From positions 1 through 64,000 of IMG/VR virus record IMGVR_UViG_3300005336_000019: a stretch of 64,000 nt of DNA; one strand, written 5' to 3'. The DNA comes from a virus. Lineage: Duplodnaviria > Caudoviricetes. Under the pieces are notes generated by a model, which did no database searches, had not been told where the DNA came from, and worked only from the letters and a program-made list of their open reading frames with translations. Both the position numbers and the translations under genes were made by a program. This document shows positions 1 to 64,000 of this stretch, piece after piece. How positions within the stretch are numbered: the first letter of the stretch is position 1; each line of letters opens with the position of its first letter.

Positions 1-2
1 GG

Positions 3-164
3 TGCGAGGTCGACACGGACGCGGCCGGGAACATCGTCCTGGTCAGGCGGTGCGCCGATCACAACCCGTGCGAGGGTCACGCCGGGGAGGACGCCGATCT
101 GATGAACCCGAACGTCGGGATGGGCGAGACGACCTACTGCGACGGGTCGTGCGTGCGCCGCTGA
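3..164 (+). CDS. 3' end of hypothetical phage protein (CEGH...YCDGSC motif), partial
   Basis: Frame 3 reads CEVDTDAAGNIV...CEGHAGED...MGETTYCDGSCVRR*; GC3-biased. Confidence 0.7.
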   Translation, partial: CEVDTDAAGNIVLVRRCADHNPCEGHAGEDADLMNPNVGMGETTYCDGSCVRR

Positions 165-237
165 CCATCCGCGTGCTTCGGGCGGGCATCCGGGAGACCG
201 GGTGCCCCACCGTGGACCACGGAAGGGAGATCGGCAA

Positions 238-771
238 GTGACCGACATTCAGATCAAGGACGAGAACACGTACCCGCTGAGCCTGTGGCGTGAGGCCCTG
301 GAGGTGGCAGAGGTGGCGGAGTTCTGCCCCACTGACACCCGGGAGTGGAACGGCGGAGAGCTGGGTGCCCTCGGAGCGTGGCTGTGTGACGAGCTGTACG
401 GCAAGCCCGTCAACCCGGACAACGTCCGGGAGGACACGGGTGAGATCGTCACGGAGAACGTCATCGACGGGGCGCTGGCCGTGCTCGACCAGGAGGACCG
501 GGAAACCCTCACTCCGGCCGACCTGCGCAAGGTGATCGAGTCCTACCGGGGCGAGACCTTCGACGACTTCGAAGAGCTGGCCCGGGACTACGCCGAGAAC
601 GACTACATCGGCCCGGACGACGAGAACCCGGCGCTCACGGAGTGGGAGGGGTTCAACTCCCCCGAGGACTTCGAACGCTGGTACACGAAGTACGGCACGG
701 GCGAGGGCGAGGTCTGCGGGGAGATCCGCGCGGGCGGGACCCTGATCTGGTTCGACAAGTTCAAGTGGTGA
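238..771 (+). CDS. ArdA-like antirestriction (acidic DNA-mimic) protein
   Basis: GTG after GGAAGGGAGA; very acidic; ESYRGETFDDFEELARDYAE resembles the ArdA Y.G.(Y/F)...E(D/E)(F/L)A motif. Confidence 0.6.
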   Translation: MTDIQIKDENTYPLSLWREALEVAEVAEFCPTDTREWNGGELGALGAWLCDELYGKPVNPDNVREDTGEIVTENVIDGALAVLDQEDRETLTPADLRKVIESYRGETFDDFEELARDYAENDYIGPDDENPALTEWEGFNSPEDFERWYTKYGTGEGEVCGEIRAGGTLIWFDKFKW

Positions 772-780
772 GGTGACGAG

Positions 781-1023
781 ATGCACGGATCGTATGACGA
801 CATGCGGGACATGCAGTACCGGGAGGAGAACCCGGGGTACGAGCGGGAGGTCGGCCTGACGGCCGGTGACCTGGAGGACTGCGACCCCGAGGTGGCCGTG
901 CTGGTGGCCGAGTCGTACGCCCGGGACAACGCCGCCCGCCGGGAGCAGAACCACCGGACCGAGGTCGCCGGTCTGCGGGCGCTGCTCGAAGAGCACGGGA
1001 TCGAGATCCCGGACCACCTGTGA
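781..1023 (+). CDS. hypothetical protein
   Basis: RBS GAGGTG, GC3 bias. Confidence 0.8.
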   Translation: MHGSYDDMRDMQYREENPGYEREVGLTAGDLEDCDPEVAVLVAESYARDNAARREQNHRTEVAGLRALLEEHGIEIPDHL

Positions 1024-1110
1024 TCACCGCGTGATTCAGGGGCGCACGGGAGGGGGCTCGTGCGCGCCTGTGTCCCACGGTGGGACGTGACGGACGGAAG
1101 GGACGAAGAC

Positions 1111-1668
1111 GTGATCAAGAAGCTGAAGAGGATCCTGGGGCTGGCCCTGGGGCCGTCGGAGTACGCGCCGAACCCGAGCGTGATCGGTTCGGTGGAGCAG
1201 TCGCCGAGCGGGAACGCCGTACTGCGCATCGGCAAGGCGACCGTGCCCGACGAGGGCCACCCGTCGTGGACGCAGACCGAGCACGTGGTGCTGAACGACG
1301 AAGAGCGGGACGAACTGATCGCCGTGCTCGACTCGCAGCGCGGATACCGCACGGTCAAGTGCGGTGACATCGTCGGCGTCGGCTCCATCGTGCTGGCCGT
1401 GCAGTACGCCCACGGCGGGGGCGGCGGAGAGCACCGCATCGGCACGGCCCTGGCGTGGACCGACCACAAGCGGGAGTACGTGGTCTACACCGTCGACCCG
1501 TACGGCGAGGTGAGCAACGGGACGTACACCTTCGACGAGCAGCGGGCGCTGAACGCGTACATCGCCCGGTCGAACGACCACCTGTTCCGTCACTTCAACG
1601 CCAAGCCCCCGGCCATCACGTACGGCCACGTCGCCGAGCGCGACGTGCTGAAGGGAGACAAGGCGTGA
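1111..1668 (+). CDS. hypothetical protein
   Basis: GTG after CGGAAGGGACGAAGA. Confidence 0.8.
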   Translation: MIKKLKRILGLALGPSEYAPNPSVIGSVEQSPSGNAVLRIGKATVPDEGHPSWTQTEHVVLNDEERDELIAVLDSQRGYRTVKCGDIVGVGSIVLAVQYAHGGGGGEHRIGTALAWTDHKREYVVYTVDPYGEVSNGTYTFDEQRALNAYIARSNDHLFRHFNAKPPAITYGHVAERDVLKGDKA

Positions 1669-1994
1669 ACCTGCCCGAGGACGTCGCCGAGGACTGGAAC
1701 GTGGTCATCACCGACCACATGCACTCTTCGGAGAGCCGGGACATCGTCAAGATCGAGAAGATCGACGCCGACGGTCTGATCCTGCGGCCGAAGCGCCCGT
1801 GGTCCAGTCAGGGGCGCAGCTTCCCGACCATGCGCCTGGACTGGGACGGCATGGAGATCGACGGGCTCACCGCCCGGCGGTACACCGTGCCGACCGGGAC
1901 GACGAGCCGCACCACGGCGGGCGTGCGATACGTCAGCCGCACGTACACCTTCCAGCCGCCCGCCGCATGGCTGAACGAGAAGAGGGGCCGATGA
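1665..1994 (+). CDS. hypothetical protein
   Basis: GTGA overlap, RBS AAGGGAGA. Confidence 0.8.
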   Translation: MNLPEDVAEDWNVVITDHMHSSESRDIVKIEKIDADGLILRPKRPWSSQGRSFPTMRLDWDGMEIDGLTARRYTVPTGTTSRTTAGVRYVSRTYTFQPPAAWLNEKRGR

Positions 1995-2263
1995 CCACGG
2001 GACGATACCCGGCGACGTCGTACGACAAGCTGAACGAGGACTGGGACGTGCGGGCGGAGCCGATCACACAGATCCGCCTCGCCTCGGAGCTGGCCCCGTG
2101 CGTGAGCGCCGGGATGGCCGTGCGCGGCGGCCCGCTGCGGGCGCAGCTTCCCGACGGTTCGAGCGGCCGGGAGATCGGCGCGGTGTCGATCGTGTGGAGT
2201 CAGACCGAGCAGGACGACGGCAGTCGTACGGTGCTCGGGTGGTACGAGTCCGGACGGAACTGA
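1991..2263 (+). CDS. hypothetical protein
   Basis: ATGA overlap, RBS GAGGGG. Confidence 0.75.
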   Translation: MTTGRYPATSYDKLNEDWDVRAEPITQIRLASELAPCVSAGMAVRGGPLRAQLPDGSSGREIGAVSIVWSQTEQDDGSRTVLGWYESGRN

Positions 2264-2294
2264 CGTCCGGGTGGCGGCCCGTGCACGGTGCCGC

Positions 2295-2311
2295 TAGTCT
2301 GGCCTAGGCCG
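2295..2311 (+). promoter_or_regulatory. -10 element TAGTCT followed by palindromic operator TGGCCTAGGCCG
   Basis: Member of the recurring TGRCCYRGGYCA family. Confidence 0.65.
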
Positions 2312-2396
2312 ACGGGTTCGGGAGCGGCCGGTCCTCCGGGATCGGCCGCTGACGTGCCGTGTCGGACGGTGAGTTGAATCGGAGAGGGAGAAGAAC

Positions 2397-2747
2397 ATGG
2401 GGACGTACGTCACCGACGGTGAGAACGAGATCGGCGTTGCCCTGACGGAGTCGTGGGCGGCCGTGTGGACCGTCGACACGGAGTACATCGAGGTCATCCG
2501 GCGCGACTTCTGGGACGAGCACGCCGACGAGATCAAGGCGGCGGCCGAGAAGGGCCGGGACTTCACCGACGAGAGCGGCAACAACGGCACCGTCGCGGTG
2601 ATCAGCACGAACGGCGACCTGGACGGCGAGGGGTTCCCGAAGAACTTCAACGACGCCTCGGAGTACGTCGCCGACGAGCTGTCCTCGTGGACCAGGTCGG
2701 ACGGCGGCGCGTACGAGCGGGCCACCATCGAGGGCTACAGCTACTGA
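2397..2747 (+). CDS. hypothetical acidic protein
   Basis: RBS CGGAGAGGGAGAAGA. Confidence 0.85.
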   Translation: MGTYVTDGENEIGVALTESWAAVWTVDTEYIEVIRRDFWDEHADEIKAAAEKGRDFTDESGNNGTVAVISTNGDLDGEGFPKNFNDASEYVADELSSWTRSDGGAYERATIEGYSY

Positions 2748-2760
2748 CGGGAGCGGCGGG

Positions 2761-3213
2761 ATGCAAGGGGAACTGATCCGGTACACGTGGGCTCCGAACC
2801 CCGGGATGGCCTGGGGCCTGGTCCACCTGTCGCAGGGGCGGGACGGCGACATGGTCGGCCCGTTCGTGTACGAGAGCTGGGAGGCGGCCGTGGCGGGCGA
2901 CAAGCGCGCCGGGGACACGCTGTACCGGGTCACCCGGCAGATTCGACCCGCCGACGAGAGCACCGGGACCCCGGATGCCGGGGCCTACGCCTTCGTGTGC
3001 AGTTCGGCCACGGAGTACACCATCTGGACCAAGCCCACGGTCAACGACGTGGGCGGGAGCGAGTACGACGGGGTGTGGTCCTTCCGGGACGCACCGGCCG
3101 CCGTGGAGCGCACCGGATGGGCGAACAAGGAGAACGCTCGGTACGAGGGACCGGATAACCCCCGGTTCGCAACGTTCCTGCTCACGTGGGACGTGACGGA
3201 AGAGGAGAAGTGA
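2761..3213 (+). CDS. hypothetical protein
   Basis: ORF tiling, GC3 bias. Confidence 0.8.
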   Translation: MQGELIRYTWAPNPGMAWGLVHLSQGRDGDMVGPFVYESWEAAVAGDKRAGDTLYRVTRQIRPADESTGTPDAGAYAFVCSSATEYTIWTKPTVNDVGGSEYDGVWSFRDAPAAVERTGWANKENARYEGPDNPRFATFLLTWDVTEEEK

Positions 3214-3214
3214 C

Positions 3215-3772
3215 ATGGCTCAGGTGCTGCGCGGAATCCAGATGTTCGACCGGGGCGACCGGGTCGAGATCGGGGACGGTGAACTGGCCACGGTCGAGCA
3301 CGACATGGGCGGCGAGGTCGTTCACGTGCACCCGGACGGGAGCCGGGGACGATACCCGCATGACGCCGTGCCGGTTGATCGGAACGGCGTGAAGCTGACC
3401 CGGCAGACCGAGAACGGCGAAGAGGTGCAGATCGAGATCTACTCGAACGGCTCCACGCACACCCTGTACGAGTGCTGCGGGTTCGACGAGTGCCGGGAGC
3501 GCATCCTGAACCTCGGTCTCGGCATCGTCCGGGACGAGGTGTTCGCCGGGGACCGGTTCGTGGTCGAGGTCGAGGGTGAGCCGGTCCGGATCACGGTCAA
3601 GCCGCTGGACGACCCGTCGTCCTGCATCTGGTGCTACGGGTGCGGCGACTTCCTCGCGCACGGCGAGGGCTGCGAGTGCGAGGACCGGGGGCACAACCCC
3701 GAGGCCGACCGGGAGCCGATGCGCCCCCTGGTCGTGGAGAACGGGCGACTGGAGCTGACGCCCTTCAACTGA
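3215..3772 (+). CDS. hypothetical Cys-rich protein
   Basis: RBS GAGGAG; CYGC and CEC motifs. Confidence 0.8.
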   Translation: MAQVLRGIQMFDRGDRVEIGDGELATVEHDMGGEVVHVHPDGSRGRYPHDAVPVDRNGVKLTRQTENGEEVQIEIYSNGSTHTLYECCGFDECRERILNLGLGIVRDEVFAGDRFVVEVEGEPVRITVKPLDDPSSCIWCYGCGDFLAHGEGCECEDRGHNPEADREPMRPLVVENGRLELTPFN

Positions 3773-3777
3773 GCGGA

Positions 3778-3837
3778 GACGCCCTAGGGTTCCCGGCCGA
3801 TGCCGGGGGCCCGGGAGTGTCGCTGATCGGGCGATGC
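3778..3837 (+). ncRNA. repeated structured intergenic RNA motif, copy A
   Basis: GACGC-CCTA-11 bp hairpin-GGGA-GTGTC, then an alternative hairpin. Confidence 0.65.
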
Positions 3838-3859
3838 CGGAACGGAGAAGGAGAACGGG

Positions 3860-4450
3860 ATGACCGAGATGGACGTGCTGGAGACGGCGGGCCGGTACCG
3901 GGTGCGTGTGGTTGTTCAGCAGGACTCGCAGGACTGCAACCCCCGCACCGAGCAGGACTGCAACCTGACGAACGTGATCACGCCGAAGGGTCAGCGGTAC
4001 ATCGACGTCGACAAGGACGGCGGCCCGCTGGCCGAGGGGTGGGAGCGGATCGAGGACCGGTACGTGGACGCCGTCCCGGTCTTCACCCGGTGGGCCCGGA
4101 TCTTCCACGGCGCCACCGTCGTCGAGCACCGGCCGCACGACGGCGCCTGGTCGCTGTGGTACGTGATGCCGGGGAAGCTGGCCGAGACGACGTGGCCCGC
4201 CGAGAAGGTCATCGAGTCGGAGCAGACCGAGTACCAGCGGTGGGCCGAGGGTGAGGTGTACGGGCACATCGTCGAGAAGGACGTGACCCGCATTCCCCGG
4301 GACGCCGAGGACCGCGACGACCCGGAGCTGGACGACGAGACCCGCGAGTGGGAGCACGTCGACTCATGCTGGGGTTACATCGGCCGGGAGTACGCCGAGG
4401 AGGCGGCCCGTGAGGCGTTCGCCCCGTACGCCGAGGAGGCCAAGGCGTGA
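3860..4450 (+). CDS. hypothetical phage protein (GEVYG...DSCWGY family)
   Basis: Motif WAEGEVYG...VDSCWGYIG; strong RBS. Confidence 0.85.
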   Translation: MTEMDVLETAGRYRVRVVVQQDSQDCNPRTEQDCNLTNVITPKGQRYIDVDKDGGPLAEGWERIEDRYVDAVPVFTRWARIFHGATVVEHRPHDGAWSLWYVMPGKLAETTWPAEKVIESEQTEYQRWAEGEVYGHIVEKDVTRIPRDAEDRDDPELDDETREWEHVDSCWGYIGREYAEEAAREAFAPYAEEAKA

Positions 4451-4755
4451 AGCGGGAGACGCGGGAGATCGCCCCGCTCACGGTGACCCGGGTCATCCGG
4501 GGCAGGCCGCCGGGCCACGTCGGGCCGTACTGGTTCGGCTTCGACATCAAGGTGAGCGGCCCGGCGGACGGGGCGTACGTGAGTGCCCGCGCTCGGGCCC
4601 TGGCGATGGCTGATGCGCAGGCCCTGTGTGCCGAGGTGAACGCTCCGGATCTGGTGCTCCAGTTCGAGCGGTCCGGTAACTGGGACGACCCCCGCACGTA
4701 CGAATGCACGATCAGCTTCGGTACCAGCCTTTCGGTGGAGGAGGACCCCCTGTGA
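4447..4755 (+). CDS. hypothetical protein
   Basis: GTGA overlap. Confidence 0.75.
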   Translation: MKRETREIAPLTVTRVIRGRPPGHVGPYWFGFDIKVSGPADGAYVSARARALAMADAQALCAEVNAPDLVLQFERSGNWDDPRTYECTISFGTSLSVEEDPL

Positions 4756-5075
4756 GCGGCGAGAACTGGACCCTGCCTGACGGTACGGAACTGGTCTACC
4801 AGGACGGCGACCACGTCACGATCGACATCGACCCCGGATCCCCGTCGGCCCTGCGCCTGCCGTTCCTGAGCGGCTACGTGCGGGGGTACGACGCCGTGAT
4901 CGAGGACGGCGGTCCGGCCCTGGTGGCGTACACGCTGTACAGCGTCGGGAACAACCCGCTGGTCGGCGTGAAGGAGGAACGGCTGAAGAAGACAGTCAGC
5001 CGGTTCGGGATCGGCCACGGCCGGGGTGCCCACGGTGACGGCAAGGCGTGCCACCTGTGCGGTGCGAACCTCTGA
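4752..5075 (+). CDS. hypothetical protein
   Basis: GTGA overlap, RBS GGAGGA. Confidence 0.8.
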   Translation: MSGENWTLPDGTELVYQDGDHVTIDIDPGSPSALRLPFLSGYVRGYDAVIEDGGPALVAYTLYSVGNNPLVGVKEERLKKTVSRFGIGHGRGAHGDGKACHLCGANL

Positions 5076-5081
5076 ACGGGA

Positions 5082-5141
5082 GGCGCCCTAGGGTGACCGG
5101 CTTCGGCCGGTCACCCGGGAGTGTCGCTCGAACGAGCGGAC
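5082..5141 (+). ncRNA. repeated structured intergenic RNA motif, copy B
   Basis: GGCGC-CCTA-GGGTGACCGGC(TTCG)GCCGGTCACCC-GGGA-GTGTC. Confidence 0.65.
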
Positions 5142-5154
5142 GGAGAGGGAGAAG

Positions 5155-5502
5155 ATGCTGACGAGTGAGGGCCTGAACAAGGGCCGTGCATGGGTGGCCA
5201 CGCCGGAGGAATACCTGGAGCGCGCGAAGCCGCACGTCCGGCAGCGCAACGAGCGGAGCATGCAGGGACACCGATTCGACATCATCATCGGTGACCTGTG
5301 CGGGAGCGGCGACTTCGCGTTCCCGTACCCCGGCCACTACGGGACCACGGCCCCGGTGACCGCCTTGCGCCGGGACCAGGCCGAGCACCTGACGGTCGAG
5401 CTGCTGAAGAAGCTGGCCCCGGGTGGTGAGCTGCCGACCGACGCGGCCGAGCTGCTGGACTTCGTGTCCAGCCTGATCCGCAGCGGTTCCGCTCCGGCCT
5501 GA
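5155..5502 (+). CDS. hypothetical protein
   Basis: RBS CGGAGAGGGAGAAG. Confidence 0.8.
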   Translation: MLTSEGLNKGRAWVATPEEYLERAKPHVRQRNERSMQGHRFDIIIGDLCGSGDFAFPYPGHYGTTAPVTALRRDQAEHLTVELLKKLAPGGELPTDAAELLDFVSSLIRSGSAPA

Positions 5503-5507
5503 CGGGA

Positions 5508-5566
5508 TGCGCCCCAGGGCAATCGGCTTCGGCCGGGGGCCCGAGAGCGCCGCTCGTGAGCGGTGT
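5508..5566 (+). ncRNA. repeated structured intergenic RNA motif, copy C
   Basis: TGCGC-CCCA-GGGCAATCGGC(TTCG)GCCGGGGGCCC-GAGA-GCGCC. Confidence 0.6.
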
Positions 5567-5718
5567 GAGCGGAAGGGAGGTGATCGTGATGAGCGAGGAC
5601 GAGTGGGAGAAGGCGGGCCGGGAGGCCGACGAGATCCTACGGAGGCTGAACGGCTGACCCGCCGGGCGACAGCACGATCCCGATGACAGAGAACTGACCC
5701 CGGAAGAGGGAGAAGAGC

Positions 5719-5844
5719 ATGACGCAGGAGAAGCCCGAGATGCCGGACATGATCAACGTTCCGGTTCCGGCCGACCAGCCGCCGCCGGAGGCCATCGCGG
5801 TCACCCCGGAGAACGCGGCGGCGATGGACGCCGACAAGAAGTAG
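5719..5844 (+). CDS. small hypothetical protein (41 aa, MTQEKPEMPD...)
   Basis: RBS CGGAAGAGGGAGAAGA; below the ORF-track cutoff. Confidence 0.7.
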   Translation: MTQEKPEMPDMINVPVPADQPPPEAIAVTPENAAAMDADKK

Positions 5845-5905
5845 CGGGCCGACGGCGCCGCTCGGGGTGGCCGGGAGACCGGCCGCCCCCTCGGAAGGGA
5901 GAGGC

Positions 5906-6274
5906 ATGCACGAACAGGACGTCTGGCGGGTGCGGTTCACCCGGCAGCACGGGGAAGCGTGGTCGCAGACCCTGGAAGGGCTGATCACCTTCCGGTACGG
6001 GGCCAGCGGTACATGGGCCGCACATGCGGCGCTGCTGCACTGGACCTGGATGTGCGGGGTTCCGGGTGCTGCCGAGAACTACCCCATGCGGTACCTCGTT
6101 GAGGCCATCCGCATGAAGGACGGCGAGGAGATCGTCGCCGGGAAGGCGACCGCCGTACGGGACTCCCTGGACGGGAAGTTCCTCAACGAGAACCAGGTGG
6201 ACATTCTTCAGTTCGACCGGGAGGGGACGCTGATCCGCACCCGGGAGAGCTGGACCGAGGCCGTCAGGCACTGA
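5906..6274 (+). CDS. hypothetical protein
   Basis: RBS GGAAGGGAGAGG. Confidence 0.8.
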   Translation: MHEQDVWRVRFTRQHGEAWSQTLEGLITFRYGASGTWAAHAALLHWTWMCGVPGAAENYPMRYLVEAIRMKDGEEIVAGKATAVRDSLDGKFLNENQVDILQFDREGTLIRTRESWTEAVRH

Positions 6275-6290
6275 GAGAAGGGAGTGGGAC

Positions 6291-6512
6291 GTGACCCTCA
6301 CGCTCACGAAGGAACGGGCGCCGGAGCTGAACGGAACGATCGAGATCCGCGCCGAATGGAACCACTCGTGCACGTCGCAGTGCTCGAACCCGTGCACCGT
6401 GAACCGGCTGGCCACGCCCGTCGTCACGGGCCGCATCCCGCAGCAGCCGGGGCCCCAGACGCCCCCGCCGCAGACGCCGAAGGTCCCGCAGCAGCCGGGC
6501 CCCCGGGACTGA
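6291..6512 (+). CDS. hypothetical protein, Pro/Gln-rich tail
   Basis: RBS AAGGGAG; PQQPGP occurs twice. Confidence 0.7.
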   Translation: MTLTLTKERAPELNGTIEIRAEWNHSCTSQCSNPCTVNRLATPVVTGRIPQQPGPQTPPPQTPKVPQQPGPRD

Positions 6513-6540
6513 GACCAGGACGACGGAGAGGCAGAAGATC

Positions 6541-6984
6541 ATGGGTGAGTGGACGCAGCACGGTCAGGTCTGGTCGGACGACGGCGACGTGGGCGGTGAC
6601 ACGCAGATCGGGAAGGCGGCCAGCGTCCGGTTCGTGAACCCGGACTACCCCGGCGCCCGGGTCACGGTGTACGCCTACGCCCACGCCCCCGAGCGGCCGA
6701 TCGAGGCGAAGGTCGGATCGATCGAGGTCCACATGGGCTACGGCCCGGACCTGGGCAACCTCGGGATCGAGTCGCAGGTCTGGTTCGAGATCGACGACGA
6801 CGCCGCCGGGGACGCCGACGAGTGGGACCCGACCTGGTCGGAGATCAAGCACGAGTCGCTGGACTCGTTCATCGGGCCCGGAACGGACGAGCAGCGCGTG
6901 GCCGTGGCCGAGGCGGCGGCACTCGCCTGGATCCGGTCGTACGACCCGAAGAAGTTCATCGACTGGGACGGCAAGCGGTTCTGA
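6541..6984 (+). CDS. hypothetical protein
   Basis: RBS, GC3 bias. Confidence 0.8.
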   Translation: MGEWTQHGQVWSDDGDVGGDTQIGKAASVRFVNPDYPGARVTVYAYAHAPERPIEAKVGSIEVHMGYGPDLGNLGIESQVWFEIDDDAAGDADEWDPTWSEIKHESLDSFIGPGTDEQRVAVAEAAALAWIRSYDPKKFIDWDGKRF

Positions 6985-7059
6985 GCCGGTGCGTTCGAGG
7001 CGCCGGGGGTCCACGGGTTCCCGGCGCCCAGTGCACACCGGACGGAAGGAGAGAGAAGC

Positions 7060-8031
7060 GTGAAGACGATCAGGGACGCCGAACAGACCACCCCGCAGCA
7101 GCTCAAGGGCATGACCCCGCCGGAGGTGGACGAGCTGTTCGCCGCCGTCTGGGACCGGCGGTACGAGCTGCTGGAGGACGTGTACGCCGCCTGGAACGAG
7201 GTGCACTACGCCGTCGGCGACCGCCGGGTCAGCACGCAGACGTGGCGCATGGGCCATGCCGAGGTGCAGGAGAAGGCGGCCGGGACCGAGCGGGGACGCA
7301 AGACGCTCGACCGGGTGAACCGGGCGAAGGGTGCAGTTGCCGAGCTGGACGGCACCGTACTGGTCAAGCTGGAGAACGAGTTCGGCCGCCGGGGCGGATG
7401 GTCCCGGGCCTACCTGGTCACCGACGGGCACGTGCACAGTTCGATGCACTGCTCTTCGTGCAACCGGGGAGAGTTCCCGACCCGGTTCTCCTGGATGATC
7501 GACTACTCCGGGAAGAGCATGGCCGAGATCGTCGAGGCCGCCGGGGAACGGGCCTGCACCATCTGCTACCCGGACGCACCGGTTGCCCGGCGGGACAAGG
7601 GCGAGAACGTGGCCGTGCCCAAGTCGGTGATGCTGACCTCCGAGGAGATCGAGCGGGCCGAGGCCAGGGAGGCGGAGGCCAAGCGCCGGGCGGAGAAGAA
7701 GGTCAAGGCCGCGCTGAACGCGATCACGCAGCCCGACGGCACGCCCCTGCGGGACGAGATGGGCCGCGACGGCAAGCAGAAGGGCTCGGTCGTGAAGACC
7801 TTGCGCACCGCCCGCTCCGAGCTGAAGCGGGAGTGCTGGTACGCATACGCCTGGGGCGACGACGACGGCGCCCACGAGCGGAACATCCAGCATCTGGGCC
7901 GGGCCGTGGCCTGGAAGGAGAACGGTTTGGAGGTCGGTACCGAACCGACCGCCGAGCAGATCGAAGCGGTGATCGTCCCGCTGCGGGACAAGGCCGTCAA
8001 GGAAGTCGACAAGGCCCGAGCCGAGGGCTGA
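7060..8031 (+). CDS. actinophage-type Zn-binding hypothetical protein (HVHSSMHCSSC...ACTICYPDAP)
   Basis: Recognisable motif; strong RBS. Confidence 0.85.
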   Translation: MKTIRDAEQTTPQQLKGMTPPEVDELFAAVWDRRYELLEDVYAAWNEVHYAVGDRRVSTQTWRMGHAEVQEKAAGTERGRKTLDRVNRAKGAVAELDGTVLVKLENEFGRRGGWSRAYLVTDGHVHSSMHCSSCNRGEFPTRFSWMIDYSGKSMAEIVEAAGERACTICYPDAPVARRDKGENVAVPKSVMLTSEEIERAEAREAEAKRRAEKKVKAALNAITQPDGTPLRDEMGRDGKQKGSVVKTLRTARSELKRECWYAYAWGDDDGAHERNIQHLGRAVAWKENGLEVGTEPTAEQIEAVIVPLRDKAVKEVDKARAEG

Positions 8032-8045
8032 AGGAGAGGGAGAAG

Positions 8046-8582
8046 ATGAACGAGACGACGGTACGGATCATCCACTGGATCTGGGGCGAGCCCCGGCTGG
8101 CCGACTTCCTGCGCGGCATCGCCGAGGGGGAGAAGATCCCGCCGCACGACGAGGCGTTCGAGTACGGCGACGACCAGCTCGCCTGCTGGATCTCCGACTT
8201 CGTCTTCCCGGAGGACCGCAGCCGGGGGATCAAGGCGTGGATCGACATCGACGGCGACGAGGCCCGGGTGACCGAGCTGTACGAGGCGCTGACCGAGGGC
8301 CGCAAGTCGCCCGCCGATCGGCTGAAGTGGCTCGACGAGATGGACATCGGCCTGATCCGGGACGCCCTGCTGGGACACAAGGGAGGGTCGGACGTCTACG
8401 TCCACTCCCTGGTCAAGCCGTACCACCCGAACAACATGTACCGGGTGCACGACTCCGGGACCGTGTACGAGCGGGGCTGGACGGCGGCCTCCGGCGCGTG
8501 GGGCCTGGCCGAGAAGGACCGTCAGGTCTGCACGAACCCGGCGGCCTCGCCGTGCGGGTGCAAGGTGGTCCAGCGTGGCTGA
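8046..8582 (+). CDS. hypothetical protein
   Basis: RBS GGAGAGGGAGAAG. Confidence 0.8.
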   Translation: MNETTVRIIHWIWGEPRLADFLRGIAEGEKIPPHDEAFEYGDDQLACWISDFVFPEDRSRGIKAWIDIDGDEARVTELYEALTEGRKSPADRLKWLDEMDIGLIRDALLGHKGGSDVYVHSLVKPYHPNNMYRVHDSGTVYERGWTAASGAWGLAEKDRQVCTNPAASPCGCKVVQRG

Positions 8583-8919
8583 GCTGAGCTGCACCTGTGA
8601 TCCCGGCGAATCGGTCGCCGGGACCCGGCAGGAGATCATCGAGCAGCGGCTGGCCCCGCTCTTCAGCCTCACAGTTCCCGAGGTTCACGCCCTGCTGGAT
8701 CTGCTGGACCGGGCGCTCGACCTCGCGCTCGACATCCCCGACGACGAGCGGAACCCGGAGGGCGGGGAGGCCGAGCGGCTGATGGCGCAGGAGTCCGGCC
8801 GCACCGAGGGCTGGATCAAGAACTTCCTGAGCGCATGGGAGTCAGTGTCCGACGCGCTGGACCGTGAACTGCACGAGAAGCACGGCCCGTGGGGCGGACT
8901 CTTCGGCAAACAGTCCTGA
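8575..8919 (+). CDS. hypothetical protein
   Basis: ORF tiling. Confidence 0.75.
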   Translation: MAELSCTCDPGESVAGTRQEIIEQRLAPLFSLTVPEVHALLDLLDRALDLALDIPDDERNPEGGEAERLMAQESGRTEGWIKNFLSAWESVSDALDRELHEKHGPWGGLFGKQS

Positions 8920-8924
8920 AGAAC

Positions 8925-8953
8925 TGGAACTTCACGGCCTAGGTCAGTAGGAT
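8925..8953 (+). promoter_or_regulatory. promoter TGGAAC-N17-TAGGAT with operator CGGCCTAGGTCA (8935-8946) in the spacer
   Basis: sigma70-like spacing plus palindrome. Confidence 0.65.
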
Positions 8954-8995
8954 TCGAGGGCCCCGGGAGAACCCCGGGGCCGGAGGAGGAACGGC

Positions 8996-9343
8996 ATGCA
9001 GCAGATGGACGAGTACCGGCGCACGGCCGAGTTTGTGGACGTGGTGGCCGGTGAGCCGGGCCAGGTGCACACGGTGTACCGCTTCCCGAACACGGAGGAG
9101 GGGCACGGCCGGGCGATGGAGTACCGCAACGCTTACAACGAGTCCCTGCGCGAAGCGATGAAGATTCCGAAGGCCGATCTGGAGCTGGAGCGGCCCGACT
9201 GGAACCAGCGCCGGGAGGAGTACGACCGGGCCGAGAAGGTCGAGCTGTACCGGTACAACCAGGCGGGCCTGTCCTACGTGCACCCGCCCAAGCTGATCGG
9301 CCCCGGTGACCCGATGCCGACCGACTACCCGCACGACTTCTGA
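8996..9343 (+). CDS. hypothetical protein
   Basis: RBS GGAGGAGG. Confidence 0.8.
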   Translation: MQQMDEYRRTAEFVDVVAGEPGQVHTVYRFPNTEEGHGRAMEYRNAYNESLREAMKIPKADLELERPDWNQRREEYDRAEKVELYRYNQAGLSYVHPPKLIGPGDPMPTDYPHDF

Positions 9344-9354
9344 GGAGATCCGGG

Positions 9355-9663
9355 ATGGCCGAGCTGACCCGCGACACCACGCACTACATCGTCCACTCCA
9401 CGGTCGTCGACCCGGGACCGAACTCCACCTTCGGTACATCGGCACCGATCTCCGGCCCGCACGCCCTGGAGCGGGCGGTCAAGGCCGCGCACGAGGAACT
9501 GAAGGGGCGGCGCCGGGCCTTCGTCACGGCCCGGGATGACGCTTCCCGGATCCTCGCCGTGATCCCGGTCGTGGACTACCCGGTGTTCGGTGACACCCAC
9601 GTCCCCGAGCACGCACAGGACGTCCTCCGGGGCCTGTTCGACGACCTGGACTGGACGGTCTGA
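9355..9663 (+). CDS. hypothetical protein
   Basis: RBS GAGGAG. Confidence 0.8.
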   Translation: MAELTRDTTHYIVHSTVVDPGPNSTFGTSAPISGPHALERAVKAAHEELKGRRRAFVTARDDASRILAVIPVVDYPVFGDTHVPEHAQDVLRGLFDDLDWTV

Positions 9664-9734
9664 CACGGACGAAACCGGGCCCCTGGGAAGGGCTCCCGGT
9701 AGGCGGAACAGGACCGCCCTGACGAGTCCCGTCA
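9661..9734 (+). ncRNA. type II hammerhead ribozyme HH1 (cleavage after GUA, 9701)
   Basis: GGAC-GAAA-stem III CCGGG/CCCGG-UA-stem I GGCGG/CCGCC-CUGACGA-GUCC; all core residues present. Confidence 0.92.
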
Positions 9735-9754
9735 GCACGGAAAGGGAGAAGAAC

Positions 9755-10108
9755 ATGCCGGTGAGCTACGCCTTCAAGAAGCCCGACGGGACCGATCAGG
9801 ACCCGGCCGCCGACCTGAGCCCGGTGCAGCAGGCGTTCCTGGTGCTGAACGAGATGGGAATCGGGATCCCCCGGCTCGACCGCTCCACGCTGGACGAGTT
9901 CGTGCGGCGTGCGGACCTGTTGCAGGCGTACGTCGGCATCGTGTGGCGCAACGGTGACGGAACGCCCCGGATCTTCACCCGGGCGGACTTCACCGAGCTG
10001 CTGCCCGGCGCCCGGACGAACTGGACGGCCCGCAGCAAGCGGGACTTCGACCAGGCCATGAAGAAGGAGATCGACGCGTACTGGAACAGCGTCGACAGTC
10101 GGAAGTGA
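9755..10108 (+). CDS. hypothetical protein (paralog of 18129-18464)
   Basis: Shared GI.R.D..T.DEFVRRADL...Y.G. Confidence 0.85.
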   Translation: MPVSYAFKKPDGTDQDPAADLSPVQQAFLVLNEMGIGIPRLDRSTLDEFVRRADLLQAYVGIVWRNGDGTPRIFTRADFTELLPGARTNWTARSKRDFDQAMKKEIDAYWNSVDSRK

Positions 10109-10117
10109 GGGACGCCT

Positions 10118-10420
10118 GTGGTGGCGGACGAGAAGGGTGACGAGTACGAGGAGACGGCGATCGGCTACGCCATCGGCGTCCTCACGTACATGCAGAACGG
10201 CGGGAAGCTGTCGAGCATCGAGGCGACCGCCTCGGAGATCGTCCGGCTGGCCGGTCGGGAGCTGGCGCAGAAGATGCCGGGCCCGGAGAAGGCCCGAGTG
10301 CTGATGGAGTCCGTCGAGGAGATGCGGCTCCGGCACAACAACCTGAACGCCGACGAGGTGTTCGAGGACATGATGGCGCAGGCGCGGAACGCCGGGCGCC
10401 TTCGGAGCGAGGGGAAGTAG
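10118..10420 (+). CDS. hypothetical protein
   Basis: ORF tiling. Confidence 0.8.
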   Translation: MVADEKGDEYEETAIGYAIGVLTYMQNGGKLSSIEATASEIVRLAGRELAQKMPGPEKARVLMESVEEMRLRHNNLNADEVFEDMMAQARNAGRLRSEGK

Positions 10421-10423
10421 AAC

Positions 10424-10870
10424 GTGGACAGCTTCAGGAACGTGGCCGCCGACGTGGTGACGGCGCACGAGAGCGGGACCTACCGGGCGGGCGCCAACCC
10501 GGCGGCCGATCACGTGGTCGAGGTGATCGGGAAGTACGGCAAGTGGGCGGTGCTCGCCGCCGCCGAGCTGATCAAGGATGACCCGGACACCTTCGAGGAC
10601 ATCCCGGCCGACAAGGTCATGGAGTTCATGGAGGAGAACTACCTGCACTCCGGGGCCACCGTCGGCCACGCGCTGGAGACCTACGCCAAGGACGCCGGGG
10701 ACCACACCGAGCTGGGCCGCCTGTACAACGCGCTCGACAAGGCGGGCGGCGTGGACCGCTTCGACTGGGGCTCGTACGCCGACGACGGCATGACCCCGAC
10801 GATCGGCCTGCACTTCGTCGTGATGCCGGTCCCGGCGGGCGAGTCCGGCACGTTCATCTTCGGGAGCTGA
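10424..10870 (+). CDS. possible ArdA-like C-terminal domain protein
   Basis: FMEENYL...RFDWGSYADD...FIFG resembles the ArdA C-terminal YIDYE.YARD...VF. Confidence 0.45.
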   Translation: MDSFRNVAADVVTAHESGTYRAGANPAADHVVEVIGKYGKWAVLAAAELIKDDPDTFEDIPADKVMEFMEENYLHSGATVGHALETYAKDAGDHTELGRLYNALDKAGGVDRFDWGSYADDGMTPTIGLHFVVMPVPAGESGTFIFGS

Positions 10871-10874
10871 TCAA

Positions 10875-11282
10875 GTGAACGACCTGCTGGACTGGTGGAC
10901 GGTTCCGGGTGCCCGGTGGGGCGTCCGGAACATGGACTTCAAGGTCGAGCTGAAGCGGGACGGGGTGGCCAGCCCGGTCCTGCTGGAGGGATACAGCGAG
11001 GAAGACCTGGCCGCGTTCGACGGCGGGGACTGGCAGTTCGTCATCGTCCGGGTGGTGCCCGTCGACCGGGACCTCACGGACCTGGTGAGCGCCGAACGCT
11101 TCATCCGGGGTGTGGACTGGGGCGACCTGCCGCAGGGCCGCATCGACCGGGAGGACGTGACCGACGCGCAGGTGAAGGAACTGGCCATCGAGTCGGTCCG
11201 GGCTCTGCGCGGCTTCGGGGTCACCGTCGACACGGAGCGGGACAGCGACCTCGCCATCCCGCGCATCACGGCGCCGTTCTGA
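10875..11282 (+). CDS. hypothetical protein
   Basis: ORF tiling. Confidence 0.8.
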   Translation: MNDLLDWWTVPGARWGVRNMDFKVELKRDGVASPVLLEGYSEEDLAAFDGGDWQFVIVRVVPVDRDLTDLVSAERFIRGVDWGDLPQGRIDREDVTDAQVKELAIESVRALRGFGVTVDTERDSDLAIPRITAPF

Positions 11283-11357
11283 ACGAGCCCTGCGGGGCCC
11301 TCGCTGAGGGCCCCGTGGAGTCCGGGTCAGCCCGGTGGAAACGGAAGGGAGAAGAGG

Positions 11358-11567
11358 ATGTTCACGCTGGTGCTGTGCTTCCCGAGGCAGGGGAATCGGC
11401 CTCGGTCGCAGAACTCGGTAACCGCCGGTCACGTGCCGCAGATCGGGTCCACGATCAACACGACGGGCCTGCACTCCGGTACATGGACGGTGCACCACGT
11501 CGGTCAGGACGCCGACGAGGCCACCCTGAGCAACACGGTCTACGTGTACCTGGAGGAGACGGACTGA
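11358..11567 (+). CDS. hypothetical protein
   Basis: RBS CGGAAGGGAGAAGAGG. Confidence 0.75.
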   Translation: MFTLVLCFPRQGNRPRSQNSVTAGHVPQIGSTINTTGLHSGTWTVHHVGQDADEATLSNTVYVYLEETD

Positions 11568-11911
11568 TGGGTCACCGGATCAAGGTCGAGCGGTACGGCG
11601 TCGATCACAGACTGGAGAGCAGCGAGGAGTTCAACGCACCCTCCTGGGAGGGCATCTGGCAGGCCGTCGAGGGCGAGATGGACCGCACCGGGAAAGAGCC
11701 GAGCGGGATGGAGGGCTGGGAGGAGGGCGGCTGCGTCCTGGACCCGGACCACGACTGCGAGGCGGACCCGGCCAAGTGCCAGGAGAACCTGAAGGAAGCG
11801 ATCCGGGACTGGATCAAGTCGGCCTGGGAGCACGACGAGCTGAAGACCGGCAGCTTCCACTTCGGCGGCGTGGACTGGTCGTCGATCACCTTCGGATGGG
11901 ACGGGGAGTAG
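11567..11911 (+). CDS. hypothetical protein
   Basis: TGATG overlap. Confidence 0.8.
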   Translation: MGHRIKVERYGVDHRLESSEEFNAPSWEGIWQAVEGEMDRTGKEPSGMEGWEEGGCVLDPDHDCEADPAKCQENLKEAIRDWIKSAWEHDELKTGSFHFGGVDWSSITFGWDGE

Positions 11912-11914
11912 GGC

Positions 11915-12235
11915 ATGGGCAACGAGGACAAGCTGCGCGTCAAGGAGGCGCCGACCCGGGTGGAAGGGATGCCCGTGATCAAGGGCAGCTTCCTGGGGTG
12001 GCAGCCGAACCTGGTTCTGGCGAAGACGCCGGGCTACTTCGCCTTCGTCATCACATACGACACCAGCCCCGAGCGCAACGGCGACCCGGACGCCTACAAC
12101 GTCCACCTGATGCGGGCCACGTCGCTCGACGGCCGGTGGCTGCGCATCGACAGCCGCCGGGGCCTGTTCCGGAGCGAGGCCGAGGCCGCGTTCAACGAGC
12201 ACGACAAGCTGGCCATCCGGCCGGGGAGGATCTGA
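11915..12235 (+). CDS. hypothetical protein
   Basis: RBS GGGGAG. Confidence 0.8.
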   Translation: MGNEDKLRVKEAPTRVEGMPVIKGSFLGWQPNLVLAKTPGYFAFVITYDTSPERNGDPDAYNVHLMRATSLDGRWLRIDSRRGLFRSEAEAAFNEHDKLAIRPGRI

Positions 12236-12237
12236 GC

Positions 12238-12567
12238 ATGGCAGGCATCCGCATCACCGACCGCGACGGCACGAACGTCCTGCACCCGACGGTGTGGGTC
12301 GACCCGGACGAAGTGCCGGTGATCTTCGTGATCGTGAAGTCCGGGGCGATGGCACTCGCGCACCCGGACTACATCGGCTCGACGCTGTACGACATCGAGC
12401 AGGGTGACCTCCGGATCGAGGAGGCGTGGGACTTCATCCAGGTGAAGACCGAGAAGATGCCGTTCCCCCAGCACTGCCACGTGCGCAGGCTGACCGGCAC
12501 GGGCGGCGGCGCCGAGATCGTCGTCAAGGGTCAGGTCGTGTACCGGATCAGGGGCGTGGACGAGTGA
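12238..12567 (+). CDS. hypothetical protein
   Basis: RBS GGGAGG. Confidence 0.8.
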   Translation: MAGIRITDRDGTNVLHPTVWVDPDEVPVIFVIVKSGAMALAHPDYIGSTLYDIEQGDLRIEEAWDFIQVKTEKMPFPQHCHVRRLTGTGGGAEIVVKGQVVYRIRGVDE

Positions 12568-12878
12568 GCGCCTTCGGCAGGAAGCCCGAGGAGGTCGGCA
12601 AGCGGCCCGAGCCGGGCGCGCTCGACCTGAAGTGGACGTACCTGGGGCCCTACGGCCACAGCGAGTACACCTTCGACATGTACCAGGCGGACGGGTCCGA
12701 CAACCTGTACTTCGTCGACCCGCGCCAGGACCCGCAGCCGTGGGAACTGAGGGACGGCTGCGACGACCTGGCCCTGGACAAGCAGCGCATGACCGAGCTG
12801 CGGGACACACTCACGTACCTGCTGGACAACTGGGGCAGGCCGTGGGCCCGAGAGTCCCACCCGGAAGAGGAGAAGTAA
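12564..12878 (+). CDS. hypothetical protein
   Basis: GTGA overlap. Confidence 0.75.
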   Translation: MSAFGRKPEEVGKRPEPGALDLKWTYLGPYGHSEYTFDMYQADGSDNLYFVDPRQDPQPWELRDGCDDLALDKQRMTELRDTLTYLLDNWGRPWARESHPEEEK

Positions 12879-13214
12879 GTGGCCGAGCTGATCGACATCC
12901 CCAACGTCACCTGCGGGAACGGCCTGCACATGCAGGCGCCAACCCGGGAGCCGGTGTTCCACTTCACGCAGAACGACGGCTTCCACGGGATCATCTACCT
13001 GGACGCCGTGAAGGCGTGGGCACGGGCCATGCGGGAGGACGGGGTCCCCCTGCGGGAGATGGCTCACGACCTCTACGTCCTGCTGCCGGGCAGCCGGGAG
13101 CTGATCCGCTGCACGCTGGTCGTGGCGGACGGGGAGGACGGCCCGGAGATGGAGGTCGAGGCCCTGCGGCCGACGGCCCTGGAGTCGAACACCCTGTACA
13201 CCTGCAAGATCTGA
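12879..13214 (+). CDS. hypothetical protein
   Basis: RBS GAGGAG. Confidence 0.8.
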   Translation: MAELIDIPNVTCGNGLHMQAPTREPVFHFTQNDGFHGIIYLDAVKAWARAMREDGVPLREMAHDLYVLLPGSRELIRCTLVVADGEDGPEMEVEALRPTALESNTLYTCKI

Positions 13215-13287
13215 GCCGGTCGGCTTCCGGGGAGCACGGGCTTCGGTCCGTGCCCCTCGGTGGATCATCGGAACGGAGGAGAAACAG

Positions 13288-13527
13288 ATGCGGTATCGCG
13301 TGTGGACCTACCAGGACGGCGTCGCTCCGCCGGTCGTCCGGGATGCTTCCGGGCGACCGGCTTTCCCGGGCGGCCCCAACCCTGCGAAGGGGGCGCCGGG
13401 CCGGGCTTCCGCGAGGGAGGAGGCTGAAGGACTGTCGGCAGCCGTCGACAGAATCATGCAGCTCATGGAGGGCAACGGCCTGAGCGACGAGGCCGAGAAG
13501 GTCATCGTCCGGGGCAGGGCCACCTAG
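13288..13527 (+). CDS. hypothetical protein
   Basis: RBS GGAGGAG. Confidence 0.7.
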   Translation: MRYRVWTYQDGVAPPVVRDASGRPAFPGGPNPAKGAPGRASAREEAEGLSAAVDRIMQLMEGNGLSDEAEKVIVRGRAT

Positions 13528-13604
13528 GCGCTTCGGGATCACGGCGCCTACCGCACGGCACTTCCGGCACGGGGCCGCTGGGTCCTGGCCGAGGTGGTGA
13601 AGTA

Positions 13605-13877
13605 GTGGCCGGATGGGTTATGCAGATCGGCGAAGACCCTCTCAACATGGTCGTCGCGATGGACTGCTTCACGGTCATGGTCGGTGTTCAGAGCGCCCTG
13701 ATGACGGCCGGTATGCCGCAGTCGCAGGCTCTCGACGCCGCCGAAGAGGCATGGACGACCGTCGAAGAGGGTCGCAACACCTGGACCACCCAGATGGACA
13801 ACGGGGTGGCTCTGAAGGTGTATCGCATGCCGGTATACCGCACGACGGAAACCGGGAACGGAAAGGGGAAGTCATGA
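13605..13877 (+). CDS. hypothetical protein (repeat-domain family)
   Basis: Helix SALMTAG shared in kind with the neighbours. Confidence 0.75.
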   Translation: MAGWVMQIGEDPLNMVVAMDCFTVMVGVQSALMTAGMPQSQALDAAEEAWTTVEEGRNTWTTQMDNGVALKVYRMPVYRTTETGNGKGKS

Positions 13878-14359
13878 GGTACGGAATCACGGTGAACAAC
13901 GGCCGGGTGCTGAGCGGGAACACGGAGGAGGTGAAGGGTCTCATCATCGGCGTCCTGCTGGCCGCCGGGTTCAACGAGCCGGTCTCCGTGCAGGAGAAGG
14001 CGGACGAAGTGCTGCGCCGGGCCGACGCCCTGCCCTCCGACGAGGTGCAGTCGGTGAAGCTGGCCAGCATCGGCGAGATGCTGGTCTGGCGGGAGCGCGG
14101 GCGCCAGGTCCCGAACCGGGCGTACTTCGTGAAGGCCGGGGACCTCGGTCCCGCCTTCCGGGCGACAAGCGAGGCGCCGCTGGTGGCCTACCTGATGGGC
14201 ATCCTGGTCGGCAGCGAGGGCATCGGCCTGGAGCGGTCGGCCGCGCTCGCCGAGGGCGTGGCGCACTGCCTCTCGGAGGGCGGCAGCTACCCCGACCGGG
14301 TCATCACGGAACTGAAGGACGGCAGCAGCCTGCTGGCCTGGTGGGAGGACGAGAAGTGA
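13874..14359 (+). CDS. hypothetical protein, two internal domain repeats
   Basis: ATGA overlap; GVLLAAG and GILVGSEG helices. Confidence 0.8.
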   Translation: MRYGITVNNGRVLSGNTEEVKGLIIGVLLAAGFNEPVSVQEKADEVLRRADALPSDEVQSVKLASIGEMLVWRERGRQVPNRAYFVKAGDLGPAFRATSEAPLVAYLMGILVGSEGIGLERSAALAEGVAHCLSEGGSYPDRVITELKDGSSLLAWWEDEK

Positions 14360-14715
14360 CGCACCACTGGAGCTGGACGGTCCGGGTCAAGCAGGGCGAT
14401 CCGGGATACCGGGTGCACAGCACTGAGGCCCTGATGGCGGCCGTCGCGGGCGCCCTCATGGCAGAGGGCACTGATTCCCGGATGGCCGACACGTTCGCCC
14501 GGTCGGTCCGGGAACGGGCGAACGAACAGTCCCAGCAGCGCCGCATGAACCACGCCACGCCGCCGCTGGAGTACCAGCAGATCCTCGGTGCCACGAAGGT
14601 GCTGCACATCACCTCGGACGACCTCCCGGAGGACCCGGACCGGTACTGCGAGGGCCGCACCGAGTCCGGGAGCCGCTGCCCGAGGCACCTCAACCACCTC
14701 GGGGAGTGCAAGTGA
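14356..14715 (+). CDS. hypothetical protein with C-terminal C/H finger
   Basis: GALMAEG helix; CEGRTESGSRCPRHLNH. Confidence 0.8.
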   Translation: MTHHWSWTVRVKQGDPGYRVHSTEALMAAVAGALMAEGTDSRMADTFARSVRERANEQSQQRRMNHATPPLEYQQILGATKVLHITSDDLPEDPDRYCEGRTESGSRCPRHLNHLGECK

Positions 14716-14939
14716 GGTGGGGTGACGACGCCGACGAGGTCGGCGGCAAGGACCGGAGCTGGATCAACCTGGCTCCGGGGCTGGCGGTCGAGATCGAGTA
14801 CAGCTCGACCAGTTACGAGATGGCGCAGAGCGAGGAAGAGATCGAGGCGAAGCTGACCGGCCAGGTCCGCATCACCCGGGAGAAGATCTTCGCCGCCGAC
14901 TTCCTGATCGACTCGCTGACCGGGGAAGAGAAGGACTGA
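14712..14939 (+). CDS. hypothetical protein
   Basis: GTGA overlap. Confidence 0.7.
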   Translation: MRWGDDADEVGGKDRSWINLAPGLAVEIEYSSTSYEMAQSEEEIEAKLTGQVRITREKIFAADFLIDSLTGEEKD

Positions 14940-14962
14940 TCCGGCCGAGGCTGGCCGGATAC

Positions 14963-15013
14963 CGAGGGGCCCGCTTGACGGCGGGCCCCTTCGCTGTACG
15001 ATGGCCTAGGTCA
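14963..15013 (+). promoter_or_regulatory. hairpin with -35 TTGACG as its loop, -10 TACGAT, operator TGGCCTAGGTCA (15002-15013)
   Basis: GAGGGGCCCGC-TTGACG-GCGGGCCCCTT; 16-nt spacer. Confidence 0.7.
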
Positions 15014-15028
15014 AGGAAAGGGAGAAGC

Positions 15029-15487
15029 GTGAAGGCCATCGAATTCCCGGATGCGCTCCGGGAGTTGAAGATCGAAGGCGCCTCGGTGAAACCGGCCGAG
15101 GGCAAGCCAGGTTCCGGTGTGGAGCACGGCTTCATCGTCACGGGCCAGCATGGCGCCCGCATCGCCTGGCAGGTGGCCACGCAGGAGGACGGCCTGATGG
15201 CCGGTACCGGAAACCCTGCCGCCTACCCATCGGCCGTGGCCGCCGCTCCCGACAGGCTCGTCTGCGCCGACGTCGAGGCGTCCATCGCCTGCTGGATCGG
15301 CCAGAACCTCGGTGAGCACATCAGCGAGATCGTCCGGTACAGCGAGACCCGGGACCGGGGCATCCGCTACGGCCTGCGGCTCGACCTGTACAGCGGGGGC
15401 CGGGTGTTCATCCAGGCCCTGTGGATTCTGGAGCCCGGAGAGGAACCGAACCGGGACAACAAGTACCGCATGCGCAACGCGGTCTGA
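15029..15487 (+). CDS. hypothetical protein
   Basis: RBS GGAAAGGGAGAAG. Confidence 0.8.
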   Translation: MKAIEFPDALRELKIEGASVKPAEGKPGSGVEHGFIVTGQHGARIAWQVATQEDGLMAGTGNPAAYPSAVAAAPDRLVCADVEASIACWIGQNLGEHISEIVRYSETRDRGIRYGLRLDLYSGGRVFIQALWILEPGEEPNRDNKYRMRNAV

Positions 15488-15502
15488 AGAAGGAGAAGAC
15501 GG

Positions 15503-15868
15503 GTGGGCAGGGACATCAGGGTGCACAAGGGGATCTACGCCAAGGGGACCCCCAGGGAGCGGCCGTCGGCATGGATCGAGGTGTCGGTTCCGCTCCAGCT
15601 TGAAGCTCACGAGCTGGTCGACGGACTCGGCGAGAACTTCCTGCGCAACGAGACCGACGTCGACTGGAACGAGCGACCGGCCAACCTCCCGGACTCCCTG
15701 ACTCAGCAGGAGATCGTCCGCATCTACAAGGACGAGCTGATGTACTGGGGCACCAACCTGGGCACCTGGTCCGAGAGTCTGAGCACCGACGAGGCGAAGA
15801 CGGCCCGGGGCTGGCTCATGGACATCGTCCTGGCCGCCTTTCCGGAAATGCGGGGGTACCAGATATGA
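15503..15868 (+). CDS. hypothetical protein
   Basis: RBS AAGGAG. Confidence 0.8.
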   Translation: MGRDIRVHKGIYAKGTPRERPSAWIEVSVPLQLEAHELVDGLGENFLRNETDVDWNERPANLPDSLTQQEIVRIYKDELMYWGTNLGTWSESLSTDEAKTARGWLMDIVLAAFPEMRGYQI

Positions 15869-16215
15869 GCGCCCCGTCCGCAGCGGCCGTCAGCCGCTTC
15901 CTGGGGGAGCGCTTCAACCGGTCCCAGCGTGTCGGTCCCGGGCCGACTGGCGTGACAGCGGGGTTCACGGTACGCCGGGCCCTGGGTGAGGGACTGCGGC
16001 CGACGGACTGGGTGGTCGTCGAGTTCGAGCCCGGCTACCACACGATGGCCCGGTTCAGGTTCGGCGGGAATGCCGAGGGCCTGCTGAAGTACACGCAGAA
16101 GGTGCTCACGGACTACGAGCGGAACCTGAAGGCCCGGTACGACGTGAGCCGCAACGACGAGGACGGCCCGGACCAGTGGAACTGCCTGATCGTCCGGCAC
16201 AAGAAGGCATCGTGA
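15865..16215 (+). CDS. hypothetical protein
   Basis: ATGA overlap. Confidence 0.75.
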   Translation: MSAPSAAAVSRFLGERFNRSQRVGPGPTGVTAGFTVRRALGEGLRPTDWVVVEFEPGYHTMARFRFGGNAEGLLKYTQKVLTDYERNLKARYDVSRNDEDGPDQWNCLIVRHKKAS

Positions 16216-16337
16216 CGGAGCAACGCCGCTGGTGGGAAGAGGGCTGCTACTGCCCGCCCGGGGCCTGCATCTGCGGCACTCCGGCCGATCCGTTCCGGAT
16301 CGAGCCGGAAGAGACGACGGAAAGCGAGAAGGACTGA
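16212..16337 (+). CDS. small Cys-rich protein (41 aa, CYCPPGACIC)
   Basis: GTGA and TGATG overlaps on either side. Confidence 0.65.
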   Translation: MTEQRRWWEEGCYCPPGACICGTPADPFRIEPEETTESEKD

Positions 16338-16642
16338 TGGCACAGACCCACATCGGCCGCCTGGCCACCGAGTTGAAGCAGGCCGCCGCCGCACTGGAGC
16401 AGTTCGAGGAGTTCCGCTCCCCCGTCAACCAGGAGGTCGTCTCGGCCGTCTGGTTCGCCGCTGGGCAGCACGACCAGCACGTGAGGGTCGCGGTCCGCGA
16501 GGAGCACGGCACCTTCTACCGGGGCCGGATCACCGAGGTCGGCACCAAGGGCGGCTGGGAGGTGCTGGCCGACGACGGCGAGCTGGTTCCCAACGTGACG
16601 GCCAGCATGTTCGTCTCGCTCATGCTGGTGCAGCGCCCGTGA
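16337..16642 (+). CDS. hypothetical protein
   Basis: TGATG overlap, RBS AAGGA. Confidence 0.8.
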   Translation: MAQTHIGRLATELKQAAAALEQFEEFRSPVNQEVVSAVWFAAGQHDQHVRVAVREEHGTFYRGRITEVGTKGGWEVLADDGELVPNVTASMFVSLMLVQRP

Positions 16643-16781
16643 ACGAGGAGAGGATGCCCGAGAGAGATCCCACCGACCGCAGCAAGCCGCCGAGGAGGCA
16701 CGAGATGAGCAGCAGCGACGACGCCAAGCACACCCGCCCACTGGAGAAGCGCAAGGACGGCTCCAAGCCGCACCCGCAGTC

Positions 16782-17218
16782 GTGAACTCCGCCGACAGGG
16801 CGAAGGAGTTCGATGCGCTGTGGCGGGAATCCATCGCCCGAGCTGGGCGAAGACCGGACTGGAACGACCTGAGCCTGATCGAGCAGCAGGCGATGTCGTC
16901 GGAGTTCCGGACCGAGATGGACCGGTACGGGGACGAGGATCCCACCGCCGAGAACCGGACGAGGACCGGGCTGTACGCCTCGCCGACGAGTTCGAGGCAT
17001 CCTGGCTGACCTCCTGGCTGAACGCCGGGAGCCGCACGACCACCCTCTCGGGCCGCCTGGCGGGCCGCTGGGGTGACGACTACCGCAACGCACGGGACCG
17101 GGAACAAGGAGAAGATCACGATGGGTGCACGCATCACGACCCCACTCAAGGGAGTCCGGAAGACGTCGGCGTGGCCGTACGCGGAGATGCCGCAGAGCAA
17201 GAAGCCCCGTGCCCGTAA
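16782..17218 (+). pseudogene. hypothetical gene with an apparent 1-nt frameshift near 16978
   Basis: Coding-like GC3 frame switches at TACGCC-TCGCCG; adding one C gives ...GLYALADEFEASWL... Confidence 0.5.
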
Positions 17219-17663
17219 GGGCGGCTGGATCCTGGCGATGTCCATCGAGCCGGAGCTGAGCGGGCTGGTCACGTTCTACCCGGAGGGGACCGACTTCCCG
17301 GTCCCGATGGAGGACCACACCAGCAAGCGCCAGATCCTGCACATCGACAACGGCTCGATCTGGGGCAAGAAGATCACGACCCGCCCCTTCTACCAGGTCG
17401 ACGACAGCAACCAGTGCGAGCGGTTCGCCACCACGTTCTGCTCCCTCGGCTACACCACGAACGAGAAGCTGCTGCCGCACCAGGGCGGCGCCTTCTGGGC
17501 CTTCAACTGGTCCTCGCTCACGGTCGCCACGGTGCACATCGCCTCGCAGGTCGCCGACCACTACTTCAACGACCGGTACGACGAGGCGTGGGCCGTCGGC
17601 AAGGCGTTCGGCGACCAGATCCACGCCGCCGAGAACGCCCACTGGGAAGCCCAGGGGAAGTGA
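17121..17663 (+). CDS. hypothetical protein
   Basis: RBS AAGGAG. Confidence 0.85.
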   Translation: MGARITTPLKGVRKTSAWPYAEMPQSKKPRARKGGWILAMSIEPELSGLVTFYPEGTDFPVPMEDHTSKRQILHIDNGSIWGKKITTRPFYQVDDSNQCERFATTFCSLGYTTNEKLLPHQGGAFWAFNWSSLTVATVHIASQVADHYFNDRYDEAWAVGKAFGDQIHAAENAHWEAQGK

Positions 17664-17667
17664 CCCG

Positions 17668-18045
17668 ATGGTGATGGTCAGCGATCCGGGCACGGTGCAG
17701 ATCCCGCGCTCGGGGACGAACGTCGGCCGGGTCGAGGAGTGGTCCGGCCACCCCGGTACCTGGGACGGCTGGGCCGACATCCCGGGGGCTCCGACCGAGG
17801 AGCTGGTCTGCAACGGCGGCAGCCGGGACTGGTGCCGGTACATGGTCACGAGGCGGTACCTGGACCACCTGCTCGACGAGCTGGGCGGCGCCACCCACTG
17901 GGGGCATGACCGGGACGCGGAGTTCACCGAGAAGTCCCGGATGGTCTCGCACTGCCTGGTCTTCATGAGCGAACTCCTGGCGGCGCACTACCAGGAGATC
18001 CGGCGGGACCGCATGCGGGTTCGCCGGGAGGTACAGCAGGGCTGA
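17668..18045 (+). CDS. hypothetical protein
   Basis: ORF tiling. Confidence 0.75.
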   Translation: MVMVSDPGTVQIPRSGTNVGRVEEWSGHPGTWDGWADIPGAPTEELVCNGGSRDWCRYMVTRRYLDHLLDELGGATHWGHDRDAEFTEKSRMVSHCLVFMSELLAAHYQEIRRDRMRVRREVQQG

Positions 18046-18128
18046 TCCGGCTTCGGCTCGGCGGCGCACGGGCTCTGGTCCGTGCGTCTGCCGTACTGCC
18101 GCCGGGCAGGGAATCGGAAGGGGAAGAG

Positions 18129-18464
18129 ATGCGAGCGTACTTCGAGACCAGCAACGGCGAGACGATCCCGCTGCCGGATCCAATGAGCCCCGAGCAGTCG
18201 GCCATCGTGTACCTCACGGGTGGAACCGGCATCCGCCGGATCGACGACGAGACGATCGACGAGTTCGTACGTCGGGCCGATCTGTACGACACGTACATCG
18301 GCGGGATCAACCTGCTGGAGATCGGGACCGGCAAGCGTGTTCCGATCACTCGCCAGGTCATCACCGAGGCGATGGCCGGTCACCCGGTGCTCTGGACGAA
18401 CGCTGGGCTCATGACCCCGGAATCGTTCGACCGCATGATCCGCGTCGCCAAGTCGGCGCTGTAG
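18129..18464 (+). CDS. hypothetical protein (paralog of 9755-10108)
   Basis: DEFVRRADL motif. Confidence 0.85.
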   Translation: MRAYFETSNGETIPLPDPMSPEQSAIVYLTGGTGIRRIDDETIDEFVRRADLYDTYIGGINLLEIGTGKRVPITRQVITEAMAGHPVLWTNAGLMTPESFDRMIRVAKSAL

Positions 18465-18484
18465 ACCAGGAGAGGGGAAGAGCG

Positions 18485-18910
18485 ATGAGTGAGCCGCTGA
18501 ACACCGACGGCTGGGGAGAGGTGAAGGTCCGGACTCCGGGCTCGTTCGCCGACCCCCGGGAGGTGAACGCGGTGATCCGGGAGCTGTTCTGTCACGACAG
18601 CATCCTGGAGTACCAGCGCAGGATCGCCGAGGCGGCCATGAGGGAAGCCGTGGCGGCCTGGCGCAGGGCGATGGCCAAGAAGGGCCTGAGCGCCGACAGT
18701 GACGCCGGTAAGGCGATCCTGGCGGCCGTGAACGGCGTCCTGGACGGCTTCGACCCGGAGAGCGACGAGTGGGACGGCTTCTTCCCGCCGGTCATGCTCT
18801 GCTCCGAGCACGACAGCCCCGTGAAGCCGAGGTTCGGCAAGGGGATCGTCTTCTCGGCCTGCCCCGGCGTCCCGTGGTGCCGGGCTCACGAACCGGCGCG
18901 TGTCCAGTGA
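18485..18910 (+). CDS. hypothetical protein with C-terminal Zn ribbon
   Basis: CSEH...FSACPGVPWC. Confidence 0.8.
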   Translation: MSEPLNTDGWGEVKVRTPGSFADPREVNAVIRELFCHDSILEYQRRIAEAAMREAVAAWRRAMAKKGLSADSDAGKAILAAVNGVLDGFDPESDEWDGFFPPVMLCSEHDSPVKPRFGKGIVFSACPGVPWCRAHEPARVQ

Positions 18911-19233
18911 GCTACGAATGCCGGGGCTGCGGCGGCACCTGCTGCACGGGGATCGGGAGCGACCCCTGCACCTGCCCGCCGCCGCCCGAGCCGGAAGAGC
19001 AGGAGCTGTACCCCCGGCGGTCGCCGGGGGCGCACGGCAGGCACTGCACCTGGCCGGAGTGTGACGGCTCATGCCTGATCACGGTGACCGTCGAGTGGCG
19101 GGCGCTGGAGGCGTTCTACGAGGCGGCCCGGTGGGGCCGGGCGATGACGCCCAGCACGGCGGGTGAGCGCACCGGGATGGAGCTGGTGGCGCGGATCATC
19201 GAACAGGGCAAGAGGGGTGCGGAACGTGGCTGA
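18907..19233 (+). CDS. hypothetical Cys-rich protein
   Basis: GTGA overlap. Confidence 0.7.
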   Translation: MSYECRGCGGTCCTGIGSDPCTCPPPPEPEEQELYPRRSPGAHGRHCTWPECDGSCLITVTVEWRALEAFYEAARWGRAMTPSTAGERTGMELVARIIEQGKRGAERG

Positions 19234-19326
19234 AGTGATCCGGGCGTTCGCCGGGGTCGTGGCGCTGATCGCCATGAAGAAGACCGAGATCGACCGCCGG
19301 AGGGCGGCCGGAAAGGGGAAGACGGC

Positions 19327-19623
19327 ATGACCACCCAGGACGAGAAGCTGGACATGCGCACGATCCACCTGCTGGCAGCGGCCAAAGAGCTGGCCGACCT
19401 GCTCTACAAGTGGAACGTGATCGACGAGTACGACCTGGTCATCCAGGACGGCCGCAATGGCGGCACCCCGTACCACCACGTGAACGAGGCGCTGGTGGCC
19501 GTGCTGAAGAAGCTCGGCACCGAGAACAAGGACGGCTTCTACGAGGGCGTCACCTCGGGCATGGACCCGCAGGAGGCACTGGACAACGCCATCGCCTACG
19601 AACGCCGCTACGACGAGATCTGA
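19327..19623 (+). CDS. hypothetical protein
   Basis: RBS AAAGGGGAAG. Confidence 0.8.
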   Translation: MTTQDEKLDMRTIHLLAAAKELADLLYKWNVIDEYDLVIQDGRNGGTPYHHVNEALVAVLKKLGTENKDGFYEGVTSGMDPQEALDNAIAYERRYDEI

Positions 19624-19655
19624 GACCGGAAGACACGGAGAGGGAGAGGAAGAAC

Positions 19656-20486
19656 ATGGGCGAGATCAGCAAGTACGAGGGCGGCGGCTCCGGAGCGGAG
19701 CTGAGCAAGCAGGACGGCCTGCCGGACCAGTCGTTCTCCGGGAAGGGTCAGCACTCCGGCCCGGTCCTGCTGGACATCTCGGGTGACTCGATCCACGGCA
19801 CCGTGACGGTGGACGCCGTCGACTTCGCCTCGGTCCGGGTCTACACCCGGTCCACGGTGCAGTCGGTGATCGACGCCGTCCGCAAGACGAAGATCTACCT
19901 GTCCGGCAGCACGCTGACCGTGAAGGTGCCGGACTTCCAGGTCCCACCGACCGTGATCCAAGGAGGTGGCAGCCGGATGGTCTTCTCGGGCAACGTCTCC
20001 TTCGTGTCGGTCGGCCGGGGGGCCACGGTGATCGGCGGCTCCGGCTCCGGGGAGGACATGGTCCGGGTCGAGGTCACGCTGCCCCGACAGTCCGGCATCC
20101 GGGCCGACCTCGGCTCCGGCATGCTCGACGTGCACGGCGACCTCGTCGGCATCGACGGCGACCTGTCCTCGGGCTCGATCGCGGTCCACGGTTCGGTCGG
20201 CAAGGCCCGTGCCGAGCTGTCCTCCGGCTCGTTCCAGATCGGCCGGGTGACGGAGGGGATCGAAGCCACGGCGTCGTCCGGCAGCCTGAACGTGGGCGAG
20301 TACACCGGCTCCCACGCCAAGCTGCGGATCTCCTCCGGCAGCATGAACCTGAACGTCGGTCCGGCCGCCAGCGGCAGCATCGACGTCCGGGTCTCCTCCG
20401 GTTCGGCCAACATCAGCGGAACCCGGGGGCGCACCGACCTGGACATCAGGACGAAGAAGTCCTCCGGCAGCATCAACCTCTACTGA
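19656..20486 (+). CDS. DUF4097-like beta-strand repeat protein
   Basis: Repeated SSGS(I/F/L/M) units. Confidence 0.8.
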   Translation: MGEISKYEGGGSGAELSKQDGLPDQSFSGKGQHSGPVLLDISGDSIHGTVTVDAVDFASVRVYTRSTVQSVIDAVRKTKIYLSGSTLTVKVPDFQVPPTVIQGGGSRMVFSGNVSFVSVGRGATVIGGSGSGEDMVRVEVTLPRQSGIRADLGSGMLDVHGDLVGIDGDLSSGSIAVHGSVGKARAELSSGSFQIGRVTEGIEATASSGSLNVGEYTGSHAKLRISSGSMNLNVGPAASGSIDVRVSSGSANISGTRGRTDLDIRTKKSSGSINLY

Positions 20487-20487
20487 C

Positions 20488-20970
20488 ATGCTGGACGCCG
20501 ACCTCGTCCACGAGACGGGACACTTCAGCTACGCCGACGCCGAGCACCTGGCTGACCTGTGGAACCGGGCCTACCCGGCGATGCGGCAGATCATCACCCG
20601 GTACATCGAGAGCCAGCGGGAGTACATCGAGCGGAGGGGCTGGGTCATCGACCCGAATCACCCCCACGCCGAAGTGCTCCAGGAGCGCGCCACCCCGGAA
20701 CGGAAGGCCCGGTACCGGCTGAAGCTGTCGGAAGAGCTGCGCCGGGACCTCGGCCAGCTCGACCGGGGCACGCACAAGCCGTGCACCCGCAGCCCGGGAT
20801 GCTTCTCGGTGACGGCCGCCTACATGGCGGTGCGGAGCCTGATCAGTCACAGCTCCCTCAACAGTGAGGGGCTGGCCAACATCTACCGCCTGGCCGCCGA
20901 TCTGGCCGAGGCGGAGGAGCGGGTCAACGAGGCCCGCAAGAAGTGGCACCAGGAACAGGAGAAGAAGTGA
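20488..20970 (+). CDS. hypothetical protein
   Basis: ORF tiling. Confidence 0.8.
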   Translation: MLDADLVHETGHFSYADAEHLADLWNRAYPAMRQIITRYIESQREYIERRGWVIDPNHPHAEVLQERATPERKARYRLKLSEELRRDLGQLDRGTHKPCTRSPGCFSVTAAYMAVRSLISHSSLNSEGLANIYRLAADLAEAEERVNEARKKWHQEQEKK

Positions 20971-21209
20971 ACGCAGAAGTCGAGGTCCCCGTCGCCGAGA
21001 GCATCGCCGTGGGTCTGGCGATCGTCTTCTCGGATCTTCCGCAGAGCACCATCACGTGGATGTCCGAGCTGATGGTGCGCACCTGGCACGAGGGGCCGGA
21101 CCGCTCCGACGACCTGCTCTTCAACGCCCTCGACAAGGAGGTCCGGGCGGGCAACGAGGACGCCATCCGCATGGTCCTCGCCGCCGCCCGGCGCGGTCTG
21201 AAGGTCTGA
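20967..21209 (+). CDS. hypothetical protein (paralog of 21308-21529)
   Basis: FSDLPQSTITWM...VRAGNEDAI. Confidence 0.8.
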   Translation: MNAEVEVPVAESIAVGLAIVFSDLPQSTITWMSELMVRTWHEGPDRSDDLLFNALDKEVRAGNEDAIRMVLAAARRGLKV

Positions 21210-21279
21210 CTCCGAGGCCGAAACCCCTGGAAGGGGGTCGTGGGACGAATGGAAGTCCCGCCTGACGATGGCCGTCAGA
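21205..21279 (+). ncRNA. type II hammerhead ribozyme HH2 (cleavage after GUC, 21239)
   Basis: GGCC-GAAA-CCCC/GGGG-UC-stem I GUGGGAC/GUCCCGC-CUGACGA-U-GGCC; outer stem UCUGAC/GUCAGA. Confidence 0.93.
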
Positions 21280-21307
21280 AGAATTCGGAACGGGAGGAGA
21301 ACGCATC

Positions 21308-21529
21308 ATGGAACTGCCCAACCGCGCCGAGGTGCGCAGCCAGATCAGCTCGAAGTTCCCGGGCCTGCCCAACGACACCCTGGACTGGGTGGCGGGCATG
21401 CTCTCCGACAAGATCGAGGCCGACTGGCAGACCGCCGACGCCGAGTTCCACCGCGAGATGGAGCGCGCGATCCGGGCCGGTGAAGAGCACGCGATCCTCG
21501 TGGCCCTCGCCGCGCTCAAGGCCGTCTGA
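21308..21529 (+). CDS. hypothetical protein (paralog of 20967-21209)
   Basis: FPGLPNDTLDWV...IRAGEEHAI. Confidence 0.8.
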   Translation: MELPNRAEVRSQISSKFPGLPNDTLDWVAGMLSDKIEADWQTADAEFHREMERAIRAGEEHAILVALAALKAV

Positions 21530-21544
21530 CCTACGGGTCGCATT

Positions 21545-21601
21545 GAAGGGGCTCCGGTTGCGGCCGGGGCCCCTTCTGCGTATCGTCTTTGACCTAGGCC
21601 A
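21545..21601 (+). promoter_or_regulatory. terminator-like hairpin overlapping promoter TTGCGG-N17-TATCGT, operator TGACCTAGGCCA (21590-21601)
   Basis: GAAGGGGCTCCGGT/GCCGGGGCCCCTTC stem. Confidence 0.7.
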
Positions 21602-21617
21602 TTCGGATGGGAGAGAC

Positions 21618-21902
21618 GTGAGCGAGGACGAATTCGAAGCCCTGGCCGATGAGTTACGGGCTTCATGGAGCGGCGACCGCGAACGCTGGGACGGTCTTCG
21701 CGAGGAGCTGACGGACAAGTCCCTGTGCCTGCGCTGGGACGGCGACCACCGCCTTCTCCTGGAGCAGCACACCAGCAGGCAGACGGCGTTGATCGCCACC
21801 ACGTACGGCCGCAGGCAGGACGACCGGATCCGGTACGCCGTGATCCTGGAGCGCAGCCTGAGATCGGGCCGCATGGAGACCAAGGGGATGGAGCCCTCAT
21901 GA
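21618..21902 (+). CDS. hypothetical protein
   Basis: RBS GGGAGA. Confidence 0.75.
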   Translation: MSEDEFEALADELRASWSGDRERWDGLREELTDKSLCLRWDGDHRLLLEQHTSRQTALIATTYGRRQDDRIRYAVILERSLRSGRMETKGMEPS

Positions 21903-22219
21903 ATCACCCGGAGACCGCAGAGATCGACATTCCGGCCGTGGACGGCACGCTGCTGCACATCGTGCTGAACAAGGAGGAGGGCACCGGGAGGTTCACCTAC
22001 TCCAGCATGGTCGAGGTGCAGCAGCACACCCCGTACGGCCTGCGCCCGCTGGTCACGTACAGCATGGGCGCGGTGCTGCGGGCGCCCCGCAACAAGCCGT
22101 TCCGGCTGCACGACGGGGACGCCGGACTCGTGATCGAGGGCCACTGGCTGATCACGGTCGGGGACTGGATGGAGATGCTGAGCGAGGCCAGCGTCGACAC
22201 GTGGAAGGTGGACATCTGA
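21899..22219 (+). CDS. hypothetical protein
   Basis: ATGA overlap. Confidence 0.75.
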   Translation: MNHPETAEIDIPAVDGTLLHIVLNKEEGTGRFTYSSMVEVQQHTPYGLRPLVTYSMGAVLRAPRNKPFRLHDGDAGLVIEGHWLITVGDWMEMLSEASVDTWKVDI

Positions 22220-22419
22220 TGGCAAGCCTGTCGATCGAGTTCGACAACGACGAGAGCTACCACACGGGACCGCCGCAGGTTCCCCTCGGCAGCGACTTCG
22301 GGTACGCCTCCCTGAAGGGGTACCGGATCGACGAAGGCGGCTTCGTGGTCATGGAGTTCGACAACCACGCCATCCGCAAGGTGCCGGTCCGGCGCCTGCT
22401 GCGCATCACGGAGCTGTGA
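22219..22419 (+). CDS. hypothetical protein
   Basis: TGATG overlap. Confidence 0.75.
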   Translation: MASLSIEFDNDESYHTGPPQVPLGSDFGYASLKGYRIDEGGFVVMEFDNHAIRKVPVRRLLRITEL

Positions 22420-22420
22420 C

Positions 22421-22882
22421 ATGCCGCTGATCTGGACTCAAGGGAACCTGCTGGAGTCGGCGGCGCAAGGACTGGTCAGCCCGGTCAACTGCGTCGGCGT
22501 GCCGGGTGCCGGGCTGGCCCGGCAATTCAAGGACCGCTGGCCCATGCAGGTCGAGGAGTACGTGACCTTCTGCCGGGAGGGCCGGATGAAGCCCGGCCTG
22601 GTGCACGATGCACTTCTGCCGGACGGGCGCCGGATCCTGAGCATCGCCACCAAGCGGCACTGGCGGGACAACTCACGGATCGAGGACGTGGATCGGGGGC
22701 TGGCCGCTCTGAAGGAGTACCTGGACGAGACGGGCCTGATCTCGGTCGCTCTCCCGGCGCTCGGCTGCGGGCTGGGCGGCCTGCCGAAGGCTCTCGTAGC
22801 CCGGCGGGTGCAGTTCTGGCTGGCCGACAATTTCTCCGTGGTCTACGTCTACGGGCTCGACGAGCCGGAGGTGTCGGCGTGA
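22421..22882 (+). CDS. macrodomain ADP-ribosylglycohydrolase (DarG/TARG1-like)
   Basis: GNLLE...VNCVGVPGAGLARQFK...TKRHWR...ALPALGCGLGGL. Confidence 0.9.
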   Translation: MPLIWTQGNLLESAAQGLVSPVNCVGVPGAGLARQFKDRWPMQVEEYVTFCREGRMKPGLVHDALLPDGRRILSIATKRHWRDNSRIEDVDRGLAALKEYLDETGLISVALPALGCGLGGLPKALVARRVQFWLADNFSVVYVYGLDEPEVSA

Positions 22883-23076
22883 GCAAGGAGATCATCCGGG
22901 TGACCGTCGTCTTCGAGTACGAGGTCGACCCGGAGTTGTACCCCGGAGCGAAAACGCCCGGCGAGCGGGCGGAAGTCGACCGGGAGAACTTCGCCAAGAA
23001 CCCGGACCTGGTGGTGGAAACGCTCGCCGACAAGGGAGCGAAGTCCGTCACCCTCGGGTCTTTCACGATCAACTGA
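22879..23076 (+). CDS. hypothetical protein
   Basis: GTGA overlap, RBS GGAGG. Confidence 0.75.
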   Translation: MSKEIIRVTVVFEYEVDPELYPGAKTPGERAEVDRENFAKNPDLVVETLADKGAKSVTLGSFTIN

Positions 23077-23096
23077 TCACCGGAACAGGAGAAGAC

Positions 23097-23702
23097 ATGG
23101 CGATGACCCGCGAAGAGGAGACGGCGCTGGCGAAGGAGATGGCCGAGGAGATGGGCCTGAACCTGCCGTACGCCGCCCAGGTGGGCTTCGAGTACGACGT
23201 GAAGGCGGCCCGGCAGAAGGCCGAGGAACTGCGAGACCTGGCCCGCAGGCGGGAGCAGGAGTCGCGCGACTCGTTCGATCGGTGCGACACGGACGGCGCC
23301 CTCTCGCAGTGGGCGAGCGGGATCAACGCCGAGAAGTACCGGCTCCAGGCCGACATCGTCGAGAACGGCGGCATGTGGTACTTCCCGGCCCTCTTCGACC
23401 TGGAGGGCAACCTGGTTCCGGCCCGGGAGGCGTACGGCCAGTACGGATCCTTCTGGTCTCTGCTGGACGCCGACGGGAACCGCACCGGCCAGACCTTCAA
23501 CGAGTCGAAGGCCCAGAACGACAAGGTGAAGATCCGCAACGATGCCCGGAAGGGCTACTACGTCGGCTCGGTTCTGGCCCCGGCCAGAGTCGTGACGCGC
23601 GGCCAGTCCGTCACCTCGGTCGCCTGCCACATCGACCGGAACGACGGCGGCTGGGACCCGGACGTGATGGTGCTCGACAACGGGAAGGGCGAGCAGGAGT
23701 GA
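23097..23702 (+). CDS. actinophage-type hypothetical protein (SFDRCDTDG.LSQWA family)
   Basis: Recognisable motif; RBS AGGAG. Confidence 0.85.
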   Translation: MAMTREEETALAKEMAEEMGLNLPYAAQVGFEYDVKAARQKAEELRDLARRREQESRDSFDRCDTDGALSQWASGINAEKYRLQADIVENGGMWYFPALFDLEGNLVPAREAYGQYGSFWSLLDADGNRTGQTFNESKAQNDKVKIRNDARKGYYVGSVLAPARVVTRGQSVTSVACHIDRNDGGWDPDVMVLDNGKGEQE

Positions 23703-24019
23703 AGCTGGTCAGCAACACGCCCCGCCTGGAACTGCTGCGGATCGAGCTGACGACCGGCCAGTGCCCGCCGCAGTCATGTCTGGAGTGGGACGAGTTCCTG
23801 CACCTGTACGCCCTGCTGCGGCGACTCCCCGGGGCCGTCCCGGCAGTGCGCTCGGAGGTGCTGACGAAGCTGCTGGGCCGGGGCTTCGAGCACCGGTACG
23901 CCACGAACCTGATGAGCCTGGCAACGGCGGGAACGCAGCCGCTGACCATGCTGGTTCGGCAGGCTGCGTTCCACTCGGAGATCCGGCCCCTTCGCGAAGA
24001 GGAGAAGGTGGACAAGTGA
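23699..24019 (+). CDS. hypothetical protein
   Basis: GTGA overlap. Confidence 0.7.
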   Translation: MKLVSNTPRLELLRIELTTGQCPPQSCLEWDEFLHLYALLRRLPGAVPAVRSEVLTKLLGRGFEHRYATNLMSLATAGTQPLTMLVRQAAFHSEIRPLREEEKVDK

Positions 24020-24420
24020 TGAGCGACCCTGACGACAACAACCCGGACTTCCGGCCCGGCGGGAATGTCCAGGCCGCCGTAGCGCGCATGCTGCTCTGGC
24101 TGGAGCAGTACCCGGACGACGTGAACGTGGCAGCCCAGATCGGAAGTTCGAACGGCTTCATCACGGACGGCTGGCCGTACCGCATGTACGCCGTCGACCG
24201 CCGGGACCTGGCCGCCGTGCTGCGTCTGGTGCAGAAGCTGCCGGACTTCCAGATCTACACAGAGGACGCCTCCACGGTCTGTGAAGCGTGCGACACGAAC
24301 ATCACCTGGGGTGACCAGGACCCCCGGCTGTACTCGCTCGTCGAGGCCGCCGGTCAGCACGTGTGTGACCCGGGGAAGAAGGCGGCGGTCGAACGGGACC
24401 GGGCCGCTCGGAAGGTGTGA
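24019..24420 (+). CDS. hypothetical protein
   Basis: TGATG overlap. Confidence 0.8.
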   Translation: MSDPDDNNPDFRPGGNVQAAVARMLLWLEQYPDDVNVAAQIGSSNGFITDGWPYRMYAVDRRDLAAVLRLVQKLPDFQIYTEDASTVCEACDTNITWGDQDPRLYSLVEAAGQHVCDPGKKAAVERDRAARKV

Positions 24421-24486
24421 GGCGCTTCGGTGGGGTCCGGCTGCGGCCGGGCCTTCGCCGTGGGATCTCACGGAACTGGAGGAGAA

Positions 24487-24759
24487 ATGCACCACAGCGA
24501 GATCGATCACGAGGCCAAGGTCAAGGAGCCCGTGGCCGACCTGGACGACTGGTACGGCGAGCGGCCGTACCTGCTGGAGGGGTTCGTCCCCGTCGACAGC
24601 AGCGACGTCATCGTGCCGGTCGACAGCGACAGCCCGGAGAGCTTCATCCTGGCCCTCACCGAGGGGCAGGCGGTTCAGGCCCTGCTGTCGCTGGCCGAGC
24701 AGATCGGCGACGTCCGGGCCGTGGAGCTGATCCAGCAGCAGGCCGCAACGCCCAAGTAG
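24487..24759 (+). CDS. hypothetical acidic protein
   Basis: RBS GGAGGAG. Confidence 0.8.
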   Translation: MHHSEIDHEAKVKEPVADLDDWYGERPYLLEGFVPVDSSDVIVPVDSDSPESFILALTEGQAVQALLSLAEQIGDVRAVELIQQQAATPK

Positions 24760-24779
24760 CCAGGGCGAGTTCGATCAGA

Positions 24780-24796
24780 TACAGTGGCCTAGGTCA
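24780..24796 (+). promoter_or_regulatory. -10 TACAGT plus operator TGGCCTAGGTCA
   Basis: Palindrome family. Confidence 0.7.
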
Positions 24797-24812
24797 GGGA
24801 AGGAGGAAAGAC

Positions 24813-24896
24813 ATGGCAGAGAAGCTGCCCCAGCGCGAGCCGGGGAAGGCCCTCAAGGAGGCGCGCGAGCGCGAAGAGGGCCAGGGTCAGCGATGA
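24813..24896 (+). CDS. 27-aa peptide MAEKLPQREPGKALKEAREREEGQGQR
   Basis: Perfect SD AAGGAGG, own promoter and downstream hairpin. Confidence 0.7.
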   Translation: MAEKLPQREPGKALKEAREREEGQGQR

Positions 24897-24901
24897 CCTT
24901 C

Positions 24902-24926
24902 AGGGGGCGCCCGACGGGCGCCCCCT
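24902..24926 (+). terminator. GC-rich hairpin
   Basis: AGGGGGCGCCC-GAC-GGGCGCCCCCT. Confidence 0.55.
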
Positions 24927-24962
24927 CATTGATGCAGTGATCGGAACAGGAGAGAGAGACCC

Positions 24963-25397
24963 ATGGAGTTCCACGAGCGCTTCGCCGAGAAGGCTGCCGA
25001 CACCGACTACTCCCGCTACCCCCAGCTCCAGGCGCTGAGCAAGTACGACATCAACGCGACGGCCGAGGCTCTGCGCCTGACCGCGATCCAGCTCGGCACC
25101 CACGTGCGCGGGTGGGGCATGCTGGACGACCTGACGCTCGACGAGCCGACGGTCATCACGGCCCTGCTGGCGCTGAAGCGGCGCTGGGACGACGAGGGGC
25201 ACCTGGTCTCGGTCGACTTCGAGGAGTACTGGGACGCCACCGACACCCACAACTTCCCCTCCTCCCTGCTGGAGGAGATGAAGCGCCACCTCGTCCGCCA
25301 GTTCCTGGAGGGCAAGAAGGCCGAGCACGTCGCGGTCAGCAACCCGTACGGGATCTGGCTGTTCGACAAGGCCGTCCTGGAGGGGATCTTCAAGTGA
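24963..25397 (+). CDS. hypothetical protein
   Basis: RBS AGGAGA. Confidence 0.8.
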   Translation: MEFHERFAEKAADTDYSRYPQLQALSKYDINATAEALRLTAIQLGTHVRGWGMLDDLTLDEPTVITALLALKRRWDDEGHLVSVDFEEYWDATDTHNFPSSLLEEMKRHLVRQFLEGKKAEHVAVSNPYGIWLFDKAVLEGIFK

Positions 25398-25678
25398 TCG
25401 ACTCCCTCTCGAACCTGCCGACCGGGGTCAACGAGCTGTACCCCAACTGGCAGGCCGCCTTCGCCGAGATCACCGTCCGCCCCCGGGAGGATGCGGGTCG
25501 GAAGCCGGAGATGCCCCTGCTCTCCCGTGGGCACTGCTTCGCGGACGACCGGGGTGACGTCTGGACGGTCCTTCGCGCTACCGTCGTGACGGAGACCGAC
25601 GAGTTCAGCGGTGACGAGCTTCCATACCGCTACGCCTACGTCTACGAGGTCGTGAGCGGCAGGCGTCAGCTCGACTGA
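25394..25678 (+). CDS. hypothetical protein
   Basis: GTGA overlap. Confidence 0.75.
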   Translation: MIDSLSNLPTGVNELYPNWQAAFAEITVRPREDAGRKPEMPLLSRGHCFADDRGDVWTVLRATVVTETDEFSGDELPYRYAYVYEVVSGRRQLD

Positions 25679-25684
25679 GCCACC

Positions 25685-25757
25685 CAAGGGGCGGCCCCGG
25701 ATCGGGGTCGCCCCTTGTTGTGTTTCCAGCGTGACCTAGGCCGGTTGATGATAGACT
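25685..25757 (+). promoter_or_regulatory. terminator hairpin, operator TGACCTAGGCCG (25732-25743) and -10 TAGACT
   Basis: CAAGGGGCGGCCCCG/CGGGGTCGCCCCTTG followed by a T-rich tract. Confidence 0.7.
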
Positions 25758-25779
25758 CCCGTGCACGGAAGGAGAGGAA

Positions 25780-26274
25780 ATGGCAAACGACTTGGTGAGA
25801 TTCCCGGAGGCCGGGGATCACTGGGAGGAGATACCGGGGCCCGGCATGTACGTGCTGGCGGTTCTCCCCAGGAAGGCTGAGCCCGACCAGTGCGCCGTGG
25901 GCGCCGCCATCCTCATGCTGCGCCCACAGGGGCGCCTGCTCACCCCGGTCGACCCGCTGTGGCCGACGGAGGAGAGCCGGAACTACGACGCCAGCCTGCT
26001 GGAGGAGGCGGCACAGCTCTTCGAGGAGAGGGGCGAGCGGGTCAAGGCCGCGACGATACGGGCCCAGTTCCCCACCACGGACCTGTCGGTCGAGGTCGTC
26101 CAGGCCACACACATGGGCTCGACAGCGCGCACCCTGCGCAGCACGAAGACCGGCGAGTACTGGCAGGCCCGATGGGAAGACCTCACGCCGTCCGGAATCC
26201 TGCACCTGCACCAGATCCACACCTGCTTCGTACGGCCGCCCGTACTGATCACGTTCCTGGGGGACGAGGACTGA
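25780..26274 (+). CDS. hypothetical protein
   Basis: RBS AAGGAGAGG. Confidence 0.8.
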   Translation: MANDLVRFPEAGDHWEEIPGPGMYVLAVLPRKAEPDQCAVGAAILMLRPQGRLLTPVDPLWPTEESRNYDASLLEEAAQLFEERGERVKAATIRAQFPTTDLSVEVVQATHMGSTARTLRSTKTGEYWQARWEDLTPSGILHLHQIHTCFVRPPVLITFLGDED

Positions 26275-26654
26275 TGAAGCTGTTCGGCAAGAAGAAGCCG
26301 GAAGACGAGAAGCCGCCGACCGGCCAGAGGCCCCGCATCCGGGGGCACGTCGAAGCGTTCTACGTCCAGCGGGCGTCGGAGGCATTCATCGAGGTCATCA
26401 TGAAGGCTTCCGACGCGCAGCGCCCCGGCAGGATCGGAGCCGACCACAGTTCCGACGTGGACCGGGCACAGGTGCTGGAGGCTGCCGTCTCGGTGGCCGC
26501 TCTGCACTGCAACGAAGATCTGCTTTCCCGGCTGTACTCCTTCCGGGACGCCGTGCTCGAACTCACCATGGGCGGCGGCTCGGAAGCCGAAGTACGCGCC
26601 ACCCGAGAGCACTTCACGAAGGGGTGCCGGGAAGCGCTCGGCACCGACCAGTAG
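26274..26654 (+). CDS. hypothetical protein
   Basis: TGATG overlap. Confidence 0.8.
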   Translation: MKLFGKKKPEDEKPPTGQRPRIRGHVEAFYVQRASEAFIEVIMKASDAQRPGRIGADHSSDVDRAQVLEAAVSVAALHCNEDLLSRLYSFRDAVLELTMGGGSEAEVRATREHFTKGCREALGTDQ

Positions 26655-26675
26655 AACCGGAGAGGGAGAAGAGCA

Positions 26676-27191
26676 GTGCGACTCATGCACCAGCACGACC
26701 TGGGCGGACCGGGCCGGGTGATCGTCATGGCAGGTGACCTCCCCGTCACCATCACGGTCGACGAACGGGCCGAGTACCGCTCGGTGGACGTCCTGGCCGA
26801 TCGCGGCCTGGCCGCCTGGGCAGGACCCATCGGCCCGGGAGGCGTCTCGTTCGGGGTCGAGGTCGGCAGGCCCACCCTGATCAACACCCTGCGCGACAAG
26901 CTGGGTCTGCGTATGGGTACCTCAGTGTCCGGCGGCGGCTCGGTCTCCTCGTCCGGGCGCGGCTCGATCGCGGCCGGGGGGAGCATCGTCAACTGTGCCA
27001 CCGGCCGGGGTGCGAAGGTCACCGTGAGCGGAGCGGAGCAGAAGCAGCCGGAGGTCGGCGTACATCTGACTGTTCCCAGGCTGTGCATCTTCGAGATCCG
27101 GTCCCACGGCGGCATCCGCGTTCTGCACGACGGTATCGAGCTGTCCTTCCAGGCGGCCGAGGAGCGCGGGCTTCTGGCGGCGGCCCGATGA
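26676..27191 (+). CDS. hypothetical protein
   Basis: RBS CGGAGAGGGAGAAGA. Confidence 0.8.
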   Translation: MRLMHQHDLGGPGRVIVMAGDLPVTITVDERAEYRSVDVLADRGLAAWAGPIGPGGVSFGVEVGRPTLINTLRDKLGLRMGTSVSGGGSVSSSGRGSIAAGGSIVNCATGRGAKVTVSGAEQKQPEVGVHLTVPRLCIFEIRSHGGIRVLHDGIELSFQAAEERGLLAAAR

Positions 27192-27406
27192 TCTCGGCGG
27201 TCGGCGACTTCCTCGTGGAGCGGTTCCCCGGAGCGGGCCCGAACCGCCGGGTGGCACGCATCGTCAGCAGCCAGCCGGAGGAGGGGCGCCTTCGGGTGTC
27301 CCGGACCGTCCAGGCGGGAGGCCGTCGCTACACGGTGGCCTTCCACTTCCCTCCCGGCATCCGGCAGGGCCGGGCCATCGCCTGGCCGAGGGAGGCGGAG
27401 CGCTGA
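27188..27406 (+). CDS. hypothetical protein
   Basis: ATGA overlap. Confidence 0.65.
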   Translation: MISAVGDFLVERFPGAGPNRRVARIVSSQPEEGRLRVSRTVQAGGRRYTVAFHFPPGIRQGRAIAWPREAER

Positions 27407-27831
27407 TGAGCCTGCGCCAGGAAGCCGAAGCACTGTTCTTCGGAGTCGGAGTCCAGGAGCTGTACGGCCACTGGTCCTGGGCCGACCGGGGCTCGATGTT
27501 CATTCGGTTCGGCGAGTGGGAGCCGGGCCAGGCGCCCGACACCTGGGCCTACCGGGTTCACGCACCTCACCCGCTTGACAGTGATCGCCGGATCGACAAG
27601 GTGATCACGTACTCGGTGCTGTACACAGCAGCCGAGCTGATCGCCTACGAGAACGCCGACACCGAGAAGCCGTTCCACCCGCCGAGCGAAGAAACCGGTC
27701 GAGCCTGTTCCATGTGGGTCTTCAGCGACGAACTCGGCACGTTCGACCCTCACACTCTGGACCAGGTTCTCCAGGTTGCCGTGTTCGGCGGCGTGAAGTA
27801 CCCCCACTTCGAGCCCCGCAACCGGGGCTGA
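27406..27831 (+). CDS. hypothetical protein
   Basis: TGATG overlap. Confidence 0.8.
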   Translation: MSLRQEAEALFFGVGVQELYGHWSWADRGSMFIRFGEWEPGQAPDTWAYRVHAPHPLDSDRRIDKVITYSVLYTAAELIAYENADTEKPFHPPSEETGRACSMWVFSDELGTFDPHTLDQVLQVAVFGGVKYPHFEPRNRG

Positions 27832-27849
27832 CGGAAAGCGAGAAGAGAC

Positions 27850-28179
27850 GTGAAGCACGAGTTCGCCATCGACTACGCCGGGCTCACTCCGCAGCAGAAG
27901 CTCGTGATTCTGGAGGAGATGGGATTCAAGGAGATTCCGCCCTCCGAGCACGGCACGAACTGTCTGTCCCGGCAGGGCAGCGGCATCATCTGCGACTGTC
28001 TCCAGGGCGTGACGACCTGGGGCGCTCCGCAGGACGTGAAGAAGTACCTGGGCGAGACGCACGAGGAACGCGCCGAGTTTGCGGCCCGGCGCCAGCTCTA
28101 CCTGAACGAGGGCGAGGGTGAGAGCCCCGGATCCTGGATCTATCACCTGGAGAAGAACGCCCCCCGCTACTGGCACTGA
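27850..28179 (+). CDS. hypothetical protein
   Basis: Purine-rich RBS. Confidence 0.8.
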   Translation: MKHEFAIDYAGLTPQQKLVILEEMGFKEIPPSEHGTNCLSRQGSGIICDCLQGVTTWGAPQDVKKYLGETHEERAEFAARRQLYLNEGEGESPGSWIYHLEKNAPRYWH

Positions 28180-28194
28180 GGAACGGAGAAGAGC

Positions 28195-28497
28195 ATGGCG
28201 AAGATCGATGTGAACGAGGTCCAGGGCCTCTTCCGGGTCGGTCTGGCCACGGACCAGAAGGGCAACGAGGTCTACGTGCTGGAGATCCTGGGGATCCCGG
28301 TTCTGTACGCCGACGCCCACGAGTTCGAGGCGGGCCACCAGGACGCCGAGGACTGGCAGGAGACCTTCGAGACGCGACTGGCCCGGATGCTGGCCAAGGT
28401 GCTGACGGAGGGCTACGACCACGACTTCGTGAAGTGGCGCACCGAATCGCCGACCGGCCGTGACGTGTACCGCCTCGGCCCCTTCGGGGAGTCGTGA
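28195..28497 (+). CDS. hypothetical protein (tandem paralog 1)
   Basis: VLEILGIPV motif. Confidence 0.8.
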   Translation: MAKIDVNEVQGLFRVGLATDQKGNEVYVLEILGIPVLYADAHEFEAGHQDAEDWQETFETRLARMLAKVLTEGYDHDFVKWRTESPTGRDVYRLGPFGES

Positions 28498-28769
28498 TGG
28501 ACGCCATCCGGATCGGGAAGACCGAGGAGAACGGCCAGCCCCTGATCGTCGTCGAGCTGTTCGGTGTTCCGCTGGCCAGTTCGGTGCACAAGGTCGCCGA
28601 GTACGACGAGGACCCCGAAGGGTTCACGAAGTGGTGGCGGGAGTACTTCGCCCGTCAGATCGTCAGCATGCTGGCGGAGGAACTGCACCAGGAGCGCCGG
28701 GTCACCGGCTGGCTGATGGCCACGAGGCTGTCACCGAGGCCGCCCGGCCTGCCGGTGGAGGAGGCGTGA
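28494..28769 (+). CDS. hypothetical protein (tandem paralog 2)
   Basis: VVELFGVPL motif. Confidence 0.8.
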   Translation: MMDAIRIGKTEENGQPLIVVELFGVPLASSVHKVAEYDEDPEGFTKWWREYFARQIVSMLAEELHQERRVTGWLMATRLSPRPPGLPVEEA

Positions 28770-29050
28770 ACCCCGAACTGTTCAAGGCGGGAAGCGTCGA
28801 GCTGCCGAACGGCGGGTGCATCACCGTCGTGGAATTCATGGGGCATCCGATCGCCGAGGGCCCGGCCGAGGCCCTGGATGGCGAGGGTGCGGCCGAGAGG
28901 GTTCAGGAGGCTTTCTGTGCTGCTCTCGTCGCCGCCCTGTCCATGGTGATGGGGAGCGAGCAGTTCGGCCGGTACGCGCCCAGGGAGTGGACGTACTGGC
29001 ACCCGATGGCCCCGCCCCTGGCGAGGCTTCCGAAGGGAGAAGAGGGATGA
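28766..29050 (+). CDS. hypothetical protein (tandem paralog 3)
   Basis: VVEFMGHPI motif. Confidence 0.8.
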   Translation: MNPELFKAGSVELPNGGCITVVEFMGHPIAEGPAEALDGEGAAERVQEAFCAALVAALSMVMGSEQFGRYAPREWTYWHPMAPPLARLPKGEEG

Positions 29051-29295
29051 AGGGAATGGACGGGCAGCTCATGCGAGCCGTGGCCCGGCTCCACGACGAC
29101 GAGCTGGAAACCCGGCGCCGCTGGGCCCAGCACATCCGGGAGGAGTTCGGGAAGTACCACGACCACTCCGGCGGCGGCGAGTGCGGCGCCTGCGGGGCGA
29201 TCCAGGCGGCGAACTGGATGGACCCGGACTATGTCAAGGATGGCCCGCTGGCGGAGCCGTTCGGGACCTGGCGGGACCGTCACCCCAGCATGTGA
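29047..29295 (+). CDS. hypothetical protein
   Basis: ATGA overlap. Confidence 0.75.
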   Translation: MKGMDGQLMRAVARLHDDELETRRRWAQHIREEFGKYHDHSGGGECGACGAIQAANWMDPDYVKDGPLAEPFGTWRDRHPSM

Positions 29296-29296
29296 T

Positions 29297-29366
29297 CTGA
29301 CCAGAGGCCGAAACCGGGCAGCCAGCCCGGTCGTGCAGTGAGACTGCACCTGACGATGGCCGTCAG
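29297..29366 (+). ncRNA. type II hammerhead ribozyme HH3 (cleavage after GUC, 29332)
   Basis: GGCC-GAAA-CCGGGC/GCCCGG-UC-stem I GUGCAG/CUGCAC-CUGACGA-U-GGCC; outer stem CUGAC/GUCAG. Confidence 0.93.
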
Positions 29367-29382
29367 TGAGAGAGGAAGGGTG

Positions 29383-29577
29383 ATGGCGAAGCGACAGAAG
29401 ACGGTGGACTCGGTCTACGACTGGGCCGCCCGTCATGATGTACCGGCACCCGACGCCTTCGCGGTGAGCCACGTCGGGCTCGACGGTCACGACAGGCTTC
29501 TCAGGCTGGCCGCTGCGCGCTGGCGCCGCCTGGTGGCGACGAAGAAGACGGGCTTCCCGCTCATCGACGGGGACTGA
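29383..29577 (+). CDS. hypothetical protein
   Basis: RBS GAGGAAGG. Confidence 0.7.
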   Translation: MAKRQKTVDSVYDWAARHDVPAPDAFAVSHVGLDGHDRLLRLAAARWRRLVATKKTGFPLIDGD

Positions 29578-29637
29578 AGCAGCTCGGAAGGTGTCCGGAA
29601 GCCGGGCGAACTGATTCGGAAGGGACGAGGAAGAGGC

Positions 29638-30114
29638 ATGGAACTCACGGAACCGAAGCGTGGCGACAAGGTCGTCTACCAGGGACAGCTCCGCACGATC
29701 GAGGGGTTCGACGAGGATCACGGCACCCACCTGGGGATGGGCGCCTGGATCTCGATCAACGAGTACGAGAAGAACGGTGATGGTGTGTGGGTTCGCGCCG
29801 ATTCGCCCCGTACCTACCTGATCGGCGAGCCCTACGAGAACTACCGCTCCTCGCGCACGGGTGTCGCCGTGATCCGGCCCGCCGTCTACCAGAGGGGCAG
29901 CACGGAGAAGGTCATCACCACCTCCCCCTGCTGCACCCTGAACGTCCGGCACCTCAACTACGCGGACGTCAACTCCGACCTGGCCAAGAGGACCGGCGGC
30001 TGGAGCGAGACGTGCACGCAGTGCGGCTGGCACTACGCGGTCTCCCTCGTCTCCCAGACCAACGACCCCCGCCTCGGCCTGTACGGCGTGCGCTGGGAGT
30101 CCAAGGGGTTCTGA
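29638..30114 (+). CDS. hypothetical protein
   Basis: RBS GAGGAAGAGG. Confidence 0.8.
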   Translation: MELTEPKRGDKVVYQGQLRTIEGFDEDHGTHLGMGAWISINEYEKNGDGVWVRADSPRTYLIGEPYENYRSSRTGVAVIRPAVYQRGSTEKVITTSPCCTLNVRHLNYADVNSDLAKRTGGWSETCTQCGWHYAVSLVSQTNDPRLGLYGVRWESKGF

Positions 30115-30129
30115 AAGGGTCGAATCAAC

Positions 30130-30663
30130 ATGAATCAGGCACAACAGCAGGAAGCGGAGATCTTCGACGTTGACGGCACCCTGTGCGACGTCAGCAGCGT
30201 GCGCCACTACGTCACTCCTCCGAACCGCGACTTCCACTCCTTCCACATGGCTTCCGCCTTCTGCCCGCCACACCCCGAGGTAGTCGAGCGGGTGCACGAG
30301 GCCAAGGCGAAAGGCCGGGCCGTCCTCGTAGTGACCGCCCGCATGGCCCGGTACCGGACCCTCACCCGGAAGTGGCTGGAGAGCTGCCAGATCCCGTTCG
30401 ACAGCATCTGGACGCGGGCGAACGACGACTTCCGCAAGGACGCGATCGTGAAGCGGGAGATCCTGGCGAAGATCCGGGCCAACGGGTTCGTCGTGATGAA
30501 GGCGCACGACGACAACCCGGCCGTGGTCGAGGTCTGGGAGGACGAGGGGATCGAGACCAAGATCGTGCCCGGCTGGGACGATCAGTTCACTGGCCTCCTG
30601 CTGCCGCAGGACGGCTTGACCGTGGTCAGGGAGTCTGACCGCATCGGAAAGGGAGAGAAGTGA
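30130..30663 (+). CDS. HAD phosphatase resembling the T4 PNK 3'-phosphatase domain
   Basis: FDVDGTL, VTAR, D.RKD..VK, DDNP.VV..W motifs. Confidence 0.85.
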   Translation: MNQAQQQEAEIFDVDGTLCDVSSVRHYVTPPNRDFHSFHMASAFCPPHPEVVERVHEAKAKGRAVLVVTARMARYRTLTRKWLESCQIPFDSIWTRANDDFRKDAIVKREILAKIRANGFVVMKAHDDNPAVVEVWEDEGIETKIVPGWDDQFTGLLLPQDGLTVVRESDRIGKGEK

Positions 30664-30926
30664 CCATCAAGATCAAGCCGCTGGGCAAGCGGCCCGACTA
30701 CTTCGACGGCGAGTTCGAGGCGACCGAGATCCGCCACGAGCCCTACGACTGGGACGTCTGGCCGACCGGCCCCGTCTTCCCAGAGGGGCACATCTTCCAG
30801 GACAAGGACGGCAACGCCTACGAGATCGTCGTCCCCCGTACCGTCCAGGAGTCCAGGCCCGCCCACTCCGTCCGGTACGTCCACGTCTACCTGTGCCGCC
30901 CGGCCGACCCGAAGGACGCCGTCTGA
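30660..30926 (+). CDS. hypothetical protein
   Basis: GTGA overlap. Confidence 0.75.
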   Translation: MTIKIKPLGKRPDYFDGEFEATEIRHEPYDWDVWPTGPVFPEGHIFQDKDGNAYEIVVPRTVQESRPAHSVRYVHVYLCRPADPKDAV

Positions 30927-31417
30927 TGCTCTCCGTCACCGACGTGCTGACCCTCATGGCCGAGGGCAAGCCGCTCCCGCAGCAGGAGTTCCCCGACATC
31001 ACCCAGGAGCAGATCGACGACCTCCAGGAGTTCGAACCCGCCCTGCTGAACCGGCTGATCGAGTCGGAGCAGGGCGGCGAGGAGTCCGTCGATACCGTCC
31101 TGGCCGAACTCCAGCAGAAGGTGGACCAGCACGGCTGGTACCCGGTGGTCGCCACTCTCTGCTGGCAGTTCGCGCACCGGTACCACGAGGACATGGTGCC
31201 GGTGAACCTCCAGCTCTCCGACGGCACGGTGGGACTGCTGAAGATGCTCCCCATCGCCAGCCGGGCAGAGGAGAAGGACGAGGGTGCCTGGACGATTCCG
31301 TTCGCCATGCTGGCCAGCCTGGGCGAGGAGGAGGCTCTGGCGTTCACCGTCGGCGCCGCCATGTGCGCGGCCGTCGGATTCATCCAGTCCACCCTGGAAG
31401 AGGAGGCCCGAGGGTGA
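30926..31417 (+). CDS. hypothetical protein
   Basis: TGATG overlap. Confidence 0.8.
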   Translation: MLSVTDVLTLMAEGKPLPQQEFPDITQEQIDDLQEFEPALLNRLIESEQGGEESVDTVLAELQQKVDQHGWYPVVATLCWQFAHRYHEDMVPVNLQLSDGTVGLLKMLPIASRAEEKDEGAWTIPFAMLASLGEEEALAFTVGAAMCAAVGFIQSTLEEEARG

Positions 31418-31839
31418 GCACCGACGACATCTACCTCTGCCCGACCTGCGGAAAGCCGTTCGACAAGAGCGACCGGCTCTTCGATTTCGCCATCGCGGCG
31501 CACGAGAAGGACCACACGCCGCAGCGGAACAACCCGGCGAACATGATCCGCTGGAACGAGGACGGCCTGATGTGGTGCTGCGTCCTGTGCGGTGCACCGA
31601 TGCACATCGGCGAGTACACAGCCCGCCAGATGATCATCGGTCACTGCCGGGTGGTGCACGACTCCGTGACCGCAGGCTCTTCTTCCGCCCCCGTTACGGC
31701 CGGGGGCGGCCGGAGTTCCAGCGGCTCGCGCGGGTTCGGCGAGGCGGTCGGCGACATCGTCGAGGACTGCGCCGAGGGAATCGGCAAGGTCTTCAAGGCC
31801 ATCGGGGAAGCTGTCGGCGACGCCTTCTCCGGCAACTAG
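31414..31839 (+). CDS. C2H2-type zinc-finger hypothetical protein
   Basis: CPTCGKPF...H...H and CVLC...H...H. Confidence 0.75.
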   Translation: MSTDDIYLCPTCGKPFDKSDRLFDFAIAAHEKDHTPQRNNPANMIRWNEDGLMWCCVLCGAPMHIGEYTARQMIIGHCRVVHDSVTAGSSSAPVTAGGGRSSSGSRGFGEAVGDIVEDCAEGIGKVFKAIGEAVGDAFSGN

Positions 31840-31939
31840 CCGGAGAACATCCGGATGGCGGCCGTCTCGACCATCGTCTTGACGGCCGCCACCTCGATCG
31901 TGTTCTATGTAGTCACACACCCGGAAAGGTGAGAGAAAA

Positions 31940-33052
31940 GTGGCGCGAGAAGAGAACCTTTCGACCATCGAGAGGATGCTGGGATTCGAGTTCGTCTCGG
32001 ACCCCCGCAAGGCGCGGTTCCCGATCCCGGAGACGCCGCAGGAGTACCTGAAGAAGAACCCCGAGCGGCCCTACCCGCACCCGTCCATGAAGATCACCCC
32101 CGAGATGGCGCGCGACGTCCTCAAGTACCGGGTGATCCGCGTCGAGCGGATGCCGCGCGAGCTGCGTCACCCCGAGGTCACGGCCAACCGCCGCTTCCTC
32201 ATCACGACGCTCAACGGCACCAAGAAGAACAAGGGCCTCGTCTCCATCGTTGCCGACGGCGGCTGGGACGACCGGATCTCCACCTCCGTGGTCTTCACGG
32301 AGGACGGCTTCCTGCTCGACGGCCAGCACCGGTTCGCCGCCTGCGCCCTGTCGGGCAAGACGATCGAGGTCCCGGTCACCACGAACGGCCAGTGGGGCAC
32401 CTTCTCCGTGCTCGACACGGGCCGTGGCCGCAACGCCGGTCAGCTCCTCGGTGACATCCCCTACCCGGACCAGTCGGCCGCCGCCGCCAAGCTCATCCTC
32501 CCGGTCATCCGGGGCACCGAGCGCACCGAGTGGACCGTCGCCGACGCCAGCAACCAGGAGATCTACGAGCTGGTCCACGGCTGGCCCTTCTTCCACGAGA
32601 CGTGGGAGGGCTCCGGCTCCTGGATGAAGCACGTGCTCCAGGCGGCGGCCAGCCGGATCCCGCCGAGCGCCCTGGCGGCCTCCGTCATGATGGCGCTGGC
32701 GGCCGGTGCGAACGCCTCGCACGTCCAGGAGTTCCTGAACGGCCTGAAGCCGGGCTACCGCGACGGCTTCCCCCGGATCGGGCCCAAGGGCGAGGACCCG
32801 CGTCACCTGCTGCGCCGCCAGTACATGAACAAGGGCAACCGGAAGCCCACCGACAAGGACCGCCGCGACCAGGTCAGTCACGTCCGCAAGGCGATGGACG
32901 TCTGGCTGGAGTGGAGGGCCCACGAGGAGGGTGACCCGAAGGCGAAGGTCGTCGAGCTGCTGAAGCTCCAGGCCGCCGCCGAGAACGCCGACCTGCCCGA
33001 GGTCTGGCACGCCGACGCCGTTCGTCAGTTCCACAGCGAGAGGGTTTCCTGA
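31940..33052 (+). CDS. DGQHR / ParB-like N-terminal domain protein
   Basis: LLDGQHRFAA and DTGRGR motifs. Confidence 0.75.
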   Translation: MAREENLSTIERMLGFEFVSDPRKARFPIPETPQEYLKKNPERPYPHPSMKITPEMARDVLKYRVIRVERMPRELRHPEVTANRRFLITTLNGTKKNKGLVSIVADGGWDDRISTSVVFTEDGFLLDGQHRFAACALSGKTIEVPVTTNGQWGTFSVLDTGRGRNAGQLLGDIPYPDQSAAAAKLILPVIRGTERTEWTVADASNQEIYELVHGWPFFHETWEGSGSWMKHVLQAAASRIPPSALAASVMMALAAGANASHVQEFLNGLKPGYRDGFPRIGPKGEDPRHLLRRQYMNKGNRKPTDKDRRDQVSHVRKAMDVWLEWRAHEEGDPKAKVVELLKLQAAAENADLPEVWHADAVRQFHSERVS

Positions 33053-33054
33053 AC

Positions 33055-33465
33055 ATGGCCGAGATCTGGCTGCGTCCCGAGTTCCAGGGGCGCGAGAAGG
33101 AGCTGGAGACCCGGGTCGACTTCGAGCGGCGTACGGGCATCTCCGCCCAGTCCCTGTCCTCCAAGTTCTCCAACTACGCCGACCGGCTGCCGAAGCTGGT
33201 CAAGCGCAACGGCAAGCTGAAGTACTTCGTCGCCGTCGAACTCGACGAGTTCGTGGGCTGGATCGAGGCTCACGCGGGCACCCGCTCCGAGGCTGACGTC
33301 CGCCGTGCCGAACTGGCCCGGGTCCAGAACGCGATCGAGGACACGATGGAGCGGGTCGCCGACCGGCAGCGCGACCTCGACAAGGCGAAGCGCGACCTGG
33401 CCAAGTACCAGCGCCAGGCGAAGACCCTGAAGTCCGACATCGAGTTCCTGGACCAGGTCGAGTAA
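33055..33465 (+). CDS. AlpA/excisionase-like wHTH plus coiled-coil protein
   Basis: FERRTGISAQSL...KYF...ELDEF; C-terminal heptads. Confidence 0.6.
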   Translation: MAEIWLRPEFQGREKELETRVDFERRTGISAQSLSSKFSNYADRLPKLVKRNGKLKYFVAVELDEFVGWIEAHAGTRSEADVRRAELARVQNAIEDTMERVADRQRDLDKAKRDLAKYQRQAKTLKSDIEFLDQVE

Positions 33466-33507
33466 CACCGCAGAATCCGGCCGCTTTTCGGTGGCTGGCG
33501 AGCAGCG

Positions 33508-33534
33508 AGAGAGGGCCCTCCGGGGCCCTCTTTT
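33508..33534 (+). terminator. intrinsic terminator
   Basis: AGAGGGCCC-TCCG-GGGCCCTCT-TTT. Confidence 0.75.
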
Positions 33535-33569
33535 CGTGGTACCGTATTGCTCAAGGGAAGGAGAATACC

Positions 33570-33770
33570 GTGGAGTTCACGGTCGAGGTATTCGACTACG
33601 GACGGTATGGCTGCACGGTGAAGGAGCCCCGCACGGGGCTCTCTGGTGAGGGTGACACCAAGGAAGAAGCGATGGACGATCTCCGGAGGAAACTCTGGAG
33701 CCACATCGAGTACGACTTCGTCCCGCCCGAAGAGGGTCCGACCCGCAGCATCGAGAAGATCACCATCTGA
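33570..33770 (+). CDS. stand-alone HicB-like protein
   Basis: GLSGEGDTKEEAMDDLR motif; no adjacent HicA. Confidence 0.6.
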   Translation: MEFTVEVFDYGRYGCTVKEPRTGLSGEGDTKEEAMDDLRRKLWSHIEYDFVPPEEGPTRSIEKITI

Positions 33771-33781
33771 AGGAGACCGTC

Positions 33782-34069
33782 GTGTACACCCTGGTCAGGC
33801 ACAACCTCTGGACGATCGAGTGCTTCCCCCGCTTCCGGCGGGGGCTGGAGCCGCTGCTCATCAGTCCGATGACAGCACGGCGTGTGCGCGAGGAGGGCGG
33901 GGTCCTCTTCTCCACTCCGGAGGAGGCATGGGACGCGGCTGAGGGGTTCATGTACCCGGCCGGGGACACGACGGTTCCGGCCAATCCGGTCGGATCTTTC
34001 AAGGACATCTTCTTCCTGCGCCAGCCGCTTTTCGTTCCGGAATTTTCCGGCGATCTCATCGCGGCATAG
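33782..34069 (+). CDS. hypothetical protein
   Basis: RBS AAGGAG. Confidence 0.75.
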   Translation: MYTLVRHNLWTIECFPRFRRGLEPLLISPMTARRVREEGGVLFSTPEEAWDAAEGFMYPAGDTTVPANPVGSFKDIFFLRQPLFVPEFSGDLIAA

Positions 34070-34137
34070 GCTGGGTGCAGGTGCAGGTCAACGCGGGTAA
34101 CATCCTGCACTGTTTCCGGCAGTGAGGGAGTTGAGCA

Positions 34138-34608
34138 ATGGCACGCGTTCACGGTGTGTATCTGAGGAAGCCTCCGAAGGGTCCATCGTCCTACACCTCG
34201 AAGGAAGCGGCACTGGCCGCTTCGCCCACCCTGGTCGTGCCGGATGCGGCCTTCCCGAAGAACAAGGTCGAGTCGGTCAGGAACGCGGCCTTCCGGGTGA
34301 ACTCGGGAGGCCGTGGCGACTGGTCGCCGGGGCAGTTCTTCGCGATCTGGGACTACGCACAGGATGTCGTCCTGCGCGTACGCCGGGACGAGGACGGTGA
34401 CGGCCCGGTCGAGGTCATCGGCTTCGTCAAGGAGGGCGAGGTCATCGGGAGCACCGGGGAATCCGTCGGCTCCCTGGAGGCGGTCCTGAAGGAAGAGGAC
34501 GTCGAGACCGGCGGGTGGGTGCTGCTGATCGGCATCCACCCGAACGTGCCCGAGGGCTGGGAAGAAGTGGTGAGCGCTCCGGGCAGCCGGAAGCGCAAGA
34601 AGAGCTGA
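34138..34608 (+). CDS. hypothetical protein
   Basis: RBS GAGGGAG. Confidence 0.8.
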   Translation: MARVHGVYLRKPPKGPSSYTSKEAALAASPTLVVPDAAFPKNKVESVRNAAFRVNSGGRGDWSPGQFFAIWDYAQDVVLRVRRDEDGDGPVEVIGFVKEGEVIGSTGESVGSLEAVLKEEDVETGGWVLLIGIHPNVPEGWEEVVSAPGSRKRKKS

Positions 34609-34650
34609 AGGGCGGGGCCTCGCACGGCCCCGCCACGGAAGGGAGACAGG

Positions 34651-34815
34651 GTGGAAACGCGCGTCGTGATCAGGGACAACCTGACCGAGAAGACGATCGA
34701 GCTGATCGCGGATCTCAGCCCCGAGGATGTCGGGCTGATCAACGGAATCGGCGAGCGGGTGGCGCAGGGAACCGGCTGGGATGTGACGGTCCTGGCGGTT
34801 GAGGCGGAGAAGTGA
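34651..34815 (+). CDS. small hypothetical protein (54 aa)
   Basis: RBS CGGAAGGGAGA; GTGA overlap with the next gene. Confidence 0.7.
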   Translation: METRVVIRDNLTEKTIELIADLSPEDVGLINGIGERVAQGTGWDVTVLAVEAEK

Positions 34816-35321
34816 GCCTCGATCCTCACGAGCTGGGATGGCACGAGTTCTGGCTGAGGATCGGGGTGATCTTCTTCATTCTGCTGCTCCTGCTGCTGGC
34901 CGTTCTGGTCGTGGGCCGGATCCTGCTGACCGCCTATGACCTGGCCCACTGGGTGAAGAGGAAGATCCACGGGGAGGAAGAAGAGATGTCGCCTGTGCGC
35001 ATGCACCGAGCCCTGCTGAGCCTGATCCCGGTCTCGCGCCGGAACCAGGCGGAGAAGCTGCTGAGGGGGCTCCTGGCGGCCGACGAGAGCGGTCGTGAGG
35101 TGTTCGTTGCGGAGTACGACGGCCAGCCCGCCAGCGTCCACGTGAGCGCCGAGGCGGCGATGTCCGCCTGCGCCCGGCACCTGTCGGCCGAGCCCGGTCC
35201 GGATGTCCCGTGGGACTGGTTCGAGGACGAGTACGGCTGGGTGATGCGGCGGATCGATCTCGACACCGACAAGCCGCTCAGCCTGCTGGGCGGCAAGGTG
35301 ACCCGGACTGAGGTCGAGTGA
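34812..35321 (+). CDS. membrane protein
   Basis: N-terminal TM helix IGVIFFILLLLLLAVLVVG. Confidence 0.75.
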   Translation: MSLDPHELGWHEFWLRIGVIFFILLLLLLAVLVVGRILLTAYDLAHWVKRKIHGEEEEMSPVRMHRALLSLIPVSRRNQAEKLLRGLLAADESGREVFVAEYDGQPASVHVSAEAAMSACARHLSAEPGPDVPWDWFEDEYGWVMRRIDLDTDKPLSLLGGKVTRTEVE

Positions 35322-35403
35322 GGGAAGTTCTGAGCTAGGCATGAGGTTCAACTTCGCCTCATCGCAGTAGAGTTGAAGAACGCCAACGGGAAGAGAGAAG
35401 AAC

Positions 35404-35738
35404 GTGAACGGCATGAAGAAGATCGCCACGGTCACCGGCTCGGCAGCCCTTGCCCTGGCCCTGCTGACGGGCTGCGGCTCCAACGACAAGCGCGACGTCG
35501 AGGGCGTGAAGTCGATGGACCCCGACTACATCGAGGTCTACAACAACACCGACGGCCGCCCGAACGTGGTCCTGCTCTGCATCCGGGGCGTCGGCTTCGC
35601 GTCGGCTTCGCCTCGACCACGCGCGACTACACGTCCCTCATGCCCATCGAGAAGTGGGACGACTTCTGCAAGACGAAGATGAAGGAGCGTTCGGTCCAGG
35701 ACGACCAGCGCGGCGAGAACGGCAACGGCCCGAGCTGA
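35404..35738 (+). pseudogene. lipoprotein frameshifted by an 11-bp tandem duplication
   Basis: Lipobox LLTGC; GCGTCGGCTTC x2 at 35588-35609; removing one copy joins the two frames. Confidence 0.75.
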
Positions 35739-35755
35739 CCGGCCAGCAGGCACTG

Positions 35756-35788
35756 AGAAGGGGCGTCCCGCAAGGGGCGCCCCTTCTC
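35756..35788. terminator. bidirectional terminator hairpin
   Basis: GAGAAGGGGCGTCCC-GCAA-GGGGCGCCCCTTCTC between convergent genes. Confidence 0.75.
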
Positions 35789-35804
35789 TGCGTTCCGGCT
35801 CCGC

Positions 35805-36095
35805 TCAGACGCCGTGCACCGACAGGCCGGGAACCCAGAACCGGGTGTCCCCCGTCTCGGTGTGCTGGAGCTGCACACGATCGGCCAGCATCAGCAGGTC
35901 GTCCGCGTGCCGGTACTGCACGGCCAGCGCCACCAGGAAGGCGCTGTACTCCCGGACGTCGGCCTCCAGGTAGAGGCAGTCCGCCCCGTTGTCGGGGTGC
36001 GGCCCCCGCTTCAGCCCGCGCCACGTCAGGTTGGCGAAGGTCAGGGCGCGGCCGACTGCATCCCGGCTGAGGCTTATCCGCGTATCCGAGTCCAC
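35805..36095 (-). CDS. hypothetical protein
   Basis: RBS GAGGGGG; upstream -10 TAGAAT. Confidence 0.75.
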   Translation of the reverse strand: MDSDTRISLSRDAVGRALTFANLTWRGLKRGPHPDNGADCLYLEADVREYSAFLVALAVQYRHADDLLMLADRVQLQHTETGDTRFWVPGLSVHGV

Positions 36096-36220
36096 TTTTT
36101 ACCCCCTCGTTTCTCCTCTTTTCCTGCCTGTATTCTACCCCTATCCCCTGGTCAGAGCGATAGAAGAGGTTCAAGTTGCAACCGCTGAACGTGGTGGAGC
36201 AGGAGTTCGAAGGGGCTGCG

Positions 36221-36421
36221 ATGATGGTGGCAGTCCCCCAGACCGGCACCTTTCTTCAGGATCCCCACGTGCCCATGCCGTCGCCCCTGCGCGCCCTCCT
36301 GTATGCCACCATCGCCACCCTCCTCGCCGTCTCCCTGTACGTATGCGTCGAGGCGGCCGTCATGATCTACGACTTCTACCAGATCATCCAGTGGTTGGGG
36401 GCGCTTGCGGAGCATCCCTGA
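36221..36421 (+). CDS. small membrane protein
   Basis: Hydrophobic helix; RBS AAGGGG. Confidence 0.6.
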   Translation: MMVAVPQTGTFLQDPHVPMPSPLRALLYATIATLLAVSLYVCVEAAVMIYDFYQIIQWLGALAEHP

Positions 36422-36455
36422 GACACTGCCCGTACGAATCGAAGGGGAGGTCGAG

Positions 36456-36632
36456 ATGACCACGCAAGCCAGCTCCAGCGGGTGCAGCAGCACCACGACC
36501 GGGATCCGTGGATCCCTCACCGGCCGCGTCGCCCGCGAACCGGTGCGGAACTACTGGCCGGATCACGACATGACCCCGAGGACCGACTTCATCAGCGAGC
36601 GGAACCGCACCGCTTTGATGTGGCGACTCTGA
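36456..36632 (+). CDS. small hypothetical protein
   Basis: RBS GGGGAGG. Confidence 0.55.
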   Translation: MTTQASSSGCSSTTTGIRGSLTGRVAREPVRNYWPDHDMTPRTDFISERNRTALMWRL

Positions 36633-36686
36633 CACCCTTTTCCCGGTAGGATTTCCCCAGGAAAACGGAGAAGAGGGGACCGGGAA

Positions 36687-37205
36687 ATGTCGAAGTGGCC
36701 TCAGCCTCACGAGGGCGTCACCGGAATCAAGCGGACCCGGGACGATCTGCTCGCCCTCGACGAGGCCGCCATGCAGCGGCGGGTGGTGATCCTTCAGATC
36801 GCCACCGAGCTGTGGAGAGCGGCGCTGAACGGCGCCCACACCGAGAGCGGCCGGGAGCTGTACGAGCGGATGGCAAATCCCCGGATGGGTGATCTCGTGG
36901 TCGAGACCGTCGGCATGCGAACGCCGCTCGGCCGGGACTCCGACGGCGATGCACGGGCAGTCACCTGCTTCGGCATTCTGCTGGGCCAGCGCACCGAGTG
37001 GTCATGCACCGATGAAAAGTGGCGCGAGTACCAGGCGGAGGCGGAGGCGGAGGGCTACACCCTGGCCGACGCCGACCGGATCACTGACGAGGGCGCCTAC
37101 GTGCAGTACGGCCCGGAACCGCAGGACATCTGCCGCTGGGCGAACTGCTCCCTCATCGCGCTACCGACCGGCATGCTCTACCACACGGCCGACCAGAACC
37201 CCTGA
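36687..37205 (+). CDS. hypothetical protein
   Basis: RBS; upstream -10 TAGGAT. Confidence 0.8.
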   Translation: MSKWPQPHEGVTGIKRTRDDLLALDEAAMQRRVVILQIATELWRAALNGAHTESGRELYERMANPRMGDLVVETVGMRTPLGRDSDGDARAVTCFGILLGQRTEWSCTDEKWREYQAEAEAEGYTLADADRITDEGAYVQYGPEPQDICRWANCSLIALPTGMLYHTADQNP

Positions 37206-37370
37206 GTTCTTCCCGGCTGTTCGGACTCTTCCGGATCTCTTGCCCGGCGGACCGGGCGGGCGCAATGATGGATCTGCTCACGAGGCGCCTGCGGTGACCC
37301 GGACGGCCCTCCAGAACCCCGCTGCCCGGCCTTGCCCGGCCGACTTCACCGGCAGCGGGGTTCGCCCATC

Positions 37371-38135
37371 TCAGCTCACGTCCATGTTCGGGTACTTCTT
37401 CTTCACGGCCGCCTTCACTTTGGCCTCTTCGCCTTCCTTGCCGAACTGCTTCACGCGGGCGAGCGCGGCACGGGCCCGAGCGGGCGTGTCGATGGGGTAC
37501 CGGCGGCCCGGCAGGGCGAAGTCGGAGGAGTCCAGGGCGTTGCGCTTCTTGGCGTCGAGAGGGGCTTCCTGAAGGTCGCTCTCCCCCATGTAGCTGTACT
37601 CGTCCTCGTCGGGGTCGCCGTATTCGTAGTCGTCGACCGGCTGCACCTCCATCGGGTCGCCGTACTGGTCCTCGATCGCCTGCTGAAGATCGTCGAGGGT
37701 GTCGCCGTCCACGAACTGGCTCAGCACGGCGAGCGCCATGCGCGCGTCCTCCTCGCAGGGGAAGGCGCTCATGTTCTCGCGCACGAACTCGGCGGCTGCC
37801 TCCTTCTGCTCCTCCTCGTCGCCCTCGCCCTTCTTCTGGAGCCACGGGGGCAGCGCTTCGAGCAGGCCGGACTTCTCCAGGGTGGCGCGCGGCCGGATCT
37901 GCGGGCTCGTCGCCTCCTGTGCCGTCTCCCAGGGCCGCTGCGACTCGTCCATGCCGCGCTTGCGGTTGGCCGTGCCGCCGGGGTAGTCGGCCTCCTGCTG
38001 GGTCCGGAAGCCGATGCCGTTCCGGGTGAACCTCTTGTCCTTCACCGCCGTGCGCAGACCCATCGGCATGTCCGAACTGGCCGCCTCGCTCAGGCCGGTC
38101 GTCTTCAGGCTGTGACTGTCGTATCCGTTGGCCAC
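37371..38135 (-). CDS. protein with C-terminal DUF6582-like domain
   Basis: KRNALDSSDFALPGRRYPIDTPARARAAL. Confidence 0.7.
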   Translation of the reverse strand: MANGYDSHSLKTTGLSEAASSDMPMGLRTAVKDKRFTRNGIGFRTQQEADYPGGTANRKRGMDESQRPWETAQEATSPQIRPRATLEKSGLLEALPPWLQKKGEGDEEEQKEAAAEFVRENMSAFPCEEDARMALAVLSQFVDGDTLDDLQQAIEDQYGDPMEVQPVDDYEYGDPDEDEYSYMGESDLQEAPLDAKKRNALDSSDFALPGRRYPIDTPARARAALARVKQFGKEGEEAKVKAAVKKKYPNMDVS

Positions 38136-38250
38136 TGCTCCACCTCATTTCCGGGCGTGCCCGTATCAGCAAGAGCGTATCCGTGGGAACGGCGAACGGC
38201 CCGCCTCCAGGGTCTGGGGAGACGGGCCGTTCTGTCCTGCGCGGTGTAGG

Positions 38251-38967
38251 TCAGGCGTTCTGCGCGGCGTTCCCGGCAGCGACGGCGGCGTTGATGAACG
38301 CCTCCACGTTGCCGTGCTCGACGTTCACGCGGGCCTTGCGCTTGCGCAGCTCCCACGTGGTGGTCGGGCGGCCGGAGCCGTCGAGGACCCGGTCGAGGAC
38401 GCAGACGATCACGCAGTTCTCGCGGCCGACCAGCGAGGGACGGATGCAGAACTGCTTGTTGTTGGCCGTGGGCTCGCCGTCGTAGACGGTGAACAGGACG
38501 TTGCTCGCGCCCTGGAAGCCCTGGTCCTTCATCGCCTTGTTCTTCTTCTTGAACGCGGCGACCTGGACCACGATGCGGTGGAACTCGGCGGGGATCTGGT
38601 CGAGGTGCAGGATCACGGCCTCGTCGTCGCCGTCCTGGGCCTCGGCCCCGGTGATGGCGTCACCCGTGTGCCGCACCGAGCCGTCGCCGGGCTGGCCGTG
38701 CAGGGGGTTCTTGTAGTTCTCGTCCCAGCCGACGCAGAGGGTGACCGGGTCGTTGTCCTGGAAGAGGACGGCGGCGGCGTCGAGGTCCGCGCCCGCCTTC
38801 TTCGAGGCTCGGCCGAAGATGCCTCCACGGCCCTTGGTGCTGGCGTCCCACGCGGCGCCGACCGAGATGGTTCCGGTGACCTGGGCGACGTCGTCCATGC
38901 CCAGTACGGGCAGTCCCGCCGGGGCGAGCTGCGCGTCCGACAGGGTTTCCTTGGTCATGTCCGCCAT
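38251..38967 (-). CDS. terD: TerD/TerZ-family stress protein
   Basis: GAAWD, DLDAAA, HTGDAITG, DDEAV..HL..IP motifs. Confidence 0.9.
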   Translation of the reverse strand: MADMTKETLSDAQLAPAGLPVLGMDDVAQVTGTISVGAAWDASTKGRGGIFGRASKKAGADLDAAAVLFQDNDPVTLCVGWDENYKNPLHGQPGDGSVRHTGDAITGAEAQDGDDEAVILHLDQIPAEFHRIVVQVAAFKKKNKAMKDQGFQGASNVLFTVYDGEPTANNKQFCIRPSLVGRENCVIVCVLDRVLDGSGRPTTTWELRKRKARVNVEHGNVEAFINAAVAAGNAAQNA

Positions 38968-39122
38968 TACTTGGTCCTCCCGACCCGGAAACCGTTCAGG
39001 GTGCCGTCGTTGTCGGGCCCCTTGCCCCGGTCACCCGCCGGGATACCGCTGCTGCCGTTGCCGGACCCGCTGGATCCGGAACCGCCGGAGCTGCCACTTC
39101 CGTTCTGGAATTCGAGCGTCAC
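38967..39122 (-). CDS. 51-aa Gly/Ser-rich peptide coupled to terD
   Basis: RBS GAGGAAAGGGAAGA; TAATG overlap; MTLEFQNGSGSSGGSGSSGSGNGSSG... Confidence 0.7.
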   Translation of the reverse strand: MTLEFQNGSGSSGGSGSSGSGNGSSGIPAGDRGKGPDNDGTLNGFRVGRTK

Positions 39123-39163
39123 GCTCTTCCCTTTCCTCGGCTTATTCTGCCGTTTTTCCGTTG

Positions 39164-39204
39164 CTGCCTAGGCCAGTCTATCCACATCAACATGTTTGCC
39201 GCAA
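39164..39204 (-). promoter_or_regulatory. promoter TTGCGG-N18-TAGACT plus operator TGGCCTAGGCAG
   Basis: Same layout as 2295-2311. Confidence 0.7.
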
Positions 39205-39349
39205 GCTCGTCTTGGCGATCTGCATCACAGAGAGTTCTATGGTTTCACGTCATTCGGTGAACGATGAACCGAGAGTGACACGTGCAGGTCAACGGCGATA
39301 TGATGCCTATCATGATCCCCGTGCTCCGGGGACAAGGAAGGGAGAGAAC

Positions 39350-40108
39350 GTGAACGAGAAGCAGCCCTGGACGGGTATCGCCCCGTCGCCGACGGTTCTC
39401 GGTCAGCTCGACTACGAAGAGATGGCGGTCCTGGCCCTGCTCTCCTGGTCGACCGCCGCCAACAGGCCCGTGACGTCGCTCGACGTAGCCAACCTCGAAG
39501 ACCGCGACGGCAAGAAGCTGGGCCAGGCCGAGGCGAGGGACATCGTGCGCCAGCTCGGTGACCTGAAGATCGTGTCGGTGTACGGCATGGGCAACGAGCG
39601 CCCCATGTCGGTGCGGCTCGGCGGCTTCGTGCCCCGGGTGCCCCGCAAGTTCGACGACCGGCGTCCGGCACCTCAGCGCTCCATCCCGGCGCCGCGCAGT
39701 GCGCCCGCCGCATCCCGGCGTCCCGAGACCCGCAGCAAGCCACCGCAGGGCAAGCGGGGCGGCACTCCTCCGTGGGTACTGAAGGAACGCCGGGTGGAGA
39801 CCGGCCTGGCCGTCAGCCCCCGCACTCCGGACTACGTCCTGCCGGAGGCGACGCGGCTGCGTGAGGAGCAGATCCGGATCGAGAGCGGCGACTTCTCCGG
39901 CACGCTCGTCGAGCAGGCTCAGGCCCGGCTCGCCGTGCTGGAGGGCAGGATCCGCCTGTACGAGAAGTGGCTGCGTGACGAGCCCCGCCACCCGGGGCTG
40001 CCCGAGGCGCTGGCCAAGAAGCGCAAGGCGGTGCCGGAGATGAAGTTCCAGATCGAGCGGGCCGCCGTGAAGCAGGCCGAGCTGGCGGCGGAGGCGAGTG
40101 GTGACTGA
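39350..40108 (+). CDS. putative wHTH DNA-binding protein
   Basis: RBS AAGGGAGA; N-terminal wHTH-like pattern. Confidence 0.7.
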   Translation: MNEKQPWTGIAPSPTVLGQLDYEEMAVLALLSWSTAANRPVTSLDVANLEDRDGKKLGQAEARDIVRQLGDLKIVSVYGMGNERPMSVRLGGFVPRVPRKFDDRRPAPQRSIPAPRSAPAASRRPETRSKPPQGKRGGTPPWVLKERRVETGLAVSPRTPDYVLPEATRLREEQIRIESGDFSGTLVEQAQARLAVLEGRIRLYEKWLRDEPRHPGLPEALAKKRKAVPEMKFQIERAAVKQAELAAEASGD

Positions 40109-40550
40109 CTATCAGGAGCAGGCCCGGCGTGAGCGGGAGGCGAGCCGGGCCCGGCGACGGCACTTCCAGCAGATGGACGAGCGGATGCGTCTCGACGGTG
40201 AGCGCGCCACCCGCCTGCTGCTGGACGAGTTCTTCCCGGCGGGGGCGCCCGAGGGCCTGCTGGAACGCATCTGCACCAGCCGGAACCGCCTGGTCAAGGA
40301 GATCGTCTCGCTGGAGAAGGTCGTCAGGGAGATGCACGACGGCATCAACCGGATCAAGAACGAGGCTGATCAGCGCTGGGTGGACGGGTTCAACGAGTGC
40401 GCCCAGCAGGTGCGTGCACATGCCGAGGAGCTGGGCGTGAGCGAGCCCGTCGTCAACAGCCTGCTCCGCAACCAGGTCAGGATGCAGGAAGCCGAGCAGG
40501 CCGAGAAGAACCAGGCCGCCACCCAGCAGGTGGAGTGGTCGCGGACCTGA
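40098..40550 (+). CDS. hypothetical coiled-coil protein
   Basis: ORF tiling. Confidence 0.75.
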   Translation: MVTDYQEQARREREASRARRRHFQQMDERMRLDGERATRLLLDEFFPAGAPEGLLERICTSRNRLVKEIVSLEKVVREMHDGINRIKNEADQRWVDGFNECAQQVRAHAEELGVSEPVVNSLLRNQVRMQEAEQAEKNQAATQQVEWSRT

Positions 40551-40648
40551 CACCCTTGCCGGGTGGCGAAGTTCCGGCCCCCGTCCTGGGCCGAGCCCGA
40601 ACCGGGTGAGGACACGATCGAGATCGAGTACACCGATGGCTCAACGAC

Positions 40649-40697
40649 GAAGGAGCTGCACCTTCCGCTTGCGTGGCGGATCAGGTGCAGCTCCTTC
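40649..40697. terminator. long inverted repeat between convergent gene blocks
   Basis: GAAGGAGCTGCACCT / AGGTGCAGCTCCTTC, perfect 15 bp. Confidence 0.7.
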
Positions 40698-40708
40698 CGG
40701 CGTCTGCG

Positions 40709-40975
40709 TCAGGCCGTGGCCTCGGCGGTGTCCTCCTGCTTCTTGCCGACGAAGAAGTAGCCGTTCTTGCGCGGCGTCCCCTTGCCGGTGTTGCGGTCCT
40801 TGTGCAGGTACTTCACGCCGACGTTGCGGTGGTTCTTCCCGCTCGGGTGGCTGACGATGTTGGCCTTCAGGTAGCCCGGCACGTACGAGGTGACCAGGAT
40901 CTGACGCCCGCCGTCACGCGGATCGGCCGACTCGTAGATGTTGCCCTTCTCGACCCGGTAATTCTCGTCGCTCAC
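40709..40975 (-). CDS. hypothetical protein
   Basis: RBS AAGGGGAGA. Confidence 0.75.
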   Translation of the reverse strand: MSDENYRVEKGNIYESADPRDGGRQILVTSYVPGYLKANIVSHPSGKNHRNVGVKYLHKDRNTGKGTPRKNGYFFVGKKQEDTAEATA

Positions 40976-41760
40976 GAACTCTCCCCTTCCGAAGGGATGG
41001 CGGAGACCGCTCTGATCTCCAGCCGCTGACCGCAGAGGGCCAGGATCTTCTCCGCCCACCCGATGGTGAGCGTCGCCTGCCCCGTGAGCATCTGGCTCAC
41101 GTGCTTGGTGCTCAGTCCGAGGTGCCGGGCCACGTCGGCGTCGTTCAGGTGGGACGCCTCGACGGCCGCCTTCACCTGGGCCCGCATGCTGTCCCGGGCG
41201 CCGGGCTGACCGCGCCCGGCGAGGACGTCCGACAGTTCCGCCCGGCGCTCTTCCCACCACCACGACTGCGGCGGCCCGAAGGGTGCCGTGAGGGTGTTCC
41301 AGTACTCCAGCAGGGCGTAGATCTGCTCGATGAACTCTTCGGCCCTCTGGGCGTTCTCGAAGCGCTGCATGTACCGGACGTGGGGAAGGATCTCGACCCC
41401 GGCCAGGGCGCCGATCTCCTTCAGACTCTCGTAGGGCACATACGTGCCCTTCTCGCTGATCCGCCAGTCGCGGATCGCCCGAGCGTACCGTTCGGCCACG
41501 GACTCCGCCGCCTGGGCTCGCCGGTTCAGCTTCTGGATCGTCTGCCGGGCCTCGGCCAGCTCTGCCGCCGCCCGCACCGGGTCCCCGGTGTGCAGCAGGG
41601 CGCCGATCTTCTCGTACAGCGCGCTGCGCACCGAGCTGTCCGTGGTGGCCTCGTGCACCAGCCGGTTGACCTCGCTCATGAGGGCGGCGAGTGCCGGGTC
41701 GCAGCGGTGGCACCAGCCGTGGTCCGCGCAGTGCCGGGTCGTCTGGCAGGGGTCAGTCAT
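40972..41760 (-). CDS. protein with C-terminal XRE-family HTH
   Basis: LNDADVARHLGLSTKHVSQMLTG. Confidence 0.8.
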   Translation of the reverse strand: MTDPCQTTRHCADHGWCHRCDPALAALMSEVNRLVHEATTDSSVRSALYEKIGALLHTGDPVRAAAELAEARQTIQKLNRRAQAAESVAERYARAIRDWRISEKGTYVPYESLKEIGALAGVEILPHVRYMQRFENAQRAEEFIEQIYALLEYWNTLTAPFGPPQSWWWEERRAELSDVLAGRGQPGARDSMRAQVKAAVEASHLNDADVARHLGLSTKHVSQMLTGQATLTIGWAEKILALCGQRLEIRAVSAIPSEGESS

Positions 41761-42073
41761 CGCCCTCCCCTTCCGCGACCATCTCGTACAGGTGCCAGAC
41801 CAGACCGGCCGGGTCCCGGTCTGTGGTACCGCGCCACTTCGCCTTCTCCGGGAGCGGCTGACCGGTCCCGAACACTTGGAAGGTGCGCTGAAGCAGCGTG
41901 CCGTTCGGCGCTGGGGTGATGTCCTCGGCCCAGAACTCCACGACCGGCATCTTGCCGGGCACCCACTCCTGGGTGGCCACCTTCTTCACGACGCCGTGGA
42001 CCACGTGCCGGTGCTCCTGGTCGTCGACCGGAACCTCGTACCGGAACATCCGCCGCACGCTCTTCTCCTTCAT
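41753..42073 (-). CDS. hypothetical phage protein (F.V.GTG.P...VWHLYE family)
   Basis: Recognisable motif. Confidence 0.8.
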   Translation of the reverse strand: MKEKSVRRMFRYEVPVDDQEHRHVVHGVVKKVATQEWVPGKMPVVEFWAEDITPAPNGTLLQRTFQVFGTGQPLPEKAKWRGTTDRDPAGLVWHLYEMVAEGEGDD

Positions 42074-42894
42074 CGCTTGATCCCCATCTCTTTGCGCAGC
42101 CTGTCGGCCGTCTCCTGCGCCGTCCTGGCGGCCCGGTCCAACTCCCTGACGGCAGACTCTGCCCGATCCTTCGCCCTGTCCAGGCGGAGGCGCCCCTGGA
42201 CGAGGGCCTGAAGGGCTTCAGCAGCCCCCTCCGGCTCCAGCTTGTCCTCCCAGGAGTACTCGGCCAGGCCGACCCCCAGAGCGGCCTCCAGGCGGTCCAT
42301 GAGTTCGAGGCGCCGCCGGTCCTTCTCGTTGAAGGTGCCCCGCTGGCGCTGCGCCTGCCGCTCCTGGTCGTGGAACTTCTGCCGCAGCTCCCGCTCCTGC
42401 CTCTGGAGCGCGTTCGTCCGGGTGGTCTCGGTGTTCTTCAGCAGGGTGATGAGCAGGCCCGGCGTGATCTGCGCCTCCCGCTCCTCCGGCTTCACGAGCA
42501 CTTTGAACCGGCGCCCCCGCGTGCCGGGCATCATCAGGCCCCAGCCCTTGGGCAGCTCGTCGTCCTGCACGATCCCCTCGTGCGGCACGACCAGCCAGAA
42601 GATGTTGCAGTATGGCCACCACGCCTCGGCCTTCTTCGGCTCTTTCAGCTCCCGGAGCCAGTCGGCGCGGCTCACCTTCAGCTCGCAGACCTCGACGATC
42701 CCGGCGCCGCGCGAAGCCCACAGTCCGATGTGCACGGCGTCGGCCCGGCGCCCGGAGTGGCCGGGCGCGGTGACCTCGGTCAGGTACACGGCTCCGGCCC
42801 CGGCAAGGTCGAGCTGATCTTTGTCGCTGATGAAGTGCTGGCGGAGCTTGTCGTCCAGCTCGGCCGTGGTCATGCCGTTCGGCGTGGCCATCAC
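42070..42894 (-). CDS. MmcB-like PD-(D/E)xK nuclease
   Basis: RRADA...ELKVSRADWLREL...FWLVVP. Confidence 0.75.
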   Translation of the reverse strand: MMATPNGMTTAELDDKLRQHFISDKDQLDLAGAGAVYLTEVTAPGHSGRRADAVHIGLWASRGAGIVEVCELKVSRADWLRELKEPKKAEAWWPYCNIFWLVVPHEGIVQDDELPKGWGLMMPGTRGRRFKVLVKPEEREAQITPGLLITLLKNTETTRTNALQRQERELRQKFHDQERQAQRQRGTFNEKDRRRLELMDRLEAALGVGLAEYSWEDKLEPEGAAEALQALVQGRLRLDRAKDRAESAVRELDRAARTAQETADRLRKEMGIKR

Positions 42895-42912
42895 GCTTCC
42901 CCTCTCCCGGCG

Positions 42913-43620
42913 CTAGGCGCCTATCTCGTCCCTGTCCTTGGGCAGCATGCCCTTCGGCTTCGCCTTCGGGTCGCCGATCGTGTCGTCGTCCCAGGCGGCC
43001 GGGGGCGGCCACTCCTGCTCGATCGCCCAGTTCCTGGCCTGCGTCACCCCACCTGGCGTCACCCCGAGGCTCAGCGGATCCACGTTCCACAGCCGGTTGT
43101 AAGCGGCGTGGATCGCCTGATCCATGGAGGCGCGGATGCGCACCCTGTTGCCGTTGCGGATGCTGTCGATGGTGAAGACGCTGGCGTTCATCTCGCGCGC
43201 CATGACCTTCAGCGAGAAGCCTCGCCTGCTCAGAGCCCTGATTCTGCGCTGCGCCGTCAGGGCCGGAACGATGCCGTCACACCCGACGAACTCCTTGCGG
43301 GGAACGGGCACTCCGAGGATGGCGGCGGCCGTGTCGCGGTGAATCCGGGCCACCCGGCCGGAGATCACCTGACCGACGATCGAGCGGGAGACTCCGGCCA
43401 GCCGGGCGATGTCCGTCACGAACATGCCCGCTTCGGTCAGCAGCTTCCCGTGGGCTCGCGCCTCGTCGGCCGGAACCCGTGCACTCTCGCCTCGCTCCTG
43501 CCCGATCCGGCTGAGCTTCTGGGACCGGTAGTACGCCTCCTTGCACTCGGTCCTCTCGCAGCCGTACCGGCCGCAGGAAGCCATGCCGTGTCTGACGTTC
43601 GACTTCTTGGGCCGTTCCAC
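42913..43620 (-). CDS. double-HTH DNA-binding protein with N-terminal Cys motif
   Basis: HG...YGC...C; IARLAGVSRS; RRIRAL...GFS; PPPAAWDDDTI. Confidence 0.8.
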   Translation of the reverse strand: MERPKKSNVRHGMASCGRYGCERTECKEAYYRSQKLSRIGQERGESARVPADEARAHGKLLTEAGMFVTDIARLAGVSRSIVGQVISGRVARIHRDTAAAILGVPVPRKEFVGCDGIVPALTAQRRIRALSRRGFSLKVMAREMNASVFTIDSIRNGNRVRIRASMDQAIHAAYNRLWNVDPLSLGVTPGGVTQARNWAIEQEWPPPAAWDDDTIGDPKAKPKGMLPKDRDEIGA

Positions 43621-43639
43621 GTCCTTCACCCTTTCCGGT

Positions 43640-44164
43640 TCAGCGGTAGTACGACTGCCGCAACTCCTCGTAGTGCGCCTCCTCCGCCTCCTGCTGCTCG
43701 CGGTCGAAGTCGGCCTCCGTGCAGCCCTCTTCCCCGCAGGGCCACGGATGGATCTTCTGCCCGTCGGGATAGCACCCCCGGCACCACGGCTGGTGATCGA
43801 TGCAGAGATGCCCGAGGTCACCGCTGCGCTCGCAGAATTCCTTCGGCAGGTGACAGGTGTGCTCGGCGTTCTCCGACTCGATCAGCTTCGTTCCGTGAGG
43901 GCAGTAGACGCCCCACTCGACCTTCCGCACCGTGACCATGGGGGCAGGATGAATCTTGCCGTCGGGCGTCTTCACCTGAACGCGGTCGTCGCCCTTGTTC
44001 AGCAGCGAGCCGGTCACCTGACGCCCCTTGGAGGTCACGGTGACCATGCCTCCGATCCTCGGCCACGCGCACCCCGGATCGCCGCACTTCTCGACGGGCC
44101 CCTCGTGCCGGTCGAGCTGATCGCCGGACCCGCGCACGTAGTGCGCGGTGCCCATGCCGTCCAT
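43640..44164 (-). CDS. hypothetical Cys-rich protein
   Basis: TGATG overlap. Confidence 0.75.
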   Translation of the reverse strand: MDGMGTAHYVRGSGDQLDRHEGPVEKCGDPGCAWPRIGGMVTVTSKGRQVTGSLLNKGDDRVQVKTPDGKIHPAPMVTVRKVEWGVYCPHGTKLIESENAEHTCHLPKEFCERSGDLGHLCIDHQPWCRGCYPDGQKIHPWPCGEEGCTEADFDREQQEAEEAHYEELRQSYYR

Positions 44165-44577
44165 CAGACGAGTCCCTTCCTGCGCCGGATGTCGTAGATC
44201 CACGCCGCCACGACGGCGGCCGTCTGGATCAGCTCGGTCTCCAGCTTCTCCAGGTCTCCGGCAGCGGCTTCGGCCAGCGCCTCGTAGACCTCCTCCAGGA
44301 GTATGAAGTCCCAGGCCACGTGCTTGTGATCACCCTCGGGCGGGCACTTGCTGCACCGGCCTACGGTCCGGCTGGGGGTCTCACGTTCGTCGTTGACCCC
44401 CTTCATGATCTGGGCCTTGTACTCGTAGTGGTGGTGCGTCACGAACGCGATGTCGCGAGGGTCGATGTCCGGGTGGATCTGGTCGCCCCACTTCTTGAGC
44501 TGGCGGGCGCGCTCGTCGTCCACCTTCTCGGCGAAGTCCTTCATGCCGGGCACCGAGAACAGCGTCGGGTAGCTCAT
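44164..44577 (-). CDS. MazG-like nucleotide pyrophosphohydrolase
   Basis: ERARQ..KWG; ILLEEVYEAL; ELIQTAAV. Confidence 0.7.
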   Translation of the reverse strand: MSYPTLFSVPGMKDFAEKVDDERARQLKKWGDQIHPDIDPRDIAFVTHHHYEYKAQIMKGVNDERETPSRTVGRCSKCPPEGDHKHVAWDFILLEEVYEALAEAAAGDLEKLETELIQTAAVVAAWIYDIRRRKGLV

Positions 44578-45044
44578 GTCCGATCCTCCTCACTCACGGA
44601 GCCGCCGGGCAGCAGCTCCCCCAGTCGGTCGGCGGGGCCCGGCTTGCCCTTGCCCCACTCGGCCATCCCCTTCATCGACATGGCCAGGAAGTCGGCGTCG
44701 TTGGCCGACAGGCGGATCTCCACCTTCCGGCCGACCGCATCCTTCGTTCCGTCCGTGATGCGCACCTCGAAGCAGAGCGCCGTGTCGGGTTCCCGCTCCC
44801 GGTACCAGGCGAGTTCGCGAGGGAAGACGGCGCTGATCACCTGACCCAGCCACGTGGCCGACCGGCGCTCGCGGCGCATGGACTCCATGCGGAGCTTCGC
44901 GTACGCGAGGTGCACGATGTGATCGATCTCCTGAGCCGGGTTCGTGTGGCTCCAGTCCGTCCCGGTCCACTCGTCGAGCACCTTGCGCACGTCAGCCAGT
45001 GCACCCAGCGCCAGGTCAGCGCGTGTCGGTTCACCCTTCCTCAT
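44574..45044 (-). CDS. hypothetical protein
   Basis: ORF tiling. Confidence 0.75.
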   Translation of the reverse strand: MRKGEPTRADLALGALADVRKVLDEWTGTDWSHTNPAQEIDHIVHLAYAKLRMESMRRERRSATWLGQVISAVFPRELAWYREREPDTALCFEVRITDGTKDAVGRKVEIRLSANDADFLAMSMKGMAEWGKGKPGPADRLGELLPGGSVSEEDRT

Positions 45045-45201
45045 CGCCGGGCTCCTTCGACAGGCTCGTCTTCACCGGCCCCTGCTCCGGCTTCATGCCG
45101 AGCTGGGTCAGTCTTCTGTACAGCTCGGCCGAGCCGACGAGCAGGCCCGACAGGATCGCCGCGCCCGCCATACCGACACCGAGGATCCGCCCCGCGTCCA
45201 T
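45031..45201 (-). CDS. small membrane protein (56 aa)
   Basis: TGATG overlap; RBS GGAGGAG. Confidence 0.65.
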   Translation of the reverse strand: MDAGRILGVGMAGAAILSGLLVGSAELYRRLTQLGMKPEQGPVKTSLSKEPGDEEG

Positions 45202-45491
45202 CACTCCTCCCGCCGGGTGACGACCATGACGCCCCGGGCATCGAAACGCACGACGTTCCGGCCGCCCGCCCGCATGGCCTCCATCAGGTCGTCCCGCTGC
45301 CTCTTCTCGTCGAGGCGCGAGCGCAGCGCGTGCATGGCGTCGTCGGCCACGGCGAACTCCATGACCGCCCCGGTCTCCAGCCGGACCCCGGGCAGCGTGC
45401 GCCCGAGGAAGCAGCTCTTGTTCTGGCAGCGGGCGATCGTCGGGTACATCAGCCCGTGCAGCAGGCGGACCATGCTGACACGTTCGCTCAC
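45201..45491 (-). CDS. hypothetical protein
   Basis: GTGA overlap. Confidence 0.75.
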   Translation of the reverse strand: MSERVSMVRLLHGLMYPTIARCQNKSCFLGRTLPGVRLETGAVMEFAVADDAMHALRSRLDEKRQRDDLMEAMRAGGRNVVRFDARGVMVVTRREE

Positions 45492-45688
45492 GGTGTCACC
45501 TCGATCTCGTTCAGCAGCCGGTGGTCGTGGATCTGGTCGTACAGCTCACGCAGGCGCTCGGCCGCCAGGTCGTCGGTCTTCTTCAGGGCGTTCTTCACCC
45601 AGACCCGGAGCTGGTCCCAGCAGGAGGTGCACAGGTACTGCCTGCGCCTGCGTTCCGCCCCGCAGCAGGGGCACGGCGTGGGGTTCAC
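45488..45688 (-). CDS. small Zn-finger protein
   Basis: CPCC...CTSCW. Confidence 0.75.
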   Translation of the reverse strand: MNPTPCPCCGAERRRRQYLCTSCWDQLRVWVKNALKKTDDLAAERLRELYDQIHDHRLLNEIEVTP

Positions 45689-46212
45689 TGCTTCTCCCCC
45701 ATGGCCACGGCCCTGTAGGCGCGCTCGGCCAGGATCTGGAGGTGGTCCAGGATGTCCTGCGGGGCACCTTCCTCCTCGGCCTGGCGGATCACATACGCCA
45801 CGGCGGCCGGGTCCTCCCGGTTCTCCCGCACCCGGCGCACGAAGCGGTGCTGCCAGTAGGCGCTCTCCTGCTTCATGCGCCACTCGCGCAGCGCGCGGAG
45901 CTGAATGCGAGCCCGCGTCCGGCAGTTCATGTCCGGGCAGCCGCCGTCGTGCGCGAAGTTGTGCAGGATGTCGATCCCGCTGATGATCTGCGGGGCCTTC
46001 TGGCCGTCGGGTGCCGGGAGGATGTTCACCTCGGTCGACTCGCCGATGCGCCAGCCCTGGCCCCAGTCGAGCAGCACGGTGCGCACCGGGTACGGGATGT
46101 AGTCGATCTCGTCGTGGATCTTCACGAGGAAACCGGCCGCGCTCTCACCATCCGGGTCGATCAGCTCCACGTACTTGCCGAGGTACTGGTCGAGATCGTT
46201 GATGTCGGTCAC
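45685..46212 (-). CDS. hypothetical protein
   Basis: GTGA overlap. Confidence 0.8.
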   Translation of the reverse strand: MTDINDLDQYLGKYVELIDPDGESAAGFLVKIHDEIDYIPYPVRTVLLDWGQGWRIGESTEVNILPAPDGQKAPQIISGIDILHNFAHDGGCPDMNCRTRARIQLRALREWRMKQESAYWQHRFVRRVRENREDPAAVAYVIRQAEEEGAPQDILDHLQILAERAYRAVAMGEKQ

Positions 46213-46472
46213 GTGTCCCTCCGGTTCATGATCGCGAGACGCGCCTGGGAGGCCCAGTTCCTGCGGCCCGGCACGATCTCCCGGTGCATCCGATCGGAGA
46301 AGGCTTCGCCGAGACTCGCGCCTTCCGGCCGGTTGTCCAGCAGCTCGATCGCCACGGTGACCAGCTCCAGCGCTTCCTCGTCGCTGAGCCCGGGGTAGAT
46401 CTTCCGGACCTCGTCCGTGATCGTCCCGAGCAGCTTAATCACGGGCCACCCGTCGTCGGGTCCGGTGTTCAC
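46209..46472 (-). CDS. hypothetical protein
   Basis: GTGA overlap. Confidence 0.75.
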   Translation of the reverse strand: MNTGPDDGWPVIKLLGTITDEVRKIYPGLSDEEALELVTVAIELLDNRPEGASLGEAFSDRMHREIVPGRRNWASQARLAIMNRRDT

Positions 46473-46912
46473 AGCCGGTCCGCCGTCAGGCCGACGACCG
46501 TCTCACCGGCCGCCACGACGTCCAGCTTCTGGATCACCGTCAGGTGGCCGTTGCGGATCTCCTGGCGGGTACCGGGCGAGCACGGGTGGACGAGGGCGGC
46601 ACCGGTCGTGCCGACGTAGACGATCCGGTCGGCGGCGTACGCGAGATCGGTGAGGCGGCCGTCGAAGGCGCTGCGGTCCAGCCGCCCCTCGACCTCGGCC
46701 ATGGAGGCGAAGACGACGATGGGGCGCCCTTCGCGGGCGACCTCCGCCTTCAGTGCGTCCACATCCACGTCGCCGCTGAAGTGCCGCATGTCGAAGGCGA
46801 TGCCCGCCTTCGAGACGATCTCGCGGATCCGGCTGTAGTCCGGCCCGGCCATCAGGACCAGAGCCGGTTGGCTGGCATCGCCGAGCAGGTGGTACGGGGC
46901 AACCTGTCCCAT
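46469..46912 (-). CDS. hypothetical protein
   Basis: RBS CGGAGAGGGAAGA. Confidence 0.8.
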   Translation of the reverse strand: MGQVAPYHLLGDASQPALVLMAGPDYSRIREIVSKAGIAFDMRHFSGDVDVDALKAEVAREGRPIVVFASMAEVEGRLDRSAFDGRLTDLAYAADRIVYVGTTGAALVHPCSPGTRQEIRNGHLTVIQKLDVVAAGETVVGLTADRL

Positions 46913-46961
46913 GTTCTTCCCTCTCCGAAGTTCCTTGCCAGTAAGGCAAGTTGGTCCTTCG

Positions 46962-46982
46962 ATTCTAACATGGCCCAGGCCA
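46962..46982 (-). promoter_or_regulatory. operator TGGCCCAGGCCA upstream of -10 TAGAAT
   Basis: Palindrome family. Confidence 0.65.
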
Positions 46983-47027
46983 TTGAGGATACGAGAACGG
47001 GCCCCTCCGTCAGGAGAGGCCCGTCAC

Positions 47028-47540
47028 TCAGCCGATCCGGCCGCCCGGCCAGACGAACGTTTTGATCTCGGTGTTCTTCAAGATCTTCAAGCACCCTGCG
47101 CAGGGCTGCTCGGTGATGTACATCGTGGCACCGACCAGGCGGCTGCGATCCGAGACATCCAGCAGGGCGTTCATCTCGGCGTGCACCGCGATGCACGTGC
47201 CGGGCCCGGTGTCGTACGAACTCCCGGGGGCCACCGACCAGGTGCAGGGCCACATCTCGCCGCAGGCGCACTGGCCGGTGAAAACCCGGCACTTGCAGTC
47301 CGGCGGGTGTGGCGGCCCAGGGCACCGCGAGATCTCGTAGTGCCTGCCGCGCGGGCACTCACCGGCCAGGCAGCTCTCGCCACCGCGCGGGCCGCCGTTG
47401 TAGCCGCAGCCGATGACCCGATGAGCCTCATCCAGCAGAACGGCCCCGACCTGTCGCCTGGTGCAGTCACCCCGGAGGGAGACGGCCTCGGCGATGCCGA
47501 GGGCCCAGGCGTCCCAGTCGGGGCGCTCCGCCGTTCTCAC
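47028..47540 (-). CDS. dCMP deaminase (ComEB-like)
   Basis: RPDWD...CTRRQVGA...GYNG...HAEMNAL...PCAGC. Confidence 0.92.
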
Positions 47541-47743
47541 GAAGTGACCGTGACGCCCTGCGCCTCGATCCCCTTCTTGCCCTGCTGGGTCTCGAAGACC
47601 ACCCGCTGACCCTCCTCCAGGCTGCGGTAGCCCTGGGCGTTGATCTGCGAGTAGTGCACGAAGACGTCGGGGCCACCGCCGTCCTGGGCGATGAAGCCGA
47701 AGCCCTTTTCGGCGTTGAACCACTTCACGGTGCCAGCAGGCAT
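47537..47743 (-). CDS. cspA: cold-shock protein
   Basis: [15 protein letters not shown]...DVFVHYS. Confidence 0.95.
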
Positions 47744-47811
47744 GTTTCTCTCCGGTCTCTCTGCTGTCTTGCCGGAGGAAATCTACCCTGTTTTCTCGGC
47801 CCGTGGTGGGG

Positions 47812-48054
47812 TCACTTCTCGTCGGGAAGCTGGTCCACGTAGGCGGCCTTCGAGCGCCAGCGCGTCGGGCATGCCGTGCACCGGATCTCGGAGTAGTCGC
47901 TGGGGGTGCGGTGGTAGCCGTTGAAGGCGGAGTAGTTCGCCTTCCTGACCGTCACCACCCAGTGGCCGAAGTGCTGCTTTCGGTTCCGGCATGCCGTTCC
48001 GGACCGGCCACGGTCGCTGACATGGCCGTGGCTGTCCCAGCCGGATCCGGTCAC
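47812..48054 (-). CDS. hypothetical protein (NYSAFNG...S...C..C...WR family)
   Basis: Recognisable motif. Confidence 0.8.
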   Translation of the reverse strand: MTGSGWDSHGHVSDRGRSGTACRNRKQHFGHWVVTVRKANYSAFNGYHRTPSDYSEIRCTACPTRWRSKAAYVDQLPDEK

Positions 48055-48482
48055 TTCATCTCCCCCGTCTCGTCGGTGGGCTTCATCTCCTGGGCGGCGC
48101 GCAGCGCACGGGCGGCGTCCTTCAGGAACTGCTCGACGTCACCGTTGCCCTCCAGGAACTCGATGTCGCCGAGGTCGCACAGCTCCTGGATGTTGCGCTG
48201 GGCCGACTTGATCCGGCGCAGCGCCTCGTCCAGGTTGCCGTGCAGGCTGCGCGCGGCCTGACGCATGAGCCGGTTCGTCCCGGCGATCTCGGTGGCCTCG
48301 TTGAAGATGTACTCGGCCTCGCTGTCGCCGCCTTCGGGCGCCTCGCCGAAGTCCAGGTCGGGCCCGAACGCGTAGCCGGTACCGCCCTTGCGGATGGCTT
48401 CACGCACCTCGCCCCAACGGGCGGTGTCGAGCGATCCGAGGATGGTGGCGACGTCGTACTCGCTCTCGATCTTCGTCGTCAC
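48051..48482 (-). CDS. hypothetical protein
   Basis: GTGA overlap. Confidence 0.8.
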   Translation of the reverse strand: MTTKIESEYDVATILGSLDTARWGEVREAIRKGGTGYAFGPDLDFGEAPEGGDSEAEYIFNEATEIAGTNRLMRQAARSLHGNLDEALRRIKSAQRNIQELCDLGDIEFLEGNGDVEQFLKDAARALRAAQEMKPTDETGEMK

Positions 48483-48691
48483 TGGCCACCGCCGTGGCCG
48501 AAGTTGCGCAGGGTGTGGCCGTTGCCGCCGTTCGCGTACGGGTCCGGGGTGACAGCCCGCTTCATGGTGCCGGTGGTCTCGTCGCGCACCATCGGCGCCG
48601 GGGCCGGGTGCGTCTCGCCGCCCTTGCCGCTGGTCGGCTGCTTCCAGGTCGAGCTGTCCACGGGCGCCTGCCCGCCGTCGTACGTGCCCAT
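48479..48691 (-). CDS. hypothetical protein
   Basis: RBS GAGGAGA. Confidence 0.7.
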   Translation of the reverse strand: MGTYDGGQAPVDSSTWKQPTSGKGGETHPAPAPMVRDETTGTMKRAVTPDPYANGGNGHTLRNFGHGGGQ

Positions 48692-48791
48692 CGCTTCTCT
48701 CCTCGTCCGATGACGGAACCCCCGATCGCCAGACCGGGGGTTCCGTGGGTTGCGATTCTTCAACTGTACCGAACTGTAGCTGAGTTGACTA

Positions 48792-49016
48792 CTACCCGAA
48801 GTGCATGACCGCGCGAATCGCCTTCACGTCGAACTCGGGGCCGCGATCCAGTTCCTTCACGAAGATCCGCACTTCTTCGGCCGTCGCCTTCGGGTACCGG
48901 CCGATCGCCTCTCGGATCAGTGCGGCCGTCGCCTCGTCCGGCATGTCCTCGGGACCCGGCGGCTGCCGCTTGATCGGCCGGTGCTTGCGCCTTCCGTCGT
49001 AGTACTCGCCGTACAT
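48792..49016 (-). CDS. hypothetical protein
   Basis: RBS GGGAGG. Confidence 0.75.
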   Translation of the reverse strand: MYGEYYDGRRKHRPIKRQPPGPEDMPDEATAALIREAIGRYPKATAEEVRIFVKELDRGPEFDVKAIRAVMHFG

Positions 49017-49025
49017 GACCCCTCC

Positions 49026-49316
49026 CTACCGGGTGAAGACCTCAAGGAGGAAGCTGCGGTCCTTGTCGTCGATCATGGCCTGAGCGAAGTCCTCCATGTA
49101 GATCGGCGGATGGTTGGACAGGAAAAGCTCGCTGAAGGTGATCTTCTGGAACGGGTCGGTATGGCGGGGGATGATCCGGTAGACCTGATCGGTGCCGACC
49201 CGGCGCACGTAGATGCGGCCGTTGCCGTACCCCTCCCGGTCCAACGTCATGACGATGTCGCGGAACTCGGTCGCGCCCTCGACCCGCGTCAGGTTCTTCT
49301 CCTGCCAGGTCATCAC
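49026..49316 (-). CDS. hypothetical protein
   Basis: ORF tiling. Confidence 0.75.
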   Translation of the reverse strand: MMTWQEKNLTRVEGATEFRDIVMTLDREGYGNGRIYVRRVGTDQVYRIIPRHTDPFQKITFSELFLSNHPPIYMEDFAQAMIDDKDRSFLLEVFTR

Positions 49317-49840
49317 TTCTCACCCTTCTCCAGCTCGGCCTGAACCTGGTCGGCGAGACCCTTGGTGCCCTTGTAGACATGCAGGCGGTTGACGTAGTTC
49401 CGCATGTACTCGCCCGCGTCGTACGCCTCCTTGACCGCTCGGGCCAGCTCCTGCTCCTCGCTGGGCGTCAGGCGGCGCAGCACCTCGTCGCTGCTGTAGC
49501 CCGTGGTGCTGACGGTGAGCTGACCGTTGCCGCCACCCGACACGCTGTCCCAGGCGATCATCAGGTTTCCGGTCCCGCTGTGGATGCCGGTGACGACGCC
49601 GTGCTTCACCTTGAGGTAGCCGTTGTTCTTGCTCTCGACCACCGTGATGGGGATGTTGACGGCCTTCTTCTTCACGCGCATCACGCGGTCGATATCGGCG
49701 ACCAGCTTGGCCCTGGTGGGCTGCTTCAGGTCGCGGCCGTCCACCTCGGTCAGCCAGTCACCGTCGTCGTTCACGCGCAGCTTGAACCAGGCCCCAGCGT
49801 GCTTGATGACCCCTGCCTTGTACTCCGCCACGCCGCTCAC
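49313..49840 (-). CDS. hypothetical protein
   Basis: GTGA overlap. Confidence 0.8.
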   Translation of the reverse strand: MSGVAEYKAGVIKHAGAWFKLRVNDDGDWLTEVDGRDLKQPTRAKLVADIDRVMRVKKKAVNIPITVVESKNNGYLKVKHGVVTGIHSGTGNLMIAWDSVSGGGNGQLTVSTTGYSSDEVLRRLTPSEEQELARAVKEAYDAGEYMRNYVNRLHVYKGTKGLADQVQAELEKGEK

Positions 49841-50154
49841 CGACCGAACTGCGAGTCGAAAGGCGTGTCGTCCCACGGCTCCGGGTCGTCCGACGTGTCG
49901 CGCGTAGCCGTGTAGACCCACGTCCAGTAGACGTACCCCTTCTGCACGGGCACCTGCTTGGCGCTCTCGACCCAGTACGTCTGCCCCTCCAGCGTGGTGA
50001 ATCCGTCACCCTTGTGCAGGAAGGGGAGGCTGGGCACCGTCTGGCCGGGCGCCGAAGGGGTGATCATGATCCGGTATTGCTGGGGCCAGCCGGATGACAT
50101 GCCGGTCCGCTTCGGCAGCTCAATCACTGTGATCTCGTCGATCTCGTGGTCCAC
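49837..50154 (-). CDS. hypothetical protein
   Basis: RBS AAAGGA. Confidence 0.8.
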   Translation of the reverse strand: MDHEIDEITVIELPKRTGMSSGWPQQYRIMITPSAPGQTVPSLPFLHKGDGFTTLEGQTYWVESAKQVPVQKGYVYWTWVYTATRDTSDDPEPWDDTPFDSQFGR

Positions 50155-50298
50155 TTTTCCTTTTCCTCTCCGATACGAGAATGCGGGGGTCGCCTACTAC
50201 GACCGCAGGGGATCTTTCACCAGGAGAGCTGCCACGCAGATCACTGGAGTTGGCCTCACCCTGCCCAAGCGGAGTAAGGATTTCCGCAGGCACCGCCG

Positions 50299-50371
50299 TG
50301 CTCCTGGCAGGAATTGAACCTGCGACATCCGGATCCGGAATCCGGCGCTCTATCCCCTGAGCTACAGGAGC
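50299..50371 (-). tRNA. tRNA-Arg(CCG)
   Basis: Cloverleaf; anticodon arm CCGGA-TTCCGGA-TCCGG; no encoded CCA. Confidence 0.93.
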
Positions 50372-50380
50372 TTTCCTCTC

Positions 50381-50776
50381 TCACCAGATGTCGTACAGCA
50401 TCCGGCGAGGAACCTTCTCGGCCTTCTCGTACAGCCGACGTTCGAGTTCGCCCTTCGTGCGGCGCCCGGCTTCCAGCTTGCTCTTCACGTAGCGCCGGTT
50501 GGCGCGCTCGTGCTTACCAGCCCAGTAGGTCCGGCTGGAACTGGGGGTCCAGGCCCCGGTGTAGGTCCACCAGCGAGCGGTACGCCTCACCTTCCGGGGC
50601 TGCGGCCTGCGGCCCTGCCTCTCGGCGTCACGGAGTTCCGCAGCGCTGTAGCGCAGGTCGTAGACCTCGTGCTCGCGCACCGGAGTGATCGGCCGCTTGC
50701 GCCAGTACATCCTGTAGCCGTCAGGCCAGTCGCGCTGGTCGAACTTTCCGGGCGTGTGATGCGTCGTCTTGCCCAT
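50381..50776 (-). CDS. basic Arg/Trp-rich hypothetical protein within the tRNA cluster
   Basis: RBS AGGAGG; ends ...RMLYDIW. Confidence 0.8.
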   Translation of the reverse strand: MGKTTHHTPGKFDQRDWPDGYRMYWRKRPITPVREHEVYDLRYSAAELRDAERQGRRPQPRKVRRTARWWTYTGAWTPSSSRTYWAGKHERANRRYVKSKLEAGRRTKGELERRLYEKAEKVPRRMLYDIW

Positions 50777-50877
50777 CGGAATTCATCCTCCTAGGGCCGC
50801 GAATTTCGCGGACCTAGGTGAATCCGGTGACGATGTCCATCACCCCTCCAAGCTGTTCAGGCACGGTTGTTCCCAAG

Positions 50878-50975
50878 TGCGCGAGGCAGGGATCGAACCT
50901 GCACTGGACGTCTCCACAGGGCCTTTCCGAGTGCCCTGTTCGCCGGGCTCTGACTCGGAGTTCCCTTACACGCGC
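50878..50975 (-). ncRNA. tRNA-like RNA with aberrant D and anticodon arms
   Basis: Acceptor GCGCGTG/CTCGCGC; canonical T arm GCAGG-TTCGATC-CCTGC; 10-nt anticodon-position loop. Confidence 0.75.
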
Positions 50976-51066
50976 GACCGCACTGCGCAATGCGGTCCTT
51001 TACCACCGACTGTAATTCCGACCGGGTTTTTCAGACCACGGAAGGATATGGTGTCGTCGGCACACG

Positions 51067-51139
51067 CTCTCCTGACTGGACTTGAACCAGTAACATCCGG
51101 ATTAACAATCCGGCGCTCTGCCGGTTGAGCTACAGGAGA
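51067..51139 (-). tRNA. tRNA-Asn(GTT)
   Basis: Cloverleaf; loop TTGTTAA. Confidence 0.95.
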
Positions 51140-51274
51140 TCGAATCTGAAATTGTAGTGGGCCTCATCCCTAGCACCACGCGGCGCACCGACCTTGTTCT
51201 GCTGCGCTTCTCAACTGTTCCGGTTGTCGGGCGGATGGCAACCGGACCGCACTCCTATCTCCGCCACGTGCACG

Positions 51275-51346
51275 CTCCCCCGTCTGGACTTGAACCAAAA
51301 CTTCCGATTCCAGAGACCGGCGGTCTGCCAATTAACCTACGGGGGA
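51275..51346 (-). tRNA. tRNA-Gln(CTG)
   Basis: Cloverleaf; loop CTCTGGA. Confidence 0.93.
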
Positions 51347-51459
51347 TCGCTCTTGAATTGTTGGCAACCGGACGGCAATGCTTCCACGCATGGACTATCT
51401 TCGCATGTATGTCCCACCCGCCACAGTGGGGCTGCGTTGATAGCTTACCGTCCGGCCAG

Positions 51460-51535
51460 TGGCCCCGGCCCGATTTGAACGGGCGACCTCTCGCTTTTCA
51501 GGCGAGCGCTCTTTCGCGAACTGAGCTACAGGGCC
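51460..51535 (-). tRNA. tRNA-Phe(GAA)
   Basis: Cloverleaf; loop CTGAAAA. Confidence 0.93.
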
Positions 51536-51686
51536 TTGCACCCCTTGATGTATAGCTGGGCAGGGGCCGCCCTCCACTCGCCTCCCGGAGAAGGTTGGCT
51601 CATGGACTCGCTTTGCCTCACTCTCTGCCCGGTGGATAGTGGCCTTGTGAGCCACGAACTCCACCGGAATCTGCCTCCGAAGCCAG

Positions 51687-51760
51687 CGGTCCCGACGGGA
51701 TTTGAACCCGCGACCTCTCGGATGACAACCGAGTGCTCTGCCGAACTGAGCCACGAGACC
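51687..51760 (-). tRNA. tRNA-Asp(GTC)
   Basis: Cloverleaf; loop TTGTCAT. Confidence 0.95.
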
Positions 51761-51855
51761 ATTGCTTCTTACCGCTGTTGAGTTGAAAAGGGAGCCCCGC
51801 TTTCCCGGCCTCCGCCTTACGGCGGGGCTCCCGATAGACCCGTCAGGGGGTCTCG

Positions 51856-51929
51856 TGGAGATGGAGGGATTCGAACCCCCGTCCTTCCGATCCGTAGTCG
51901 GCTGCCCCATCCAACTGGGCCACACCTCC
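51856..51929 (-). tRNA. tRNA-Arg(ACG)
   Basis: Cloverleaf; loop CTACGGA. Confidence 0.93.
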
Positions 51930-52019
51930 ATCAGCCTTTCACCCTTCGCGCCAAGCGTGACCAAGGCAGGATCCAGGCCGACCGCATCCAAGCCCCAGGA
52001 AGCCGTGAGGATGCGGCAG

Positions 52020-52092
52020 TACGCCCTACTGGACTTGAACCAGTGACACGAGGATTAAGAATCCCCTGCTCTGCCAACTGAGCTAAGGGCGC
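52020..52092 (-). tRNA. tRNA-Lys(CTT)
   Basis: Cloverleaf; loop TTCTTAA. Confidence 0.95.
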
Positions 52093-52099
52093 GCGTTCT

Positions 52100-52222
52100 T
52101 CAGTTCTGTCTGTCGTCCTTGGGGCCCCAGTAGTGGCCCGTGTAGACGTGGACGGGGTATCCGTCCTTCTGCACCTTCTTCAGGTGCCCTTCGTACGTCC
52201 GAGCCTTGCACTTACAGCTCAC
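52100..52222 (-). CDS. small hypothetical protein (40 aa, MSCKCKARTY...)
   Basis: RBS AAGAAGGT before GTG. Confidence 0.6.
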   Translation of the reverse strand: MSCKCKARTYEGHLKKVQKDGYPVHVYTGHYWGPKDDRQN

Positions 52223-52378
52223 GATCGCACCTTCTTTCTTGTCCCGATTCCAACAGGAACCCCTGGTTTCCCGGGACAGCGTTCCACCAGGGGTCTGCCT
52301 AGCGTCCGGCCGGTTCTGTCCTCCCGATCCTTCTGCTGGCATACGGCTTACGGATTATGAGTCCGCGCCGCACCTTCG

Positions 52379-52452
52379 TATCCCTGACTGGACTTGAACC
52401 AGTGGCCTTTCCCTTATGAGGGGAGTGCTCTGACCGACTGAGCTACAGGGAT
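52379..52452 (-). tRNA. tRNA with CAT anticodon (elongator Met or Ile2)
   Basis: Cloverleaf; loop CTCATAA; lacks initiator hallmarks. Confidence 0.92.
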
Positions 52453-52457
52453 CTGCG

Positions 52458-52530
52458 AGCCCCCGACCGGAATTGAACCGATGGCATCCGACTTACGAAG
52501 ACGGCGCTCTACCGACTGAGCTACGGAGGC
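52458..52530 (-). tRNA. tRNA-Thr(CGT)
   Basis: Cloverleaf; loop TTCGTAA. Confidence 0.93.
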
Positions 52531-52798
52531 ATGAACTCCGGGTCCTAGGAGGGACGCAGACTTGCATGGGATAGCGAGCTGAGAAACAACGCTAGGCCCC
52601 GGAGTTCTGTCGGGAGAATCCTGCCCGATCTTTAATCGACCACCCGCTGGATCGATGGACAGGTTCCTCCCTTTGCGAGACACCAACCTCGCGATTCCCA
52701 GGCTGTAGACCTGGCGGCAGCGGGAACTGCGGACTCCGGGCGGAGTGGACGACGTCGTAAGGGAAAGAGGTACTTCCGATACGCCGCCCGGAGTCCAG

Positions 52799-52873
52799 TC
52801 GGAATGGCGGGATTTGAACCCGCGACCTCTCGCTCCCGAAGCGAGTGCTCTACGCAAGCTGAGCCACATTCCG
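52799..52873 (-). tRNA. tRNA-Pro(CGG)
   Basis: Cloverleaf; loop TTCGGGA. Confidence 0.95.
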
Positions 52874-52922
52874 ATTGAAGGTTCCCCAGGGTGACGGGGG
52901 GGTTGTAACCCCGGGGAACCAG

Positions 52923-52997
52923 CAGGGATAGCAGGATTTGAACCTACGACACGCCGCTTTGGAGACGGCTGCTCTGGCCGAACTGAGCTATATCCCT
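52923..52997 (-). tRNA. tRNA-Trp(CCA)
   Basis: Cloverleaf; loop CTCCAAA. Confidence 0.95.
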
Positions 52998-53086
52998 TTG
53001 CCCGCCGGGAAGGTTTCCCCTCCCGGCTACAAGTACTACTCTACCGCAGAACTTCGCTATCTCATAGCGGTTTTCGGTGACGAGCC

Positions 53087-53713
53087 TCACGCACGACGGA
53101 GGAAAGAGAAGCCCGTTCCACTGCTCGTGCACGTCTGAAGCGCCACCGAAGCGCCGAGACCGGCCGACGGGAAGGTGCCACCCTGGCTGCCCCGCTTCGC
53201 CCAGCCGTGGCCGTACACCCGGTACGTGCCCGCCAGGGCGCCCGAGCCGATGACCACCTTCCGGCCCACGGGCAGGTCATCCATCCAGGACCAGCCCATG
53301 TAGTTGTGCCCCGCCAGCGTCCTCACCCCTGCCGGGTAGTACAGCGTCAGCTTGCCCTGGTCGATGCAGCGCTGGGCCGACGCAACGGCCGACCCGCAGA
53401 AGACGTACCCGCCGATCCGGGTGACCGGCTCGGCGGGCTTCCTCTTCACCGTCTTGGTCGGCTTCGACTTGGGCTTCACCACGGGCTTCGGCTTGACCGT
53501 GGGAGCCTTCGTGCGGACCGGCGGAGTGAGGGTCGGCCGGGGCTCGGGTTTCGGTCCCTCGATCCGGCCGAGCGGTGGCAGCTCGATGCGCACGGAGGCG
53601 ACCGCTCGCGCCGTGGCCGGTCGCTCCTCCGTTCCGGCCGCCGTGGCGGCCGTGCAGGTCGAGGCCACCAGGACCCCGGCAGCACTGAGCGCCAGCAGTC
53701 GTCTCCGTCTCAC
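53087..53713 (-). CDS. secreted sortase-fold protein
   Basis: Signal peptide; Pro/Lys linker; LAGH and LQTC motifs. Confidence 0.65.
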   Translation of the reverse strand: MRRRRLLALSAAGVLVASTCTAATAAGTEERPATARAVASVRIELPPLGRIEGPKPEPRPTLTPPVRTKAPTVKPKPVVKPKSKPTKTVKRKPAEPVTRIGGYVFCGSAVASAQRCIDQGKLTLYYPAGVRTLAGHNYMGWSWMDDLPVGRKVVIGSGALAGTYRVYGHGWAKRGSQGGTFPSAGLGASVALQTCTSSGTGFSFLRRA

Positions 53714-53732
53714 GTCGTTCCGCCTTTCCGGA

Positions 53733-54197
53733 TCACCGCACGTCGGTGATCTCGATGTCGTAGGGCAGCGCCTTCACTGCCTCTTCGATGTCCCATTCGA
53801 CCGGATTCGCGTCAGCGTCGTGACCGATCTTGACCTTGAGCACCACCAGCAGCTCCCGGTGCCGGGGCTTCGGCTTCGGTTCGGGGTTGCCCCAGCCGCG
53901 CTCCTGGAGGGCCACCAGCAAGGGCAGCTCCTTGATCCAGCCGATGGGGTTGCTGCGCGCCGCCTCCAGCCGGGCCAGCTCGCCCTCGTAGGCGTCGGTC
54001 GCGGCGTCCCCGCTCGGGCCCGGCCCCAGCAGGTACGAGGAGATCAGAAGGTCGAGGTGGGCCAGCGCCCGGTCGGCCATGGTCAGGTACCGGTAGGTGT
54101 TCTGGGCGTGCTTGATGTCCATGTCGGCAACCCGGTGGATCCGGCCCGGACCGTCCACCCAGTACTCGTCCTGGAACAGCAGCTCTCTGCGGTCCAT
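53733..54197 (-). CDS. hypothetical protein
   Basis: TGATG overlap. Confidence 0.8.
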   Translation of the reverse strand: MDRRELLFQDEYWVDGPGRIHRVADMDIKHAQNTYRYLTMADRALAHLDLLISSYLLGPGPSGDAATDAYEGELARLEAARSNPIGWIKELPLLVALQERGWGNPEPKPKPRHRELLVVLKVKIGHDADANPVEWDIEEAVKALPYDIEITDVR

Positions 54198-54631
54198 CAG
54201 TCTCCCCTCCTTCCCAGCAGTTTGCCCAGCAGGTTCCAGCTCCGGCCGCCGGACTCCATCTCGCCCGGCTGCGGGCCGCTTCCTGGGGTGTCGTCACTGA
54301 TCTGCCAGCCCGGCATCCCGCTGAAGCGGGGGCCCATGGCCTCGTCGTGCATCCGGGGCGGGCTCGTCACGAGAACCGTGTACAGCCGCCTCGGGGCCAG
54401 CTTGCCCAGGTGCAGCCAGTAGACGGGGAACCCCTTGACGTGCTCGATCCGCAGCAGGCGGTCGTCGGCGAGCGGCTGCATGCCGACACCTGTGAGGTAC
54501 AGGCCCATCTCGATGGTCTGGCCGGTGTGCACCAGCTTGATCGACGAGCCGCCGGTCGTGATGATGCAGGGCTCGCCGACGTTGAGGCTCTTCAGGTCGA
54601 GGCGACCGGTGTTCACCCGCACTGGATCCAC
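54197..54631 (-). CDS. hypothetical protein
   Basis: ORF tiling. Confidence 0.75.
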   Translation of the reverse strand: MDPVRVNTGRLDLKSLNVGEPCIITTGGSSIKLVHTGQTIEMGLYLTGVGMQPLADDRLLRIEHVKGFPVYWLHLGKLAPRRLYTVLVTSPPRMHDEAMGPRFSGMPGWQISDDTPGSGPQPGEMESGGRSWNLLGKLLGRRGD

Positions 54632-55005
54632 CTCCAGGAATCAGAGGGAAGCGGCCAGTACCAGCGGAAGCTGTTGCCGTCCGAGTCGGCTCGTTCCACC
54701 CTGACACCGCCGAGCGGATCCAGCTCCAGCCAGTACTCCCGCCAGGGCGTCAGGGCGGCGACGTCCAGCCAGCCGTCCCGGTCGATGGGCGACATGTGCT
54801 CGTCGTACCCGCGCGTGATGCAGTGGATGGTCACCCACGGACCGGGCGTACCGATGCCGATCCCCGCCTGGTCCGGGTGGCCGAGTTCGCTGACGATGAC
54901 CATGTCGCCGCCGACTCCAAGGTGCCGACGGCCGCCGATCAGCGGCTTGCGGTTGATCCGGTCGGCCATGGTGCGCAGGTCCAGGCGGGTGCCGTCGATC
55001 CTCAT
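54613..55005 (-). CDS. hypothetical protein
   Basis: ATGA overlap. Confidence 0.75.
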   Translation of the reverse strand: MRIDGTRLDLRTMADRINRKPLIGGRRHLGVGGDMVIVSELGHPDQAGIGIGTPGPWVTIHCITRGYDEHMSPIDRDGWLDVAALTPWREYWLELDPLGGVRVERADSDGNSFRWYWPLPSDSWRWIQCG

Positions 55006-55223
55006 ACGCCCACCGGCCGGATGTCCTCGATCGCGTCGTCGATGGCCTCGATGACGCTCTTCAGCGCATCGGCCGCGCTGGCGTAGGCGCCGTCGCGCAG
55101 CTCGACGGGCAGGCGCTTGACGTCCGCCAGCAGCCTGCTGCGCAGAACCTCGAACCGCTCCTTCGGGGACTCTGCCTCCTCCAGCAGATCCTCGTAGTAC
55201 TTCTCGCGTCCCTTGCGTGCCAC
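55002..55223 (-). CDS. hypothetical protein
   Basis: RBS AAGGAG. Confidence 0.8.
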   Translation of the reverse strand: MARKGREKYYEDLLEEAESPKERFEVLRSRLLADVKRLPVELRDGAYASAADALKSVIEAIDDAIEDIRPVGV

Positions 55224-55278
55224 GTCGTCTCCTTCCGAAAGCCCCGGTTCTCAACCGGGGCTCCGTTTCCTTCTGTTG

Positions 55279-55307
55279 AGATTACCAGATGGCCTGGGCC
55301 ATGTCAG
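55279..55307 (-). promoter_or_regulatory. promoter CTGACA-N17-TAATCT with operator TGGCCCAGGCCA in the spacer
   Basis: Palindrome at 55290-55301. Confidence 0.65.
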
Positions 55308-56830
55308 CTTCCCTGGACCGCCCTGGGCCGGTACGTCACACCCTGCTTCTTCGGGTGCATCGGGGTGACGTTCGTCTTCTCCTGCTCGATCTCTTCCATC
55401 ATGACGATCTCTTCGAGGACGTCCCCGGTGAACACGTCGCCGACCGGTTCGCAGTACTCGCGCTCCAGCGAGACGTACTCCTCGTTCATCCGTTCCGCCG
55501 TCCGGCCGACCTCGGCAAGGATTTGATCCAGCGGCCTCTTCTCATCCTGGGCCGCCGACTCGGTGGCCCGGCTGACAAGCGCCAGCATCCGACGCATGGT
55601 GCGCTCCCGCAGGATGCGCGCTGCGACGAGCGGCTTGGTCGTGTCGTCGAAGGCGACCGCTTCCAGTTCGAGGGCGTAGGGCAGCACCTTCTCGAAGGTG
55701 CTTACCCCCATCTCCTCAACCTCGGCCGCCACCATGTCCGGCGTGATCACGTTCTCCTGCCGGGCCAGCCGGGCAGCCGCCTTGATGATCACGTTCATGC
55801 GGCTGTCGGTCTGGATGTCGACCTCGGCGATCCCGTAGGAGTGGCCGTACCGCAGAATCGATCCGACCAGGCTGCGCTCGACGGACTCCTGACTGAAGCC
55901 GCTGAACACCACTGGCTTCTCGCGGTGCTCCTCCTCGACCAGGATCACCATCTCGGGCCGCTTCTTGATCGGCGTGAAGGGCACGATCTCGAACTCGTCG
56001 AGACCGAATCCGTGATCACGGTGATCGGAGAAGTCGGCGCCGTCGGCCATGAGCGGCGAGCACACCACCTTGACCTTGGTCACCACATTGCTCAGGTGCT
56101 TGTGCACCTCCTCGGCGAACTCCAGGCCGGTGCGGTCGCAGTCGGCCACGATGATCACCTCGGAGGCGCCCTTGAAGTAGCGGCCGTACTCCAGCCGCCA
56201 CTTCGACTTGCCCGCACCCGAGACGATGGTCGTCACCGCTTCATCGGGGAAGTCCCGCCTCATCCGGTCGGCGTCCTTCTCGCCCTCCATGAGCCAGATC
56301 CGGCGCCCGGCCTTCGCCGCCTCGATCACCTTCGCCAGGTTGTAGAGCACCCGGCGCACCGAGGAGGGCAGACCCCACTTCTTACCGAACTTCTTGCTGG
56401 CGTCCGGCACCCACTGGGCGAACGGCTGCGGGCAGCCGTCACCCTTGCGCGAGCACCGCGCGACCGCGTAGAGGAAGTTCCCGTTCTCGTCCGAATACCG
56501 GTACTCGGCCGACTTGTGGCCGCCGCAGCCGTTCTTCTGGCAGGGCATCCACAGGTCGGCCGCGAGCTGACGGTCCTCGTCCCCCATCTGGCCGCCGTTG
56601 TCGAACAGGTCGGGCCAGTTGAGGTCGAGCGCGATGCGGATGTCGTCGGTGGCGCACCGGGCGTGACAGTTGAGCACCGCGCCCTTCTCGCCCTGGGTGA
56701 TGCTGAGGGAAGCGTTCCGGTCCTCGTGTGCCGGGCACTGGGCGGTGTAGTACCCACCGTGCTGCTTGACCCGACTTCCGCTCCTGTCCAGCGCCGCGAG
56801 TACGTTCCTGAGTCCTGACCCTCGTGCCAT
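55304..56830 (-). CDS. DNA primase (Zn finger + Toprim) with DnaB-NTD-like C-terminus
   Basis: CPAHEDRNASLS, CHARC, EGEKDA, ADCD..G motifs. Confidence 0.9.
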   Translation of the reverse strand: MARGSGLRNVLAALDRSGSRVKQHGGYYTAQCPAHEDRNASLSITQGEKGAVLNCHARCATDDIRIALDLNWPDLFDNGGQMGDEDRQLAADLWMPCQKNGCGGHKSAEYRYSDENGNFLYAVARCSRKGDGCPQPFAQWVPDASKKFGKKWGLPSSVRRVLYNLAKVIEAAKAGRRIWLMEGEKDADRMRRDFPDEAVTTIVSGAGKSKWRLEYGRYFKGASEVIIVADCDRTGLEFAEEVHKHLSNVVTKVKVVCSPLMADGADFSDHRDHGFGLDEFEIVPFTPIKKRPEMVILVEEEHREKPVVFSGFSQESVERSLVGSILRYGHSYGIAEVDIQTDSRMNVIIKAAARLARQENVITPDMVAAEVEEMGVSTFEKVLPYALELEAVAFDDTTKPLVAARILRERTMRRMLALVSRATESAAQDEKRPLDQILAEVGRTAERMNEEYVSLEREYCEPVGDVFTGDVLEEIVMMEEIEQEKTNVTPMHPKKQGVTYRPRAVQGS

Positions 56831-56893
56831 TCGCACAACCTCTCTCACCGGGCGCCGCGTACGCCCCACCGGTAGCGGGGCGTGCGACGACCA

Positions 56894-57475
56894 TCATGCC
56901 GGGCGATAGACCGGACCGCTCGGGTCGAACACGACAGGAACCTCGAAGCCCTCGGCGTCGTAGACGATCGTGTCGCCGCCGACGCGGATCACTTCGCTGG
57001 ACAGCCGCTTCGCCGTCTCGCTTTCGAGGTCGGCGAGGGTCAGGATCGGGGCCGTCGTCTCATCGCTGAGGCGGCCGAGTTCGGAGGGGCTGAGTCCAGG
57101 AGCGTACACCAGCTCAGCCTTGTTAACGTGCTCCCGGCCGGTGCCGGAGGCGTACATGACGAGTCGCAGATGGCGCATCTCCTTGGCCGCCATGCGCCCG
57201 TCCCCGCCGCCCAGGATCTGGCCGACCGATGACCACACCTCGTCGTCGGACCGAAGCCCCGGCAGCAGCACGAGCACCTTCATTCCGCAGATCGCCGCGT
57301 TCAGCAGCATCTGCGCGCAGAGGACGTCCGGCCTGCCTCCCGAGTCGTTCGACACAAGCGACGTGACCGCGCCCTCCTTCAGTCCCCATCCGGGCCGCGC
57401 CAGAGCGATGGGCCCCACAGACACAACCATCTCTTCACCCTTTCCGAGGGGTGAACCAACATCAACTTGGTTCAC
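56894..57475 (-). CDS. degenerate DnaB/RecA-fold protein
   Basis: GLKEGAVTSL...GRP...AQMLLNAA..GMKV aligns to the DnaB H1/H1a region. Confidence 0.55.
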   Translation of the reverse strand: MNQVDVGSPLGKGEEMVVSVGPIALARPGWGLKEGAVTSLVSNDSGGRPDVLCAQMLLNAAICGMKVLVLLPGLRSDDEVWSSVGQILGGGDGRMAAKEMRHLRLVMYASGTGREHVNKAELVYAPGLSPSELGRLSDETTAPILTLADLESETAKRLSSEVIRVGGDTIVYDAEGFEVPVVFDPSGPVYRPA

Positions 57476-57479
57476 CCAC

Positions 57480-57502
57480 AGCCTACTACATGGCCTGGGC
57501 CA
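57480..57502 (-). promoter_or_regulatory. operator TGGCCCAGGCCA upstream of -10 TAGGCT (probably leaderless start)
   Basis: Palindrome at 57491-57502; GTG start 4 nt after the -10. Confidence 0.65.
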
Positions 57503-57509
57503 CTTCTAC

Positions 57510-57537
57510 TGGCAAGCCCCTCGAAAGGGGCTTGCCA
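57510..57537. terminator. hairpin terminator
   Basis: TGGCAAGCCCCT-CGAA-AGGGGCTTGCCA. Confidence 0.65.
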
Positions 57538-57637
57538 CCCGTCACCCATGGCTGCCATACTCTACATGCCGCCCCACGAGGGGCAGGAAGTGGGGCCAGG
57601 CCATCCGGTGGACACCGGACGCCTGGCCTTCGCGCTT

Positions 57638-58084
57638 CTACCGGAGCTTCGCCCGGAACCGGGCGCCCCCGATGATCTCCTCGTCGGTCGCCTCGACAAC
57701 CTTCTTCGTCAGCTCGCGGATCGGGCCGAAGCCGTTGTACGAGAAGTTCTTCGGCACGTTCATCGCCTGTTGCTTGCCCATCTCCAGCAGGCCGACGACG
57801 CTCAGCAGCCAGCCGTCGCAGACGGCGTACTTCGCAGCCTCGATGGTCCAGATGTCGAACCATTCCCGGATCGCGTCACGCCGTCCCCGCAGGTGGGCCG
57901 TCTTCAGCCACTTCCGGTACTTCTCGGCCTTCCCGTCGGCCTCCAGGTACTTTTCGTTGATCCACTTGCGTTCGGAGATCACGAGGCTGACGTCCCGGGG
58001 CTCCATCACGAAGAGGTCGCCGGGCGGAGCCAGCCGTCCGAGCGGACCGAGATCGTCGCAGACCAGGAACTCTCCCGTGATCAC
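57638..58084 (-). CDS. hypothetical protein
   Basis: GTGA overlap with dnaB. Confidence 0.8.
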   Translation of the reverse strand: MITGEFLVCDDLGPLGRLAPPGDLFVMEPRDVSLVISERKWINEKYLEADGKAEKYRKWLKTAHLRGRRDAIREWFDIWTIEAAKYAVCDGWLLSVVGLLEMGKQQAMNVPKNFSYNGFGPIRELTKKVVEATDEEIIGGARFRAKLR

Positions 58085-59442
58085 GACGAGATCCCGGCGA
58101 GCATGTCGGACGGGTTGAGGAACCGGCTGTGGGCGCCGTCGAACAGCATCACCCGCTCGGCCGTCTTGCCCCCTCGGTTCTTCGCGAGGATCAGGTCGGC
58201 CTCCTTGCCGCGCGCCGTGTCGGGATCGATCTTGAACGGCAGGTGGACCAGGATGACCACGTTCGCGTCCTGCTCGATCTGGCCGGACTGGCGCAGGTCG
58301 GTCAGCTTCGGCTTGCCGTCGTCGCGACCGGCCGACTCACGGTTGAGCTGAGCCAGCGCGATGATGATGACCCGGAGCGTACGGGCCAGCCTGCGCAGCC
58401 CTTCCGAGACGATCGCCACGTCCACCGTCGGGTTGCCGGTCGGCTTGTCCGGCTTCACGAGCTGGAGGTAGTCGATCACGAAGACCTTCGCACCCTTCTC
58501 CCGGGCCGACTTGCGGACCTTCAGCGCGATCTCTCCGAGCGTCTGGCCCGGGTCGTCGTCGACCGTCATCGGGTAGTCGGCCTGGCTGGCGTCGTACTCG
58601 ATCAGTCGCTCGATCGCCTCGGCGTCCACCCGGCCGTCACGGATGTCCTCGAAGGGGATGCCGGTCTCGGCCGACGCGTTGCGCTGGCCCAGCTCCTCCT
58701 TCGGCATCTCCAACGAGAAGATCTCCGTGGCCATCCCCTGGTGCGCCACGTTCCGCGCGACCTGGGCGCCGACGGTGGTCTTGCCGTGGCCGGGCCGCCC
58801 GGCGATCACGATGAACTGGCCCAGCCGCATGCCGCCGGTCAGTTCGTCGATGTCGTGCAGCCCCATCGGGATGCCCTTCTCCATGGTCCGCCCGTGGAGG
58901 ATGTGCCCCAGGGCAGCCTCGGAGACCTGCGATGCGGAGAAGGTGGTCTCCACCTTCGTGGAGGTGTCGATGACCTCCGACACCACCACCGAGACCTCCC
59001 CGGCGATCTCGCCGTAGGACCCGCCGCCCGCCTGGACCCGGCCGGAGGACTCCACCAGCACCTTGTGCAGCATGCGCCGCCGGTACAGGTCGAGCAGGCT
59101 CCGCGCCCCGCCGTGCGAGGCCGCGAGGTTCCCGGCCTTCGACGGCAGGCTGTGCACGTGGTCGAACAGCTCGGCGGTCAGCTCCCCCTCCTGCCGCAGG
59201 GCGCCGACGACCGCCACCGGGTCGGTGTGGCCGCCGTCGATGAAGCAGGACAGGAACGCCTCGTACACCTTGCGGTTCAGCGGGTCGTGGAACACTTCCG
59301 GCCCGGCGTCCCGCAGGATGTCGGTGACTTCGTCACGACAGTCGAGCGGGTGGCCGTCGGAGACGAGCAGTTCCCCCAGAACGGCCGTCTCCGCGTGCGG
59401 GTCGACCATGGTTCCGCCCGCAATGGCGCGTACTTCACCCAC
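58081..59442 (-). CDS. dnaB: replicative DNA helicase
   Basis: AGRPGHGKT, FSLEM, VIDYLQL, AQLNR, DLRQSGQIEQDA, KNRGG. Confidence 0.96.
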   Translation of the reverse strand: MGEVRAIAGGTMVDPHAETAVLGELLVSDGHPLDCRDEVTDILRDAGPEVFHDPLNRKVYEAFLSCFIDGGHTDPVAVVGALRQEGELTAELFDHVHSLPSKAGNLAASHGGARSLLDLYRRRMLHKVLVESSGRVQAGGGSYGEIAGEVSVVVSEVIDTSTKVETTFSASQVSEAALGHILHGRTMEKGIPMGLHDIDELTGGMRLGQFIVIAGRPGHGKTTVGAQVARNVAHQGMATEIFSLEMPKEELGQRNASAETGIPFEDIRDGRVDAEAIERLIEYDASQADYPMTVDDDPGQTLGEIALKVRKSAREKGAKVFVIDYLQLVKPDKPTGNPTVDVAIVSEGLRRLARTLRVIIIALAQLNRESAGRDDGKPKLTDLRQSGQIEQDANVVILVHLPFKIDPDTARGKEADLILAKNRGGKTAERVMLFDGAHSRFLNPSDMLAGISS

Positions 59443-59465
59443 GTTTGTTCTCCTTATCCGTTTCT

Positions 59466-60410
59466 TCAGCTCTTCAGCAGGTTGGCCCGGTCACGCTGGG
59501 CCTGGTACTCACGCAGCCTCGCGTCGATCTTCTCCTGCTCCTCGGGGCTGATGTCCAGGCCGGGCCGCTGGTGGAACTGCTTCGGCGGCACGTACCGGTT
59601 GAGCTGGTCGTCTTCCTTCGGTGCCTCGGGCATCACGGTGCGCGTCTTCGGCGGCTTGCCAAGGTCCCCCGCCTTGCTGATCAGCAGTCGCTCCGGGGCA
59701 TTGACCCGGGGGTTCAGCTCGGCCGCCATCCGCAGCGCCAGTTCGCGCGGGTTCCATCCGGCCTCCAACGCCGGGCGCACCGCAGCGGCAACACGCTCGC
59801 AGGCGGCCGACATCAGGCGCAGCCGGGGCTCGGTGTTCCGTGCGGTGATCTCTTCCAGCTCGACGACGAACTCCGCCTCGGCGCCGGTCGGCCCGGAATC
59901 CTCCAGGGCCGACATGTCGAACTCGGGCTCCGGCTCCTCGGCCTCTTCGTCCATGAGGACGATCGCCTGCGCCTGCGCTTCCTGCTGGCGGGCGCCCTTA
60001 CGGGGCCTGCGGTTCAGCGGCACCGTCACGAAGACCACGCTGCGGCTCTTCTTTTTGCTGATCGCGGCGGCCTCGGCCATCACGCTCTTGGGTCCGGCGT
60101 ACTCCTCCGGCGGCACCACGACGAACTCGAAGTCGGCACCCTCGCCGGACTGCGGGTTGTTGAGCCTGCGCAGGATTCCCTTCTTAGCCAGGGCCTGCAT
60201 CGCCTTGTGCGCAGTGCTCACCGACACGAGGCCGTTGGAGATCTCGTTGACCCAGGCGGCGGTCGCGCGGAAGCCGGTCTCGGGCACACCTCCGTGGGTG
60301 TGCTTCAGGTTGCCCTTGATGATCGAGTAGATCCGGTACTCGGTGGACGTCACGTCCGGGTGCAGCAGCACCCAGTCGTCGACCACGGTGAAGTGCCTTG
60401 AATCCGACAT
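59466..60410 (-). CDS. putative replication initiator (N-terminal wHTH)
   Basis: FTVVDDWVL...EYRIY...VSVSTAHKAMQALAKKGIL; lies upstream of dnaB. Confidence 0.7.
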   Translation of the reverse strand: MSDSRHFTVVDDWVLLHPDVTSTEYRIYSIIKGNLKHTHGGVPETGFRATAAWVNEISNGLVSVSTAHKAMQALAKKGILRRLNNPQSGEGADFEFVVVPPEEYAGPKSVMAEAAAISKKKSRSVVFVTVPLNRRPRKGARQQEAQAQAIVLMDEEAEEPEPEFDMSALEDSGPTGAEAEFVVELEEITARNTEPRLRLMSAACERVAAAVRPALEAGWNPRELALRMAAELNPRVNAPERLLISKAGDLGKPPKTRTVMPEAPKEDDQLNRYVPPKQFHQRPGLDISPEEQEKIDARLREYQAQRDRANLLKS

Positions 60411-60481
60411 GGCTTCCGCTGTAACCTTTCAGTCAGTTTGCTTGATCGAGGCCCCAGTTCACGCTGGGGCCTTCTCCTTTC

Positions 60482-60877
60482 TCAGGAGAAGGCTGCCACC
60501 AGCTTGCCGTTCGGGCGCCGGTAAGCGTCCAGCTCGTCGCGGATGTCGGGCGGGTACGCCTCCATCTGAAGCCGGACCTTGCCGCTGCGGTACACGGCGA
60601 CCTTCGTGATCGCCTCGATGTCCAGCAGGAACTGCATTGGCTTCTTCCACTCGCCGTCCTCGCCGAACAGGGCGTCGGCCCAGTCCTTCGAGATGGTGAC
60701 GCGCATCCTGTCGGAGTCCTCCATCGTCGCGGCGGAGGCGATCCGCGCGTACAGGCCCAGGGCCTCGAACTCCTCGCTGAGCTTCGCCACCACCCAGATG
60801 GGGAACGGCGCCGTCTGGGCGTACTGCCCGAACTCGTTCATCAGGGTCGCGTCGATGACGCTGGCCTCGTGTCCCAT
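60482..60877 (-). CDS. hypothetical protein, possible wHTH paralog of the initiator N-terminus
   Basis: RBS AAAGGAG; PIWV...LGLYARI...KPMQFLL. Confidence 0.7.
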   Translation of the reverse strand: MGHEASVIDATLMNEFGQYAQTAPFPIWVVAKLSEEFEALGLYARIASAATMEDSDRMRVTISKDWADALFGEDGEWKKPMQFLLDIEAITKVAVYRSGKVRLQMEAYPPDIRDELDAYRRPNGKLVAAFS

Positions 60878-60899
60878 GCCGGTCACTCCTTTCCGTAGT

Positions 60900-61290
60900 T
60901 GCGACTCTAGCAGAATGATCTCGGCAGTGCAGCTAGAAGTCGCCCCCTTGTCCACCAGAAGGTACTCCCTCTATCCGCGTATGAGAAGGGTGCGACAGGG
61001 AGAGCGGGGTCACATTGATGACATGTTCACGCTAGTAGAGATGTCCAAATTTGCCATGAAATACCCTTGACCTCTCGTTGCCAAAGTAGGCCATATGGTT
61101 GACCATATGAGGTCAACGTCCCTGGCAGAAAATGACAGAGTCGGTAGCCCACCTGACCTGGGGAAACGTCGATTTTCCACCCCCTATAGAAGTATCTAGA
61201 AGTCCTCCTCTTCAGGCTTGGCTCCAGCCATGCCAGGCACATGCCGGAGTGGGTTCCCCACCCACCGGCCCGCACCTGACCTGTCTTCCG
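60900..61290. other. putative replication origin / divergent control region
   Basis: Non-coding and AT-enriched; CCATATG x2, CACCTGACCTG x2, TAGAAGT repeats; adjacent to the replication module. Confidence 0.45.
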
Positions 61291-61583
61291 CCAAGCCTTC
61301 ATCGTCGTCCTCAGCGCGTCGGCGCTCCGCGCCGCCGGAGGAGGGATGGACTCGCTGCGCTCGAAAGACCTCTGGGCTTCTGTTGTCTGCCGGGTGCGGG
61401 GTGCTGGCGGGGCTCGCGCTGCGGGTGAGGCAGGAAGGTGGCTGGGCGCCCGGCTGCGGGCCGGTGGCGGGTGCGGCGCCCCTCGGGTGGTCGGCGAGCG
61501 CAGTCGGCCGCCTGCGAGCCGCAGGGGCCTGAAGGCGTACGTGAGAAGTAGGGTGGCCGGGTTTCCCCGACTGGAGGTTGATC

Positions 61584-61859
61584 ATGGCAATACCGACCGG
61601 CGCCTACGCCGTCACGTACCGGCTGTGGCTGTTCAACGACACGGACCCCGAGAACCCGGTGGACACCGGCATCGAGCAGACCTTCCCGCTCACGAACGGC
61701 TTCGGCTCGACGGTGACGGAGAACGAGGACGCGGCAGCCGAGGCGGCGATGGGCGCCTGGAAGGCGTCGATGGAGGCGGCATATCCCGGTGTGACGGTGA
61801 ACGCGAACCGGCAGTACCTGGTGCGCACCGAGACTGACGCGTGGCCCTGGTCCTCCTGA
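61584..61859 (+). CDS. hypothetical protein
   Basis: RBS GGAGG. Confidence 0.75.
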   Translation: MAIPTGAYAVTYRLWLFNDTDPENPVDTGIEQTFPLTNGFGSTVTENEDAAAEAAMGAWKASMEAAYPGVTVNANRQYLVRTETDAWPWSS

Positions 61860-61861
61860 TT

Positions 61862-61873
61862 CGGCCCAGGCCA
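61862..61873 (+). promoter_or_regulatory. operator CGGCCCAGGCCA near -10 TATCCT
   Basis: Palindrome family. Confidence 0.55.
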
Positions 61874-61932
61874 TCAAGATCCGCTGATATCCTCTCCGTT
61901 GGGGAATGGGCCCCGACGGAGAGGATGAGATC

Positions 61933-62307
61933 ATGGGAGCGATGGACGCGGCGGACCGCAAGGTGAACGCGGTGAAGGATCTGCTGTACACGGAGGGGGT
62001 CCGCAGCAATGAGCATGTCCACCTGGACGTATACCCGTCGGCCGACCGCCTGACGGTGACGACCTCGGTTCACCGGCACCACTACGACTGCGAGGGATGC
62101 CGCAGCAGGACGCTCGGCGCGAAGATCATGGAGGGTCTGAAGCGCGGCCTCCCCCCGACGTGCCCGCAGTGCCGGATCCACAACGAGTCGATGGAGTTCG
62201 AGCAGCGGGCGCTCCTCAAGCGGATCGCAGCCGTGCTCAGCCGGGAGTTCACGGTCACCGACGAGTACGCGGGCTCGGTGGTCGCGTCGGTGGGCATCGC
62301 CGTCTGA
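61933..62307 (+). CDS. hypothetical Zn-binding protein
   Basis: CEGC...CPQC; RBS GGAGAGG. Confidence 0.75.
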   Translation: MGAMDAADRKVNAVKDLLYTEGVRSNEHVHLDVYPSADRLTVTTSVHRHHYDCEGCRSRTLGAKIMEGLKRGLPPTCPQCRIHNESMEFEQRALLKRIAAVLSREFTVTDEYAGSVVASVGIAV

Positions 62308-62386
62308 ACTTCTTGAAATGGCAGCCAAGTTCAGAATAGGCTCCTCATAGGAGGTGGGCGCGGCCCACCAGTGGGAGGGAGAGACC

Positions 62387-62707
62387 ATGGTCATCCTGGT
62401 GTCGCCGGACTCGCGCGGCCGGATCAACCTGAACCGGGTGGTTCAGGACCGGCAGTACGCGGTGACGGTCGACGGGGACGGCGTGATCACGCTGACGCCC
62501 TCGGTCGTGATCAGTGAGCGCGAACTGCTGGACCTGACCGCTGTTCGGCCGGTGCTGTCTCCGGAGGAGGCGTTCGGCCAGCGCGGCGCGGTCGAGGCGG
62601 CGCAGGCCGTGCAGGACAACCGCGCGTCCCGCAGTGCGGGGGACTGGGGGCGCCGGATTTCCACCCCGGCTGACCTGAGTGCGCTGATCTGGGGGGACGC
62701 GGCATGA
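62387..62707 (+). CDS. AbrB/MraZ-like antitoxin
   Basis: DSRGRINL...Y.V.V..DG.ITLTP; promoter TTGAAA-N18-TAGGCT upstream. Confidence 0.7.
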   Translation: MVILVSPDSRGRINLNRVVQDRQYAVTVDGDGVITLTPSVVISERELLDLTAVRPVLSPEEAFGQRGAVEAAQAVQDNRASRSAGDWGRRISTPADLSALIWGDAA

Positions 62708-63009
62708 GGTTCACGCTGGAGATCACCCCGGCCGCCGAGAAGGGGATCAAGAAGATCCGCAAGTCCGGCGACCGGGGCAAGTTGAAACAGGTCCAGTCCG
62801 CGCTGGAGAAGCTGGCCGACAATCCGGCCCATCCCGGTCTGAACACGCACCGGATGAAGCCCGAGCCCCGCTTCGGAAACCGCGACGACCTGTGGATCTC
62901 GTACATCCGCATCGGCCCCGGCGGCGAGCGCATCCTGTGGGCGTACGGCGAACAGGGTGAAGAGGTCAAGGTCATCGAGGTCGAGTACATCGGCCGCCAC
63001 ATCGACTGA
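62704..63009 (+). CDS. RelE/ParE-family toxin
   Basis: EITPAAEK...L..LADNP.HPGL..H...RILW...IEV.YIGRH. Confidence 0.8.
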   Translation: MRFTLEITPAAEKGIKKIRKSGDRGKLKQVQSALEKLADNPAHPGLNTHRMKPEPRFGNRDDLWISYIRIGPGGERILWAYGEQGEEVKVIEVEYIGRHID

Positions 63010-63151
63010 CTGCCCAGATCCTCAACTCCCTTGTGGTAGAGTAGTTTTCAGGAGAAAGGGAGGAGCCCCGGGGGCGCCCGCGCTCCGGCCAAGAACAACG
63101 GCACCCCGGGGCTTTCGGCCCATCTCACATCGGAATCGGACGGAGAAGAGC

Positions 63152-63907
63152 TTGACCACGCTCAGCATCGACAACATGCCCGAGGTCGTCCACGAGCCGT
63201 ACGCCTTCCTGCTCGACAAGACGGGCGTCGAGCCCATCGTCGAGCGCAACGGCTACGGCAAGATCCTGCTCACCCACCTGGGCGAGCGGACGAAGATGAC
63301 CATCAAGTTCCGCCTCGACGGCCGGAAGTGGCGCTGGGAGAAGTCCCACCTCTTCATCGACGGCAAGGCCAAGCCCCTGGCCAGCGGATGGGACATGTAC
63401 GTCTCCATCTACAAGGACCCGGACAACGGCCGCAAGGACTTCGTCCCGGCGGGCGCCAAGAAGGCCAAGCTGCCCGAGATGCGCACCGTGGAGAACGAGG
63501 AGCACCTGCCCTCGACGGTGGCCGAGTGCCTGCGCAGCATGCGCGGCGCCAGCACCAAGACGACCACGGTCGTCACGGCCTCGATCTCGCTCGACGGCAA
63601 GCAGTACATCCTGAGCGTCACCGACACCGACGAGGACGGCGACGAGAGCACGGTCGCCCTCACCTTCGGGTTCGTCGGCGGCGGCTCCGGGTCGATGGAC
63701 TGGACGATCACGGGTGGGCTGGCGGTCAACCGCCGGGGCTACGACGTGACCAACCACCTTCACTGCGACCTGAACACGTTCCTCATGGACCTGCTCGGCG
63801 CCCAGTCGCGGGCCGCTCAGGTGCCGTTCGTCCCGGGCGGATCCGCCCAGCAGGCGGCGACCACGAACTCGGTCAACGTCCGCAAGTCCACCGTCTTCCG
63901 GATCTGA
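63152..63907 (+). CDS. hypothetical protein
   Basis: TTG after CGGAGAAGAG. Confidence 0.8.
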   Translation: MTTLSIDNMPEVVHEPYAFLLDKTGVEPIVERNGYGKILLTHLGERTKMTIKFRLDGRKWRWEKSHLFIDGKAKPLASGWDMYVSIYKDPDNGRKDFVPAGAKKAKLPEMRTVENEEHLPSTVAECLRSMRGASTKTTTVVTASISLDGKQYILSVTDTDEDGDESTVALTFGFVGGGSGSMDWTITGGLAVNRRGYDVTNHLHCDLNTFLMDLLGAQSRAAQVPFVPGGSAQQAATTNSVNVRKSTVFRI

Positions 63908-64000
63908 GGAGAGCCGTGCGACGCATCGACGAGCCGGACCGTGGCGACCTGGCCCGCGCCTACCTGGGCAGGGCCAGGGAGCACGCCGACTTCCTGAACG

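Follow-up and report, generated by a model that had tools for sequence, protein, structure and literature searches.

The question raised by positions 21205-21279 (+) of this phage DNA is whether the short stretch between two small genes encodes a self-cleaving RNA and, if it does, what a cut at this point would do to the transcript. The window, meaning the whole 64,000-nucleotide stretch that was analyzed, covers the initial 64 kb of a viral metagenome record of 76.5 kb, whose completeness is estimated at about 40%. Around the element, its DNA is 74-78% identical to that of the Streptomyces phages Satis, Quantum, Kradal, EhyElimayoE, Kela, and JustBecause (184-187 kb), and the phage that carries it is related to Satis, Kela, and JustBecause. 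Comparison with relatives indicates, with a probability of about 0.8, that 21205-21279 (+) is a type II hammerhead self-cleaving ribozyme in a same-strand run of genes of a Streptomyces phage.

Anatomy of the Element

A sequence-only reading of the locus had listed the parts of a hammerhead with a GUC cleavage site, and every part was found, when the letters were read directly, where it had been placed. The parts are given below together with the upstream gene; A4, A5, and A7 are alignments defined in the next section.

20943-21209 (+): upstream open reading frame, 88 aa, with stop codon UGA at 21207-21209
21205-21210 (+): outer stem II, 5' strand, UCUGAC; pairs with 21274-21279, is paired in the minimum free energy (MFE) fold of -34.6 kcal/mol, and has 47 of 48 cells paired in eight orthologues
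21211-21215 (+): 5' bulge UCCGA, of which 21211-21214 is the proposed partner of loop I at 21250-21253
21216-21219 (+): inner stem II, 5' strand, GGCC; C11.1 is 21219
21220-21222 (+): core G12 A13 A14, invariant in alignments A4, A5, and A7
21223-21238 (+): stem III hairpin, consisting of A15.1-U16.1 and CCCCU/GGGGG with the loop GGAA; a covarying stem
21239-21240 (+): C17 and the predicted cleavage site, between 21239 and 21240, placed by the hammerhead consensus
21240-21261 (+): stem I hairpin of seven pairs (arms 21240-21246 and 21255-21261) with the loop GAAUGGAA at 21247-21254; all seven pairs are changed on both sides in A4 and A5
21262-21268 (+): core C3 U4 G5 A6 C7 G8 A9, CUGACGA; 21262-21267 is also the left arm of an alternative hairpin
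21269 (+): extra U between A9 and G10.1
21270-21273 (+): inner stem II, 3' strand, GGCC; G10.1 is 21270
21274-21279 (+): outer stem II, 3' strand, GUCAGA; GUCAG at 21274-21278 is also complementary to the core CUGAC at 21262-21266

Stems I and III each have a closing loop and stem II is open, which is the type II permutation. Stem II is long, with four inner pairs, a 5-nucleotide bulge on the 5' side, and six outer pairs, and the upstream stop codon does lie inside it, as had been proposed, with UGA 21207-21209 in the outer 5' strand. The hammerhead core is complete, C3 U4 G5 A6 N7 G8 A9 and G12 A13 A14 being on opposite strands, and the A15.1-U16.1 pair (A21223-U21238), which is invariant in 24 of 24 distinct rows of A4 and 60 of 60 of A5, is followed by an H17 that is not G (C21239). 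The G10.1-C11.1 pair (G21270-C21219) is also present, but it does not follow A9 directly, U21269 being interposed.

Considered singly, none of the figures computed from this one sequence is decisive; it is the comparison of the sequence with those of relatives that is. The Rfam model Hammerhead_II (RF02276) scores 21205-21279 at 24.6 bits (E 0.0058 in a search of 301 nucleotides), short of the gathering cut-off of 37 bits. In an E-value scan of the whole window with Rfam the element is absent from the list, on which a sister site at 29306-29368 appears with 31.7 bits, and a scan of the window at gathering thresholds returns 11 tRNAs only. The folding energy is -34.6 kcal/mol (z -2.55), a value equaled or bettered by 5 of 200 shuffled sequences. 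A loose core pattern matches three times in the window against 0.87 expected, a count of three being reached in 8 of 100 shuffles. A match to the pattern is also found on the reverse strand, at 57901-57956.

Orthologues, Copies, and Covariation of the Stems

Orthologues of the element occupy the same place in Kela and JustBecause, after a homologous upstream gene, and orthologues are found in metagenomes as well. Where the window has GGCC/GGCC as inner stem II, the Kela and JustBecause orthologues have GACC/GGUC; one stem I pair that is A-U in the former is G-C in the latter, and another goes from G-C to G-U. The window site and these two orthologues, with the structure drawn by hand, served to build a covariance model. 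In the 76.5-kb record it finds three matches, all on the + strand, at 21203-21281 (106.7 bits), 29294-29369 (50.5 bits), and 9657-9738 (22.4 bits), so that two further copies are added to the first.

9657-9738 (+): second copy, 22.4 bits, E 3e-04; GUA site with a predicted cut after 9701 and without the extra nucleotide
29294-29369 (+): third copy, 31.7 bits with Rfam and 50.5 bits with the model; GUC site with a predicted cut after 29332 and with the extra U

The stop codon upstream of the second copy, 9661-9663, sits within CUGAC, and that of the third copy, 29293-29295, is in frame and lies just ahead of the outer stem, 5 nucleotides before the partner strand. Applied to five Streptomyces phage genomes, the model finds 20 copies at E ≤ 0.01, three each in Satis, Kela, and JustBecause, four in Spernnie, and seven in Omar. 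All copies are in the sense orientation of the flanking genes, and each copy examined lies between same-strand open reading frames, directly 3' of a stop codon; throughout the sub-family the upstream frame ends within about 5 nucleotides of the start of stem II. Weak model matches of 11-15 bits also occur in the window, at 27484-27548, 54717-54794, 3690-3741, 1165-1235, and 1773-1814, and the first of these was rejected as a further copy on finding that it lacks the hammerhead core.

Covariation was assessed in three alignments. In A4, which has 26 rows (24 distinct), 93.8% of cells hold standard pairs versus 67.6% after shuffling, and 18 of the 23 pairs are changed on both sides; none of 500 shuffles reaches any of five measures, and when the partners are slid by one to three columns, pairing falls to 35-49%. 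A5, consisting of 64 matches (60 distinct rows) from 80 IMG/VR loci, is 95.3% paired versus 76.6% when shuffled, again with 0 of 500 shuffles. It should be noted that A4 and A5 were fitted to the structure of the model, which favors that structure, and that stem II is uninformative in A5 because its 3' strand was fixed by the search pattern. Despite the structure-fitted alignments, all seven pairs of stem I change on both sides in A4 and again in A5. The corresponding figures are three of six pairs (A4) and five of six (A5) for stem III, and three of four for inner stem II in A4. A7, an alignment of eight orthologues from the metagenome and IMG/VR scans, is 99.1% paired, and in it the inner stem II pair 15/70 is G-C in four sequences and A-U in four. 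The proposal of a hammerhead with a GUC site is thus upheld by a complete core together with covariation in all three stems.

The relatives differ in how well they are recognized by existing models and in whether they retain the element. Copies in Streptomyces phages of about 50 kb reach the Rfam Hammerhead_II cut-off, with 15 matches of 37.1-53.7 bits at five loci, one site being counted twice among the 15 through overlapping loci; the same model gives no match to three loci (L013, L016, and L022) of Satis and Kela, which are large relatives. Satis is without the element at the syntenic site, which indicates that it is dispensable, and in one metagenomic orthologue (L091) the element is disrupted.

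The Nucleotide Inserted after A9

The extra U between A9 and G10.1 that had been described in the window is present and proves to be a trait of the family, as opposed to an oddity of a single copy. One extra nucleotide is found in 16 of 22 distinct rows of A4 (14 U and 2 C) and in 27 of 38 distinct rows of A6 (24 U and 3 A), an alignment whose rows were chosen by the stem III motif only. In the Kela and JustBecause orthologues the inserted nucleotide is C. That such an insertion is tolerated in some natural hammerheads, as had also been claimed, agrees with what is reported for the CChMVd (+) hammerhead (PMC3705267) and for hammerheads of Penelope elements (PMC4209133), both of which have a nucleotide at the A9/G10.1 position; because it is described in these other natural hammerheads, the extra U can be regarded as a known, tolerated departure from the consensus. 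In the insertion experiments of De la Pena and Flores (2001) on CChMVd, as summarized in PMC3705267, an extra A made trans-cleavage moderately slower, C or G was detrimental, and U made it 3-4-fold faster, so that U is the best tolerated, or even rate-enhancing, inserted residue in that summary.

Proposed Contact between the 5' Bulge and Loop I

A pseudoknot between loop I and nucleotides 3' of stem II is a majority feature of type II hammerheads according to Perreault et al. 2011 (PMC3088659). It takes its canonical form in the Streptomyces phages of about 50 kb, where loop I GUGGC faces a 3' tail GCCA. The window element does not have it. No conserved complement of loop I was found in the 3' tail of the orthologues, and in the sub-family with the AGGCC and GAUGGCC motifs the canonical loop I-3' tail pairing is not above shuffles in either class (571 of 1000 and 218 of 1000).

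The sequence-only reading had suggested instead that the stem II bulge pairs with loop I. Among the eight orthologues this stands, with 31 of 32 cells paired and covarying in A7; as a family-wide property it does not, since shuffles give it no support. The candidate helix has four pairs, between UCCG at 21211-21214 and UGGA at 21250-21253. Its first pair is C-G in four sequences, U-A in three, and unpaired in one (L278, which has a loop of 4 nucleotides and in which a shift by one column gives A-U); the third is C-G in seven and U-G in one, and the fourth is G-U in six and G-C in two. The support for this helix equals that for inner stem II in A7, where one pair covaries.

When 64 distinct combinations of bulge and loop from the whole family are considered, complementarity between cognate partners does not exceed that between shuffled ones (the observed mean is reached in 253 of 2000 shuffles), and for the 31 combinations with an outer helix the observed value is reached by 1369 of 5000 shuffles when runs of at least three pairs are counted and by 553 of 5000 for at least four. 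Shuffling loses little complementarity because many bulges contain CC and many loops GG. A control with reversed loops is lower in the set of 31 (2.39 versus 4.84) and equal in the set of 64 (4.83 versus 4.80). Fourteen of the 31 outer-helix combinations, including that of the third copy in the window, are without any run of three pairs. The covariation in A7 thus suggests that the bulge-loop I contact is probably real for the orthologue group and is not a general rule of the sub-family. Such a contact would be the usual partner of loop I, relocated from the 3' tail to the 5' bulge.

Possible Alternative Pairing of the 3' Tail

The 3' strand of outer stem II has a dual complementarity that was absent from the sequence-only reading. 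GUCAG at 21274-21278 can pair with the 5' strand CUGAC at 21206-21210, as in the hammerhead, or with the core CUGAC at 21262-21266. Pairing with the core, extended by G8 and the last C of GGCC, gives a hairpin of six pairs (21262-21267 with 21273-21278) that excludes the active fold. For 21203-21281 the calculated energies are -35.1 kcal/mol for the active fold, -31.2 kcal/mol for the hairpin form, and -37.8 kcal/mol for the MFE fold, which is inactive and combines the anti-core hairpin with a 5' hairpin, tertiary contacts being uncounted in these energies. The 5' alternative hairpin, GGUCU/AGGCC, has only four of its five pairs in Kela, as judged by eye. The anti-core hairpin is also present in the MFE fold of 21150-21320, it forms when the 5' part is masked, and the 3' cleavage product is predicted to fold into stem I and, after it, this hairpin.

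The tail was sampled by an IMG/VR scan (at least 80 loci) that specified the two halves of the core and GAUGGCC and left the tail unconstrained. It gave at least 79 distinct matches, of which 72 parse as hammerheads with two hairpins. Among the matches listed, the tail can pair with C3-N7 in 33 copies; its first nucleotide is G in the 23 copies in which N7 is C and A in the 10 in which N7 is U, and none has an NUCAG tail that mismatches N7, so that agreement is 33 of 33, in counts that ignore kinship and in which a single ancestral double change, or a few, may lie behind the U-A class. An earlier scan in which NUCAG was fixed adds one copy, L204, with N7 = A and tail U; the non-complementary combinations in that scan lacked the GGCCGAAA half of the core, as judged by eye. 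In two loci, L138 and L168, all three strands have changed together, to CUGAU in the flank, CUGAU in the core, and AUCAG in the tail.

Among the matches listed, the 5' flank pairs with the same tail in 17 of the 33 tail-core copies, L138 and L168 among them, compared with 2 of the 46 others. The remaining 16 have no complementary 5' flank, which identifies the core as the conserved partner of the tail. Of the 23 copies of the three-way class that have an upstream open reading frame of at least 40 codons, 18 have the stop codon within the 5' partner, again among the matches listed; in the window this is the case for the copies at 9657-9738 and 21205-21279, not for that at 29294-29369. The covariation of the 3' tail with N7, the one free position of the core, suggests that the anti-core hairpin is under selection.

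Alternative Explanations

The tail pairing invites an explanation of the element that extends the hammerhead and does not replace it, namely that GUCAG alternates between the 5' strand (on) and the core (off), as a conformational switch or a product trap. As a switch, a ribosome terminating at UGA 21207-21209 may mask the 5' partner and drive the tail to pair with the core, so that cleavage would be coupled to upstream translation; as a trap, the hairpin formed after cleavage may release the 3' product from its 5' counterpart and prevent the two from being rejoined. The full agreement of tail and N7, the additional A/U case of L204, the three-strand changes of L138 and L168, the enrichment of a 5' partner in the tail-core copies, together with the copies in which the core is the only partner, and the frequency of a stop codon within the 5' partner all point in this direction, as do the folding of the 3' product with the hairpin and the closeness of the active and inactive folds (within about 3 kcal/mol). 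Set against these are the common ancestry that may account for the U-A class in counts that take no account of kinship, the in-frame stop of the third copy, which lies 5 nucleotides before the partner strand, and the shortness of phage intergenic spacers, which would place any element near a stop codon. In addition, 39 of the 72 parsed hammerheads among the matches listed lack the hairpin, which thus is not required for function. On balance the switch or trap is a tentative proposal, with the odds clearly against it, and its strongest form, in which a sub-class of phage type II hammerheads that includes all three window copies would be three-strand switches in which the ribosome at the stop codon decides the cut, is, if anything, slightly more doubtful.

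Other explanations dispense with catalysis. The inactive MFE fold, the insertion in the core (C in two orthologues), and the loss of the element in Satis and its decay in L091 would be compatible with an RNA that is structurally conserved and catalytically weak or dead, its core a relic and its hairpins and long stem II kept for another role, which may be protection of mRNA ends, pausing, or protein binding. This is unlikely, because the unpaired core (GAAA, CUGA, and GA) is invariant in all aligned copies and the stems vary freely, a combination that is the signature of selection on catalysis, and an inserted U raised CChMVd trans-cleavage 3-4-fold (PMC3705267). Less likely again is an element that works as DNA, in which the CTGAC...GTCAG inverted repeat would form the ends of a small cassette, mobile or recombining, or a protein-binding palindrome and the RNA structure would be secondary; it would account for the several copies per genome and for an occurrence that varies among close relatives with different neighboring genes (Satis without the element, Kela and JustBecause with another downstream gene). 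However, the stems tolerate G-U pairs, which work in RNA and not in a DNA duplex, all copies have the sense orientation of the flanking genes, and the inner palindrome has the invariant catalytic core as its left arm. Finally, a Rfam score below threshold and a loose pattern that is only mildly enriched (three matches being reached in 8 of 100 shuffles) are what would be expected if GC-rich DNA resembled the hammerhead consensus by chance, but the compensatory changes in every stem of orthologues and paralogues refute this explanation (A4, A5, and A7), and its probability is negligible. The points counted against the hammerhead reading itself are the Rfam score below the cut-off and the omission of the site from the list of the whole-window scan, the core insertion with C in Kela and JustBecause, an inactive MFE fold slightly below the active one, the failure of family-wide shuffles to support the bulge-loop pairing, and the loss in Satis and disruption in L091.

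Relation to Known Hammerheads

Nothing is new in the class of ribozyme, its type II permutation, its phage setting, or the extra core nucleotide. The window element shares its core and permutation with the type II hammerheads of bacteria and prophages (RF02276; PMC3088659), as well as their setting in intergenic, sense positions within runs of phage genes, with several copies per genome. It differs from RF02276 in its low score (24.6 bits against a cut-off of 37) and its long stem II of four plus six pairs with a 5' bulge, in a loop I whose partner appears to be this bulge instead of the 3' tail, in a 3' tail complementary to both the 5' flank and the catalytic core, and in the nucleotide inserted after A9. 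The CChMVd hammerhead is of the type III permutation. Both it (in its (+) form) and the hammerheads of Penelope-like elements have an insertion at the core position of U21269 (PMC3705267 and PMC4209133), but these are viroid or eukaryotic RNAs and belong to a different biological setting from the phage element.

RiboJ insulators, which were engineered from the sTRSV hammerhead, are cleaved so that the downstream mRNA has a defined 5'-OH end, with a hairpin at its start, whatever the sequence upstream; the working principle is the same as that proposed here, although RiboJ is synthetic and of different permutation and origin. Activity of predicted type II elements in cells is documented for Desulfovibrio vulgaris, three of whose hammerheads, located next to phage-derived genes, cleave in vivo as detected by cyPhyRNA-seq (PMC8782182). 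They are of the same type as the window element and come from another host and sub-family.

A search of the open literature on hammerheads in Streptomyces phages or actinophages returned only an unrelated aminoglycoside study. Three features appear to be undescribed in the open literature: the long stem II with its bulge and a partner for loop I on the 5' side, the complementarity of the tail to the core with covariation at N7, and the three-way arrangement at the stop codon; for each of these the alignments of Perreault et al. 2011 (Dataset S1) may hold members. Catalogues of hammerheads in phage and prophage operons go back to 2011, and the purpose of these ribozymes is still described as open (PMC6765202).

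The locus adds no new ribozyme class; it is a member of a sub-family that current Rfam thresholds miss in large Streptomyces phages. Two regularities of this sub-family are that the ribozyme begins at the upstream stop codon and, with support at the level of the orthologues, that loop I docks on the 5' bulge of a long stem II and not on the 3' tail. If the three-strand switch were true, it would give phage hammerheads a regulatory logic and a testable reason for their placement at stop codons, and an anti-core hairpin formed after the cut would, if real, make cleavage irreversible and cap the new 5' end. JustBecause and Satis, which are cultured phages with Streptomyces lividans hosts, carry elements of this kind, which makes the function of phage hammerheads directly approachable.

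Flanking Genes and Proposed Processing of the Transcript

The upstream gene is accompanied, beyond the ribozyme, by a second small gene and a hairpin.

21308-21529 (+): downstream open reading frame, 73 aa, a paralogue of the upstream one (24% identity over 71 aa, E 4e-07)
21545-21576 (+): GC-rich hairpin of 14 pairs with a loop of 4, after the downstream open reading frame; phage Satis also has one

None of the six proteins flanking the three window copies has a Pfam or PHROG match. The neighboring genes vary, Kela and JustBecause carrying the element beside a different downstream gene. The hairpin at 21545-21576, which had been noted earlier, is genuine, 21530-21600 folding with -38.5 kcal/mol (z -3.66, 0 of 200 shuffles). 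It has no U tail; a simple scan of 20300-22300 for promoters and terminators found nothing and did not call it. The hairpin may serve as a terminator or as a stem protecting the 3' end. Its position after 21308-21529 makes plausible the monocistronic RNA of about 340 nucleotides (21240 to about 21577) that had been predicted to result from cleavage, which is a reasonable deduction from this hairpin.

The proposed course of events is as follows. When the 75 nucleotides of the element have been transcribed, the RNA would cleave itself after C21239, in an active fold that is probably held by the four-pair contact between the bulge (21211-21214) and loop I (21250-21253), this contact replacing the usual type II pseudoknot of loop I with the 3' tail. 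This would leave the upstream mRNA with a 2',3'-cyclic phosphate at its end in the stem III hairpin, 30 nucleotides past the stop codon, and would give the downstream mRNA a 5'-OH at the very start of the stem I hairpin, from which it would extend for about 340 nucleotides to the hairpin at 21545-21576. In bacteria, a hairpin at the end of an mRNA generally protects it. The cut would uncouple the stability and translation of the two adjacent small genes. Type II hammerheads flank prophage genes, and several cleave in vitro; Perreault et al. 2011, in which these observations were reported, proposed that they process long phage transcripts (PMC3088659), and the purpose of bacterial and phage hammerheads was still unproven according to a 2019 review (PMC6765202).

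Four sequencing runs that are of RNA, or possibly so, contain 8-13% of the sampled words, in the form of assembled contigs, which cannot show ends. Their contigs on 9500-29450 are scattered short pieces, and none of these bears on an end at 21239/21240. One contig, of run X19, spans 9564-9815 and runs across the copy at 9657-9738, the first along the window.

The Hammerhead Site in Related Phages

In Satis, one of the 184-187-kb Streptomyces phages related to the window, the locus syntenic with window positions 21200-21310 (L001, 2140-2185) has no ribozyme but retains UCUGAC and CCGA, which are followed by the ribosome-binding region of the homologue of the 73-amino acid gene that lies downstream of the predicted hammerhead at 21205-21279. 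In Kela and JustBecause, the ribozyme is retained and the gene that follows it is different. The site looks like a hotspot for the gain and loss of elements. A disrupted orthologue of the hammerhead is found in an IMG/VR record of 192 kb (L091, 8763-8845), where the 5' half is intact as far as the start of stem I and then gives way to unrelated sequence.

A CGGAA-N-GGGAG-type motif, of which the ribosome-binding site forms part, lies between the hammerhead and the following start codon at four sites, two of them in the window and two in other phage loci (L002 and the Satis locus L008):

window 21284-21297, CGGAA-N-GGGAG-type motif
window 9733-9747, CGGAA-N-GGGAG-type motif
L002 2371-2385, CGGAA-N-GGGAG-type motif
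L008 about 480-495, CGGAA-N-GGGAG-type motif

The UCGGA at window positions 21285-21289 is also complementary to the UCCGA bulge on the 5' side of stem II, and in the long-context MFE fold, UUCGG is paired with CCGAA.

In Satis, a single small gene, gene 248, is bracketed by two hammerheads (Satis 146.4-146.9 kb), each of which begins at the stop codon of the preceding gene:

L008 86-162, hammerhead
L008 398-473, hammerhead

Hammerheads in Other Phages

The AGGCC...CUGACGAUGGCCGUCAG sub-family is also present in putative Burkholderia phages (L041 and L067, from IMG/VR records of 52,414 and 47,399 bases, respectively). The stem III inserts of these copies are long, and several have a 5' CCACA that is able to form 5 pairs with a loop I UGUGG.

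In Streptomyces phages of about 50 kb, canonical type II hammerheads occur in dense arrays:

Omar, phage position about 41.9-47.6 kb: L014, L019, L028
Spernnie: L015, L020
IMG/VR records of 50.6-53.0 kb: L122, L125, L126

A count of the Rfam match rows gives about 9 separate sites in Omar that exceed the Rfam gathering score, packed in about 6 kb, and the other records have at most 8 model matches apiece. The GenBank records of the array-bearing phages have no annotated feature beneath the hammerhead sites, and searches of the open literature found no report of them.

Other Features of the Window

On the plus strand, 47255-47329 weakly matches the twister-sister ribozyme model (23.8 bits, E 0.0047 in a 301-nt search; the gathering score of the model is 34). 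One stem is absent from the alignment, and long ORFs on both strands run across the match, which is probably spurious. The window also carries a tRNA cluster:

50299-52997, minus strand, 11 tRNA genes

Follow-up and report, generated by a model that had tools for sequence, protein, structure and literature searches.

A predicted type II hammerhead ribozyme with a core-complementary tail, flanked by small genes in a Streptomyces phage relative

What occupies the gap between two small phage genes at positions 29297-29366, and what would it do there? The gap lies in a stretch of 64,000 nucleotides, here called the window, which belongs to the record of an uncultivated virus (76.5 kb, rated 40% complete). 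An earlier note on this DNA had read the segment as a hammerhead ribozyme with a GUC cleavage site. Our main reading as a whole is that the element, which we call HH3, is a genuine type II hammerhead carried in a multi-gene phage message, with a predicted cut between C29332 and G29333; we put the probability of this reading at about 0.8. That HH3 is a genuine, active hammerhead is, judged from its sequence, very probable.

Architecture and conservation of the element

The core motifs and the minimum-energy fold identify a complete type II hammerhead on the plus strand. Its parts follow one another in the order CUGAC, CAGA, GGCC, GAAA, stem III, GUC, stem I, CUGACGA, U, GGCC and GUCAG. Stems I and III are capped and stem II is open to the flanks, which is the type II topology. 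Folding of 29296-29367 gives the three-way hammerhead junction as the structure of lowest energy (-34 kcal/mol, z -3.65), and 1 of 200 shuffles was as good.

Stem II consists of two helices. The inner helix (IIa) pairs GGCC at 29306-29309 with GGCC at 29358-29361, and helix 2 is paired in 98.7% of alignment cells. The outer helix (IIb) pairs CUGAC at 29297-29301 with GUCAG at 29362-29366. Between the two 5′ strands sits CAGA (29302-29305), a one-sided bulge of 4 nt; in the subfamily alignment the bulge measures 2-6 nt and usually has A at its end. The core segment GAAA at 29310-29313 (G12, A13, A14 and A15.1) was assigned from the sequence, the Rfam alignment and a core descriptor. Its last base, A29313, pairs with U29331 (A15.1-U16.1), a pair that is AU in 58 of 58 distinct relatives. 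Together with the 6 bp of CCGGGC and GCCCGG it forms the 7-bp stem III hairpin (29313-29331) around the loop AGCCA (29320-29324), an assignment based on the fold, the orthologues and covariation. GUC at 29330-29332 is an NUH cleavage triplet, and applying the hammerhead consensus to the sequence places the predicted cut between C29332 (C17 of GUC) and G29333. Stem I (29333-29349), seen in the fold and by covariation, is a hairpin of 6 bp (GUGCAG/CUGCAC) that contains UGCAG UGAGA CUGCA, with UGAGA as its loop. It is followed by a segment (29350-29357) assigned from the sequence and the Rfam alignment. This comprises CUGACGA at 29350-29356 (C3 to A9), which fits the core consensus CUGANGA and is invariant in the 58 distinct relatives, and one extra U ahead of stem II.

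Contact with loop I is normal in natural hammerheads that cleave at full speed. Inspection of the alignment and crude greedy loop-calling gave no convincing loop I contact in HH3, whether as a pseudoknot or as pairing with the bulge. Loop I (UGAGA) could pair with only three nucleotides of the tail. It is possible that the CAGA bulge contacts loop I, a conjectural tertiary role that comes without clear covariation.

Over parts of 27000-32000 the record is around 80% identical to six Streptomyces phages with genomes of 184-187 kb (Kela, JustBecause, Kradal, EhyElimayoE, Satis and Quantum). The Kela orthologue takes up the 87 nt that separate genes 250 and 249. Orthologues are also located at the matching junctions of JustBecause and Kradal, and their cores are identical. 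The stems differ by compensatory changes: CCGGGC/GCCCGG of stem III becomes CCCCGC/GCGGGG, and GUGCAG/CUGCAC of stem I becomes GCAGCA/UGCUGC or GCGUGG/CCACGC. R1, a covariance model derived from five orthologues, detects three strong copies each in the 76.5-kb record, Kela, JustBecause and Kradal; all lie on the gene strand, and their order is the same in the four genomes. In the related phages the copies occupy gaps between annotated genes, as clustered phage hammerheads do.

A pattern scan of IMG/VR yielded 46 loci, which together with the phage loci gave 63 model matches, 58 of them distinct. We note that the scans for relatives used patterns fixing GGCC, GAAAC and GTC, and that the 46-locus scan fixed the whole 3′ block. 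The alignment of the 58 sequences, which are related and not independent, was fitted to the model; MAFFT misaligned the variable stems of the three paralogues. Over the 58 distinct sequences, pairing extends to 96.6% of cells (77.2% in shuffles) and falls to 27-40% when the partners are slid. Both sides change in 16 of 22 pairs, and 0 of 500 shuffles reach the covariation score. These both-side changes involve five of the seven stem III pairs and all six stem I pairs (11 of 13 together); stem II is conserved, partly since the search pattern fixed it. Two uncultivated phage contigs carry dense groups of pattern matches, with eight within about 5 kb in one (IMGVR_UViG_3300038412_000035, about 2995-7858, loci L094-L096) and four within 1.7 kb in the other (IMGVR_UViG_3300046467_002670, locus L129).

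The Rfam model for this class (RF02276, Hammerhead_II, clan CL00010) aligns to 29306-29368 over all 66 model positions. The score is 31.7 bits (E 6.8e-5 on 261 bases and 0.017 on the whole window), against a gathering score of 37 bits, which is a curated threshold and not a structural feature. HH3 falls below it mainly because two bases (‘ug’) are inserted between A9 and stem II; routine annotation would thus miss HH3. At gathering thresholds Rfam reports 11 tRNAs and no ribozyme in the window; the tRNA genes form an array at 50299-52997 on the minus strand (56.7-71.1 bits). When 20 related loci were compared with RF02276, 2 matches reached the cut-off and 6 more lay at 31.6-36.1 bits, so the cut-off misses most members of the HH3 subfamily. 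A core-only descriptor (CGAAAC..GTH..CTGANGA) has three matches in the window, namely HH3 and its siblings HH1 and HH2, where 0.19 are expected; 0 of 100 shuffles reach three. The hammerhead with a GUC site described in the earlier note is therefore borne out by the sequence, the RF02276 alignment, the fold and the core descriptor. Its suggestion of structural selection is supported by the compensatory changes in stems I and III, both among the orthologues and among the 58 distinct relatives.

Other candidates in the window were set aside. An RF02276 match at 6847-6900 (13.3 bits) lies inside coding sequence and was taken as chance. Weak R1 matches occur at 23346-23425, 54070-54153 and 42521-42588, all on the minus strand, with E values of 0.07-0.5. 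A twister-sister match at 47255-47329 on the plus strand was not accepted. Its 23.8 bits (E 0.0047 for 301 bases and 0.99 for the whole window) fall short of the cut-off of 34, the match lacks one of the model's stems, and there are long ORFs on both strands.

Neighbouring genes, sibling copies and their junctions

HH3 sits in a long run of small ORFs on the same strand. The upstream ORF (29047-29295, plus strand, start uncertain) ends with UGA at 29293-29295 and is a homologue of gene 250 in both Kela and Kradal. Downstream, 29372-29577 (plus strand) comprises the ribosome-binding site GAGGAAGGG, 5 nt beyond the end of HH3, and a 64-aa ORF (ATG at 29383, stop at 29575-29577) homologous to Kela gene 249. 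No homologue of this ORF (29383-29577) was found in the Kradal stretches examined. The seven ORFs beside the three hammerheads match 0 Pfam and 0 PHROG families.

HH2 (21206-21278, plus strand; predicted cut C21239/G21240) is a sibling type II hammerhead that scores 60.4 bits with R1. HH1 (9660-9735, plus strand; predicted cut A9701/G9702) is more divergent, with a GUA site, a stem IIa of GGAC/GUCC and a score of 32.7 bits. In both, the UGA of the upstream ORF is the UGA within CUGAC. In HH3 the upstream stop sits 2 nt 5′ of CUGAC, thus CUGAC is not kept there merely as a stop. Exact CTGAC begins 36 of the 58 distinct subfamily members and has a stop codon inside it in 27 of these 36. Stops close to stem II (GGCC) are widespread: among the matches listed, 141 of 159 IMG/VR hammerheads have a frame of 40 codons or more whose stop lies 2-9 nt ahead of it. 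With a control anchor placed 100 nt upstream, the count is 8 of 43 (again among the matches listed). The commonest arrangement in these IMG/VR hammerheads, among the matches listed, is UAG overlapping the first G of GGCC.

A scan of 26000-32000 revealed no promoter-like site and no excess of terminator-like signals above chance, which fits read-through transcription. The RNA evidence comes from four RNA or possibly-RNA runs out of 24, all kept as contigs. Run X17, from one study, has a single contig of 273 letters that lies on 29337-29597; the 12 letters ahead of 29337 are unmatched and have no counterpart in the window. Run X19 has one contig on 29371-29543, and no contig of the four runs crosses 29281-29317. 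Contigs cannot show RNA ends, and X17 and X19 therefore speak neither for nor against cleavage.

The earlier note had pointed to sequence blocks common to HH3 and HH2 with different stems I and III, and had taken this to suggest that the ribozyme was duplicated as a portable intergenic module. The blocks are as described. Two exact copies of the 18-mer CCTGACGATGGCCGTCAG lie in the window, at 21261 and 29349 (0.16 expected for matches with at most three mismatches), TCTGAC and GAGGCCGAAACC are also common to both elements, and stems I and III differ. HH3 and HH2 agree at 39 of 39 positions in the conserved blocks and at 7 of 45 in the variable parts. The copy in Burkholderia phage BcepGomr matches HH3 equally well, at 39 of 39 conserved-block positions, part of which are fixed by the pattern of the relatives search, and at 12 of 55 elsewhere. 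Since these blocks are invariant across a widespread phage subfamily, they reflect constraint and are no evidence for a recent duplication within the genome. Kela and JustBecause carry separate orthologues of the HH2 type and of the HH3 type, so the two types split before these phages diverged. The argument for duplication from the common blocks is thus not supported as it stands, on the equal match to the BcepGomr copy and on the separate orthologues.

Portability fares better when the module is mapped at orthologous junctions, as the earlier note had proposed, and gain and loss are seen in a map of three junctions in four genomes. At the HH2 junction, the orthologues of the flanking genes in Kradal (270 and 269) lie 25 nt apart without a hammerhead; Kela has its hammerhead behind its version of the upstream gene, and the next gene differs from that in the window. 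At the HH3 junction, the window and Kela both have gene 250, a hammerhead, the 64-aa ORF and a conserved 158-aa ORF. Kradal has gene 250, a hammerhead, an unrelated 72-aa ORF, a second hammerhead, an unrelated 123-aa ORF and gene 247, equal in length (158 aa) to the conserved ORF of the window and Kela. At the HH1 junction the downstream gene is the same in all three phages and the upstream gene differs in Kradal. The turnover at these three junctions is suggestive of cassette-like exchange.

The surroundings of HH2 have features of their own. The flanking ORFs, 20943-21206 and 21308-21526 (both plus strand), look like distant paralogues of each other, and each matches both Kradal genes 270 and 269, or Kela gene 269 (tblastn, 25-56% identity). 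Just past the downstream gene, a terminator-like GC-rich hairpin followed by UUCUG is located at 21545-21585 (plus strand), and the 73-aa gene is thereby bracketed by hammerhead and hairpin in the window. The hairpin is also present after the orthologous gene in Kradal (L330, 7790-7825, minus strand).

A tail with two possible partners

The tail GUCAG (29362-29366) is complementary to the upstream CUGAC of the active fold and also to CUGAC of the core, as seen from complementarity and from computed energies. With the addition of G8 and the last C of stem II, the second pairing becomes a 6-bp hairpin at 29350-29366 (CUGACG/CGUCAG, loop AUGGC). This hairpin buries core positions C3 to G8 and the 3′ strand of stem II and is incompatible with the active fold. 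In the published consensus a tail pairs with loop I as a pseudoknot; here loop I varies but the tail stays constant, so this tail does not play that part.

Tail-core complementarity extends well beyond HH3. In an unbiased sample of hammerheads of the GGCC type, N′UCAG directly follows stem II in 22 of 65, among the matches listed. A scan leaving core position 7 and the tail base free gave, for 108 distinct sequences among the matches listed, C7/G in 83, U7/A in 23, U7/G in 2 and C7/A in 0. Thirteen distinct sequences of the U-insert variant in which N7 is not C comprise 12 with U7/A and one with G7/C. The latter (IMGVR_UViG_3300042305_000692, locus L345) is alone among the matches listed in having G at core position 7; its tail starts with C, which adds a third Watson-Crick type to the tail-core pairs. 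Counting wobbles, the first base of the tail is complementary to N7 in 121 of 121 distinct phage-contig sequences among the matches listed. As a control, 39 chance matches from cellular genomes that failed the stem checks gave 11 Watson-Crick, 5 wobble and 23 non-pairing combinations. Crude clustering of 96 sequences (among the matches listed) produced 14 clusters, of which 8 are C/G only, 3 U/A only and 3 mixed; the number of independent N7-tail changes is therefore small, yet above one.

The two folds are close in computed energy, with the active and alternative folds of HH1-3 1.1-2.8 kcal/mol apart. The values for active fold and hairpin are -35.0 and -33.1 kcal/mol in HH1, -32.7 and -31.6 kcal/mol in HH2, and -33.3 and -30.5 kcal/mol in HH3. 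When HH3 is folded in a 101-nt context the active form is at -34.0 kcal/mol and the hairpin form at -38.7 kcal/mol, so that the inactive hairpin form is predicted as the structure of lowest energy; on this prediction, HH3 RNA might be mostly inactive. Of 96 members without the upstream CUGAC (among the matches listed), 69 are more stable in the hairpin form, and the median difference is 0.8 kcal/mol. The U-insert subfamily has the upstream CUGAC in 36 of its 58 distinct members, compared with 2 of 108 others among the matches listed. On these models we lean, with some reserve, towards the tail-core hairpin being functional.

Proposed role and relation to known systems

In the mechanism that we propose, HH3 would be transcribed within a multi-gene phage message, filling the gap between the stop codon and the next ribosome-binding site, and would cut the RNA between C29332 and G29333. 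From hammerhead chemistry, the upstream message would then end in the stem III hairpin with a 2′,3′-cyclic phosphate, and the downstream message would begin with a 5′-OH and the stem I hairpin. After refolding, the downstream piece would carry the tail-core hairpin just before the ribosome-binding site. One long transcript would in this way likely be converted into separate messages, possibly differing in stability or translation; by analogy, processing of mRNA is the probable purpose of HH3. Pairing of the tail with the upstream CUGAC would extend stem II and favour the active fold. Pairing with CUGAC(G) of the core would form the hairpin and exclude the active fold, and we read this second pairing as a putative conserved functional feature. 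Judged from the modelled folds, the hairpin may slow cleavage, may act after the cut by locking the 3′ product and releasing the 5′ product, or may couple cleavage to ribosomes terminating on the upstream CUGAC.

Does the element need to cleave at all? It could be an inactive relic or a plain cluster of stabilising hairpins that folds without cleaving, an intergenic RNA structure and nothing else. The Rfam score under the cut-off, the extra U at the junction of core and stem II, the lack of an identified loop-loop contact and the competitive inactive fold predicted for the RNA all point that way. Every catalytic nucleotide is invariant in the 58 distinct relatives, however, and the stems covary, which would be unexpected if only hairpins mattered; we regard the relic as highly improbable. 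Equally improbable is that the inverted repeat CTGACG..CGTCAG is a DNA site for a dimeric protein and not an RNA hairpin. A palindrome would indeed produce identical covariation with N7, but the ribozyme core dictates one of the half-sites, the repeat is always within the transcribed ribozyme, and the two U7/G cases (among the matches listed) are RNA wobbles that break the DNA palindrome. It is less improbable, though still unlikely, that the element is a module of mobility or recombination, either a cassette travelling with small genes or a set of about 40 invariant bases serving as recombination junctions, so that spread and not RNA processing explains the copies. This would account for the presence of HH2 in the window and Kela and its absence between the orthologous Kradal genes, and for the different genes downstream of HH2 in the window and Kela. 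The two units of hammerhead and unrelated small ORF at the Kradal HH3 junction, where the window and Kela have one, and the identical invariant blocks in Burkholderia phages would fit as well. The map, however, covers three junctions in four genomes only, adjacent copies are set apart by compensatory changes in their variable stems and are thus not recent copies, and selection on the pairing and on every catalytic base shows that an RNA function is maintained.

A further possibility would refine the main reading. A ribosome terminating at the stop codon in or next to the upstream CUGAC would unwind stem II, the tail would mask the core and the ribozyme would be off; on the modelled folds we hold this as tentative and rather doubtful. 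Equally tentative is the corollary that the cut would be made only if the upstream ORF is untranslated or after the ribosomes leave. The stop inside CUGAC in HH1, in HH2 and in 27 of the 36 subfamily members starting with CTGAC is consistent with such coupling, as is the near equality of the two folds in energy. A distance of 2-9 nt between stop and stem II, as in the 141 of 159 hammerheads (among the matches listed), is within the footprint of a terminating ribosome. The upstream CUGAC is rare (2 of 108, among the matches listed) in sequences that have the tail but lack the U insert, which makes it look like an added element able to tip the balance. On the other hand, a stop flush with the ribozyme may merely reflect a compact genome and the keeping of ribosomes out of the fold, and the stop of HH3 itself lies 2 nt outside CUGAC. 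More broadly, many phage type II hammerheads including HH3 could be two-state, self-masking devices in which the tail right after stem II follows N7, the one free base of the core, a decoy CUGAC that usually carries the upstream stop competes for the tail, and ribosome termination sets cleavage. From the sequences we consider this generalisation doubtful, and we are just as hesitant in placing the decoy CUGAC in a lineage of Streptomyces and Burkholderia phages. If true, it would be a natural ribozyme switch that is read by translation and has no ligand.

The preferred reading, a cleaving hammerhead within a phage message, is close to what is known. According to the text of PMC3088659 (Perreault 2011), clustered type II hammerheads flank small prophage genes and were proposed to process long transcripts; a proposal of mRNA processing for genomic hammerheads is also drawn from the text of PMC6765202. 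HH3 resembles the type II hammerheads of the PMC3088659 text in its catalytic core, its topology (I and III capped, II open), its placement between genes on the gene strand, and its occurrence in phage DNA as several copies beside small genes of unknown function. It differs from RF02276 type II in its score (31.7 against 37 bits) and in the extra U after A9. In contrast to the PMC3088659 text, stem II of the HH3 type continues into a second helix, with the upstream stop often lying in the 5′ strand of that helix, and the tail is complementary to the core, whereas that of the published consensus is complementary to loop I as a pseudoknot. The terms ‘stop codon’ and ‘ribosome’ were not found in the passages of PMC3088659 that were searched. 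Three type II hammerheads of Desulfovibrio vulgaris cleave in vivo, as determined by cyPhyRNA-seq (PMC8782182, text portion). Like HH3, they are of type II, number three per genome and have genes of phage origin as neighbours. They are active in cells, and both their host and their sequences are different from those of HH3.

The kind of ribozyme to which HH3 belongs is thus already known. In the literature search, which left subscription journals and the PMC3088659 supplements outside its scope, no paper on hammerheads of Streptomyces phages was found. A core-complementary tail was not found in the portions of PMC3088659, PMC8782182, PMC6765202, PMC10085705 and PMC6155905 that were searched, nor were the tail-core pairing and the upstream competitor found described there; the supplements of PMC3088659 might hold such sequences. 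The purpose of genomic hammerheads in phages is, according to parts of two reviews (PMC6765202 and PMC6155905), still open. To this question the locus contributes three unannotated ribozymes from a laboratory-cultivable family of 185-kb Streptomyces phages. JustBecause infects S. lividans, and both cleavage and effects on the neighbouring genes are therefore directly testable. The tail-core pairing and the second CUGAC overlapping the stop offer a handle on whether hammerheads are regulated or constitutive cutters; the hairpin and its upstream competitor are the parts most worth experiment.

Hammerheads with an inserted base and ribozymes with competing inactive folds both have precedents. Chrysanthemum chlorotic mottle viroid has an active type III hammerhead with an A inserted between A9 and stem II. 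HH3 likewise has one inserted base at this junction, although it is U and not A and the hammerhead is of type II and not type III. Viroid hammerheads are known that are active only transiently, and hepatitis delta virus (HDV) has attenuator pairings. As in these alternative folds, the competing pairing in HH3 would mask catalytic nucleotides. Unlike them, the masking strand of HH3 is a tail of 5-6 nt right after stem II that is conserved across many phages, and its lineage has a second, upstream CUGAC that would counter the masking tail.

Follow-up and report, generated by a model that had tools for sequence, protein, structure and literature searches.

A conserved tRNA-like four-way-junction domain in a ~190-nt RNA module of Streptomyces cluster-BM-like phages

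An unannotated tRNA-like element in a phage tRNA array

What kind of RNA is encoded where a phage tRNA array carries a sequence with the acceptor stem, T arm, and discriminator base of a tRNA that tRNA finders pass over? The element considered here is 98 nt long and lies on the minus strand at 50878–50975 of the window, i.e., of the whole 64,000-nt stretch analyzed, which belongs to a 76.5-kb IMG/VR virus record with an estimated completeness of 40%. A first-pass annotation quoted its minus-strand sequence exactly and predicted that standard searches would assign it no isotype. As predicted, neither ARAGORN nor Rfam calls the element a tRNA. In the window, ARAGORN called 11 tRNAs, all of them minus-strand genes within 50298–52997, and Rfam at the gathering score returned the same 11; the element is not among these. 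When the region 50372–51066 was searched against Rfam at E ≤ 10, no match to tRNA, tmRNA, YrlA, T-box, ribozyme, or riboswitch families was obtained, and the single row listed, a long noncoding RNA with an E value of 0.78, was taken as a chance match. At E ≤ 1, Rfam gave no match at the element in the relatives L028 and L025. CCA is not encoded at the 3′ end of the element. Farther along the array (51761–51854, minus strand), between tRNA-Arg(ACG) and tRNA-Asp, a GC-rich hairpin followed by UUUU was recognized by eye as terminator-like.

The relatives of the window are Streptomyces phages of ~185 kb: JustBecause, Kela, Kradal, Satis, Quantum, and EhyElimayoE. Nine GenBank records were matched, and these six had a query coverage of at least 80%. 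Cluster BM was founded with Satis and JustBecause (PMC6687918), and the source of the window is a Streptomyces cluster-BM-like jumbo phage. In all six GenBank relatives, the homologous stretch is flanked by tRNA-Asn and by a gene for a hypothetical protein of 131 amino acids, and it carries no annotation in any of them. In the window, the upstream neighbor is tRNA-Asn(GUU) (51066–51139, minus strand, thus in the same orientation; called by ARAGORN and by Rfam with 70.7 bits), and the next gene downstream, beyond that for the 131-amino acid protein, is tRNA-Arg(CCG) (50298–50371, minus strand; ARAGORN and Rfam). The genome announcement counts 13 and 14 tRNAs on the basis of tRNAscan-SE and ARAGORN, and its main text does not mention the element (PMC6687918). 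As far as the literature was searched, the element is not described; the supplementary phage-hit lists of the Y RNA paper lay outside that search.

Fold of the 98-nt domain

Thirteen distinct variants were collected from the six GenBank phages, IMG/VR contigs, and metagenome contigs. Their comparison shows that the domain (50878–50975, minus strand), on which the covariance model R1 was built, has a conserved four-way-junction fold with a covarying acceptor helix, T arm, and GACG hairpin. All features described below are on the minus strand. The acceptor helix (50969–50975 with 50879–50885) is 94.5% paired across the variants and shows covariation; in the window, its seven positions comprise six standard pairs and a U·U at 6:67. 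A 2-nt linker leads to a long two-part arm (50918–50966) built of three helices: a closing helix, AGGG/CCCU (50963–50966 with 50918–50921; 88.5% paired), a middle helix, UCCGAGU/ACUCGGA (50953–50959 with 50926–50932; 90.7% paired, with five of seven pairs changed on both sides), and an apical helix, GCCC/GGGC (50945–50948 with 50933–50936; 90.4% paired). The apical loop has 8 nt in the window and is not conserved, ranging from 3 to 8 nt of unrelated sequence among the variants. A single invariant G (50917) separates this arm from a short hairpin (50905–50916; 96.2% paired, three of four pairs changed on both sides), whose stem has 4–6 bp in the relatives and whose loop is GACG in 12 variants and GACA in one. 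After a second 2-nt linker follows the T arm (50886–50902), a 5-bp stem, GCAGG/CCUGC, closed by the 7-nt loop UUCGAUC; it is 100% paired with three of five pairs changed on both sides, and the loop begins with UUCGA in 11 of the 13 variants. The discriminator (50878) is A73 in 13/13. Besides A73, the invariant positions are A9, the junction G, and the pair G1–C72, and C2–G71 is kept in 12 variants.

Across the 13 variants, 93.5% of the cells of the four-way junction are paired, and 16 of its 31 pairs are changed on both sides. The covariation score was 0.382, compared with 0.192 in shuffled alignments, and was reached by none of 500 shuffles. All variants come from one phage lineage, in which kinship alone can beat shuffles; here, controls in which the pairing partners were slid by one to three columns argue otherwise, as their covariation did not exceed 0.116. 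The pairwise identity of the element averages 70% with a minimum of 44%. This is less than in the neighboring gene (82%), yet the helices persist, as is typical of a structural RNA. The sequences of Kradal, L024, L028, L009, and L026 are very divergent, and the two-part arm is still formed in them. For three variants, the long arm could be aligned by MAFFT only with uncertainty. In unconstrained folding, the minimum free energy (MFE) structure contained the acceptor helix, the long arm, the small hairpin, and the T arm in nine of the 13 variants; the full junction fold was missing from the MFE structure in the window, L008, L003, and L028. The window folded as a single sequence has an MFE of −44 kcal/mol (z = −2.63), and two of 200 shuffles were as good.

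The first-pass annotation had drawn this sequence as a cloverleaf with a D-like arm and an anticodon-like arm of 7 bp and 10 nt, and had read the complementarity of CCGAGU in the former with ACUCGG in the latter as an alternative pairing. The two structures were compared on one basis, the same MAFFT alignment (A4) of the 13 variants. The tRNA-like acceptor, T arm, and discriminator A are present as described. The D-like arm can be drawn in the window but is not conserved (76.1% paired), and the anticodon-like arm fares no better: it is 75.8% paired, only one of its seven pairs is changed on both sides, and the outermost pair of its stem is kept in five of the 13 variants. The complementarity of CCGAGU and ACUCGG is real, and it extends to the 7 bp of the UCCGAGU/ACUCGGA helix, for which the covariation among homologs that had been suggested as a check was found. 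It does not represent a switch state; from the better pairing and covariation and a gain of 7.6 kcal/mol over the cloverleaf, it belongs to the native fold as a helix of the long arm. The corresponding energies in the window are −43.2 kcal/mol for the junction, −44.0 kcal/mol for the MFE structure, and −35.6 kcal/mol for the cloverleaf, placing the junction 0.8 kcal/mol above the MFE. As to the U8–A9 dinucleotide, A9 is invariant, but U8 occurs in the window only (1/13), the other variants having C (9/13) or A (3/13). The argument that intact stems speak against a decaying pseudo-tRNA holds in its conclusion, given the covariation in 13 variants, but not for the D-like and anticodon-like stems, which break.

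The domain shares with canonical tRNAs the 7-bp acceptor stem, the 5-bp T stem with a UUCRA-type loop, and the discriminator base. The apical loops vary in both length and sequence, so there is no anticodon loop; since a conserved tRNA core (U8 and D loop) is also lacking, the domain cannot decode.

The ~190-nt module, its downstream gene, and its distribution

The 98-nt element is the 3′ domain of a phage-specific structured module of ~190 nt (50878–51065, minus strand), which shows covariation over its whole length: 94.5% of the cells are paired, and 27 of 57 pairs are changed on both sides. Between tRNA-Asn and the acceptor helix lie 91 nt that are as conserved as the element (mean identity, 77%). 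This 5′ domain, also on the minus strand, starts one base after tRNA-Asn with hairpin H1 (51051–51065), a 4-bp stem with an invariant 7-nt loop GCCGACG; it is 100% paired, and two of four pairs are changed on both sides. It is followed by a variable hairpin, H2 (51017–51046; 88.0% paired, six of nine pairs changed on both sides), and by the segment GUCGGUGGUAAAG (50998–51010), which is invariant in 13/13 variants and has one exact copy in the window. The first six bases of GUCGGUGGUAAAG could pair with the H1 loop as a pseudoknot or closing helix, a pairing that shows no variation among the variants. By eye, the invariant GUCGGUGG (50998–51010) could pair either with the H1 loop or with (Y)CACCGG (50822–50832) in the upstream ORF (uORF) described below; the latter is a possible long-range switch. 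The last element of the 5′ domain is hairpin Px (50976–50997), with a 7-bp stem and a loop containing the invariant palindrome UGCGCA; it is 100% paired with five of seven pairs changed on both sides, and its last base directly abuts base 1 of the acceptor helix. In one sequence type (L012, L014, L018, L020, and L029), the 5′ and tRNA-like domains are absent, and the uORF, the hairpin after it, and the gene are kept. Because the two domains are missing together, we argue that the ~190 nt are one unit that is gained or lost as a whole.

Four runs labeled as RNA were mapped on 50290–51150. X20 alone is recorded as RNA; X17–X19 are either probably DNA or taken for RNA by guess only, and their pieces are short or loose-ended. 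X20 gave one contig of 188 nt at a depth of 16.5, which lies on 50883–51070 with eight differences and carries a compensatory pair also seen in locus L010. An RNA library thus contains the module of a close relative in a single piece; this is one study in which DNA carry-over is possible, and the contig shows neither RNA ends nor strand nor level. X20 gave no coverage of the uORF, the gene, or either flanking tRNA, a lack that is not readable as an expression level. The contig bridges the junction between Px and the acceptor helix, joining the 5′ domain to the tRNA-like domain, so that some molecules, if they are RNA, were not cut by RNase P at this point. Together with the abutting Px, this suggests that in part of the population the two domains stay joined.

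The spacer between the element and the uORF is poorly conserved. The uORF (50814–50840, minus strand) has eight codons and a stop, MDIVTGFT*, with its own GGAGG at 50845–50849. TGFT-stop is kept in 14/14 distinct sequence types, among which synonymous changes are seen (ACC/ACU and GGA/GGC/GGG). The UAG stop lies inside the 5′ arm of the next hairpin (50790–50818, minus strand), which is near-invariant with a mean pairwise identity of 96%, compared with 82% for the gene of the 131-amino acid protein, and whose 3′ arm overlaps the AGGAGGA Shine–Dalgarno sequence of that gene. The arrangement looks like translational coupling or attenuation, in which the Shine–Dalgarno sequence would be opened by a ribosome reaching the end of the uORF.

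The gene itself (50381–50776, minus strand) is always found downstream of the module and encodes a basic, Trp-rich orphan protein. It has 37 relatives, none with a Pfam domain, and ranges over this phage group and three weak Streptomyces matches; the block YDLRYSA...GRRPQPRKVRRT is common to three hypothetical proteins (P0035–P0037) encoded on Streptomyces chromosomes. No Pfam or PHROG family was found for the protein, and its AlphaFold2 model (mean pLDDT 69.8) had no fold match in the PDB at E ≤ 0.001. With neither family nor fold match, the protein was dropped as a functional clue to the RNA.

Searches from the neighborhood of the element gave seven loci in IMG/VR (with the 131-amino acid protein) and nine in the metagenome collection (with the invariant downstream hairpin), and three further IMG/VR scans yielded nothing beyond the contigs of the protein search. 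In each of the five records searched whole, model R1 found one strong match per genome (77.6–110.3 bits), and true tRNAs scored at most 26.7 bits. The exact pattern of the 5′ domain was found in no stretch among 185,579 prokaryote species (one genome each). A looser pattern, the GACG hairpin plus T arm, gave 93 stretches in bacterial genomes; among the 80 of these 93 loci that were listed, two have a 5-bp T stem and one has an acceptor helix, their R1 scores do not exceed 28.5 bits, and ARAGORN run on 12 of the looser-pattern loci found nothing. From their T stems, acceptor helices, and R1 scores, these bacterial matches were rejected as homologs and regarded as chance or unrelated RNAs. The element is restricted to this phage group, with one copy per genome, and its position is constant, with a tRNA (or another tRNA-like RNA) on one side and the uORF-controlled gene on the other.

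Proposed role, alternatives, and related RNAs

Here, we propose that the module is a stable phage noncoding RNA that is excised from the tRNA-array transcript through its acceptor/T minihelix, a reading that we hold to be rather probable. The minihelix is a coaxial stack of 12 bp with a canonical T loop, and its structure is conserved. Such a minihelix is known as the unit by which RNase P, enzymes of 3′ processing such as RNase Z, the CCA-adding enzyme, and T-loop modifiers recognize their substrates; recognized in this way, the module would be cut as a stable RNA from the polycistronic tRNA transcript. The same 3′ cut may also create the 5′ end of the downstream uORF-controlled mRNA. The processing by RNase P and RNase Z that the first-pass annotation put forward is plausible, judging from the 7 + 5 bp of the minihelix. 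The tRNA-like module of Mycobacterium smegmatis YrlA, whose acceptor stem likewise has 7 bp, is cleaved by RNase P and acquires a CCA end (PMC4201824). In the phage module, the stable hairpin Px abutting base 1 could hinder RNase P. As for the CCA tail, a phage CCA-adding enzyme was sought as PF01743 and found in none of the five records; with no such gene, and with no CCA in the tRNAs of the locus, host enzymes must tail the phage tRNAs. The conserved surfaces that are foreign to tRNA imply a specific partner, for which the long arm, the GACG, GCCGACG, and UGCGCA loops, and GUCGGUGGUAAAG would be the working surfaces.

A further-reaching version of this proposal, which we put forward as speculative and consider unlikely as a whole, is that the ~190-nt module represents a new class of phage effector RNA: matured by the host, CCA-tailed and perhaps charged, it would recruit or trap a host or phage protein with its conserved GACG, GCCGACG, and UGCGCA loops and so protect or manage the tRNA pool. 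The candidate partners are a defense enzyme acting on the acceptor end or the repair set of Ro60 and RNA ligase that these phages encode. Phage tRNA arrays are now read as codon-supply or antidefense devices, and genes that tRNA finders do not call stay invisible to annotation pipelines. The RNA described here is supported by covariation, has no Rfam family, and is unannotated in six GenBank cluster BM phages. It raises the questions of what an acceptor/T minihelix does apart from decoding and how phages reuse tRNA maturation to make other RNAs and to punctuate operons; since JustBecause and Satis grow on Streptomyces lividans, the case is a tractable one.

Phage tRNA arrays have been linked to the evasion of tRNA-targeting defenses. 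The processed and CCA-tailed RNA might accordingly be a decoy or sponge that titrates a host factor binding the acceptor end or the elbow, e.g., a defense toxin modifying or cutting the tRNA 3′ end, EF-Tu, or the ribosome, as the first-pass annotation had supposed. The canonical minihelix, with G1–C72 and A73 invariant and C2–G71 in 12/13 variants, is what such a decoy would present; lacking an anticodon, it would be harmless to decoding, and it sits within a large phage tRNA array. However, an acceptor-end decoy needs no conserved long arm, GACG loop, or 91-nt 5′ domain, and the RNA-library contig joins both domains, so that a free 98-nt form may not dominate. We therefore regard a decoy function as improbable. 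A decoy for anticodon nucleases in particular is excluded, as the variants have no anticodon loop.

In Y RNAs of bacteria and phages, a tRNA-like module is joined to a Ro60 site that lies close to the 5′ end and has the motif GNCGAAN0–1G (GGUCCGA in vertebrates), according to the texts of PMC4201824 and PMC12135203. The module might thus be a Y-RNA-like second partner or substrate of the phage Ro60, with the helix or loop that carries GCCGACG as the Ro60 site and the tRNA-like domain as effector or stabilizer. A TROVE (Ro60) gene is present in four of five related records, the exception being the window's own 40%-complete fragment, and a "Ro-like RNA binding protein" is annotated beside an "RNA ligase" in JustBecause. 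GCCGACG lies near the 5′ end of the module and agrees with the motif at five of its six specified letters, a short and imperfect match. On the other hand, there is no YrlA match at Rfam E ≤ 10, and the order of the arms is that of a tRNA instead of the permuted T arm, acceptor hairpin, and D arm of YrlA. The JustBecause element is ~37 kb from the Ro gene on the opposite strand, and a better YrlA candidate (36.3 bits; gathering score, 69) adjoins the RNA ligase and Ro genes. Taken together, a role as a Ro60 partner appears doubtful, and decidedly so.

The module could also act in cis, remaining on the downstream mRNA as a leader that regulates mRNA stability or translation jointly with the uORF and the Shine–Dalgarno hairpin. 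Its place directly upstream of the uORF, hairpin, and gene is fixed in 13/13 variants, and the pairing of the invariant GUCGGUGG with CACCGG of the uORF, seen by eye, would provide a connection. However, the sequence type in which the module is absent but the uORF, hairpin, and gene remain indicates that the control unit works alone, and the acceptor/T minihelix, as a processing signal, would detach the module from the mRNA. A purely cis-acting leader is thus another explanation to which we give little credence.

The remaining explanations, a decaying pseudo-tRNA or chance fold (tRNA arrays do gather pseudo-tRNAs) or an overlapping ORF of 58 amino acids (50814–50990) whose frame is open through the element in the window, are very improbable: all helices are kept via compensatory changes at identities down to 44% with invariant loop motifs, so that the pseudo-tRNA reading is contradicted by the covariation in 13 variants, and the frame is closed in JustBecause, Kradal, L009, and others.

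Returning to the excised RNA module that we favor, its tRNA-like domain can be likened to several known tRNA mimics, and by the features tested, it is outside tRNA, tmRNA, and YrlA. It resembles class II tRNAs in having an acceptor stem, a T arm, a discriminator base, and a short additional hairpin immediately 5′ of the T arm, but it lacks a D arm, a 7-nt anticodon loop, and a conserved position 8, and it is missed by ARAGORN and Rfam. The tRNA-like domain of tmRNA has the acceptor stem and T arm, no anticodon arm, a long helix, and further domains in common with the element. However, it is formed by the two termini of the RNA, whereas that of the element is contiguous, and the junction of the element is four-way with the extra GACG hairpin; no tmRNA was called at the element by ARAGORN or Rfam (RF00023), and the element has no tag reading frame. 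YrlA (RF02553), like the element, joins a tRNA-like module (T arm and acceptor-type helix) to parts foreign to tRNA, and it is found in Actinobacteria and their phages, the element being in Streptomyces phages. In the YrlA consensus, however, a permuted T arm, acceptor hairpin, and D arm lie inside a terminal stem, whereas the element is not permuted, has an open acceptor end and no D arm, and has no RF02553 match at E ≤ 10. According to PMC4201824, YrlA and the Ro60 gene share a strand and lie no more than ~4 kb apart; in JustBecause, in contrast, the element is at 123.6 kb on the plus strand and the Ro-like gene at 84.8–86.4 kb on the minus strand. In the small stable RNAs of the T4 tRNA cluster and in MALAT1/mascRNA, tRNA-like structures are embedded in longer transcripts, the tRNA-processing enzymes define the ends, and the products do not decode. 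The hosts differ, and the long arm, GACG hairpin, and 5′ domain are specific to the element.

Also encoded in the same genome as the element are Ro60 and an RNA ligase, together with a YrlA-like RNA and at least two other unusual tRNA-like genes. In JustBecause (83.5–90.5 kb; L039), the Ro-like gene and the RNA ligase gene lie beside a subthreshold YrlA-like RNA (L039:3834–3904; 36.3 bits), and this set looks like an RNA-repair or quality-control module of the jumbo phage. The same region also carries tRNA-Cys, tRNA-Ser, a "tRNA-OTHER," and tRNA-Ile.

A second kind of unannotated tRNA-like gene, 117–133 nt long, was seen at L028:268–400, L024:3414–3536, L026:12350–12472, and L012:1273–1390, and is absent from the corresponding position in the window. 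This gene combines a class-II-like D arm with a very long extra arm and an "anticodon" stem that is capped by GAAA or a 5-nt loop; the L012 copy scores 39.4 bits on the tRNA model, and ARAGORN calls part of the L028 copy "tRNA-SeC(tca)." The segment L025:2477–2602 scores 25.8 bits on the tmRNA model, under the cut-off. Finally, in the gap between tRNA-Arg and tRNA-Asp of JustBecause (L001:~2269–2437), an unannotated tRNA-like gene with a ~95-nt insertion was observed; its acceptor, D arm, and T arm are normal, and it has no counterpart in the window.
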